Source of the DNA: Euprymna scolopes
Taxonomy: Eukaryota
Assembly: GCA_053919585.1 (NCBI GenBank)
Contig: CM132786.1
Length of the DNA stretch: 64,000 nt
Direction: 5' to 3' (one strand)
The notes beneath the pieces were generated by a model. That model was not told where the DNA came from and made no database searches. It saw only the letters and a program-made list of their open reading frames with translations. The stretch's first letter is position 1; each line of letters begins with the position of its first letter. This document shows positions 1-64,000 of the stretch, piece after piece. The position numbers and the translations under genes are program-made.

Positions 1-71
1 ACACCTCAAAATTACGTGTGACACGCGATTTTTCAAGAAGTGTTCGAGACCGTGGACATTAAAAGACCACA

Positions 72-280
72 GTCGCCATCTTGATTCTTTTCGTTTTTCC
101 TTCTCAGTCCGCACAACAGACAGACAAGAGCACGTTTTTGTGGTAATTTTTCTCTATTTTCCGACATAAACGATTGGTTCGATATAACATTAACTTATTA
201 ATTATAGAAAAATCATAATTGATTAAAGAAGCCAATAGATTACTTAGCTGTAGTGTTTACTTGTTATATCTGATTGGCTG
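72..280. promoter_or_regulatory. Candidate Pol II promoter: YY1-like motif plus three CCAAT boxes
   Basis: CAAGATGGCG on the - strand (74-83); ATTGG at 173-177 and 273-277; CCAAT at 232-236. The motifs are seen directly; promoter function is inferred. Confidence 0.45.
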
Positions 281-2979
281 TTTACGACCATAAAAGTTTA
301 GAACGCTTACAAATCATATTCGTAAAGGATCAGCAAATACTTAGTTTAAAGGGTTAAAAAATAGTCAATTAGGTTATATTATTTCTGGTAGTGAACAAGT
401 CTCATTCTACAAAATGTGAGATATTATTCATGTCGGTCCGTTTGTTTTTTCTATTCGATTCCATGTGACGTTTTACACTATTTTCAAAACAGTATTGCAA
501 CGTATTGTGATTCTACGATGGTAAAAACAGTTACGTTTGCTAGTTTAGTTATGCTGTTAGCAAATCTGAACAAGTTAGATACAAAAAGTAAAATCGTAAC
601 AATACGAAAAGACAAATAGTTGAACAATTTTAGTAAACGTTTACGAAACAAAAATATTCTAGGACAATAAGCAAAAGTAGTCTTTTTGCAGACGTAAAAG
701 ATTCTGAAGTGATTTAATTATATCTAGTTTAACGATGAGTTTGACATGGGTTTACAGTTACTGAGAGATCGGCTCGGTGATAGATCTTCATTTTTCATCC
801 TAGAAGCTACTACAACCGAGATGTCAAATCTAACAAAGAAATTGCGAATCCGAGAAACACACGGGGACTTGAAAATTGAGGAAAACTTTCTGAGAAAAAT
901 AATCAAATGTGTTTTCGTGCCATTGCTTGCATGAAAATTTATGATATTCTTTCACGGGGCTGAAAGCAAGTGGCAATCGCCGGAGAAAGAGGATTACTAG
1001 TGAACACAATGTATGTCACTTTTTGTCTGAGCGCTATGCAGTGATGAGATTAGTAGTTTGTTAGCGTGGATTTATATCGTGTAACTGTTTATGTAATTAT
1101 ATGTAAGTTGTGTAAACTGTTTTTAGTGTGTTAAACACGACTCGCACACTCGCACACTCGCACACACGCACATCCGCATTCAACAAAATGGCAACACAGA
1201 ATTAACAATGAATTGACGTTATACATACATTCAAGGGACCCGTACTGCGGTCTGTATACACACAACTGATGTGACACGGACCATATAATATACATACTTA
1301 TAAATATGACTGTATGTACGTTCCTGTGAGAGGAATGTTGATGTGCGTATTTAACATGTGTCGAGTTGTAAAATGTTTACATAACTTTGCCGTAGTATCT
1401 TAGTTTTAGGAACTGATTATGGACTTTTAAGCCTCTTCTTTTCGTGTTGCTATATATGATGGGGATAGTGTCTTGGATTTTTTCATCAAGATCCGACTAC
1501 TTATACTGATTGGCCTCTGTCATTGCTAAATTTCAACATGTACAGATAGGAAATTTTCCTGCTTCATTTTGAAGGGTCCGCTTTCATTTGCGTTCATGCC
1601 TTTCACTATGTCACTTCCTCAATGTTAATGTTGGATTGCCAATGCGTCGCACTCAAAATGACATCAGCTATGGTGTTTTGATTGAGATAATACTGTTTAA
1701 AAAGCGTAAGTGCTTAGCGGATTTAAAAAGTAGCAACACAAAAAAAATCTGCGATAATGCAAACATTCTAGAAATTTAAATATTATAACAGCAACATAAT
1801 ATGACATAAGATGAGCACTATTTAGCTTAAACACTAGAACTTTATAACAAAATCGAGATCGGCAAATATATTAAAGGACTGACTTACACAGTAGACAAAT
1901 GTGTAAAGTTCCTAATATATAATAAGTATTAATGAAAAGGTCATATGGTAAATACGCGACCAACTATCGAACTATCGTTTGCCACTTATAGTAACGATGT
2001 TTCAACGACAGCGAGACGTTTCTCGAATGGCTGTTATGTCCAGGCACATCACAACCAACTCACTTGTAAGTGATACGCACATTCATTTCAATTATGGATG
2101 TTATCTCCTTTTTAATCATGACAAGTCTTCGCTCTGGTTTTTTGGTGTAATCAATTCTCTCCAAATAATAATTATCTGGTCTGAATTAACTGCTGTGTTG
2201 AAACTGTACGCTTGATTAAAAAGAAGCAACAACTCACATATTTTTAATAAATAATCGCTATTCATTTCGAAGGAGCATATCAAATCTGCGAGTTCATTCA
2301 CCTGGGTTTATACAACTGAGATAAACAAGGTCGAAACGCTAAAAGTCTCTCTTGTACTCACAAAAAAACGGGCGACAGAATGATGACAGGGTAGGTATAA
2401 ATACATATCTACCAAATATAATCAGCATGTTCTAGGCAACAGGTTGTTAGCGTTCAGCCGCCCGACATTTCTGCAGTACCTTTGATCCCTCGATTTTAAA
2501 TATCTGTCAAGATCAAATCTGACAGACCAAACGCTTTTTGTCAGCAATTTTAAACCTTAGTTGAGCGAGGAGTTTCTGACTTATCGATGCTTTAATAATA
2601 ATCTATTTATTTATCTATTTTTACACGTTACATGTTTCCCAATAAACTGCCTAATGGTCAGGCATAATGTTTTATACGCGTAGAAGTCTAGTTCTTCCAG
2701 ATATAGGCACATAATTGTGCAACATTCGTCTTCGTTTTTGGTGGAACTTTGCTCTAAATGCTTATGTGTTCCTATAATTTGTTTTCTCATCACTTAATAC
2801 TTGGTTTAACTTTGGACTTCATTTTTTTGTTCTTTTTTATTCTTTTGTGCTTTCCCTGCAACATATGTTTATTTCAATCTTTTTATAAATTTCAGAAAAA
2901 TTAATTGTTTCGTTTTTTTTATCTGTTTTTTACCTTTATAGATTAATTGGGATATCAAACAGTCATTAGTATTTTTCAG

Positions 2980-3074
2980 TGCAGTTCTGGCTTCAGGAAG
3001 TGTCGTGGAGGTTTGCCGGCATCTAACCACTGAGCCGAGCGTCACTGATTGTCGTAACGAACACATTTTTCATC
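2980..3074 (+). other. Candidate internal exon (95 bp) of an unidentified gene
   Basis: TTTTTCAG acceptor ends at 2979; GTAAGT donor at 3075-3080; GC-richer than its flanks; one open frame (AVLASGSVVEVCRHLTTEPSVTDCRNEHIFH). No homology recognised. Confidence 0.3.
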
Positions 3075-3608
3075 GTAAGTTACAAACCAGTTGAGAAACA
3101 AGTCGTTCTTATTGCGTAAAATAAGTTAAAATGATTCTTTATAACAGCGTTTTTTTTTGTTTTTTTTTTTTGTCGTTTAATTTGTGAGGCACACATTTAC
3201 TATACTTTTTCTTTTTAATCTCTTTCAACTAGTTCGAAATTGTCATAAACGTTACGTCTAATTTAGAAACAAGTATTCGACAGTTATGCGTGGATTGGCT
3301 TCGTATAAGGCTCTTTATGTATCGTTGTCAACATCCACTTGCTAACCACTATGTTTATCATCGTCAAGACTCTCGAAAGTTCTTAAACTACAATTGTGTT
3401 GTGCGTTTAGTAGTCGTTCCTGGAATAAACTCTTCGTTGATATCGCGATCTGTTTTTAGCAGTTTTCGCCCTAGCTTGGAATAAAAACATTGTGCGAATT
3501 ATTTTTTCCATCTTGAATACAACGTTCTGAGAAAGATATAATTGTTTTTAAACGATTGTAATTTAAACGATTAGATAGCGCAAAAACACTCTTAAAATGA
3601 TATACAAA

Positions 3609-3820
3609 TGTTATGGGCTTAGATTGTAATAAGAACGAAGGAACACAGGACTTTTAAGGAAACGAACATGTATTCACATATATTACAAGCAAAGCGAGTT
3701 GAGAAACCCCATTCCTCAAAAGTGGAGCGTATGCACCCGACCTCCTTGGTCGCGTGCCAATCTCTGACTGCCGGACACCGGTACTCGATATCGGAAGTGA
3801 CGTCACTAGAGGAAGTGACA
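3609..3820 (-). repeat. 3' LTR of the Gypsy element
   Basis: TG...CA termini; aligns with 6906-7116; preceded on the - strand by a polypurine tract. Confidence 0.88.
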
Positions 3821-3829
3821 CCTCCTCTC

Positions 3830-4930
3830 AACCTTCTGGTTCGTAAAAGCTGTCAGTGCCTCTTCCTTTTAGGGTTTACCATCAATGGCTCGGTAACCTT
3901 TCTCTTACGGAACGACAGCCGTAGTTCAGGTGTTGGTTGAGGAGGTTCAAGATCAAAAGTTTCGAAGACAGTGTCTATCGGCTAATCTTATAATGGTGGA
4001 CTGTCGCTGGTTTCAACTGATCGATATCTTCTTAGTTGGTTCTGGTTACGTTTGTGGGTATATGTTGGTCCTTGGATGATATATACCATGTCACCGATTC
4101 TCTTAGTAATTGTACCCACCTCCCAAAATTGATGTGTTGTTTTTATAACTTTTGAAAAGCACTTTTTTACCCGATATGAAACGTTTACTGGGTACATAAG
4201 TGGTCACGAGTGGCCTTGAGTGTTTGGGTAAGAGCCTGTCAAAAACGAATCTCACTGTCCGCGTAAACATCGTTTCTGCAGATGAGACTGCTGGTCGGTT
4301 GGGGTGTAATTCTATACACGTGTAGAAATTGTTGCTTTAGTTTGGGGAATTCTTTTGACGCGGGTTGTTTTAGCTTTCGGCTTTGTAGTTTCAGTTTTTG
4401 CCTCCTTTAGCAGATTCCGTTCAAGCCTTCTTTTTTCGATTTCTCTGTTGCTGAAAGTGGTACGTTACGTTTCTTCTTGAAAACGGTCAGAGAGTTTCCT
4501 TTTAGTTCGAATCTTGCTATAGCGTTTGTACATTTTCCTAGTCCTGGATAGAACACTTCTGGAAATTCCCCTTTTAACTCGTCTTTCAGTTGTTGCGCTT
4601 CCATAGACGAGTCTTCTACCCTATGACAGAATTTATTCATAAGTTGGTTCCACAATTCGAATCGCTCCATCCAGTCAGTATCAAAGAGGTTTTCGGATGT
4701 CCTCTGTACATAGACTTTCACTTTTTATTAACACTATTTAAGGTCACTGGGAGTGTGAGGTCTCCTTCAAATTCCACTTTATCGCCTGTCACAGCTCGAG
4801 CTGATTTGTTTGCATTCCGTATGGTTGGTTTCCTTAGCCTTTTCCACGTCTTAAGGTTAATGATGGACAGGTCTGATCCGGAATCCAATTGGAGATGCAC
4901 AGTTGTATTTGCGATGTTAACTGTGACATA
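3830..4930 (-). pseudogene. Gypsy pol remnant: protease and RT start fused to the integrase C-terminus
   Basis: LQLDSGSDLSII aspartic-protease motif (ORF 4718-4900); FPEVFYPGLGKC...FKKKRNVP pre-RT segment (4407-4721); WEVGTITKRIGDMVYII integrase C-terminal region (3988-4197). RT core, RNase H and integrase core are absent. Confidence 0.8.
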
Positions 4931-4999
4931 TTTGCGCTAGTTGTTATCCTAATCCAAGTCGGATTTAGTCTGCCGGACGCTGTTCTTGACCTTGTTCTT

Positions 5000-6014
5000 C
5001 CTGCACTGGGTCGCTTTGTGGCCCTTCCTGCCACATTCGTTGCAGTACTTATATTTGTAAAACATTGAGTCGACCAATGTTTCCCGCCGCATCGATAGTG
5101 CGGGCTTATAGGGGATCTTGGTCTTGTGACTAGGTGGTACTTATTAGGTGTAAGCTGAGTTTTCTTACTTCCAGCTTTGCTTTTTCGGGGTGAGTATTTT
5201 TCCGGTCTGGAGGTCGCCATTCTAATGATGTTGGACCTGATTCCTCGACGTGTCTCTAGTTGTTCCTTAAGCAGACTACCCGTTGACAATCATCAGTCAA
5301 CTTCTGGAGGGTGAGGCCCTGTTCGTTCTCAAGTCTAGAGAGAACACTTTGTCTAATCTCGGCGTTTTTGGATGAGACTAGACCATGCGCAAAAATTGAA
5401 ATCATCTGCCGATAAGTCAGATAGACGGAAATCATCGCAGTGTTTATTTACCACGAACGCGAAGGTTAGGTAATCGTCGTCGTCGCTTTTTTGCAGTTTC
5501 AAGCACTTCCATCTTTTATGAAAGAGCGTAGAATTCGGGCTGAACAGTTCGGATAAAAGTTTGACCGCTTCAGAAAATTCCATTTATTCGTCTTCCTGAG
5601 GAAGATTAAATCCATAAACTTGCTATGTTCTGTGGTCCCTAATTTCCTCAATAGTATGCGAACTTTCTTAGCGTTGTCCACTCTTGACAATCCACGATAA
5701 ATAGGTCCTCATATCTCCGATAGAAAGCGTCAAACGTCCTGTCCACATCCGTTGACCGTTTCTATAGAATTTTGTATTGTACTTTTGGAAAAAGCAAAAC
5801 TGTCGTCCCTGTGTTCCGTTCTATCGAAAATTTTTAACAATAGCTCTTCTTGTCTCTGTTGTTGAAGTAGCATTCTCTCCTTCAACGCTTGTTGCCTCTC
5901 TTGAAATTGTAACTGGGGCTGGTTATTACGTATTTTTAAATTTTCCTCAGCCTTCTGCTGCTGGTCCATCTTAGCCTTGATTAGCTGTATAAATACTGCT
6001 TTAACGTCCTTCAT
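5000..6014 (-). pseudogene. Gypsy gag remnant (frameshifted)
   Basis: ORF pieces 5730-6014, 5499-5690 (KKVRILLRKLGTTEH) and 5353-5583 (AVKLLSELFSP..LFHKRWKCL); CX2CX4HX4C knuckle CNECGRKGHKATQC near 5000-5045 and a second degenerate knuckle YRCGGKHWSTQC. Confidence 0.8.
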
Positions 6015-6905
6015 CTTTTAATGGCTTTTCCAAAGGCACAAAAACTATTTCAGTTTTTGACTCGTGACGAGAGATAAAATAATAAAAAAGAAAATGCGCT
6101 TTCTTTGAGTGTGTGCTGGAACAATGTATCTCTTGATTCTTGGTAAAAAAAGCCTTAGAGATAACCCAATATGAGGATGGACAAAAACATTATTTTTTAC
6201 TTGAGAGACAAAAAGAAAAAGGAAATATACTGTAATACAATACAGTTGCAAAAGAATAAAAATAATTGTTGAAATGTCTGGAAGTTAGCCAAAATGGATG
6301 TATTTTTATGTGTGTGGAGGTGGAGGGTAATCCCCATACGGAAGAAAAAAGATTTTTCACTTTAGAACCGACAGTTAAAATTAGAATATTTCAGAAAATT
6401 CAACTCAATGAAAAAAATCTTTCTTTTAGTCCAAGAACAACAAAAAGGGGGAAAACCTTCTCTCTCGTTAAAAATATTGGATAAAGTTCGCAGCAAAAAC
6501 AAAGGCTAAAAAACTTTTCACTTCATTTGAAAAATGTTCAAATTTTCATACGACTAAACAGTCAACAGGTTACTCAAGAATTATTCTCGTGGGTCAACAT
6601 TTTTCTCTCTTTTTTTCTTCTTTCAATAAGCAACCAAACTAATTATTACGGCTTTCACAAAAAAAATGAGATTAGCACAGATCTTTTCAATTTAAATATA
6701 GAGACAAAAAGATTACTTACAATTGCGTCGATAACTTTGCCTTGTGTTCGTTTTCTTCTTTTTTGTTTTTAGAATTTTGTTTTTAGAACGTAATTACCAG
6801 CCGACTTTTTAGCTTGGAAATCCGAAGTTCTTTTGAAATCAATTAGAATTTTGCTTTGTTTTTGTGGAGTTAACCGGTGTAAAAGTTGAATCTGGCGTCG
6901 GCAGT

Positions 6906-7116
6906 TGTTATTGTGTTAAATTGTTATAAGAACGAAGAAACACAGGATTTTTATGAACGGAACAGGTATTCACATATATTACAAGCAAAGCGAGTTGAGC
7001 AAAATCAGTCCTCAACGATGAGGCCTATGCATCCGAGCTCCTTCGTCGCATGCTAATCTCTGACTGCCGGGCACCGGTACTCAATACCGGAAGTGAAGTC
7101 ACTAGAGGAAGTAACG
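6906..7116 (-). repeat. 5' LTR of the Gypsy element
   Basis: Roughly 80-85% identical by eye to 3609-3820; followed on the - strand by AC-TGCCGACGCC (PBS-like). Confidence 0.85.
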
Positions 7117-7995
7117 TCATGAGACAGTTCATTAATCCCATGTAGGGGCGTCTCCAACAATAAATTAAAGGTAGTATAACGAAAACTTAATTTAAAGTAC
7201 ATTATTTTAAATCAAAACTGAAAATTTCGCAAGGACTTACTTCTTAATATAATATTAAGAAATCATGATCTACCTAAACTGTGTAATAGGACACGGTTAA
7301 CAATAAGAAGCCATTATAATAATTTGAAATTTTAAAAGTGAAACTGTGTTAATGTCTCGGAATCCTCTTACCCCTTTTGATATGCTATTTCAAGTCAACC
7401 GTTTACAATTCTAAATAAAAATTAGTTTTGCCATGTTTATAACTAAAGCTCAAGGATAAGCCTCAAAGTTGTTGGACTTAATCTTCAAGCACTTTGCTTT
7501 TCTCATGGCCAGTTTTAAGTTAATTACTCATGTATTTGAAATCTTGAAACCCTCTACATTGACACACTTATTAGAGGTCACACCAAAAATGTTGTAGAAG
7601 TTCTTCAAAATTAATGCTACATGTATATTTAACAGTGTTCAGATATGCATTGTTGCAAACAATTTTTTATTATTTCATTAACAGAATAGATTACTAATGT
7701 CAAATTTATATATATTGTACATCAACTAGTTAAAACAAAAGGAGATGTGTCAGTTTTCAGACATGCACTAAGATATAAAAATAATTGCAATTTTTACATC
7801 ATATTTTGGAATAAGAAGGACTAGAATATAAAAGATTAAACTACAAAAGCGGATTAGGGCTACTGGCGAGACCTCTTTAAATAAATAAAAACATACTGCT
7901 TCTACCTCATGTGGATTGAAATTTATGAATTTATGCTTCGTTTAATCAATTTGATAATAATGTATGTAAGCAGAATATTAAAATATGTCAAATAC

Positions 7996-8024
7996 AACCT
8001 GGCAACGTCGGTTACTTCAGCTAG
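7996..8024 (+). mobile_element. Helitron 3' terminus (degenerate; 5' end not located)
   Basis: AACCTGGCAACGTCGGTT hairpin, a variant of the CCGGGCAACGCCGGG at 13056, followed by TACTTCAG-CTAG|T. Confidence 0.55.
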
Positions 8025-8917
8025 TGTATGAATAAAAATAATTAAAGTTAATATTATAACTAAGTGTTATGATCAAAGTTTAGTAAAAAGAATAATACGG
8101 GCGTGGATATCAAGTCGAACAGTATATTCGTGGTTAAATGTCGTGCATAAATTACTAAGTGACGAGAGTATGTTCTCTCATCTTTTAATAAATCAAGCTG
8201 TTAATTGTTACTTCCTCCCCTTTCTCTTTTTTAGCCGTGTATGTCAGGTGTAGACGGGTTTATTTGTAGGTCCATATGTCTCCGCAACATCCCTTAACGC
8301 AGGCCTGTTATTATGTGAAAATTGTTTTTCATTTTCTTTTAAAAATCTTCTCTTTTTGTGGATTAACTTCTGATGGCGAAGTAATTTTCTTTCTCCTTTA
8401 CCCTCATTGAGGGCGATCTTTGTCCCAATCTGTTCTTCAAATTCATCGTGCGTATTTGCGGGGTCCATTTCATAAATCCTTATTAATTGATTATATCTAT
8501 CTTACGCGTATGCTTTTGTCCTTAGATTATGTGCGCCATATTGATGGTCCTTTTAATGATCGTACTGTTCCTTGTACGATATATTCTTTAGAAAATGTTT
8601 TAAAAAAGATTTCTAGCCATACGAGCATTTCGTGGCTTAATTTGTTCTTGAATGCCTGAGAATTTGTCAAACACGATATTTCACTTTTAAGACACGGATA
8701 CTGTCGGCTGGCCAATTGATCGAATATTCCGGTTCAGCGCTATGTGACAGACCTGTAACACCTACTGTAATGCCATGTAGGTAAGTGTTCGTTGACCTTT
8801 CTGAATGCTCTTGTCAGCGTATCCACAAACCTCTCTTATTTCCCGTTAGATCACAGGTGGTATTGTTACGTTGTTATGTGTTTAACCTGGAAAGTGTCCC
8901 AAAATTCCTTAACTTAA

Positions 8918-9990
8918 CAGGTAGTCCAGGTAGTCCTCGACGGTCGCACATCTAAACAATATGATATAAATGCGGGAGTGCCCCCAGGGTTCTATCCTTG
9001 GACCTCTATTGTTCCTGATATTCATAAATGACCTCCCCGACAACATTGCCTCTGAGATGGGTACATATGCTGATGACACTACACTCTATGGCAGACACGA
9101 CAGGAAGACGAATGAACACATTTCTAAAGAAATGGCAGAAACACTAGAGGAAGACCTCCAATCTGTAGTGGAATGGGGACAAAAGTGGTTGGTCGCGTTC
9201 AATGCTGCCAAGACTAAACTAGTTTCATTCAATAATTACAAGAAACCCTCTCTACCACCAATAGCAATGGCCAACGACCCTTTATCTGAGAGTCCATCTT
9301 TCAAACTCCTTGGCCTAACGTTCACAGGAAACATGAGTTGGAACAATTACATTGAAGGCATTGCCAGGGCCGCTGCAAGAAAGGTAGGCTCTCTCTACCG
9401 TGCTAGAAAACTACTAACACCCGAAAGTATCCTGTACCTCTATAAGGCCACCATTCGCCCATGTATGGAGTATTGCTGCCACATCTGGGCTGGTGCATCT
9501 GCTACTAGTCTCTCGCTCCTTGACAAGGTTCAAAAGAGAGTCGCAAATCTGATAGGCCCTAAACTGGCATCTAAGCTTCAGCCTCTGTCCCATCGACGAA
9601 ATGTTGCATCCCTCTGGCTGTTCTACAAGTATTTTAGTGGTGAATGCTCTGATGAACTGCAATCACTTGTGCCCCCACGACGCGAGCACCCTCGACAAAC
9701 CCGACAGGCTACTAGATCCCACCCCCACACTGTAGAGGTCCCTAGATGTAAAAGATCTTTTTACTCCAATAGTTTCTTCCCCAGAACCGCAAGACTCTGG
9801 AATTCCATTCCAGGTCCCTGCTTCCCCAACAGTACTGACGTGCAGAAGTTCAAGTGTAACGTGAACCGACACCTTGCTGCCCAAATCCCTACATAGTACC
9901 CCAGTAGTTGTTGCCCCTGATAGTAGCCCCCTACACCAAAGTGGCAATTTGCCTTGTTTGGGGTGAAAATGTAATAAAAAAAAAAAAAAA
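8918..9990 (+). mobile_element. CR1-group LINE, subfamily A, 5'-truncated, with poly(A) tail
   Basis: ORF 8970-9896 with PQGSILGP, YADD, IRPCMEYCCHIW and SFFPRTARLWN; a +1 frameshift at GVP/QGS; AATAAA plus an A-run ending at 9990. Confidence 0.92.
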
Positions 9991-10108
9991 CTTCTGCCAA
10001 TGTAAACTGTGTCATTGTCACTGTGTCATTGTCACTGAAAACGAACCTGGTACTCCAAATAATGCAAACAGTTATGTATTGGCCAGATTGCAACAGCTGT
10101 TATCGACC

Positions 10109-10687
10109 TTTTTTACAAAGGAGTCACCACTTATCAAGGCCGGAGCCCACTCGAGGATAAGGGTTAATATGTGTACAGTGGTCAAGAGGAGCATGTCAGT
10201 CGTCGTTAGTAGTGGTAATTCGGTAAATTGGATTACTTAAGGAGATGGCTCATCAAGAATTTGTTTACGTTGGACTTGAAAACGACTATATTGTAGTCAG
10301 TTGAAAAGCAAGAAAACGGAACAGAGTTCCACAGTCGTGCGATTCTTAGAAAAAAGCTTTGTTCATGGAATTTCCGGTTAGGTTTAGGAACAGATAAAGA
10401 GTAGAGGAAATTATTGATAGTTGTTTCAATAAGACGAGTATTTTTCGTGAAAGTCACTCCAGGTTGAGGACATAGATGGAAGCTTAGACGAGCACTTGCC
10501 ATTGAAATAACAACAAAGCAGAAACAGGCTCGCAGCGTCTCTTCTGTGGGAAAGAGGTTCCAGGGAAGAAAAAAGGGCATCCCTAACTAGGCTACGAAGT
10601 CTATTTTTAACTCTGTAAATGCGGGATAAGCTGCTTCTGGCAGTTTCTGCCCAGATGTGGCAACAGTACTCCATTATTGGACGCACT
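10109..10687 (-). mobile_element. CR1-group LINE, subfamily B, 3' fragment
   Basis: MEYCCHIW...HRRDAASL and EQSFFLRIARLWNSVP in ORFs 10426-10686 and 10233-10580; 3' UTR GCCTTGATAAGTGG and an A-tail. Confidence 0.88.
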
Positions 10688-12639
10688 AAACTAAAATTTA
10701 TAAAACTAGTAATGAATAAAATTTAAATATTACTTTTATAATAATTATATTTGAAAATACTTGAGTATTGAATGAACTTTTAAGATATTTTTCGATTACG
10801 CGTTATTATAATTATATTTAAAACGTACTACATTATTGTATACATTTTATAGATCTCTGTATGTTACAAAGTATAAGAATTTAAAAAAAAACCCTTAGTT
10901 TGTTGTAAACTATTAAGTGCTACATAATGGCGTGAAAAATGAGCTCGACGTCTTCAGCTCATAGAAATACGAAAAATATTATATAGATATACGATCGTTT
11001 ATTTATGAAATTGCACTCCATCATTATTGTTTTATTGACTTTGTTTTAGATTTATTTTTTTTACAAGTTACAAAAACATATCTATAAAAAATATTGTTTA
11101 TTTTAATCACATGTTGTCTTCTTTTTTTTAATGATTTCTATATAGTTTAATCGGGAATGTATGAGAAAGAGAAAAAATCTTTCCGCGACTGAAATAATAC
11201 AATGTATAATAGGTATGAACCGATAATAGTTTGTTTGCCTCTAATTATATTACGATAATATTGCCGTCTTTGAGGTGTCCGCTGACACGATTGTATCTTG
11301 CCAAGTTTTCACTTACTTTGAACTCGATAACAAGCTCTTAATTAACATCAACATGAATTGAATTAGTGTAAGGGTTTAACGTAAACGTTGGATCATTTCC
11401 AGTTTGTTTCTCTGTAGAATTTCGCATTAACAAACAATATTTCGAAGACTTTAGCCGAAAACCAGCAATTTGCTTTCTTTATAGGAACGTAATCTGAGAT
11501 TATGAAAGGTAGATTTCATAAATATTTCAATAGATGTTATATAAAACAAGAAGTGCACTTTTCTTCAGGGGAATCAATACAACCAATGCATCGTTAAACA
11601 TTGTTATCGAGGAAGTGTTATGTGTAATAAAACACTTTAATAATAACAAACAATTATAAAGTGTCAGTGCAAGTCTAGATGATATCTATTTTATTTTTAA
11701 AAATCTGTGTGCTTGTGTGTGGGGGGGTGTTTTAGTTCGGTTCCTGTGCACTCGAAAACAGCTCGTGCGATTTTTATATAATTACACGCGAATGTACTTT
11801 ATGTGTCTGGCAATGTTCTTAAACAGATATTGTATTGGAATGTGTTCGATAAATATTGACGATAGAAATAAACCGATGAAAAAAAGCGTAGGCGATTTTA
11901 ACTGAAGTTAACAGATTATACAGCCTAACATCACGAGTGCATTTCAGAAGTTTATTACCAGACAAACCGAAAGGTCCAACATATAAAAATCAACAGCATG
12001 TCCTATTATATTAAAGTAATGTGTTCTAAATTAACGTTTCTGTTTAAAGCACAAGTTCACCATGATACTTGACTTTTTTATTTTAAACTTAAATTCATTC
12101 CATTATCACCGCACATGGATTACGGCCAGGCATATAAAATAGACATGTTCTTTGATATAACAGAGATGCGTTCGAAATAAATGTGTCTGTTTAGAGCGCT
12201 ATTGAATCGTGATGCTTGAATTTTACATTTTAAACTTTAATTCAAACCATTATATATCAAAATAATTTTATAAAACCGCAGTACGTTTTCTACAGTGAGG
12301 TGTAGACTACAATGTATTGTTGACTAAGTCACGGGGAGTCATGTGAAGCTTCCTCTCACCGCGAATGGTCCTCAACTAGAGCAGATAGATAACAAAAATT
12401 TATGGTGATCTCTTAACGCGTATATATGAACACACGCAAAGTTAAGAACTACTTAGGTGGATACAAAGTTTAAGGGTCCTTAAAGAAGCTAGATCGCGAG
12501 TATAAACACCTGATTGTATAAATGTATATAAACTGTATAAAAGACTTGTATATAAATGAATGGTGAAAGATGAATGCCGACGAGCCTTAAAGAGACTATC
12601 AAAGAAAGGCTTACGCACGTTAGAGAAATTCGCACAAAA

Positions 12640-13082
12640 CCATTACCCATAATATAAATCTCATCTGTTTGTTTAAATGTATGTATGTATGTTTGTATGT
12701 CTGCCTAAAACTGTCGATAGAGGCGGCGGATTTTCACCAGATAGATATCGTTTAAAAGCTCGACCCTTCTGATGACAAATATCGAAAAATTGGCTAAACA
12801 CATTAATTTCTTCGCCCTCAACTGGACACTTTTCTACAAGGAGAATTCGCTTTTTTCGAAAGTCATCCCCTCTTTTCGATTGACGAGCCTTAATTTAAAC
12901 CATCGCCTATTCCGGTTTGGCAATGGACGTAACGGCAAAAACGTTACGGTTTTTTTTGGGGGGGCACGTTCTTTCTCTCCTTCGCGGTACGGGTTCAAGC
13001 CTGCCTGCCTACTTCCATTCTTTTTTTTTCCTTGCTCAACACACACATCCAACACCCGGGCAACGCCGGGAACCCAGGCTAG
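12640..13082 (+). mobile_element. Non-autonomous Helitron
   Basis: 3' hairpin CCCGG-GCAACG-CCGGG (13055-13070), then CTAG|T (13079-13083); the 5' part has ATAATATAAAT and a (GTAT)n tract typical of short Helitrons. The 5' boundary is approximate. Confidence 0.7.
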
Positions 13083-14299
13083 TTTATATCAAAAAGGAAA
13101 ACAGAACATATCACGAATTAGTCATATATAAATATGCAATACATAACATATCAGTAGAATATACAAAAATCAGCTTACATGAATTCGCTAAACGTTCATA
13201 AATATGTAAATATGATAATAATACATGGAGACGAGTGCACGGATTGAACACAAAAAATAGGCATATAGTACCGGAATATTGGGTCAATTTATATTTCTAA
13301 AATTTCAAAGTTATTAAAAAATGTTTAATAGATTTATGTGCCGAAACAGAATATTTATTGAAAGAAACATAGATTGCTACAAATATAGTTTTCTTTGGAG
13401 TTGCGTTTTACGGCATATCACTCCTTTTAAAGTTTAATAGCGACATTGGTCATTTTGGAAAAAATCTTTTAACTTCAGTTCATATATTTCCTTTTTTTAG
13501 AGTTTGTTTTGTTTTATTTATATTGTTTATTAAGCTTGTATTCACTTTTGTTTGAGTTTTAAGGTCAAAAGAAATAAAATAAAATTTATGGTTGGTGCAT
13601 TTAAGTTAGGAGGTCGATATCCTAAGACATTCTTATCTAATATCACCATAGTGAAAATATAAAGTAACACGTTTGAACACATACTGCATGCTATTAACTA
13701 GTAGACAATCATTGATAATATTGAGTGAAAAATGTTTGTTAGTGAAAAAGATTAATTAATTAAGTATAATAACAATCAGGAAAAAATAAAGAAAAAAGAA
13801 CCACATTTTAAGAAAAATACGATGAAGAAATATTAAAAATGCTTTTTTGTTAAAGAGACAACATAAAATTGTTCAAATATAAGGCGCGGTTATTTTTGCT
13901 GTAGTCTTTTCTACGACTAATCTATATATCTAAAAAATGTGAATAAGTGTGTGCAGACATTTCTCAACCTATATATTCAACGAATTATTTTGTTTAAAGA
14001 CTTGAATTTCAGTATAAAGGGTATTCACACGTGTGGATATCTTCTTAATCGGTTTTCATGCGGAAATACATGTCAAAAGGAGTCAAAATTGGAAAATATA
14101 TATGTCACTATATTGTACTCTTTTCTATAAGTTCTTCAATATCTTCTACACAAGTGACGTAAACTTGCCAAACTCAGTTATTTATATGATTAAACGGATA
14201 TTAAAATAATAATTTCAATATGAATAAAATATTAATTATATTATTATTATTTTATTTTTGTGCGTTTTTTATTGTATTTGTTTCATTTCTCTTACTTAA

Positions 14300-14560
14300 T
14301 CCATATATCTTTCTGTGACACATATTTCTCTCGATGTACATTTCTTTTAAATGTCATCTCTGTCTCATCCTCCATATTTATTGCTGTTTCTGCTTTCCTC
14401 GTTGTCTTTCTATTCATGTCTCTTTTACCCTCTAACTTTCTATAACTCACTTTCAGTAAAGTCTTCTACCATCTTAGATAAACCACCTCAAACTACCACC
14501 GTTTTCGATTTAGTCGACAATTTCATCTTCTATTCTCTCTAAATATGCCTGGTGTTGTTT
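14300..14560 (-). mobile_element. Degenerate RTE-like LINE 3' fragment
   Basis: The - strand reads IENGGSLRWF...KVRG.KR, resembling the RTE LRWFGHV...V.G.R.RGRP C-terminus; several stops. Confidence 0.35.
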
Positions 14561-15251
14561 TTACCATTTAGGATTCGTGTATCGTTTGCATTTGTCTGGA
14601 TCAGTTAACCATTCCACTTATCATCTTGAGAGGAATCGCAAATTCTATATGTTTCAACTCAAGTAGTTCGACGTCTTCAAAACACTGAAGCTCATTGCAA
14701 TGAGTCGACATTTTAAACAGATTTTGTGTGCTTAGCAGTATGGAAATAAACTGAACTATAGGAACAAATCATGAACCGTCGGAAGTAGGGAGTCGTAAAA
14801 CAATAGATAAACATCTTAAGTAGATCAACTATAGTTTTATACAGAATATATCAAATAATATGAATAAAAGATGGCTTAAGTTTCCAGAATTAAGCATTAT
14901 TATATATTATGATATAAGCACAGGAAACGCCATATAGTTTTCTTTATGTTTTGGGTTGCAATAGGAACAGCTGCTGGGTTCAAACGGCTTAGCATGCATT
15001 AACCGTTTTCCTTAACAACTACTTCTACCAGCATACCAAATCTTACACATTCCTGACGATGTTTGATGAAAGACAAAAAGCAACATAATCGCGAAATGCT
15101 TCGAAGTGACAAATATACCTATGGGACCGTTATTAATACCTTTGATTTATACGCAATAAAAAATAGCATCAGAAAAATTGAAAAAATAAAAAGCTCGTTG
15201 TTGTTTTTAACAATGTTTGTTTAAATAAAAAAAATGCTGCTTAAGAACACA

Positions 15252-15254
<3 letters not shown>

Positions 15255-15313
<59 letters not shown>

Positions 15314-15330
15314 GTGTGTGTGTGTATGTA
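15255..15330. repeat. (AT)n/(GT)n microsatellite
   Basis: Seen directly. Confidence 0.95.
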
Positions 15331-16221
15331 CAGAATACCATATACTACGCTTTACTCATATAATATTACCTAATGCGAAATCATAAGTATACATCGTTTA
15401 TAAGTGTTTTATATGTTTTACAAATGTTTCAATGAATACATATAAATTTTGATTATCATATTCTGTTGTTATTTATTTAATACCAGCGTAAATGCTTCTC
15501 AGTCATGCTGTTGCTCCACGTTTGTTATTTTTATTGTGTAGTAATAATAGTACGGCCAGGACCATGTTTCTATTCTATGTAAACATATTGGCCCATCTAT
15601 TGTTTATATAAATTAAATTTAAGTATAATACTTAAAGTCAATTACATATATCTGTATTTTATGCATTTTGTCGTGTTTATTTATTATGTATTACTTCCAG
15701 TATCTGATATATCATCTTTGATAGTTAATTTTAAATTATTATATATTATTTTACAAGGTTCAAATGTTGTATCGTTATTTCTTATTGTTAGAATTTCATC
15801 CATTATTAATCATTAATCATTAATGCTTTCCATATTATATTACATTTTATATTAAGTTGGCTTAATAGGCAATCGTAGCCCAGTATATGCGCTGCTTCTT
15901 TGAACTCCTGAATGCTTCACCGTTGATTGTGTTTTCAATTTCCTTCAATGAGTTACAGCCACACCTTATTTTTACATTATCTCTTAGTACTTAGTTATTA
16001 TTTTTTTCGTAGGTGAATTCACTTTCACAAAATATTTTAGGGAAATTCACTTTCTTTCCAATACAGTGCTGATAGAATATCGATCATATTCTTTGAATTG
16101 TTCCGATAATCCACACAAACTGTAAAGAAGTTTCTGGTTATGCCATTTAATTTTTAGTTCGTATTTCTGTACATGAAACCATGTTTACCTTACGTTTCTA
16201 AATTTTTGAGATAAGGATTGG

Positions 16222-16645
16222 TTATTATTCATCGGACTACTGTTCTCATCTTGAATGTAATTTTCACAACGTTTCGGTCGATATAACTTCCGACTCTCTT
16301 AAGGTGTATCTTGTCGAACTCGGGAATTTGGACGAAATTTATCGCGGATACCTTTATTTACTTCACGGGGGGTAGCGTGCTCTTGTTCCGTCAGCCATGA
16401 CTGGATAGAGGTCCTAAGTAATACGGAAATGTATATTTCGGTCGCCAACACTGAGGATTGAACCGTCAACCTTCAGGAGAATATCACTTTTACAATTGAT
16501 TTTTCCCAGTTCTCTAACCACTGAACCACGGGTCCTCGCGGACAACATTCCCAAGTTCGACAAGATACACCGGAAGAAGGTCGGAAGTTATATCGACCTG
16601 TGAAAATCACATTAAAGATGAGAACAGTAGTCCCATGAATAATAA
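16222..16645 (-). mobile_element. Short element with a tRNA-derived head and inverted Penelope-type hammerhead arms (candidate PLE-dependent SINE)
   Basis: ~100-bp inverted arms at 16222-16327 and 16547-16645; on the - strand, A-box-like TGGTTCAGTGG (16528-16518) and B-box GGTTCAATCC (16464-16455); the arm consensus contains CTGAAGA...GAAACGT. Confidence 0.7.
16265..16307 (-). ncRNA. Degenerate minimal type I hammerhead ribozyme
   Basis: The - strand reads CAC-CTTAAGA-GAGTCG gaagttatat CGACC-GAAACGT-T-GTG. The opposite arm has CAC-CGGAAGA-A-GGTCG...CGACC but lacks GAAACGT. The consensus of the two gives a canonical core. Confidence 0.6.
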
Positions 16646-16914
16646 TACACATGTTTACCTTATTGATTTTTTGCATACAACAACATTGTTTTCAACAATT
16701 AATTTACAAACACCTTTATTAAAGTTTGTTTATATCATTCACTATTTTATATTATTCTTCATCTTTTAACAAACAATATTTTTATCTAAAAGCAAACAAT
16801 ATTTTTTTCTAAAAATATATTAGACTCAAGTAGATTATTAACTCGTTACATGTTGACGCATTAATAAAATAGCCAGAACAATAATCATGACAAATAACAC
16901 CCTACCTGGGAATT

Positions 16915-17153
16915 ATCCATTCAAACTCCTCTGTCTTACATTCACGGGTAATATGAACTGGAATAAGTGCATTGAAGACATTGCAGAGGCTGCTGCAAAG
17001 ACGGTGGGTTCCTTTTATTGTTCTAAAAGATTAATCTTTACCTGAGAATATCCTCTACAACGCCACTATTCGCCCATGCATAGAGTATTGTTGCCCCATC
17101 TGGGCTGGTTCATCTACCACTAGTCTCTCCCTCTTGGATATGGTCCAAAAAAG
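16915..17153 (+). mobile_element. CR1-group LINE subfamily A internal fragment
   Basis: Aligns with 9295-9537 (FKLL.LTFTGNMNWN...IRPCIEYCCPIWAG). Confidence 0.8.
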
Positions 17154-17159
17154 TCAGTC

Positions 17160-17820
17160 ATCCAAGCAAGAGGACCGGATGTCGTAATAATTAACATGAA
17201 AACAAAGTCCTGCTAAATCTTAGATTTTCTGTCGCAGCTGGCTACAGGGTGAATATCAAAAAAAAATAAATAAAAAATAAGGAGAAATGGAGCTAACCAG
17301 AGAACTAAAACGGATATGGAAGATGAAGAAAATCAAGGTAATATTATAATAGTGGGGGCATTGTGAACAGTTCCGAAAAGCTTTGAAAAAAGAATGGGGG
17401 GAAACTGGAATCAGAGGAATGGTTGCAAATATACAACGAATAATAATAATGAAATATAAAGAAACCCCCTTGAATGCGGAGACTAATACTTATGATCCAC
17501 TGCTGCAGAGGCAAAACACGAAGAAGCCTTGCATAGAGTGGAAAGACTGAGGATAAGATCTGGACAAGTGCGAAGAGTACTAGGATGTTGGAGAGGCTTA
17601 TTGCCTTTGAAATTCCAGAGGAGACCAATGGGGGCTGTCAGCCAAAAATCAATGATAAACGGCTGTTAAGATAACGCAAATTCATTTGCAAATGTTATCG
17701 AAAGAGTTGAAGAGTACTGGAAATCTGGGGAGACTTGTTGTCACTCAGACTCCAGGGAACACAACAGGTTTTCTTCAAAAAGAGATCCTTGATGACCTGT
17801 GTGACAGCTCCTTATAACCT
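17160..17820 (+). mobile_element. R4/Dong-type LINE 3' end (restriction-like endonuclease region)
   Basis: Degenerate ARGPDVVIIN...ILDF...RELKRIWKMKK...IIVGAL, fitting the PD-(D/E)xK RLE of R4/Dong LINEs; ends in an (AAT)n tail. Confidence 0.75.
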
Positions 17821-17835
17821 AATAATCATAATAAA

Positions 17836-17898
<63 letters not shown>
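17820..17898. repeat. (AAT)n tract (LINE tail or insertion target)
   Basis: Seen directly; lies between two Dong-type pieces. Confidence 0.95.
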
Positions 17899-17899
17899 C

Positions 17900-20392
17900 G
17901 AACTGGATGAAACTTATGAAAGAAGAGATAGAGCAAATCTAAGAAAAAAACAGAAAGAAGAAAATCAGCAAGAACCCCGTCAAGAACACCTTACAAAAAA
18001 ATGGTGACCCTGAGAACACCAGGTTCTGACGAAATACATATGGATTTTTAAAAAACTCGCATTTTCAGATCAAAAATTTACATGAAAATGTAATTGAGAA
18101 CTTGAAAAGATTTATCCATGAAGCACGCGCGCCAAAATGAATAAGCTGGCGCAAAAACACCCTGAAAAGGAACTGTCCCAGCAACTACAGGCCTATAACA
18201 TGTTTACCGACAATGGGGAAAATATTTACAGCACCACGGATGAACAAACGTGGTTTTATTTTCATAATCACGGACTACTCTCCGAGGAACAAAAAAGAAG
18301 GCCAAAAAGGAAAAAGAGGCATAAATGACCATAAACAGACCAGAGGATTCTGAAGAAGGTAAAAGTAAGAAAACAAACTTAGCCAAGGCATGCATCAATT
18401 ACAAAAGAACGTATGACAGGATCCCGTATGCATGGATAATAGAATGCCTGAGACTGTACAAAATACCAGGCAAGATAATCAATTTGATAGAAAATACAAA
18501 GAATATATGGAGACTTGAACTAACAGCTAATGAATAATACACAACTGAGATAAAAAAAAAATACAAAGAAAATTATTCTATACCACCAGTACTGTTTATC
18601 ATCATCATGATGCCCCTTAACAATATAATAAGAAAATGCAAAACCGGATATTACAGATGATAAAAGGATGAACTGAAGCTGTTCGCAAAAACTAGAAATG
18701 TTTTCTCAATCATTAAATCATTTCTCTCCGATAGGCTCATAAGAGTAGTGGTAGATGGACAAAAATCGGAGGCCTGCAATATAAATTCTGGAGTCCCTCA
18801 GGGGTCAATCCTAGGCCCAACTCACTTCCTGATCTATATCAATGACCTCCCTAAACACATACTGAAATCATTCCTTGACATCTATGCTGATGACACGACC
18901 ATCTACGGCAACACATCAAAGGCTGTAAATGACAAATATCTCTCTGATTCTCTCTCCTCTGATCTCGAGCGCGTGGTTCAGTGGGGGAAGATGTGGCTGG
19001 TTACCTTTTATGCATCCAAAACCAAACTCCTATCCTTACATCATCAACGCTTTGATCCCCATCTGGCATCAATTGTGATGGATGGCTCTCGTCTGGGAGA
19101 GGCCCCGTGTTTTGACAAGCTTCTGGGTTTGACCTTTACTCCTGATCTGAAATGGAACACGTACATCAAGTCTGTTGCCAAGGTCGCTGGAAAAATGGTG
19201 GGATCCTTCTACCGCTCCAGAAGATACCTCACTACTGATGCACTTCTCTATCTATATAAAAGCCAAGTACGTCCAAGGATGGAATACTGTTGCCATATCT
19301 GGGCAGGAGCTGCACAAAACAGCCTATCCTGCCTTGACAGAGTACAAAATAGACTTCGTGGCTTAGTGGGGGATGCCCTTTTCTCTACCCTGCAACCTCT
19401 CTCCCACAGAAGAGACGTTGCGAGCCTATCCTTGTTTTATCGTTATTTCCATGGCAGGTGCTCGTCTTAACTCCAATCTCTGGTCCCCCCTCGCCAATCT
19501 TTCACGAAAAACACCGGTCTAGCCGAATCCACTGTGAAAAATTTCTCCCACTCTTTATCTGTGCCTAAATCAAAACGTGGATTCCATGAACAAAGCTTCT
19601 TTCTTAGAACTGCACGCCTGTGGAACTCTGTTTCGTCTGCCTGCTTCCCACCTGACTACAACTTAGATGTGTTCAAGTCCAACGTTAACAAATTCCTAAT
19701 GAACCGCCCCCTTAAGTAAACACTTCATCAAATCTCCACAGTAACGTAATGTACTTGCAATAACCCTTATCCCTGAGTTGCTTCCGGGCCTTGATAAGTG
19801 GTGATCACTGTGTAAAAAAAAAAATACGCTAATAAACACAATCAGAATTTTCAACCAGAATATCAGAAAATGGGACAACCGGAAGCAAGAGAAGTATGGT
19901 ACTACCCAACCTAACGGAGATGAAGACACTAGGTGAACATAATAGCTACAAATATTTAGAGGTTTTAGAAACAAATACTATCAAGGCAACATACATGAAA
20001 AAGGAAACATTATAAAAGAATATCTCAGAAAACTCCTCGAAACTAAACGATATAGTAGAAACCTAAAGGTATAAACGCATGGGCAGTGTCACTAGTCAGA
20101 TACTCTGGACCAGATATATTGAACCAAAGAATAACTGATGTATCTGGACCAGAAGACTAGGAAACGTATGACTGAGCACAATGCGCTAACACTAAAAACA
20201 TATTACTGACCGGTTGTGAAAGGAAAAGACATAAGACGAGAAGGGCTGATTTGTATAGAAAACTGTAAATGACACAAAGACAGAAAAATACATAATGCAG
20301 ACACCGAAAGAATAATTACTGCAGCAAAAGTCACTGAAAAAACAAACAAGACAGAAACAAAATAGATGAGAGTTTAGAAGGGAAAAGAAAAA
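17900..20392 (+). mobile_element. R4/Dong-type LINE RT region, degenerate, interrupted by a CR1 insertion
   Basis: NYRPITCLPTM, KTNLAKACINYKRTYDRIPYAWIIECL and DELKLFAK before 18695; LINTIRIF, SYKYLEVLE, GINAWAVSLVRYSG and DQKTRKRMT after 19825. Confidence 0.8.
18695..19824 (+). mobile_element. CR1-group LINE subfamily B, 5'-truncated, young
   Basis: ORF 18748-19470 with GVPQGSILGP, YADD and RPRMEYCCHIW; ORF 19534-19719; 3' UTR and A11 tail. Confidence 0.92.
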
Positions 20393-21731
20393 TATATACT
20401 ATGAGAATACCCGGAATTGATTGATGTGTTTGTAATGAAATAATCAGCACAGGCAATAGATCAAAGTTATTATTTAAGTAAGAGGCGACATAGTGGGTTA
20501 AAGTTATGAAAATTATTGTCGAAATTAGTAACATATCCAAGAATTATAAAAAATGATGAAATGTGAATAACTTTATTATTGTGTTGCAATGAAATAGTAA
20601 GCGCAGACAACATTTCAAAGTTATTATATTAGTAGGAGGGGGGAATAATGTAGGTTTTTAATTACAAAAAAATATTGTGAAAATCAGTAACATATCCAAG
20701 AATTATGAAAAATGATTAAATGTAAGTCAATTGATTGTTGTGTTTGTAATGAAATAATCAGCCCAGGAAATATATCAAAGTTATTATTTTAGTAAGAGAG
20801 GGCCATAAGGTGTGTTTAAATTATGAAAAATTATTGTCGAAATGAGTATCATATCCAAGAATTACGAAAAATGATGAAATGTAAGTTAATTAATAGATGT
20901 GTTTATAATAAAATAATCAGCCCAGCCAATACATCAAAGTTATTATTTTAGTAAGGGGTCGATGATGTCCGTTAAAATAATAAAAACGGATTGTCGGAAT
21001 TAGTAACATATCCAAGAATTATGAAAAATGATGAATTGTTACTTGATTGGTGGGTTTGTAATGAAATAATCAGCCCATGCATACTATCAAAGTTATTATT
21101 TTAGTACGGGTGGAAGCTATAAGGTGTGTTTAACTTTTAAAAAATGGTTGTCCAAATTAGTAACATATCCAAGAATTATGAAAAATGATGAAATGTGAGT
21201 TAATTGATTGGTGTGTTTGTAATGAAATAATCTGCCTAGACAGTATATCAAAGGTATTGTTTTAGTAAGGTGTGCGATATGGTAAGTTTAAATGATGAAA
21301 AAGTATTGTCGAATTATTGTACCACATCCAAGAATTATAAAAAATGATGAAATGTGTGTTAATTAATAGCTGTTTTTTTTTTTTTTGTGAAATAATCAGC
21401 CCATACAATATATCACATTTATTTTAATTTTAGCAAGGAGAGAAGCGATAATTGGGGCTACAATTATCATAAATTATTGTTGAACATAGTAACATATTAA
21501 GTAATTATGAAAAATGATGAAATATGAGTTAATTGACCGTAATGAAATAATCAGCCCAGGAAATATATCAAAGTTATTATTTTAGTAAAGGGGACGATAT
21601 AGTTTTAATAAGAGTGCTAGAATAATATGATTGTGCCTTCCTTCATGCTAAACTGAACGCCCACAGAATGCCCAGAAAAAATATATAACATATGAAAAAT
21701 GCCGCTGTGGAATATCCACAGGTCCCGCTAG
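20393..21731 (+). mobile_element. Non-autonomous Helitron-like element carrying an internal tandem array
   Basis: 3' hairpin CTGTGGA-ATA-TCCACAG (21705-21721) followed by CTAG|T (21728-21732); putative 5' end TATATACTATGAGAATACCCG, where the Dong homology stops. Confidence 0.65.
20417..21603. repeat. Tandem array, ~158-bp unit, ~7.5 diverged copies
   Basis: A CATATCCAAGAATTA-like anchor recurs at about 20532, 20691, 20850, 21007, 21164, 21323 and 21493. Confidence 0.92.
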
Positions 21732-22695
21732 TTATAATAATTGAAATATGCAAAAAATTAAATTACTGCTTTAATTGTATGTTAATATGTAATGTCTCAA
21801 GATGGCGTGACGTGGACGAACAGTGACGCAGCTTTTTTCCCCTGTGACTTTCGACGTCGGTTGGGTACTTGTTTTGCAATGGTTAACCAAAAAAGGGAAT
21901 AAAAAGAAACAAGAATTCGAACATATACTTTTAGTTTTTTTTTTTTTTATACTGTTTCCTTATTTCTCCTTCGGGTCAATTACAGTTCTGCCTTATGAAA
22001 ATAGTATAAAAACGTATTTTGAGGCAACAGATCTGCAAAAAATGTATTTTATGCAAGTCGAATCATCTTATCTGCCTTTCAGAGGATGTGACTTAAAATA
22101 AATAAATAAAAGTTATAACAATTGTGTGAGTGTGAATAAAAAAATATGCCAATATTACATTCAATAATCAAATTGTCACGTAGGAAATGGCCTGGATTCA
22201 GAACATGATATTTTTTAATCTAATGTTCGTTGTTTCCATAACTTTACTTCCAGTGAAAGTTCAGGCAACATTTGATTAGTAGCCAAATACTCTACTTTCT
22301 TCATAGCATCGATCTGTTAGCAATAAAGATTTACATATATTCTGTACTTACATTTCTTTTTTTGAATTTTCAATATTAATCCTTCAGCGAATACATCAAT
22401 AAAAAATATTTCGAATGCCAACATATGACAATTCTGTCCTTGTAGGTTATTCAATTCCAACGCATTTCAAATGGCCGTGTTGGAATGATTGTAAATCTAG
22501 AGCTTGTCAAATGGTGCTGAATATTTTTATTCAAATTTTTTCGGCCTTAATCAAATACAATCTAATGTAAATTACGTCATTTTATGTATCGGATTTCTTA
22601 TGAATCGATTGATTATAAATTTTTTTTTTATTAATACATTAATTTCAATATCGTCCGTTTCTTCGCTATGTCCTGACTTTAGTAGTCTCTGACCA

Positions 22696-23374
22696 TCCTG
22701 ATCTGAAATGGAACACATACATCATATCTGTTGCCAGGGACGCTGGGAAAATGGTGGGATCCTTCTACCGCTCCAGAAGATATCTCACTACTGATGCAAT
22801 TCTCTGTATAAAAGCCAAGTACGTCCAAGGATGGATTACTGCTGCCACATCTGGGCAGGAGCTGCTAAAAACAGCCTATCCTTCCTTGACAGAGTACAAA
22901 ATAGACTTCGTGGTTTAGTGGGGGGTGCCCTTTTCTCTTCCCAGCAACCTCTCTCCCACAGAAGAGACGTTGCGAGCCTGTCTTTGTTTTATCGTTATTT
23001 CCATGGCAGGTGCCCGTCTGAGCTCCAATCCCTCGTCCCCCCCCTCGCTAATCTTTCACAAAAAACACCCGTCTGGCTGAAACTACTGTCAATAATTTTC
23101 CCCACTCTTTATCTGTGCCTAAATCCAAACGTAGATTCCATGAACAAAGCTTATTTCTTAGAACTGCACGCTTGCCTGTTTCCCACCTGACTACATCTTG
23201 GACGTCAACATAAACAAACTCCTGACAAACCGCCCCCTTAAGTAAGACACTCTATCAAAACCCGCAATACTAATAATTACTACAATACTATCTCATTGAT
23301 TACTGTACACGCAATAACCCTTATCCCTGAGTTGCCTTCGGGCCTTGATAAGTGGTGACCGCCACGTAAAAAAA
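22696..23374 (+). mobile_element. CR1-group LINE subfamily B 3' fragment
   Basis: PDLKWNTYI...MDYCCHIWAGAA (ORF 22831-23190); 3' UTR GCCTTGATAAGTGG and an A-tail. Confidence 0.9.
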
Positions 23375-24117
23375 GAACATTGTGAAAATTACATTCAAGA
23401 TAACAATTGTTTCGGGAATAATGAAAAAATATGATAATGCCGGTTCAAAATAAATATCTCAACTTTTCACTAAAATTGCTAATACGAGTTGACACAATAC
23501 TTTGTAACAAAATATTAGTTTTTTATCATTTGTAAGTTTGCATGTGTGATCGATATGTAAATCAAATTAATACATAAATATAAGTATTGATACTGAAAAC
23601 AACATTTTGTGTTTTTAAAGGTTATGCGATTACATTTTTTAGAAACTAACCGTTTACTTATGTTTATTATAAGGTAGCAAAGAGACGCGACGTACAAAAT
23701 GTGAAAAATGGGAGTGAAAAATGATCAAGGAATGTTTCAGTCATGGAGCACTAAACAGTGTAAATGAACATGTGGTCGTTGTCGGGGAGAAAACGACGTG
23801 CTACCTTGCCACCAACAACTCTCAATCATAATTAATGTAAATATGGACAACTTGTTGTTATAGATTTTCTTGAGAGACATGGTCCCGTTTCAGGAGCACG
23901 TCGGAACAGATGAAAAGATGTGATTGACAGTATGTCGTTCTTCATCCATCACAATGTAAAATATGTTTATCCGTCTTTTTGTATATAAACTGTTTAGTAT
24001 GCCAACACGTACAGATAATCGTTAAACACAAATCAACATGATCAACATCAGATATATTGGAAGGTGTCAAACAACTTCAATCGACATATCTAAAAAATAC
24101 GCACACGTATGAATACA

Positions 24118-24118
<1 letters not shown>

Positions 24119-24190
<72 letters not shown>

Positions 24191-24501
24191 ATTGTCTTCT
24201 ATTTTGAAAAAGAGAGGTACCTTTCTCTCGAAATTAATCAAAGTTCCACACCACCCACGGACTTTACATACACCGGACATACCAGCAACTTGGTAATAAA
24301 TAATTATACATTGCAGTTAAGAATGATAGTCAAATAAAGGTTAGACACTCCTCTACTCAACCATACTCGTCTATATCTGTTTGTTTGTTTTTTACTTCAT
24401 CTTTTCCGGTCTTCCTCCGCATTGTTTTTGGCTTTAAAATATATATATATATATATATATTTCTTTACGAACAATGCTTCAAGCAAACTACTACCTACTC
24501 T

Positions 24502-24585
<84 letters not shown>

Positions 24586-24656
24586 GTAAACAGGAGTTTA
24601 GTAGAAAATTTTCAAATACACGATCTCATATATATTAAGCACGGACTGTGCGTAAA

Positions 24657-24707
<51 letters not shown>

Positions 24708-24854
24708 TAGATAGATAGATAGATACATTACTATTATATTACACTACATATGCTCTGCAACAAAAAGACATTGGTTGAGCTTGTATTTTTTCAAAATGTA
24801 TATTCTAATCCATTACGATTGGAATATACAAACTGAGTAACATTTCAATAAATG

Positions 24855-24902
<48 letters not shown>

Positions 24903-25820
24903 ATTAGTAACTGCAATTAAGAATAGGAAATTGAGTCAAATGTTTGTAACATGTCTTCTTCCTAAGATTAAGGGTGGTGGCGTTTGATCAACACTGCTGG
25001 GGAGCCATTATGTAATATACTGTTTGTTTTTAAATCCCCGAAACAGTGTTTCATGGTAAACAACTGATGATCCCTTGAAAAATAAATTATTGGTACTATA
25101 GTAAATTCGAGAGCGAGTTGATGCAGTGATTGCAGGTGATTAAATAACTTACTGACTGGATGGCTTTCTAACGAATGATAAAAAATATTTTTTGTATAGT
25201 TTTAAAGCTTAAAAACTTCAAAGACTATATATATATATATAAGATATAAGTATAATAAGATATTGTAGAATTAAATTTGTAGTATATTATTTAAAACAAG
25301 GAATACGAAAAGAGATACAAGGTCGCTTATTCTATAAGATTAAGTTCATAGGTAAAATCCAAGGGAAACGGTTTTATCGATACACTTATCGATGAACTTT
25401 ATCGATGAACTTTTACTTTACTTTCAATTTTCTTTATTGATTGTTTTCAAAGATTGAGCTAATCAGCAAAAATAGATACTTATCTATACTTATATTTTGC
25501 TAATTTCTTTCTCTGTGAAGAAGAGCCTTTCTTTGAAACTTCACGGAATAAGGAACATTTCACCTTTATTTTGTTTGTAATGAAATATAGTAAATTAAAT
25601 TCTACAATATCTTGACTTTTTTCTACTTATATTAGGATTTATCATTGATACTGAGCCTTTTAAATTTGGATAAGATTGTTGTTCTATAAATATATACTTC
25701 TATATTTATATTTGTACACTTTCGAATTCGAAATGTTTTTAATATTTATATTTCTGAATTTAGATTTTGAAAAGTTTTTATTAATCTATTCTGATCTTGC
25801 GAATTTTGCTCCTATACATT

Positions 25821-25890
<70 letters not shown>
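24119..25890. repeat. Cluster of (CA)n, (TA)n, (GA)n and (GATA)n microsatellites
   Basis: Arrays at about 24119-24190, 24440-24460, 24504-24581, 24664-24725, 24859-24900, 25225-25241 and 25822-25890. Confidence 0.95.
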
Positions 25891-25893
<3 letters not shown>

Positions 25894-26086
25894 ATGCCTT
25901 GTTCTAGAAGGTTTTCATACTGTTATCTATCTGTATATCTATAAAAGTGAACATTTCTGTCAATTTTCGGTCTGTAATAATGAAATTGACACAGTCAAAA
26001 GAAGCCGAAATAACTCGAAAACGCGTTGTGGCAGAATAAAATTCTTTCAAGGATGGAGCAATATTTCCACATCAGAGCATCGTAAT

Positions 26087-26170
26087 CTAGTTGGTGATGC
26101 TCGCTTCTCTTCGCTGCAACTCCTTTGCCACAAAAGAGACGTTACGAGTCTGTCTGTGTTCTATCGTTAT
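26087..26170 (+). mobile_element. Small CR1 subfamily B fragment
   Basis: LVGDARFSSLQLLCHKRDVTSLSVFYRY matches 19362-19447. Confidence 0.7.
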
Positions 26171-26739
26171 CTAATATTTTCAACGCGCACATATACGCTA
26201 TTTTATGTCAGCAACGCATCAAGTGTCTGGTTTGCTTTTATTTGTGGAGGCTGTGCAGTTGCACTATATTGATGTAAGAAACCAGGTACAAAGTTGATGC
26301 AATGGTACAATGGCTGCTTTGCAACTACCTTTCTAAGATACAGGCACGCTCTGTTATCAATGTCCTCTCGTCAACATTCAATTCAACAGTGATGCTTTAC
26401 CGGAAGTCGATTGTTCGTGTATTGTTTTGAAGAAATCGTGTAATAGCCGGATACTTTTTAATTTCAACCATTTATGTTGCATTTGATACAATTTTTACAT
26501 GAATTATATTGCGGAATTTTTCTTTCTTTGATGTCATTATTCTGACTTTGTGTACTTTTAGATTGTGTTGTTCCTTTAAGCATATGAGGTTATTAGTATA
26601 ATGTTGTATCTACTCAACACAAGAGTAAAAACATTCTCATAAACCGACAATCACTCTTCTTAGCTATGGGAGGGGTTATTTGGTATGGTACCAGGACTTT
26701 TACACAACATTCTTATATCACGTAAACTTAAACACTGAA

Positions 26740-26945
26740 AACTAGGCTAGAATACGGAAGAATATGGCCAAACTTGAATTTCTTGATAAATTCATCTCAA
26801 TTGTTAGGAAAATGTACGATGGATCGGTAGTTCGTATAGAAAAATGATCGAAATAGTTATAATGACTTCCAAGTCAACGTCAGCATTAAACAGGCGTGTG
26901 CCCTGCCGCCAATGAAATTTAACATAATTTTAACAGGCATAAAGT
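26740..26945 (+). mobile_element. RTE-clade LINE RT fragment
   Basis: MAKLEFLDKFISIVRKMYDG...FQVNVSIKQACALPPMKFNIIL matches the RTE pattern P.KFI..VR..HDG...GVKQGCVLAP.LF. Confidence 0.65.
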
Positions 26946-27661
26946 GATAACGATTGCTTCATATGCACACATACAAGAACGTGAAGAGAACAGTTGTATT
27001 CGAAACGGTAGTATAATCGGTGTCATATATGATGGAGATACGTCATAGCTCAAGTCGGACTGATAAACCATCTTTGAACTCAGAAATCAACAAGATGTGT
27101 ACGATCTTCTTCATAACGGATGGAAGAACATCATATTTATGAATTAGAAATGACATGAGAGCAGTACTGAAAAGAAGAAATAAATATATTGTGAACACGT
27201 CACTCGTTGTACGTAAGTATCAAGAGATATTCATTTTCTGTATGAATGTTAAGAAAAGCGCTCAATTCAGAAAACGCGAAAGCTACACAATCAAGAGTTG
27301 GATATAATGGATTACCAATGAAATGCTAAAATGCAACGCATTTTCATATAATTAGTATTTTGAAAAAGTATTTTAGCACGTTTTGCATTCGAAATATTCA
27401 GAGACAATTACTTATTTATAAATACCGATTGAACCGAAACATATCTTCATAGAATTCTTATGTATTCTTGGTATATACATTTTCTTGCAGTTTCGAATTC
27501 AAACACATTCTTTGAAACATAGTATGCGAAAAGAAGCCATTTTCGTCGTCACGATGAGTAATGTGTCTGCTTAAGTTTATTTGGGATGCTTTACACATGC
27601 CAAGGAACGTGACAACATGATTCTATCAGGGATGCAGCACATAAATTTCCCTCAAGTTACT

Positions 27662-27796
27662 NNNNNNNNNNNNNNNNNNNNNNNNNNNNNNNNNNNNNNN
27701 NNNNNNNNNNNNNNNNNNNNNNNNNNNNNNNNNNNNNNNNNNNNNNNNNNNNNNNNNNNNNNNNNNNNNNNNNNNNNNNNNNNNNNNNNNNNNNNN
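27662..27796. other. Assembly gap (135 N)
   Basis: Run of N. Confidence 1.
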
Positions 27797-28619
27797 TGTA
27801 AGTTTAATATGTTCCGCATAGACATATTGCTAAATCGATCGATCAAGAAAAAATACATTATGAATTGAAAGTTATGGCGAACTCATCTTTTCTTATTTGT
27901 ACTAGCTCACTCGCAAAAGTTTATTTCACTTTTAGAAATCCTTTTCTGTTGTTGTTGAAGGATGCAGCTTTGAAGGTTTTTCGTGCAGATGTTTGTACAC
28001 ATAGTAGTTTCCTCCAATTAAGAAAATCCTCGAATACGGTAACTAAACCACGTAATAAATGAACACTGACCAGCTACGAGTCATTGTTACATAAATAAAA
28101 TAAAAACATTGAAAAGATGCCACATGAATCGAAAGGAATTGAGACAGGCAAAACTCTGAAGAAAGAGAATTCTTTCTTCTGAAATCTCCCAATCACAAAT
28201 GTGGCGGAATAAGCTAACAGGAAATGGCAGATCAAGTAAGTTCGATAGAGGGTATAGGAAGCAAAAACAAGACATGACCCTGATAAGCACAAAGTGTACT
28301 TCGATATTGGAGCGGAATTCATAGTTAATAAAATTCCAGCGAAAGAGCAATTGACAGGTACAGAGAGAAATAACGTTAAACGGATGTTTGGATATTGAAA
28401 AATAATCGTCTGAAAATAGGTTACCAATGTCAATTAGGAAACGCATCGGTCACTATTGATAGTTTTTAATGATTAATTACCGATGATGACTTGTGTGAAG
28501 ACTTCTAAGTAGTAAAAACTAGTACCATTAATACTACTAATACTACTAATGATAATACTACTAATAATAATAATTATGTTCTTATTCTAAACTACAGCAT
28601 AAAGAAATAGGTTCCGTTT

Positions 28620-28990
28620 TGTCAACTAAGCCCCAACCAATGTTACATATCTGTTCAAGATTTACAAATATTTTAATGGAATATGCTTTGATGAACTCGT
28701 TGCACTTGTGTCCCCTCCATGTACATATACCCGACAAACCTGCTTAGTAACAAAATCACACCCCTTTCAATGTTGAAGTCCCTTAATTCCAGAAAGTTTT
28801 CTACTCTATAAGTGTCTTTTCTTGAACAGCTTGATTTGGAATTCCCTTCCTGCTGGCGACTTCCCATACTACCGAAACGCAGAAGTTTAAATGTAACGAA
28901 AAGCAACATCTTGTTAATATTTACTAGGAACGGTCCCAATAGTAGCCCCTTATGCCTTGTTAGGGGTGAACACGAGCAAAAAAAATAAAA
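28620..28990 (+). mobile_element. Old CR1 subfamily A 3' end
   Basis: YKYFNGICFDEL; terminal TAGTAGCCCC..GCCTTGTTAGGGGTGAA plus an A-run, matching 9921-9990. Confidence 0.7.
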
Positions 28991-30010
28991 ATAAACGATA
29001 CTTAATTCTCTTCGAAATGGTAGATGAAATGGAGTTTATTTTGGTGTAATTAATTATATATTTTCAAAAAGGCTCTCATCCACGCTACATTCTAATAAAG
29101 CTGTCAACATAATACGCATTGTTTATATGCTTTTTATTACTGAAATGTTTACACAAAGTTGCGACTATAAATGCAATACTTAATTTACTGTTTAGAGTTG
29201 TATGTACTGTACGTGGCTTTATGACAAAACTGTATTGATACCGTGTAAGATGTTAATATATATGTGTGTGTATGTATGTATGCATGTATGTATGTATGCG
29301 TGTTGTGTACGTGTGTGTGTTAAAACTTCTAAGTAAAAACTATTACCGTTGCAGACCACTACGTACACATTAAACAACACAGTTTGTTTTTCTTTTTATT
29401 CCTTTTCCCTTCTCTCGGCCAACGCGTTTAATTTGCATTAATTGTATGAACGAAATGATTTGAACTTAAACCAAAGTCCACATCTTTTAGTCTCTCTCCG
29501 CCTGAGAAGCTGGAATTTCGCGCGTGATTTCATCTCGTTCTGGTCGGTAACGCATAAGCTAACTTTCGCTTCGGGTGGTTACCATATCCACAGACCCATA
29601 TACAAAACAATTGCTTATCTCTTGCTTCGACGAAGTAAATCTCCGTTATTTTTGTTTTGTTTTAGAACTAGACCTGCATAATCTATCTATTCTAGTATAA
29701 TATTACTTAGCTATTTGGACAGCATATTTCATACGGTTAAAAGTATAGACAAAATATACTGTGACTTGTTTATGGCTTAGTATACACAACAAATCAAGCA
29801 CGCTATAGATATCTGTTGAATTTTTGTGGATGACATTAATAAACATAAATTCTAAAATGAAATTCATGGTGTATTAACATAAATATGTTTTATTAACAGA
29901 TAACACGATACTGTGGTTGTAACACGTAAAATCACGTTAGTGATAGGCAACAGTAGCCATTTCTACTCTAAAACTACATCATTCAAATGACATCTACGAG
30001 AATCGTTCAA

Positions 30011-30045
<35 letters not shown>

Positions 30046-30139
30046 TTATTTATTTATTTATAGAAATCTGTCTACTAAAGACATGAAACTACAAGTGAAG
30101 ACGTTAACAATAACGAATATTAATTATCGAAAAGACAGA

Positions 30140-30945
30140 AATTCAACTTAGTCTGGAAAACTAGTCAAGTGTATATAATATGAGGAAAACAGAAAGAATA
30201 TAGTTCCACAAGTCTGCACTACTTTTTAAAAAAAGTTACTGGAATATGATGATATACAATGAAGTATAGAAATCTGGATTCGATAAAAACCACTTGATTA
30301 ACGAGTCGAAAGATTTAAGATTCTCAGAAGAAAAAGGTTCACACCTTCAATCAAAATTGCAATTTGAGTCTGAACAAAATTCAACGGAAGAAGCAATTTC
30401 GCATCCCAAATAATCTTCTAGATTAGCTGCATATTTCTACTGATCCTAGTAAGATTGGCGAAAATCAGCACTGGAATATAAATTGAGACTAATATAACTA
30501 AATTGGAAATTATTATGTAAAATTAACTACGAGAAACCTAATTAAATACAACACATTTTGAACGATAAAAAATAGGAAACTTCTATTGAATATTACAATG
30601 GGCTCTTCAACTCGGCCTTTATATTCTAAAGGAGATTAATAAGAAGGTAACAGGTATGAGAGGGGTTTCATACGGATTACATGTAGTTATTTGTGAACTC
30701 TGGAAACGGAAATCGGAAAAATGCTATACAGGAGTGACATCCATTCTTATATATACTAAAAAAAGGCATTGATATTAACTATAAATTAGTGAACTTTCTA
30801 GATATTGTACTCAACTAAAACAAAAATATATACGAACGATGCCTTATACTCAATAAACTTGATATTATATTGACTATAAATCTAATCACTCAAGCTCAGT
30901 TAAAGGATTCGCATTCCTAGAATTTCTAAGAGAATACTGAAGCAA
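30140..30945 (+). mobile_element. Degenerate Penelope-like element RT fragment
   Basis: LGLYILKEI, INYKLVNFLDIVLN and YIDYKSNH...IP..ISKRI follow the PLE RT order LVGLYLL / VNFLDVTLNL / YI...SNHP; many stops and frameshifts. Confidence 0.55.
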
Positions 30946-31157
30946 AAATGATCGAATATTTAGTAGTATGAAACATAAATAACTGTTGTAAGGACTTCTC
31001 CATGCACTGAATTGAATTCTTCCGAACTGTATAAATTAACTGAGAGTTACGAGTATCGGTGTGGTACTTTCGTAGTGTAATGTTGTGACCCTTTGGGCTG
31101 TAATCATAGCGTAGTATCTGTGTTAACTGTGGCAAGCTGGGCCAAGGATCAAAACAC

Positions 31158-31810
31158 TATTATTGCCTCACAAGGAACTTTCACACAGGTCTTCAGAGAT
31201 CTTTCCCTGAAAACAGCCTGTGGTGTTCCCTGGAAGCTGAGTGACCACAAGTCTCTCCAGGTTTCTAGTACTCTCCACCTCTATCGATAACATTTGCAAA
31301 TAAATTTGCATTATCGCAACAGCTGCTTGCCATTGATTTCTCATTGGCAGCAGCTATTGGTCTTTGCTGGGATTTGAGTGGCAATAAGCCTCCCCAAAGT
31401 CTCAGTTCTTTTCTCACTTATTCGGCTGAGGTCTGTTTAGTTCATCGGTCTTTCCTTCCTCCTTGTCTCTACTTTTTGGGGGAGGGGCAGTGATGTGGCC
31501 ATGAGGGTAGGGTTGGGTTAGAGAACTTATAGATATGCGGTTTCAGTGTTCTTGGTTCCATGTAGTGTTTCATGTCTTGCCTCACGTGTTGCTCCTGTGT
31601 GTTAGTTTCCACATTCAATGGTTTTTCTTGAAATTTCAGCTGTTGTATTTTTCCAGTCATTCCTTTGATTCCAATTTCTCTCGTTCTTTTTTCGAAGTTT
31701 TTCTGGATTGTTCCTAGTGCTCCTACTATTATAGGTATTATTTGGATTTTCTTAATCTTCCATATCCTTTTCAGCTCTCTGGCTAGCTCTGTGTATTTTC
31801 TTCGTTTCTC

Positions 31811-31811
<1 letters not shown>
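31158..31811 (-). mobile_element. R4/Dong-type LINE 3' fragment
   Basis: The - strand reads KYTELARELKRIWKIKKIQIIPIIVGALGTI; its 3' region is homologous to 17290-17820; an (AAT)n tract sits at its 5' junction. Confidence 0.8.

Positions 31812-31879
<68 letters not shown>
31812..31879. repeat. (TTA)n tract
   Basis: Seen directly. Confidence 0.95.
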
Positions 31880-32149
31880 TGATTCGAACGACGGCGGGTC
31901 GCCGGATCAATTATTATGATTAGAAAAATAAACAATTAAATTGGGAAAATGATTGACATATAATATAATAATATGACAAAAGGAATGTGAAAATAAAAAG
32001 TAGATGTAAACATCATTTTTGGTTCGCATAAACAAATAACTAGATTTTGGTTACATCAGCTGTTGATTTGAGACACGTAATGAAACACATGATGAAATGT
32101 AGATTTGGGGAGATTCTAGCGAGTCGTTAGATGGACATCAGAGAGAACG

Positions 32150-35100
32150 GACGTCTCAAAAAGGAGATTTAACTGTTATTTAACTGCTTCCTTAGTCTAT
32201 TCATCAAAGTTTATTCACGGAAGAAGACTCAGAACATTATTACATGCACTTTAGAGTAGCGTTTAATCACAGCACAACATTTATATTTGCTCTCTATAGT
32301 CATCACAATAACGGAGTAGCAATGCATGAGATTATCGCTAAACAAATTGATCATGCTCTGTCTGCTAATCCATCAGCCAACATTCACGTATGTAGAGATT
32401 TTAATGGTCATAATGTTAAGTATCTAGTTCAATCACATATAATGGTTGACGTAGGGAGGTTTGGCTATGATTTATCTCTCCCTTACAACCTTAGATTGTT
32501 AACGAACATACTCTGTCTTTTAACAATATATTCTAAACTGTGTTCATTCTAAACTCAGTTCTGTCTCCACTATGATGAAACAAAGTATAAAACACTTAAA
32601 TATCCTTCTCCATCGAACAGTGTAACCAATACTTGATGACTTACTGGGATGGTTTCCGACCGTTCATATCGAGCCGACTTCTGTGTAAGTAGAATTCCTC
32701 TGGTATAGCATCTTATTTACCTTCTGGGTTTACTATCACTATATACCCTCCAAAAAATTCCAACAGCTATTGAACAACCAGTCCCGGTACATGACAGAAT
32801 GGGTAGCCGCTATTGCACACGACAACTAATCTACTTCATTTCCTTTAAGCGTCATTAGATGCAGAAGGATTATAGAAACGTTCAGTTTATCGTCAAAAGT
32901 GTGAGAATAGATGTTTGGTTCTCATGAGGCGAATAATACATGAGATCATTAATAAATCTGTCACCTCTATCCCGACCATCATCAACAAATCTGAGGTAAT
33001 TTCGTCAGAATCTGAAAAAAAGCCAAAATATTGCAAGAACTTAACAGCAGACTCAACACTTTGCGATCAAGGTATCTTACTTTCAAAATGTCCTCTCAAA
33101 ATTGAAAATAATCTGACATTCACATATCTGTTCCTAATGTTGCCATCTTCATCATAAATATTGATGCCAGCAAAGCAATTCATTCTGACAATATTCCAAT
33201 TATAGTACTCAAAAAACAGCGACCTAATCTATCACCCATTCTTGCAAAGCTGTCCAATTGATTATTTCCAACACCATGGAAAACCACATTAGTTGACCTT
33301 ATATTTTAAAATAGACGATATCGGTCTTCTGCATCTTAGTATATACCGGCTAGTCTCCTATGTATCATGCGTATGTTGCTTGAATTTGTGTCGAATAGAG
33401 ACATTGTAAACAACCTTAGTAAAAACAACATATTCAATGATAAGCAATATCGCAACCGTCCGGAGAAATCTACAGCTGATGAACTTACTATAAATTCACA
33501 TAGTATCAGTGAATCTATCGCCGGGCGTTTCCTCACAAGAACAATAGCACTTGATATATTAGATGCATTTAATAGGTTTGGCATGTAAATCTTCACAAGA
33601 TTTACAGCTATTGAATATCTGGAAATGTCTTTTAAACCATCTACTCTTTTCTTTCTGGTAGGTTTATACAAATAATCATCGATAGTTAAAAGTCAGAAGC
33701 TCTAAGTATTAATGCTGGCGTTGCTCGGCGATTTATCCTGGTGCCAACTCTCTTCCTTATCTTCATCAATGATCTCCAAAAGCACATTGTTAGTTCATTC
33801 GTTAAGATATACGCAGATGACCCTGCCTTTCAAAGGCCAACACGGACCACGATCTCTTCTCAGACGTCGAGCATGTTGCTAATTTTTACGCATTCAAATT
33901 AAAGCTTTTATATTTTCGCCATAATCGCCCTGATTACCACTTGCCATCAATTGATATGAATGGATCTCGGCTAAAAGAGGATCATTGTTTGGGCAACCTT
34001 CTATGTCTGATCTTTATTCCTTACCTGATATGGAAGATTAAATCAAATCTGTGGCCAAGGTTACCAGAAAAATGTTACGTCATTTTACCGCTAAAGAAGG
34101 TATCTAATTGGCGACGCCATCCTCTACCTGTATAAGATGTCCTAAAATGTTCTGAGTAGCTATTCTTCCTTGAGTAAGTTCAAACTCGGCTTCAAACCCT
34201 ACAACATTTTTCTCACAGAAGAGACGTTGCGAACCTATCACTGCTTTATAAATAGATGGTAAGCGCTCGTTTGAGCTTCAATCTATTGTCCTCTCCTACC
34301 AAAGTTTCATAAACCCACTCTTCCAGCTACGACTATCAATAGTTTCCTTCACGCTCTATTTACGCCGAAATCTGAACGCGACTTCTATTAACAAAGCTTG
34401 TTTCATCTCTGTTCCGCTGATCTTCTTTTGCAGCTCACTAAAATATTGTCGTCTTCCAATTTAAACAAGTTCTTGTTGAGTTGAATGAATGAGAATGAAT
34501 AATTCATTTCTACTTCATTCCCACCACTGATTATTAATACGCTGTTGTCACTGTGACTACCGTACGCTCAATAACCCTTATCCTCGAGTGGCATTCAGGT
34601 CTTTATTTTTATTTTTTTTTACACAGTGATCACCACTTATCGAGGCCCGGAATCCACTCAATGATAAGGGTTATTGCATGTACATTACGTTACTGTGGAG
34701 ATTTGATGAAGTGTTTACTTAAGGGGGCGGTTCATTAGAAATTTGTTAACGTTGGACTTGAACACATCTAAGTTGTAGTCAGGTGGGAAGCAGGCAGACG
34801 GAACAGAGTTCCACAGGCATGCAGTTCTAAGAAAGAAGCTTTGTTCCTCGAATCCGCGTTTTGATTTAGGCACAGATATAGAGTGGGGGAAATTTTTCAC
34901 AGTGGATTAAGCTAGACGGGTGTTTTTCGTGAAAAATTGACGATAGGGGGAACCAGAGATGGGAGTTCAGACGAGCACCTGCTATGGAAAAAACGATAAA
35001 ACAAGGATAGGCTCGCAACGTCTCTTTTGTGGGAGAGAGGTTGCAGGGTAGAGAAAAGGGCATCCCCTTCTAAGCCACGAAGTCTATTTTGTACTCTGTC

Positions 35101-35709
35101 AAGGCAGGATAGGCTGTTTTTAGCAGCTCCTGCCCAGATGGGGCAACAGTAATCATCCTTGGACGTACTTGGCTTTTATACAGATAGAGAAGTGCATCAG
35201 TAGTGAGATATCTTCTGGAGCGGTAGAAGGATCCCACCATCTTTCCAGCGACCTTGGCAACAGACTTGATGTACGTGTTCCATTTCAGATCAGGAGTAAA
35301 GGTCAAGCCCAGAAGCTTGTCAAAATACGGGATCTCACCCAGACGAGAGCCATCCATCACAATTGACGCCAGATGGGGATCAAAGCGTTGATGGTGTAAG
35401 GATAGGAGTTTGGTTTTGGATGCATAAAAGGTAACCAGCCACATCTTCTCCCACTGAACCACGCGCTCGATATCAGAGGAGAGAGAATCAGAGAGAACTT
35501 TGTCATTTACAGCCTTTGATGTGTTTCCGTAGATGGTCGTGTCATCAGCATAGATGTCAACGAATGATTTAAGTATGTGTTTAGGGAGGTCATTGATGTA
35601 GATCAGGAAGAGAGTTGGGCCCAGGATTGCATTTATATTGCAGACCTCCGATTTTTGCCCATCTACCACTACTCTGTGGTCTTTATAATTGATAATTCAC
35701 ATATAAAAA
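32150..35709 (+). mobile_element. Old CR1-group LINE with APE and RT remnants; 3' UTR split by a younger antisense copy
   Basis: ANIHVCRDFNGHN (APE GDFN motif, ORF 32244-32552); RTIALDILDAFNR; YADD at 33810-33821; the 3' UTR runs to 34606 and resumes at 35678-35709. Confidence 0.75.
34607..35677 (-). mobile_element. CR1 subfamily B, young 5'-truncated copy with a 9-bp TSD
   Basis: ORF 35070-35669 with YADD, highly similar to 18742-19824; GGTCTTTAT duplicated at 34598-34606 and 35678-35686. Confidence 0.92.
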
Positions 35710-35984
35710 TACTTTATATTTGGTTCAATACAATTATCAATAAGAAAAGTTAACATTTTATGACCGCTAGTACATCTAAAGAAGATAGATAGATAGATAG
35801 ATTGATAGATAGATAGATAGATAGTAGGAGAGGGAGAGAAAGACAGGGAGCAGTGTTTAAAGGAAGAGCGAGAGGTAGAGAGAGAGTCTGTTTGAGTAAG
35901 GAAAGCGAGCAATACATGTCAAACAATGGAAAGCAGTGAATCAAGTAGGAAGCCAATTTATTAATCGTGTCACGTTATAATGTA

Positions 35985-36060
35985 CATGCAGAAGTGAAAA
36001 GAAGCTTTGTTCATGGAATTTACGTTTAGAATTCGACACGAATAGAATTGAGGAAAGTAA
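35985..36060 (-). mobile_element. Small CR1 subfamily B fragment
   Basis: AAAAGAAGCTTTGTTCATGGAATTTACGTTT matches 38632-38662. Confidence 0.6.
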
Positions 36061-37412
36061 TCAGACAAGTAATTATTATAATAGCAAAATATGAAGAGAT
36101 CGCACAAAATCCATAGTTTATGTTTATTTGATGTTTTCATGAGACACTTAAACTGTTCGCAATTTTCCTGCTCTAACCTGACACGACGCTTTCAAAGTTC
36201 ATCTTTAATGTAAACATTGATTTAAACGTCAATGTATGCACGTCTTTTATTCTTTTCTTATTTTTATCTTCGATAAATGATGATATATTGCTTTATTGAA
36301 AATTGCGCGAGACAACAATCGAATTAATGTAATCAACTAACAAGAACGGATGCTGATTATTGAATATACAGGATATTCTATTGACATTTGTCTTTAAAAG
36401 ACCATGACTGTAGGTAGACGAAAGTACTGAACAGCAAGAGAGTTCGACAACCTTGCTGAAGTTGTATTGAAATGAGGTATTAAAACAACGGATTTATAAA
36501 GACCACTAGACTAATGATCAAACGAGCTGGAACACAGGAAGCATGGAATATAGCAGACATTCCTGATGAAAATATGCCATAATAGTGTTTCTAGAAAAAG
36601 CTCAGACTATTATCATATGTTAGTAAAATAATATATTTGTCAAATAGGTTTTCGAAATTGGTACAAACCCGAGTTTTTGCAGCCTGGAATGTCCGGTGGC
36701 AAACAAAAAGAATAACAAAAAAAACATAACTACTCTTTTATATGCTTGAGATTTCGTCACCTTGTACGCAAATAAGATTTTCCAATCTTTATTTTGGAGT
36801 AGCAAGCATTGACCATAGTGTGTTGAGTTTTACAGTACTGAGTTTGACATTCGAATGTTTGGGAGGAGCAAGTATTGACAGCAATGTCTCGAATGTTGAA
36901 AAAACGTGTTGTTACGGTAATGTATCGAATTACCAATGGAAATTGTTACTGAGACGTGCAGATTTGTTAACAACCTATTTGAGACATTGCAGAATAGTTA
37001 CTTTATTAATAATCTACAAACTATTCCGGTGAAACAGAAAAAATGGGCAGGCGAGTGAAGTAAAGCAGTAACATCCTGCGGCTGTTCACAGGTGGAGGTG
37101 CTGCGGTTACACGGATTAATAAGCTGAAGCTAGTTGCAACACTAAAAAAAGATTAATGACATAACAATATTGATTCCAGTTTATCTGGAAAATAATGCAT
37201 TGGCGTTCTATCTGGGAAGGGAGAAGGATTAGAACGACGTGAAGAGAATTGGAAGAAGATTAAAGAGTGTGTTATCGGAATATTCTTGTGAAGACTAAAA
37301 TAAGCTCAACAGGGTTACCTGGACTAGAGAATCGGTGGACGTGTATACAGCAGAAATAAGTTAATTAGTAGGATTTGATGAGTTGTGATACAACGAAACA
37401 GGACTGTCGATG

Positions 37413-37417
<5 letters not shown>

Positions 37418-37469
<52 letters not shown>
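37418..37469. repeat. (TA)n microsatellite
   Basis: Seen directly. Confidence 0.95.
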
Positions 37470-37472
<3 letters not shown>

Positions 37473-38388
37473 GACGTATGGTTTAAAAAGAACAGGGGAA
37501 AGGTGCTCAATACGTGAGTAGAGCTAAATATGTTTGTTTTTTTCAACTTCGGGGATTTTAACACAAATTATTACAAAAAGAAAATCCTGTCTACTTAAGT
37601 TCAAGGTAAAAAAAAAAACAAATTCGAAAGTAAAAAGATTCTTTTAATACTACGTATGGATATCAAAAACAAGAGTTGAAATTCTAAATAGAGATGGGGA
37701 AGGAGGAATAAGAAAGGGGAAAGGGGGTACGGAAGGTATAGATAATATTTATAATTAGGACTGGGATTAAAAATTGAGAATAGAAGAAAAAAAGAAGAAA
37801 AGTGAATTAAAAAAAGGTTAATAATATATAATATACAATAGTATACAGCAAATAAAAGATAACAAGTAATAAAATAATAAAATAAAATAAAAATCATAAA
37901 GAATATATAACAAGGTAAAAGAAACAGGAAAGGCGAAATATATCTGAATTAGAAAGAGAAAAGGAAAAAAAGAAACACGAAAGAGACATATGTCTGAAAT
38001 GTATGAAGGGTAATGCGACAGTAATTTGCGCATGTCAACAGAGATATAAATTGGTTAAAATTTCTGTAGTCTAAAAACTACCCACCGTAGTTGTTAACAG
38101 GTGCAAAGCAAAGATATGTTCATTCCAAAAAGTGAATAAAACCTCCAAGAAATTAGTATAAGGTCTTTATGAATAAAAAAGGGGGGAATTATGGATTTAT
38201 GATCATGAGAATAAATATCGTCACGTAAGCGAGAAGTTGTAATATGTTTACTGAGTAGTTATGGGATTTAGTTAAGTTCATATTGGAAAATGAGCGGATT
38301 TTCTTTTCGGAACAATTGGGGTTTATTATTAATATAGATTGGATGAGTTTCTTTACGGAAACCTGAGTGAAATAAAAACACATATATA

Positions 38389-39720
38389 TTTTTTACATGG
38401 TAGTCACTACGTATCAAGGCCCGGAAGCCACTCGGTGATAAGGTTTATTGCGTGTGCAGTAGTCAATGGGATAGTATCGTAGTAATCGTTAGTAATGGAC
38501 ATTTGATAAAGTGTCTTACTTAAAGGAGAGGGTTATCAGAAATTTGTTTATGTTGGACTTGAAGACATCCAAGTTGTAGTCAGGTGGCAAACAGCCAAAT
38601 GGATTAAAGTTCCACAGGCATGCACTTCTAAAAAAGAAGCTTTGTTCATAGAATTTACGTTTTGATTTAGGAAGAGATAAAGAGTGGGGAAAATTATTGA
38701 GAGTGGTTTCAGTTAGACGGGTGTTTTTCGTGAAAGATTCGTGATAGGGGCAGAGATTCGAGCTCAGACGAGCACTTTCCATGGGAATAACGATAAAACA
38801 AAGACAGGCTCGCAACGTCTCTTTTGTGGGAGAGAGGTTGCAAGGAAGAGAAAAGGGCGTCCCCCACTAGGCCACGAAGTCTATTTTGTACTCTGTCAAG
38901 GCAGGATAGGCTGTTTGTAGCAGCTCCTGCCCAGATGGGGCAACAGTACTCAATCCTTGGACGTACTTGGCTTTTATACAGATAGAGAATTGCATCAGTA
39001 GTGAAATATCTTCTGGAGCGATAGAAGGATCCTACTATTTTTCCAGCGACCTTGGCAACAGATTTGATGTACATGTTCCATTTCAGGTCGTGAGTAAAGG
39101 TCAATCCCAGAAGCTTATCAAAACATGGACCCTCCCCTAGACGAGAGCCATCAATTTCAATTGATGCCAGATGGGGATCAGAGTGTTAATGATGTAAAGA
39201 TAGGAGCTTGGTTTTAGATGTATTAAAAGTAACCAGCCACCTCTTCCCCTACTGTACCATGCGCTCAAGATCAGAGGAGAGAGAATAACAGAACTTTGTC
39301 ATTTGCGGCCATAGATGGTCGTGTCATCAGCATAGATGTCAACGAATAATTTAAGTATATGATTTGGGAGATCATTGATGTAGATAAGGAAGAGAGTTGG
39401 GCCCAGGATGGACCCCTGAGGGACTCCAGCATTAATACTGTTGGCCTCTGATTTCTGCCCATTAACCACTGCTCTTATGAGTCTATCAGAGAGAAATGTT
39501 TTAATGATTGAGAAAACATTTCCAGTTATACCGTAGCTGGAAATCTTTTGAAGTAGGTCCTTCTGCCATACCTTATTGAAGGTCTTTGATATGTCAAGAG
39601 CAATTGCCCTAGAAAAGAAAGCCTTTGTCGAGAGATTCACTAATGTCTATGAGATATAACCGTTAGTACATCTGCTGTAGATTTGACCGAACGGAAACCA
39701 TATTGCATGTCACTAAGAAG
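38389..39720 (-). mobile_element. CR1 subfamily B, longer 5'-truncated copy
   Basis: ORFs 39299-39640 (ALDISKTFNKVW, GVPQGSILGP, YADD), 38709-39104 and 38516-38815; 3' UTR and A-tail. Confidence 0.92.
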
Positions 39721-39798
39721 AGATATACAATTATTGGTTTATTATATAGTTATTTTTTTTATTATATAGTTATAACTAATTGAGTAAATGCGAGATAA

Positions 39799-39799
39799 C

Positions 39800-39849
<50 letters not shown>
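39799..39849. repeat. (TTA)n microsatellite
   Basis: Seen directly. Confidence 0.95.
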
Positions 39850-39850
<1 letters not shown>

Positions 39851-40249
39851 TGATGGAGCAAAATATAGAAGATAAAGGATAAATAACTATTATTTTATCA
39901 TTATTAATCATCGAATCAAAATCACATAACTATTATATAACAATTACTGCTAATGGAATTAAAAAATTATGTACTCCTATTTTCTTTTTACATTTTTACT
40001 TGAATATTTATTTATTTTTACTGAATTCTTCTTTTAATTCTCTGTTTTATCACTTCGACATTATTGCTTATGCCTGATTTATTGTTTTCGTCTCTATTCG
40101 CATACTCGATGTTTGATATTTTTTAGATTTTGATATATACTTTATTTACAATCGGTTGAGTTTTCTAAATATAAATTTGATCAATCTACCTTTTTATCTG
40201 TATATCCGATGTCTGAATGTTTATATTTTAATATAAATTCTAATTTCAA

Positions 40250-43200
40250 TGGTTTATGTAATTTTGATCGACATGGCTTTTGTCATAAAAAAATATCTAC
40301 AGGAATTTCCTTGAAATCTTATTTGGTTTTGTTATACCGGATTCTCTTAGGTTCTCGCTGTGTCCATTCTGATGGCTATCATCTTTCCTGTGCTCCACTT
40401 TCATCTGGACATATATATCTAAAAGACTTTTCCAATACTCCGAACTGTTATGTGGATTATCTTATTTACGAATTTTTATCAGAATTTCACTCTCAACTGA
40501 AGTTAAACTTTTCGATTTTTAAAGCAGTTGCTACTTTTTTCCAAAGTGCTTTTCTAAGTATTTTACTTGGACTTTTAGAAAATTTGGAACCCTTAAGAAT
40601 GTTACCATAGACTTTTAGAAAATTTGGAACCCTTAAGAATGTTACCATAGACTTTTAGACAATTTGGAACCCTTAAGAATGTTACCATAGACTTTTAGAA
40701 AATTTGGAACCCTTAAGAATGTTACCATAGACTTTTAGAAAATTTGGAACCCTAAAGAATGTTACCATAGACTTTTAGAAAATTTGGAACCCTTAAGAAT
40801 GTTACCATAGACTTTTAGAAAATTTGGAACCCTTAAGAATGTTACCATAGACTTTTAGAAAATTTGGAACCCTTAAGAATGTTAGCATAGACTTTTAGAA
40901 AATTTGGAACCCTTAAGAATGTTACCATAGACTTTTAGAAAATTTGGAACCCTTAAGAATGTTACCATAGACTTTTAGAAAATTTGGAACCCTTAAGAAT
41001 GTTACCATAGACTTTTAGAAAATTTGGAACCCTTAAGAATGTTACCATAGACTTTTAATAAATTTGGAACCCTTAAGAATGTTACCATAGACTTTTAGAA
41101 AATTTGGAACCCTTAAGAATGTTACCATAGACTTTTAGAAAACTTGGAACCCTTAAGAATGTTACCATAGACTTTTAGAAAATTTGGAACCCTTAAGAAT
41201 GTTACCATAGACTTTTAGAAAATTTGGAACCCTTAAGAATGTTACCATAGACTTTTAGAAAATTTGGAACCCTTAAGAATGTTACCATAGACTTTTAGAA
41301 AATTTGGAACCCTTAAGAATGTTACCATAGACTTTTAGAAAATTTGGAACCCTTAAGAATGTTACCATAGACTTTTAGAAAATTTGGAACCCTTAAGAAT
41401 GTTACCATAGACTTTTAGAAAATTTGGAACCCTTAAGAATGTTAGCATAGACTTTTAGAAAATTTGGAACCCTTAAGAATGTTAGCATAGACTTTTAGAA
41501 AATTTGGAACCCTTAAGAATGTTACCATAGACTTTTAGAAAATTTGGAACCCTTAAGAATGTTACCATAGACTTTTAGAAAATTTGGAACCCTTAAGAAT
41601 GTTACCATAGACTTTTAGAAAACTTTGAACCCTTAAGAATGTTACCATAGACTTTTAGAAAATTTGGAACCCTTAAGAATGTTACCATAGACTTTTAGAA
41701 AATTTGGAACCCTTAAGAATGTTAGCATAGACTTTTAGAAAATTTGGAACCCTTAAGAATGTTACCATAGACTTTTAGAAAATTTGGAACCCTTAAGAAT
41801 GTTAGCATAGACTTTTAGAAAATTTGGAACCCTTAAGAATGTTACCATAGACTTTTAGAAAATTTGGAACCCTTAAGAATGTTAGCATAGACTTTTAGAA
41901 AATTTGGAACCCTTAAGAATGTTACCATAGACTTTTAGAAAATTTGGAACCCTTAAGAATGTTACCATAGACTTTTAGAAAATTTGGAATCCTTAAGAAT
42001 GTTACCATAGACTTTTAGAAAATTTGGAACCCTTAAGAATGTTACCATAGACTTTTAGAAAATTTGGAACCATTAAGAATGTTACCATAGACTTTTAGAA
42101 AATTTGGAACCCTTAAGAATGTTACCATAGACTTTTAGAAAATTTGGAACCCTTAAGAATGTTACCATAGACTTTTAGAAAATTTGGAACCCTTAAGAAT
42201 GTTACCATAGACTTTTAGAAAATTTGGAACCCTTAAGAATGTTACCATAGACTTTTAGAAAATTTGGAACCCTTAAGAATGTTACCATAGACTTTTAGAA
42301 AATTTGGAACCCTTAAGAATGTTACCATAGACTTTTAGAAAATTTGGAACCCTTAAGAATGTTACCATAGACTTTTAGACAATTTGGAACCCTTAAGAAT
42401 GTTAGCATAGACTTTTAGAAAATTTGGAACCCTTAAGAATGTTACCATAGACTTTTAGAAAATTTGGAACCCTTAAGAATGTTACCATAGACTTTTAGAA
42501 AATTTGGAACCCTTAAGAATGTTAGCATAGACTTTTAGAAAATTTGGAACCCTTAAGAATGTTACCATAGACTTTTAGAAAATTTGGAACCCTTAAGAAT
42601 GTTAGCATAGACTTTTAGAAAATTTGGAACCCTTAAGAATGTTACCATAGACTTTTAGAAAATTTGGAACCCTTAAGAATGTTACCATAGACTTTTAGAA
42701 AATTTGGAACCCTTAAGAATGTTACCATAGACTTTTAGAAAATTTGGAACCCTTAAGAATGTTACCATAGACTTTTAGAAAATTTGGAACCCTTAAGAAT
42801 GTTACCATAGACTTTTAGAAAATTTGGAACCCTTAAGAATGTTACCATAGACTTTTAGAAAATTTGGAACCCTTAAGAATGTTACCATAGACTTTTAGAA
42901 AATTTGGAACCCTTAAGAATGTTACCATAGACTTTTAGAAAATTTGGAACCCTTAAGAATGTTACCATAGACTTTTAGAAAATTTGGAACCCTTAAGAAT
43001 GTTACCATAGACTTTTAGAAAATTTGGAACCCTTAAGAATGTTACCATAGACTTTTAGAAAATTTGGAACCCTTAAGAATGTTACCATAGACTTTTAGAA
43101 AATTTGGAACCCTTAAGAATGTTACCATAGACTTTTAGAAAATTTGGAACCCTTAAGAATGTTACCATAGACTTTTAGAAAATTTGGAACCCTTAAGAAT

Positions 43201-46200
43201 GTTACCATAGACTTTTAGAAAATTTGGAACCCTTAAGAATGTTACCATAGACTTTTAGAAAATTTGGAACCCTTAAGAATGTTACCATAGACTTTTAGAA
43301 AATTTGGAACCCTTAAGAATGTTAACATAGACTTTTAAAAAATTTAAAACCCTTAAGAATGTTACCATAGACTTTTAGAAAATTTGGAAACCTTAAGAAT
43401 GTTACCATAGACTTTTAGAAAATTTGGAACCCTTAAGAATGTTACCATAGACTTTTAGAAAATTTGGAACCCTTAAGAATGTTACCATAGACTTTTAGAA
43501 AATTTGGAACGCTTAAGAATGTTACCATAGACTTTTAGAAAATTTGGAACCCTTAAGAATGTTACCATAGACTTTTAGAAAATTTGGAACCCTTAAGAAT
43601 GTTAGCATAGACTTTTAGAAAATTTGGAACCCTTAAGAATGTTAGCATAGACTTTTAGAAAATATGGAACCCTTAAGAATGTTACCATAGACTTTTAGAA
43701 AATTTGGAACCCTTAAGAATGTTACCATAGACTTTTAGAAAATGTGGAACCCTTAAGAATGTTACCATAGACTTTTAGAAAATTTGGAACCCTTAAGAAT
43801 GTTACCATAGACTTTTAGAAAATTTGGAACCCTTAAGAATGTTAGCATAGACTTTTAGAAAATTTGGAACCCTTAAGAATGTTACCATAGGCTTTTAGAA
43901 AATTTGGAACCCTTAAGAATGTTACCATAGACTTTTAGAAAATTTGGAACCCTTAAGAATGTTACCATAGACTTTTAGAAAATTTGGAACCCTTAAGAAT
44001 GTTACCATAGACTTTTAGAAAATTTGGAACCCTTAAGTATGTTAACATAGACTTTTAGAAAATTTGGAACCCTTAAGAATGTTACCATAGACTTTTAGAA
44101 AATTTGAAAACCTTAAGAATGTTACCATAGACTTTTAGAAAATTTGGAACCCTTAAGAATGTTAGCATAGACTTTTAGAAAATTTGGAACCCTTAAGAAT
44201 GTTACCATAGACTTTTAGAAAATTTGGAACCCTTAAGAATGTTACCATAGACTTTTAGAAAATTTGGAACCCTTAAGAATGTTACCATAGACTTTTAGAA
44301 AATTTGGAACCCTTAAGAATGTTAGCATAGACTTTTAGAAAATTTGGAACCCTTAAGAATGTTACCATAGACTTTTAGAAAATTTGGAACCCTTAAGAAT
44401 GTTACCATAGACTTTTAGAAAATTTGGAACCCTTAAGAATGTTACCATAGACTTTTAGAAAATTTGGAACCCTTAAGAATGTTACCATAGACTTTTAGAA
44501 AATGTGGAACCCTTAAGAATGTTACCATAGACTTTTAGAAAATTTGGAACCCTTAAGAATGTTAGCATAGACTTTTAGAAAATTTGGAACCCTTAAGAAT
44601 GTTAGCATAGACTTTTAGAAAATTTGGAACCCTTAAGAATGTTACCATAGACTTTTAGAAAATTTGGAACCCTTAAGAATGTTAGCATAGACTTTTAGAA
44701 AATTTGGAACCCTTAAGAATGTTAGCATAGACTTTTAGAAAATTTGGAACCCTATAGAATGTTAGCATAGACTTTTAGAAAATTTGGAACCCTTAAGAAT
44801 GTTACCATAGACTTTTAGAAAATTTGGAACCCTTAAGAATGTTACCATAGACTTTTAGAAAATTTGGAACCCTTAAGAATGTTACCATAGACTTTTAGAA
44901 AATTTGGAACCCTTAAGAATGTTACCATAGACTTTTAGAAAATTTGGAACCCTTAAGAATGTTACCATAGACTTTTAGAAAATTTGGAACCCTTAAGAAT
45001 GTTACCATAGACTTTTAGAAAATTTGGAACCCTTAAGAATGTTAGCATAGACTTTTAGAAAATTTGGAACCCTTAAGAATGTTACCATAGACTTTTAGAA
45101 AATTTGGAACCCTTAAGAATGTTAGCATAGACTTTTAGAAAATTTGGAACCCTTAAGAATGTTACCATAGACTTTTAGAAAATTTGGAACCCTTAAGAAT
45201 GTTACCATAGACTTTTAGAAAATGTGGAACCCTTAAGAATGTTACCATAGACTTTTAGAAAATTTGGAACCCTTAAGAATGTTAGCATAGACTTTTAGAA
45301 AATTTGGAACCCTTAAGAATGTTACCATAGACTTTTAGAAAATTTGGAACCCTTAAGAATGTTACCATAGACTTTTAGAAAATTTGGAACCCTTAAGAAT
45401 GTTAGCATAGACTTTTAGAAAATTTGGAACCCTTAAGAATGTTACCATAGACTTTTAGAAAATTTGGAACCCTTAAGAATGTTAGCATAGACTTTTAGAA
45501 AATTTGGAACCCTTAAGAATGTTACCATAGACTTTTAGAAAATTTGGAACCCTTAAGAATGTTACCATAGACTTTTAGAAAATTTGGAACCCTTAAGAAT
45601 GTTACCATAGACTTTTAGAAAATTTGGAACCCTTAAGAATGTTACCATAGACTTTTAGAAACTTTGGAACCCTTAAGAATGTTACCATAGACTTTTAGAA
45701 AATTTGGAACCCTTAAGAATGTTACCATAGACTTTTAGAAAATTTGGAACCCTTAAGAATGTTACCATAGACTTTTAGAAAATTTGGAACCCTTAAGAAT
45801 GTTACCATAGACTTTTAGAAAATTTGGAACCCTTAAGAATGTTACCATAGACTTTTAGAAAATTTGGAACCCTTAAGAATGTTACCATAGACTTTTAGAA
45901 AATTTGGAACCCTTAAGAATGTTACCATAGACTTTTAGAAAATTTGGAACCCTTAAGAATGTTACCATAGACTTTTAGAAAATTTGGAACCCTTAAGAAT
46001 GTTACCATAGACTTTTAGAAAATTTGGAACCCTTAAGAATGTTACCATAGACTTTTAGAAAATTTGGAACCCTTAAGAATGTTACCATAGACTTTTAGAA
46101 AATTTGGAACCCTTAAGAATGTTACCATAGACTTTTAGAAAATTTGGAACCCTTAAGAATGTTACCATAGACTTTTAGAAAATTTGGAATCCTTAAGAAT

Positions 46201-48200
46201 GTTACCATAGACTTTTAGAAAATTTGGAACCCTTAAGAATGTTACCATAGACTTTTAGAAAATTTGGAACCCTTAAGAATGTTACCATAGACTTTTAGAA
46301 AATTTGGAACCCTTAAGAATGTGACCATAGACTTTTAGAAAATTTGGAACCCTTAAGAATGTTACCATAGACTTTTAGAAAATTTGGAACCCTTAAGAAT
46401 GTTACCATAGACTTTTAGAAAATTTGGAACCCTTAAGAATGTTACCATAGACTTTTAGAAAATTTGGAACCCTTAAGAATGTTAGCATAGACTTTTAGAA
46501 AATTTGGAACCCTTAAGAATGTTACCATAGACTTTTAGAAAATTTGGAACCCTTAAGAATGTTACCATAGACTTTTAGAAAATTTGGAACCCTTAAGAAT
46601 GTTACCATAGACTTTTAGAAAATTTGGAACCCTTAAGAATGTTACCATAGACTTTTAGAAAATTTGGAACCCTTAAGAATGTTACCATAGACTTTTAGAA
46701 AATTTGGAACCCTTAAGAATGTTACCATAGACTTTTAGATAATTTGGAACCCTTAAGAATGTTACCATAGACTTTTAGAAAATTTGGAACCCTTAAGAAT
46801 GTTAGCATAGACTTTTAGAAAATTTGGAACCCTTAAGAATGTTACCATAGACTTTTAGAAAATTTGGAACCCTTAAGAATGTTACCATAGACTTTTAGAA
46901 AATTTGGAACCCTTAAGAATGTTACCATAGACTTTTAGAAAATTTGGAACCCTTAAGAATGTTAGCATAGACTTTTAGAAAATTTCGAACCCTTAAGAAT
47001 GTTACCATAGACTTTTAGAAAATTTGGAACCCTTAAGAATGTTACCATAGACTTTTAGAAAATTTGGAACCCTTAAGAATGTTACCATAGACTTTTAGAA
47101 AATTTGGAACCCTTAAGAATGTTACCATAGACTTTTAGAAAATTTGGAACCCTTAAGAATGTTACCATAGACTTTTAGAAAATTTGGAACCCTTAAGAAT
47201 GTTACCATAGACTTTTAGAAAATTTGGAACCCTAAAGAATGTTACCATAGACTTTTAGAAAATTTGGAACCCTTAAGAATGTTACAATAGACTTGTAGAA
47301 AATTTGGAACCCTAAAGAATGTTACCATAGACTTTTAGAAAATTTGGAACCCTTAAGAATGTTACCATAGACTTTTAGAAAATTTGGAACCCTTAAGAAT
47401 GTTACCATAGACTTTTAGAAAATTTGGAACCCTTAAGAATGTTACCATAGACTTTTAGAAAATTTGGAACCCTTAAGAATGTTACCATAGACTTTTAGAA
47501 AATTTGGAACCCTTAAGAATGTTACCATAGACTTTTAGAAAATTTGGAACCCTTAAGAATGTTACCATAGACTTTTAGAAAATTTGGAACCCTTAAGAAT
47601 GTTACCATAGACTTTTAGAAAATTTGGAACCCTTAAGAATGTTACCATAGACTTTTAGAAAATTTGGAACCCTTAAGAATGTTACCATAGACTTTTAGAA
47701 AATTTGGAACCCTTAAGAATGTTACCATAGACTTTTAGAAAATTTGGAACCCTTAAGAATGTTACCATAGACTTTTAGAAAATTTGGAACCCTTAAGAAT
47801 GTTACCATAGACTTTTAGAAAATTTGGAACCCTTAAGAATGTTACCATAGACTTTTAGAAAATTTGGAACCCTTAAGAATGTTACCATAGACTTTTAGAA
47901 AATTTGGAACCCTTAAGAATGTTACCATAGACTTTCTGTACAGCTTTGATATTTCTCCTTTCATTTACTAGTAATCTGTTGGTTTTTGTTTTTTACTTTT
48001 TGTTAAACTCATACTGTTTTTTTTTCTTATAAATTTCCATATTTCTTATCTGCTTTTTCTTTTCCATTCCTATTTTTTCCGCTGTTTCTTTTTTTAATTC
48101 CCCGACGTTTCCTTTTTCTGTTATTGTCTTTTCATTTTTAATGATCTTCCTTATTTCTTTGTAATCACTATTTTCTATTTACTGGTGCCTTTTAATTTTT
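40250..48200 (-). pseudogene. Possible LINE ORF1-like remnant interrupted by the 40-bp array
   Basis: With the array collapsed to one unit the - strand reads MKGEISKLYRKSMVTFLRVPNFLKVQVKYLEKHFGK; a decayed CRY(C)YDKSH....(C) knuckle-like segment lies near 40260-40303. Family assignment is tentative. Confidence 0.35.
40571..47935. repeat. 40-bp tandem satellite, 184 units, near-homogeneous
   Basis: Monomer ACTTTTAGAAAATTTGGAACCCTTAAGAATGTTACCATAG; the register is unchanged from 40571 to 47931 (7360 bp / 40 = 184); substitutions only. Confidence 0.99.
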
Positions 48201-48817
48201 TAAGTTTATCATTCACATCTACTTAATTACTTCTGTGTTATTATATTTTAATGTTTTATTTTTGTATTTTATATTTTCTTTAATACTTCTTAATATATCC
48301 TTTATTAATTTCTTATCTTTTATGTTTATGTTAGTTTTTATATAATGCTGGCCCTACTCACCTTCTTATGAGTTGACGTCCGACAATAATCAAAAGATAA
48401 ATCATGTGTCAGGCAAATATATGTAAGAATTTTTACAGAATCGTACGGATTATGTCTGAATGAAAAAAACTCAATATTCAACTGATACACACTTATTACA
48501 CTATACATGCAAAATAGCAAACAGGTGTATGCACAAAATAAATTTCCTTTGAGTTACAAATGCATTAATATATAAATGGTATTCATAGAAAAACATGTAA
48601 GTTCTGTCGAAGAAATATGTTGCACAAATGTCCCAGGAACGAACATTTATACTTTAAACAACCTTCGTCTTACAGAATGAAATAAACTTTACATCAATCA
48701 TCGTACAACACTTCTAAAATAACATAAAAGTCTACGATGTCGATGGCAGTGTATTGTGTTCAATGCATATGTTTTACAATAAACAGCTATTACAGTTTTT
48801 TATTATATTTCCTTCAT

Positions 48818-48867
<50 letters not shown>
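48818..48867. repeat. (TA)n microsatellite
   Basis: Seen directly. Confidence 0.95.
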
Positions 48868-48871
<4 letters not shown>

Positions 48872-49438
48872 TTCGTTACATTTTCAATTAAACCGAAACG
48901 TTGCATGAAAGACAATAGCAAAAGAGAAAAGAAATTTATTTCATCTGTTGTCAAGTTGTATATAAATGGAATGTATTCATGGTATTTTCAAACAACGCAT
49001 TGCATGTTGCTTAAAACGTTTCTAAATTAGCTATCTAGTTAACAAAGCTCTGTCGGTCGAACAAAGTTTTTTTCCCCCTGTATGGACATGTCTGCTTTAT
49101 TTCACTACCTGCTACGTCATTTTCTTAATCTCTGCTTTTCTTTTCTCGTCTCAACTTGCCCTACGTGCACGGTCGTCCGAGAAGTTTTTTGTTAAGTTCG
49201 TATTGCATCTTGTTAAGAATTTCCTCTAGCCCGTACACGTGCTTCCGATAAAACGATCTCGCCGCCAATTGCCATATGTTTACAATACGCCGGCAATTGC
49301 CGATCGCTCGACATCTAATGTCTTTTTCTCTGCGCCGACCTGTTTCTCTTCTTACTTTATTGCGATGTCACGTCCAGCGACGCTTTGATCACTTGCATAT
49401 GTGAGATGCCGCTACTGCGGCTGTGTACGCGCCAGCGG

Positions 49439-49439
<1 letters not shown>

Positions 49440-49517
<78 letters not shown>
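49440..49517. repeat. (TA)n microsatellite
   Basis: Seen directly. Confidence 0.95.
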
Positions 49518-49519
<2 letters not shown>

Positions 49520-50358
49520 AGCCCGGGTGTATAGTCAAAAATCGCCATTCCTGGAATTGTAATCATCAAAACATTACATTTTTCTTTTCTATTTTGTATT
49601 GTGCAATTGTTCATAACTTCTGACCTTTGAATATGAGCAGTTCTTTGTTTTCGTTTTAATTACACTTTCGATCATTTTATGGGATCAAAAATGTGCGGTA
49701 GCTCCACATAGAATGTGTTTGTTTTCCCAATTCTGCTTTCTAATTTGCATCGCCACGATTTATATCCAAAATTAAAAGAATTTGCTCTTCACATGAAATT
49801 TCTCATTCCAATCATTTTTCGTTAGCACATCTAAACTCTTTGAGTCATTAATTAATATAGTTACAGTTCACCATCTCGTAAATAGTAAACTTCTATTTAT
49901 TAAACGATATAAATTTTCCTTCAGCTTATTCTCTTGCAGATATCTTAATGTTTATCTGCGAAGACATAATTGATATTATGGTTAAAGAAAGTTAAACTAG
50001 TGCATTAGAACTTGGTATGTCGAAAGTATTAAATAAAATTAGGCATGATGATATTATTGAATTAATATTTCCTCTAATACAATCATTCTAAGAAAAGAGA
50101 AACATATATGTTGTCCTCGATAGCCGTATATCTAAACATTATGCTCTTAATGCTTGTTCGTACAAGCAGTCATAACTTGCAACTTTATTTTCCCCGATTT
50201 TTTTACACGGCTCTGTTGATGGAATTGATTTTGGTATTTGCATATTAACTTCATAAATTCGAATGCAGAATAACAGTGGGAGAAGTATTTTCCATAAACA
50301 TATGCAAAAATAGTATACACCAATGATTTCTCTTATGAACAGAGTGTTTTATCTACCG

Positions 50359-53300
50359 TCGCATAAAATACATCATATACAATTAATCACATACAATACA
50401 TCGCATAAACCACATCGCATATAATAAATCGCATATAATACATCGCATATAATACATCACATACAATATATCGCATACAATACATCGCATATACTACATC
50501 GCATATAATAAATCGCACACAATACATCGCATATAATACATCGCATATAATAAATCGCATATACTACATCGCATATAATAAATCGCAAACAATATATCAC
50601 ATATAATACATCGCATAAAATACATCGCAAATAATACATCGCATATAATACATCGCATATAATAAATCGTATACAATACATCGCATACAATATATCGCAT
50701 ACAATACATCACATATAATACATCGCATATAATACATCGCAAACAATACATCGCATACAATACATCGCAAACAATAAATCACATACAATACATCGCAAAC
50801 AATAGATCGCATAAAATACATCGAATACAATACATCACATACAATATATCGCATACAATATATCGCAAATAATACATCGCATACTATACATCGCATATAA
50901 TCAATCGCATACAATACATCGCATACAATACATCGCATATAATCAATCGCATACAATACATCGCAAACAATACATCGCATACAATACATCGCATACAATA
51001 CATCGCATATAATAAATCGCATAAAACACATCGCATATAGTACATCGCAAATAATACATCGCATACAATACATCGCAAACAATGAATCACATACAATACA
51101 TCGAAAACAATACATCGCATACAATACATCGAATACAATACATCACATACAATATATCGCATACAATATATCGCAAATAATACATCGCATACAATACATC
51201 GCATATAATCAATCGCATACAATACATCGCATACAATACATCGCATATAATCAATCGCATACAATACATCGCAAACAATACATCGCATACAATACATCGC
51301 ATACAATACATCGCATATAATGAATCGCATAAAATACATCGCATATAGTACATCGCCAATAATACATCGCATACAATACATCGCAAACAATACATCGCAA
51401 ACAATACATCGAATACAATACATCGCATGCAATACATCACATACAATACATCACATACAATACATCACAAACAATACATCACATACAATACATCGCAAAC
51501 AATACATCGCATACAATACATCGCTAACAATACATCACATACAATACATCACATACAATACATACCATACAATACATAACATACAATATATCACAAACAA
51601 TCCATCGAAAAAAAAACATCGCATACAATATATCACATAAAATACATCGCATAAAATACATCACATACAATAAATCACATACAATACATCACAAACAATA
51701 CATCACATACAATACATCGCAAACAATACATCGACTACAATACATCACATACAATACATCGAATACAATACATCAAATACAATACATCACATACAATACA
51801 TCACATACAATAGATCGCATAGAATACATCACATACAATACATCGCTAACAATACATCGCATACAATACATCACATACAATACATCACAAAGAATACATC
51901 ACATACAATACATAACATACAATACATCGCATACAATACATCACATGCAATACATCACATACATTACATTACATACAATACATAACATACAATACATCGC
52001 AAACAATACATCGCATACAATACATAACATACAATACATCGAAAACAATACATCACATACAATACATCACATACAATACATCGCATACAATATATCGCAA
52101 ATAATACATCGCAAACAATACATCGCATACAATACATCGAATACAATACATCACATACGATATATCGCATACAATATATCGCAAATAATACATCGCATAC
52201 AATACATCGCATATAATCAATCGCATACAATACATCGCATACAATACATCGCATATAATCAATCGAATACAATACATAGCAAACAATACATCGCATACAA
52301 TACATCGCATACAATACATCGCATATAATAAATCGCATAAAATACATCGCATATAGTACATCGCAAATAATACATCGCATACAATACATCACAAACAATA
52401 CATCACATACAATACATCGCAAACAATACATCGCATACAATACATCGCTAACAATACATCACATACAATACATCACATACAATACATACCATACAATACA
52501 TAACGTACAATATATCACATACAAAACATCGCATACAATATATCACATACAATACATCGCATAAAATACATCACATACAATAAATCACATACAATACATC
52601 ACAAAACATACATAACATACAATACATCGCAAACAATACATCGAATACAATACATCACAGATAATACATCGAAGACAATACATCAAATACAATACATCAC
52701 ATACAATAAATCACATACAATAGATCGCATAGAATACATCACATACAATACATCGCTAACAATACATCGCATACAATGCATCACATACAATACATCACAT
52801 ACAATACATCACATACAATACATCACATACAATACATCGCATACAATACATCACATGCAATACATCACATACATTACATCACATACAATACATAACATAC
52901 AATACATCGCAAACAATACATCGCATACAATACATAACATACAATACATCGAAAACAATACATCACATACAATACATCACATACAATACATCGCATACAA
53001 TACTTCACATACAATACACCACATACAATCAATCACATACAATACATCACATACAATACATCACATACAATACATCACATACAATTCATCGCATGCAATA
53101 ATTCGAAAACAATACATCGCAAACAATACATAGCAACCAATAAATCGCATACAATACATCGCATGCAATACATCGCAAACAATACATCGCAAACAATATA
53201 TAACATATAATACATTGCATATAATACATCACATACAATATATCGCATACAATACATCGCATATACTACATCGTATATAATAAATCGCAAACAATACATC

Positions 53301-56300
53301 GCATATAATACATCGAATATAATACATCGCAGACAATAAATCGCATATACTATATCGCATATAATAAATCGCCAACAATACATCACATATAATACATCGC
53401 ATATAATACATCGCATATAATACATCGCATATAATACATCGCATATAATAAATCGTATACAATACATCGCATGCAATATATCGCATACAATACATCACAT
53501 ATAATGCATCGCATATAATACATCGCAAACAATACATCGCATACAATACATCGCAAACAATACATCACATACAATACATCGCAAACAATACATCGCATAC
53601 AATACATCGAATACAATACATCACATACAATATATCGCATACAATATATCGCAAATGATACATCGCATACAATACATCGCATATAATCAATCGCATTCAA
53701 TACATCGCATACAATACATCGCATATAATCAATCGCATACAATACATCGCAAACAATACATCGCATACAATACATCGCATACAATACATCGCATATAATA
53801 AATCGCATAAAATACATCGCATATAGTACATCGCAAATAATACATCGCATACAATACATCGCAAACAATACATCGCAAACAATACATCGCATACAATACA
53901 TCGCATGCAATACATCACATACAATACATAACATACAATACATCACAAACAATACATCACATACAATACATCGCAAACAATACATCGCATACAATACATC
54001 GCTAACAATACATCACATACAATACATCACATTCAATACATCACATACAATACATAACATACAATATATCACATACAATACATCGCCAAAAAAAACATCG
54101 CATAAAATACATCACATACAACACATCGCATACAATACATCACATACAATGAATCACATACAATACATCACAAAGAATACATCACATACAATACATCGCA
54201 AACAATACATCGCATACCATACATCACATACAATACATCACATACAATACATCACATACAATACATCGCATACAATACATCCCATATAATACATCGCAAA
54301 CAATACATCGCATATAATACATCGCATATAATACATCATATACAATACATCGCATATAATACATCACATACAATATTTCGCATACAAGTCATCGCATATA
54401 ATACATCGCATATAATACATCGCATACAATACATCGCATATAATACATCGCATATAATACATCGCATATAATACATCGCATACAAAACATCACATATAAT
54501 ACATCGCATATAATACATCGCCTACAATATATCGCAAACAATACATCGCATATAATACATCGCATATAATACATCGCATACAATACATCGCATACAATGA
54601 ATCGGATACAATACATCGCAAACAACACATCAAAAAAAAATACATCGCATACAATACATCGCATACAAGACATCGGATACATCACATACAATACATCACA
54701 TACAATACAGCATACAATACCTCGCATATAATACATCGCATACAATATATCGCATATAATACATCGCAAAGAATACATCGCATACAATACATAACATACA
54801 ATGCATCGCAAACAATACATCGAAAACAATACATCGCATACAAGTCATCGCATGCGATAATTCGCAAACAATACATCGCAAACAATACATAGCAACCAAT
54901 AAATCGCATACAATACATCGCATGAAATACATCGAAAACAATACATCGCAAACAATATATCACACATAATACATTGCATATAATACATCACATACAATAT
55001 ATCGCATACAATACATCGCATATACTACATCGTATATAATAAATCGCAAACAATACATCGCATATAATACATCGAATATAATACATCGCATACAATAAAT
55101 CGCATATACTACATCGCATATAATAAATCGCCAACAATACATCACATATAATACATCGCATATAATACATCGCATATAATACATCGCATATAATACATCG
55201 CATATAATAAATCGTATACAATACATCGCATGCGATATATCGCATACAATACATCACATATAATGCATCGCATATAATACATCGCAAACAATACATCGCC
55301 TACAATACATCGCAAACAATACATCACATACAATACATCGCAAACAATACATCGCATACAATACATCGAATACAATACATCACATACAATATATCGCATA
55401 CAATATATCGCAAATAATACATCGCATACAATACATCGCATATAATCAATCGCATTCAATACATCGCATACAATACATCGCATATAATCAATCGCATACA
55501 ATACATCGCAAACAATACATCGCATACAATAAATCGCATACAATACATCGCATATAATAAATCGCATAAAATACATCGCATATAGTACATCGCAAATAAT
55601 ACATCGCATACAATACATCGCAAACAATACATCGCAAACAATACATCGCATACAATACATCGCATGCAATACATCACATACAATACATAACATACAATAC
55701 ATCACAAACAATACATCACATACAATACATCGCAAACAATACATCGCATACAATACATCGCTAACAATACATCACATACAATACATCACATTCAATACAT
55801 CACATACAATACATAACATACAATATATCACATACAATACATCGCCAAAAAAAACATCGCATAAAATACATCACATACAACACATCGCATACAATACATC
55901 ACATACAATGAATCACATACAATACATCACAAACAATACATAACATACAATACATCGCAAACAATACATCGCATACAATACATCACATATTATACATCGC
56001 ATACAATACATCACATACAATACATCACATACAATAAATCACAAACAATAAATCGCATAGAATACATCAAATACAATACATCGCTAACCATACATCGCAT
56101 ACAATACATCACACACAAAACATCACAAAGAATACATCACATACAATACATCACATACAATACATCGCATACAATACATCACATGCAATACATCTCATAC
56201 AATACATCACATACAATACATCACATAAAATACATCGCAAACAATACATCGCATATAATACATAACATACAATACATCGAAAACAATACATCACATACAA

Positions 56301-59300
56301 TACATCACATACAATACATCGCATACAATACATCACAGACAATACATCACATATATTACATCACATACAATGCATCACATAAAATACATAACATACAATA
56401 CATCACATACAATACATAACATACAATACATCACATACAATACATCGCATACAATACATCCCATATAATACATCTCAAACAATACATCGCATATAATACA
56501 TCGCATAAAATACATCACATACAATACATCGCATATAATACATCACATACAATATATCCCATACAAGTCATCGAATCTAATACATCGCATATAATACATC
56601 GCATATAATACATCGCATACAATATATCGCATATAATGCATCGCATAAATTACATCGCATACAATACATCACATATAATACATCGCATATAATACATCGC
56701 CTACAATATATCGCAAACAATACATCGCTTACAATACATCCCATATAATACATCGCAAAAAATACATCGCACATAATACATCGCATATAATACATCACAT
56801 ATAATACATCGCATATAATACATCGCCTACAATATATCGCAAACAATACATCGCATACAATACATCGCATATAATACATCGCATACAATACATCGCATAC
56901 AATAAATCGGATATAATACATCGCAAACAACACATCAAAAAAATACATCGCATACAATACATCGCATACAAGACATCGGATACATCACATACAATACATC
57001 ACATACAATACAGCATACAATACCTCGCATATAATACATCGCATACAATATATCGCATATAATACATCGCAAAGAATACATCGCATACAATACATAACAT
57101 ACAATGCATCGCAAACAATACATCGAAAACAATACATCGCACACAATTCATCGCATGCAATAATTCGCAAACAATACATCGCAAACAATATATAAACTAT
57201 AATACATTGCATATAATACATCACATAACCTATATCGCATACAATACATCGCATATACTACATCGTATATAATAAATCGAAAAAAATACATCGCATATAA
57301 TACATCGCATATAATACATCGCATATAATATATCGCATATACTACATCGCATATAATAAATCGCAAACAATACATCACATATAATACATCGCATATAATA
57401 CATCGCATATAATACATCGCATATAATACATCGCATATAATAAAATGTATACAATACACTGCATGCAATATATCGCATACAATACATCACATATAATACA
57501 TCGCATATAATACATCGCAAACAATACATCGCATACAATACATCGCAAACAATACATCACATACAATACATCGCTAACAATACATCGCATACAATACATC
57601 GAATACAATACATCACATACAATATATCGCATACAATATATCACAAATTATACATCGCATACAATACATCGCAAACAATACCTCGCAAACAATACATCGC
57701 ATACAATACATCGCATGCAATACATCACATACAATACATCACATACAATACATCACAAACAATACATCACATACAATACATCGCAAACAATACATCGCAT
57801 ACGATACATTGCAAACAATACATCACATACAATACATCACATACAATAAATCACATACAATACATAACATACAGTATATCACATACAATACATCGCAAAA
57901 AAAACATCGCATAAAATACATCACATACAACACATCGCATACAATACATCACATACAATGAATCACATAAAATACATCACAAACAATACATCACATACAA
58001 TACATCGCAAACAATACATCGCATACAATACATCACATATTATACATCGAATACAATACATCACATACAATACATCACAGACAATAAATCACAAACAATA
58101 GATCGCATAGAATACATCACATACAATACATCGCTAACAATACATCGCATACAACACATCACATACAATACATCACAAATAATACATCACATACAATACA
58201 TCGCATACAATACATCATATGCAATACATCTCATACAATACATCACATACAATACATCACATACAATACATCGCAAACAATACATCGCATACAATACATA
58301 ACATACAATACATCGAAAACAATACATCACATACAATACATCACATACAATACATCGCATACAATACATCACATACAATACATCACATACATTACATCAC
58401 ATACAATACATCACATACAATACATAACATACAATACATCACATACAATACATCACATACAATACATCGCATACAATACATCCCATATAATACATCGCAA
58501 GCAATACATCGCATATAATACATCGCATACAATACATCACATACAATACATCGCATATAATACATCACATACAATATATCGCATACAAGTCATCGCATAT
58601 AATACATCGCCTATAATACATCGCATATAATACATCGCATACAATATATCGCATATAATACATCGCATATAATTCATCGCATACAATACATCACATATAA
58701 TACATCGCATATAATACATCGCCTACAATATATCGCAAACAATACATCGCTTACAATACATCGCATATAATACATAGCATACAATACATCGCATACAATA
58801 AATCGGATATAATACATCGCAAACAACACATCAAAAAAAAATACATCGCATAATATTCATCGCATACAAGACATCGGATACATCACATACAATACATCAC
58901 ATACAATACAGCATACAATACCTCGCATATAATACATCGCATACAATATATCGCATATAATACATCGCAAAGTATACATCGCATACAATACATAACATAC
59001 AATGCATCGCAAACAATACATCGAAAACAATACATCGCATACAATTCATCGCATGCAATAATTTGCAAACAATATATCGCAAACAATACATACCAAACAA
59101 CAAATCGCATACAATACATCGCATGCAATACATCGAAAACAATACATCGAAAACAATATATAACATATAATACATTGCATATAATACATCACATACAATA
59201 TATCGCATACAATACATCGCATATACTACATCGCATATAATAAATCGCAAACAATACATCGCATATAATAAATCGCATATAATACATAGCATATAATAAA

Positions 59301-62300
59301 TCGCATATACTACATCGCATATAATAAATCGCAAACAATACATCACATATAATACATAGCATATAATAAATCGCATAAAATACATCGCATATAATACATC
59401 GCATATAATAAATCGTATACAATACATCGCATGCAATATATCGCATAGAATACATCACATATAATACATCGCATATAATACATCGCAAACAATACATCGC
59501 ATACAATACATCGCAAACAATACATCACATACAATACATCGCAAACAATACATCGCATACAATACATCGAATACAATACATCACATACAATATATCGCAT
59601 ACAATATATCGCAAATAATACTTCGCATACAATACATCGCATATAATCAATCGCATTCAATACATCGCATACAATACATCGCATATAATCAATCGCATAC
59701 AATACATCGCAAACAATACATCGCATACAATACATCGCATACAATACATCGCATACAATACATCGCATATAAAAAATCGCATAAAATACATCGCATATAG
59801 TACATCTCAAATAATAAATCGCATACAATACATCGCAAACAATACATCGCAAACAATACATCGCATACAATACATCACATGCAATACATCACAAACAATA
59901 CATCACGTACAATACATCGCAAACAATACATCGCATACAATACATCGCTAACAATACATCACATACAATACATCACATACAATACATCACATACAATACA
60001 TAACATACAATATATCACATACAATATATCGCAAAAAAAACATCGCATACAATACATCGCATACAATACATGACATACAATACATCACATATAATAAATC
60101 ACATACAATACATCAGAAACAATACATAACATACAATACATCGCAAGCAATACATCGCATACAATACATCACATACAATACATCGAATACAATACATCAC
60201 ATACAATACATCACATACAATAAATCACATACAATACATCGCATACAATACATCACATACAATACATCACAAAGAATACATCACATACAATACATCACAT
60301 ACAATACATCGCATACAATACATCACATGCAATACATCACATACAATACATCACATACAATACATCACATACAATACATCGCAAACAATACATCGCATAC
60401 AATACATAACATACAATACATCGAAACAAATACATCACATACAATACATCACATACAATACATCGCATACAATACATCACATACAATACATCACATACAA
60501 TACATCACATACAATACATCGCATACGATACATCCCATATAATACATCGCAAACAATACATCGCATATAATACATCGCATATAATACATCACATACAATA
60601 CATCGCATATAATACATCACATACAATATATCGCATACAAGTCATCGCATATAATACATCGCATATAATACATCGCATATAATACATCGCATACAATATA
60701 TCGCATATAATACATCGCATATAATACATCGCATATAATACATCGCATACAATACATCACATATAATACATCGCATATAATACATCGCCTACAATATATC
60801 GCAAACAATACAGCGCATACAATACATCGCATATAATACATCGCATACACTACATCGCATACAATAAATCGGATATAATACATCGCAAACAACACATCAA
60901 AAAAAATACATCGCATAAAATACATCGAATACAAGACATCGGATACATCACATACAATACATCACATACAATACAGCATACAATACCTCGCATATAATAC
61001 ATCGCATAAAATATATCGCATATAATACATCGCAAAGAATACATCGAATACAATACATAACATACAATGCATCGCAAACAATACATCGAAAACAATACAT
61101 CGCATACAATTCATCGCATGCAATAATTCGCAAACAATACATCGCAAAAAAATACATAGCAAACAATAAATCGCATACAATACATCGCATGCAATATATC
61201 GAAAACAATACATCGCAAACAATATATAACATATAATACATCACATACAATATATCGCATACAATATATCGCAAATAATACTTCGCATACAATACATCGC
61301 ATATAATCAATCGCATACAATACATCGCATACAATACATCGCAAATAATCAATCGCATACAATACATCGCAAACAATACATCGCATACAATACATCGCAT
61401 ACAATACATCGCATACAATACATCGCATATAATGAATCGCATAAAATACATCGCATATAGTACATCGCAAATAATACATCGCATACAATACATCACAAAC
61501 AATACATCGCAAACAATACATCGCATACAATATATCGCATGCAATACATCACAAACAATACATCACGTACAATACATCGCAAACAATACATCGCATACAA
61601 TACATCGCTAACAATACATCACATACAATAAATCACATACAATACATCACATACAATACATAACATACAATATATCACATACAATACATCGCAAAAAAAC
61701 ATCGCATACAATACATCAAATACAATACATTTCATACAATACATAACATACAATAAATCACATACAATACATCAGAAACAAGACATAACATACAATACAT
61801 CGCAAACAATACATCGCATACAATACATCACATACAATACATCGAATACAATACATCGAATACAATACATCACATACAATAAATCACATACAATACATCG
61901 CATACAATACATCACATACAATACATCACAAAGAATACATCACATACAATACATCACATACAATACATCGCATACAATACATCACATGCAATACATCACA
62001 TACAATACATCACATACAATACATCACATACAATACATCGCAAACAATACATCGCATACAATACATAACATACAATACATCGACACCAATACATCACATA
62101 CAATACATCACATACAATACATCGCATACAATACATCACATACAATACATCACATACAATACATCACATACAATACATCGCATACAATACATCCCATATA
62201 ATACATCGCATACAATACATCGCATATAATACATCGCATATAATACATCACATACAATACATCGCATATAATACATCACATACAATATATCGCATACAAG

Positions 62301-64000
62301 TCATCGCATATAATACATCGCATATAATACATCGCATATAATACATCGCATACAATATATCGCATATAATACATCGCATATAATACATCGCATATAATAC
62401 ATCGCATACAATACGTCACATATAATACATCGCATATAATACATCGCCTACAATATATCGCAAACAATACAGCGCATACAATACATCGCATATAATACAT
62501 CGCATACACTACATCGCATACAATAAATCGGATATAATACATCGCAAACAACACATCAAAAAAAATACATCGCATACAATACAAAGCATACAAGACATCG
62601 GATACATCACATACAATACATCACATACAATACAGCATACAATACCTCGCATATAATACATCGCATACAATATATCGCATATAATACATCGCAAAGAATA
62701 CATCGAATACAATACATAACATACAATGCATCGCAAACAATACATCGAAAACAATACATCGCATACAATTCATCGCATGCAATAATTCGCAAACAATACA
62801 TCGCAAAAAAATACATAGCAAACAATAAATCGCATACAATACATCGCATGCAATATATCGAAAACAATACATCGCAAACAATATATAACATATAATACAT
62901 CACATACAATATATCGCATACAATATATCGCAAATAATACTTCGCATACAATACATCGCATATAATCAATCGCATACAATACATCGCATACAATACATCG
63001 CATATAATCAATCGCATACAATACATCGCAAACAATACATCGCATACAATACATCGCATACAATACATCGCATACAATACATCGCATATAAAAAATCGCA
63101 TAAAATACATCGCATATAGTACATCGCAAATAATACATCGCATACAATACATCACAAACAATACATCGCAAACAATACATCGCATACAATACATCGCATG
63201 CAATACATCACAAACAATACATCACGTACAATACATCGCAAACAATACATCGCATACAATACATCGCTAACAATACATCACATACAATAAATCACATACA
63301 ATACATCACATACAATACATAACATACAATATATCACATACAATACATCGCAAAAAAAACATCGCATACAATACATCAAATACAATACATTTCATACAAT
63401 ACATAACATACAATAAATCACATACAATACATCAGAAACAAGACATAACATACAATACATCGCAAACAATACATCGCATACAATACATCACATACAATAC
63501 ATCGAATACAATACATCGAATACAATACATCACATACAATAAATCACATACAATACATCGCATACAATACATCACATACAATACATCACAAAGAATACAT
63601 CACATACAATACATCACATACAATACATCGCATACAATACATCACATGCAATACATCACATACAATACATCACATACAATTCATCACATACAATACATCG
63701 CAAACAATACATCGCATACAATACATAACATACAATACATCGAAACCAATACATCACATACAATACATCACATACAATACATCGCATACAATACATCCCA
63801 TATAATACATCGCAAACAATACATCGCATATAATACATCGCATATAATACATCACATACAATGCATCGCATATAATACATCACATACAATATATCGCATA
63901 CAAGTCATCGCATATAATACATCGCATATAATACATCGCATATAATACATCGCATACAATATATCGCATATAATACATCGCATATAATACATCGCATATA
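50359..64000. repeat. 14-bp satellite (consensus AATACATCRCATAY), roughly 970 units, with higher-order repeats; runs off the window
   Basis: Continuous 14-bp periodicity; the variant AGACATCGGATAC recurs at 54668, 56971, 58869, 60934 and 62593. Confidence 0.99.

Follow-up and report, generated by a model that had tools for sequence, protein, structure and literature searches.

The window analysed here, which is a stretch of DNA of 64,000 nucleotides taken at its full length, carries a tandem array of 184 units of 40 bp closed by a terminal GACTTT (positions 40570..47935, plus strand), and this array is both young and real. It probably originated in place, through a slippage or unequal-exchange duplication between direct repeats that were already present, and subsequently grew in several steps. 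A close relative carries a single unit at the same site, as do most of the other copies of the dispersed repeat in which the array lies.

Structure and Uniqueness of the Array

The register is held across all 184 units with no indel, and both borders are sharp, each falling inside a GACTTT hexamer, so that the unit count and the non-degenerate edges described in the original prediction stand. The substitutions, 63 in number (0.86% from the majority unit) and of 25 distinct kinds, leave 131 of the 184 units identical to the majority unit, and the final 15 units of the array are all identical. The AflII site, anticipated once per unit, is retained in 179/184 units. No stable hairpin was found in the unit, with values of -0.8 to -3.0 kcal/mol for one to three units. 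Being a head-to-tail array of units within the range of 10-100 bp, the locus (184 x 40 bp) corresponds to a VNTR or minisatellite.

A 27-mer of the unit, searched with at most one mismatch, had 179 matches in the 5.9-Gb assembly, and all 179 lie inside the array at 40570-47935. The monomer thus forms no other array in this assembly, which settles one of the checks proposed with the original prediction, and the array occupies a single locus as lineage-specific VNTRs do. A classical satellite DNA family, of high copy number and spread over several loci or heterochromatic blocks, does not describe this one locus of 7.4 kb.

The 40-back tandem joint of the array was seen in five sequencing runs that carry the same species label (organism A; runs X2, X4, X5, X6, and X7). 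These runs come from three studies, one of which may be the source of the assembly, leaving at least two, while a further run (X1), in which nothing matched the unique flank, gives no information on the joint. The original prediction had itself named an assembly artefact as what would overturn it, and the recurrence of the joint in five runs from three studies shows that the array is no such artefact. In X2, the joint lies in a cyclic contig of 70 nt with a depth of 288, versus 5.15 for the flank, a ratio that corresponds to 56 units versus the 184 assembled. Unit reads in four raw runs numbered 8, 5, 9, and 4, where approximately 16 each would be expected for 184 units on both haplotypes (in sum, 26 versus 65). 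Based on these counts of only 4-9 reads per run, to which a read filter was applied and which include three libraries of unstated type, the number of units per haploid set amounts to about 44-101 across the four runs, and to 73 when they are pooled (95% interval 47-107). This suggests shorter or mixed alleles in other individuals, the counts being small, and the assembled length could be overstated, since the read counts correspond to fewer than 184 units. The array is likely neutral and variable in length between individuals.

A Single Unit in a Close Relative

The unexpanded state was found in run X3, from another organism (organism B), in which one contig of 301 nt with a flat depth of 4.7 spans both flanks. 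Positions 143-301 of this contig correspond to 40457-40615 of the window and positions 1-188 to 47890-48078, the two placements overlapping by one unit plus the hexamer, and no 40-back joint was found in X3 (one contig from one run, at depth 4.7). Organism B thus has the left flank, one unit, and the right flank. Its unit is the majority unit of the array, with one difference in 159 nt that is located in the flank, and there is no listed difference at either GACTTT hexamer. The variant of organism B at 40546 is also present in X2, and its right-flank variants at 47983, 47988, and 48002 are also found in X6 reads of organism A; because they have these flank variants in common, the two organisms must be very close. 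The single-unit version that was to be looked for in relatives is therefore present at the orthologous site, as seen in one contig of one run, and the array is likely younger than the split between A and B at this locus, judging from the sequences compared. The idea of a satellite "caught at birth" holds on the evolutionary scale only, as the array is already found in several individuals.

The Host Is an Old Dispersed Repeat

For either flank, the genome has many old copies, at about 65-79% identity. The left part of this host repeat (40004..40569, plus strand) is apparently non-coding, with paralogs at 66-79% identity and stops shared in six frames, and the right part (47936..48372, plus strand; paralogs at 65-87%) is joined to the left one through one unit in the paralogs as well as in the contig of organism B. 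By these sequence identities the host is an old dispersed repeat, and the decayed state assumed for it in the original prediction is confirmed. In all, 34 distinct paralogs extend as far as the left edge of the array. The 40-bp segment is present once and at full length in 22 of them, and 11/34 are truncated, internally deleted, or rearranged (as classed by eye). The array unit accordingly has its homologue in a segment that the dispersed repeat contains once, as in minisatellites derived from transposable elements (TE), and a general lack of the 40-mer between the paralogous flanks, which would have pointed to an insertion from elsewhere, is not what the family displays. The one remaining paralog (L127) is expanded: it has approximately 9 copies of approximately 35 bp with variable T runs (L127 1227-1542; G000:C24 near 26.742 Mb); their left breakpoint is the one used in the array, and on the other side they extend to an internal repeat of the motif. 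This paralog expanded the segment independently. In another one (L004, near 1900-1950), the left part has the opposite orientation, the switch being located where the unit segment begins with a near-palindrome.

The array had been proposed to interrupt a dead open reading frame on the minus strand. An uninterrupted frame does exist on this strand when the array is collapsed to one unit, running over 37 codons from M at 47964 to K at 40534 (the flanks being read separately). However, with a stop frequency of 8.6% in the minus-strand flanks, an open frame of 37 codons has a chance of 0.04 per frame and of 0.11 for any of three, and it is for this reason weak evidence for a coding sequence. Stops common to at least half of the copies were found in all six frames among 40 + 63 aligned paralog pieces, an analysis that left out 30 loci from the search with L055, swamped by an unrelated 600-bp insertion. 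Shared stops fall within the proposed frame itself, for example at 40519, 40462, 48046, and 48151, and in each of the three minus-strand frames most paralogs have common stops within 60 bp (40462-40519), with further ones in the right flank. Among the plus-strand frames, there is one with just 2 shared stops on the left side, versus a mean of 5, which we judge to be due to chance. Column diversity in the paralogs is flat over codon positions, with no codon-position signal, and a Pfam search with 12 read-through frames of the flanks gave nothing at the cut-off, the one hit (E 0.054) being far under it. With stops shared in six frames, no codon signal, and no match to a protein family, a decayed retroelement reading frame does not account for the host, and this part of the original prediction had to be abandoned.

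The copies of the family have their right end in common, often beside (TA)n, and vary at their left end. On the plus strand, a motif of the family is located approximately 430 bp to the right of the array; it has a hammerhead core in 17/30 copies (the region being present in 26/30), and its hammerhead-like helices I and II and the closing pair of helix III are paired in 86% of cells, versus 32-50% in slid controls. No covariation above that of shuffles was detected in this motif, and an Rfam search on 19 loci returned one 5S match and miRNA noise caused by microsatellites, without any hammerhead family. In the window, a broken 5' half of the motif is found at 48362..48372 (plus strand), where the homology to the family ends. 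The family of this motif counts 2758 first-look candidates in the genome; in the loci L131-L160 the motif lies approximately 100-150 bp inside the shared right end. Remnants of a GIY-YIG domain were found upstream in 3/21 loci, and DNA homology could not join them to the host. Further to the right, at 48494..48542 (plus strand), there is a weak match of 49 bp (80%, E 1e-5) to the end of a GIY-YIG frame in another locus (L052; E 1.6e-4 against PF01541, just under the cut-off), which is probably a separate Penelope-like remnant, as judged from this alignment. The hammerhead-like motif, the shared right end, and the (TA)n tract fit with Penelope-like elements, and there was no full-length copy among the loci fetched. 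A Penelope-like or related non-autonomous origin of the host thus seems probable, and the array would then have arisen in the non-coding 3' region of such an element, read on the plus strand.

A Degenerate Direct Repeat at the Array Edges

The two hexamers at the borders are part of longer repeats that could be recognized by comparison of the paralogs. An imperfect direct repeat of approximately 37 bp has its left copy at 40552..40588 (plus strand; exact core GACTTT at 40570-40575) and its right copy at 47912..47948 (plus strand; GACTTT at 47930-47935). When the 37 bases of the left edge were compared with those of the right edge in the 22 intact paralogs and L023, all of these (23/23) scored above their local null median, at a spacing of 39-43 bp. 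For the copy of the window alone, the extended similarity is not significant, as 15% of null positions score as high. The spacing equals 40 in 13/23 paralogs and is a multiple of three in only 5/23. Direct repeats thus flanked the unit in the paralogs prior to any expansion, and the likeness of the edges in 23/23 paralogs indicates that the family carried an old, degenerate two-copy repeat of which GACTTT is the exact core in this copy. The bare 6-bp microhomology put forward in the original prediction is to be replaced by this older and longer repeat.

Probable Growth of the Array in Several Steps

At position 36 of the unit, a C-to-G variant is found in 27 units, from unit 8 to unit 160 (40850..46969, plus strand), which implies that it arose early and was then copied. 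Sharing of variants is concentrated at a lag of 18 units (11 pairs, P 0.005; standardised z 8.6, P 0.003), and among rare variants alone, 5 pairs are separated by 18 or 19 units (P 0.0004), with most of them lying in units 69-123. This part of the array (43290..45489, plus strand) is made up of approximately three blocks, each 18-19 units (720-760 bp) long, with rare variants in common (lag 18, z 8.6, family-wise P 0.003). For the common variant alone, periods 9 and 18 have a nominal P of 0.003 and a family-wise P of 0.06, which is marginal. The array thus contains internal duplications of blocks of variant units, as VNTRs do (lag 18, P 0.003-0.005), and together with the variant found in 27 units they record several steps, which does not agree with a single burst. 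The recent amplification in place of one single-copy 40-bp segment between GACTTT repeats is in turn upheld by organism B, by 22/34 paralogs, and by the restriction of the monomer to this locus.

For the first duplication, of which only the start and end states are observed, we propose that mis-pairing at the GACTTT core might have generated a perfect dimer, whose perfect units could then have expanded. The C-to-G variant would have arisen while the array was still short and spread thereafter, and later duplications would have involved blocks of 18-19 units (720-760 bp). The present data do not discriminate between slippage, unequal sister exchange, and conversion. Two further ideas on growth were dismissed when other arrays of the genome (see below) were considered: nucleosome-sized steps (360/720 bp) as a general rule, since they are absent in the arrays on C1 and C3, and error-prone synthesis as the cause of the transversion excess (6 transitions, 19 transversions), since the other arrays are alike in this respect (19:38 and 1:6).

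Alternative Scenarios

The most serious competitor to stepwise growth is one burst, by rolling circle or break-induced replication, in which a short template was copied over and over; the strongest version has a circle of 18 units (720 bp) or 9 units as the template and assumes that later conversion blurred the variants. Such a burst would explain why four phases modulo 18 account for 17/27 G variants (units 22-148), as well as the periods 9 and 18 (nominal P 0.003), the absence of indels, and the low divergence. Yet the periodicity has a family-wise P of 0.06, whole rows of 18 units are without G variants, and rare variants are in common only within units 69-117; two other arrays have no lag of 360/720 bp, a multi-unit template itself requires prior amplification of the monomer, and a burst from the monomer only cannot yield a variant scattered through 27 units. 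We therefore regard a single burst as quite unlikely. A bolder reading would make the 40-bp segment of a fossil Penelope-like family a recurrent nursery of arrays, and would let the present array be born in two stages, by microhomology-guided duplication of the monomer and then by repeated copying of an 18-unit (720-bp) looped or circular template. This is an unlikely scenario as well; if it were true, the copies of the family would be natural replicates for studying what lets a duplication become a satellite.

The remaining scenarios concern the age, the host, and the reality of the array. It might predate the split between A and B, in which case B, or the haplotype seen there, would have lost it through a deletion bounded by the terminal hexamers. 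That the B unit is the majority unit (the one difference in 159 nt being in the flank) would agree with this, as would the variants at 40546, 47983, 47988, and 48002, also found in A runs, since lineage sorting is possible between organisms that are so close. However, the units are only 0.86% away from the majority unit, and one unit is the ancestral state in the paralogs, so that an exact return to one requires an extra event; a loss in B is less economical than a younger array, and we find it very unlikely. The interruption of a decayed minus-strand retroelement frame is highly improbable in spite of the 37 open codons and the A-rich minus strand, given the stops in all three minus frames (40462-40519 and right flank), the flat column diversity, the rarity of edge spacings that are a multiple of three (5/23 paralogs), the 12 frames without a Pfam family at the cut-off, and the location of the hammerhead-like motif on the plus strand. 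Finally, to an insertion from elsewhere or an assembly artefact we assign an almost negligible probability. Read counts of fewer than 184 units in other runs leave room for an overstated assembled length, but the assembly contains no second array of the monomer, which is homologous to the paralogs' own segment, and the joint recurs in five runs from three studies. Amplification in place from a pre-existing direct repeat, followed by growth in several steps, is thus the reading that we retain.

Other Arrays and Repeats in the Genome

A single, arbitrarily chosen 10-mer anchor repeated three times at a spacing of 34-44 bp had 346 matches in the genome, with 14 loci among the first 100 of the matches listed; the reversed control had 871 and 3597 matches. 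Six loci were examined, and two of them contain arrays that are sharp-edged and without indels according to TRF, one of 282 x 40 bp (11.3 kb) and one of 55 x 39 bp. Having found such sharp arrays in 2/6 loci, we conclude that young kilobase arrays are common in this genome. The larger one, which is unrelated to the array of the window, extends from L207 6612 to L208 8002 (G000:C1 192.253-192.264 Mb), and its variants are locally clustered with no 18-unit period; beside it lies a tandem repeat of 218 bp (L208 8723-9658; 4.4 copies, 93% matches). The smaller one (L210 3828-5979; G000:C3 near 131.22 Mb) has 97% matches and a 7-bp terminal repeat.

The window itself contains other repeats. A 14-bp tandem array of approximately 15.5 kb (83-84% matches) occupies 50359-63998 and continues to G000:C4:3599824; it is older than the 40-bp array, from which it is only 2.4 kb away. 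A degenerate tandem repeat of 157-159 bp is found at 20415-21600 (approximately 7.5 copies, 74% matches). Fragments of non-LTR reverse transcriptases were detected at 39299-39646 and 35070-35696 (RVT_1 match), and those at 18664-19470 and 8970-9896 look alike by eye. A frame at 31469-31906 (minus strand), next to an (AAT)n tract, presumably resembles the C-terminal endonuclease of R4/Dong elements.

Comparison With Known Systems

The mechanism of minisatellite birth is known, and the locus is a clean example of a TE-derived, lineage-specific VNTR; since such arrays also recur in this genome, it is in itself unsurprising. A literature search by features rather than by organism name found no description of this array. 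Its value lies in the controls that come with it: the ortholog is unexpanded, as are more than 20 paralogs, several other paralogs have internal deletions, and one has undergone an independent expansion of small size. With these, it can be tested directly if the first duplication is seeded by a short exact core or by the longer degenerate repeat, and how block duplication follows. The array is also likely to be a species-diagnostic marker of variable length.

The host resembles Penelope-like elements in several respects. Its motif is like their type I hammerheads in the core CUGAUGA / GAAA, the helix II closed by G-C, the short helix I, and the palindromic loop of helix III, and the family is like them in that copies share one end, beside which (TA)n is found, and vary at the other, as far as these features are described in PMC4209133 and PMC8557442. 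Unlike in Penelope-like elements, no reverse transcriptase or GIY-YIG frame is tied to the host, which may be a non-autonomous relative. In Ogre retroelements, satellites are reported to arise in one species from short repeats in the non-coding 3' region (PMC7004042); the arrays described there are already multi-copy and homogeneous in active elements and the satellites abundant, whereas ours is one locus of 7.4 kb in a decayed copy.

Among single-locus arrays, the intronic CACNA1C repeat TRACT is reported to be a single 30-mer in chimpanzee and to span 3-30 kb in humans, with an expansion proposed to proceed via perfect tracts (10.1101/311795; PMC13131567). The array is like it in having one unit in the sister and a multi-kilobase array at a single locus in the other, interspersed unit variants, and, probably, variation in length (as given for TRACT in 10.1101/311795), and unlike it in its 40-bp unit, its location in a dispersed repeat that is a fossil and has many paralogs in the unexpanded state, and the absence of a linked gene or function. 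Human-specific VNTRs, for which a mean unit of 40 bp and up to 300 copies at a single locus are given in PMC8327921, are similar in that their length is described there as changing by duplications or deletions of blocks and not unit by unit; they differ in that the set as defined in that study excludes retrotransposon-associated repeats, whereas this array lies inside a dispersed repeat of a non-human animal. TE-derived sequences are stated to make up 23% of human mini- and satellites (PMC6947457, PMC3389668). In the model of Haber and Louis 1998 and Jurka and Gentles 2006, as cited in PMC6947457 and PMC3389668, the first duplication takes place between repeats of 5-10 bp that flank the future unit and is followed by slippage, conversion, or unequal crossing-over. 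The array departs from this model in that the hexamer belongs, as the core, to a longer repeat that is degenerate and the host is old, not young; in addition, both a single-unit ortholog and an independent paralogous expansion are available for it.
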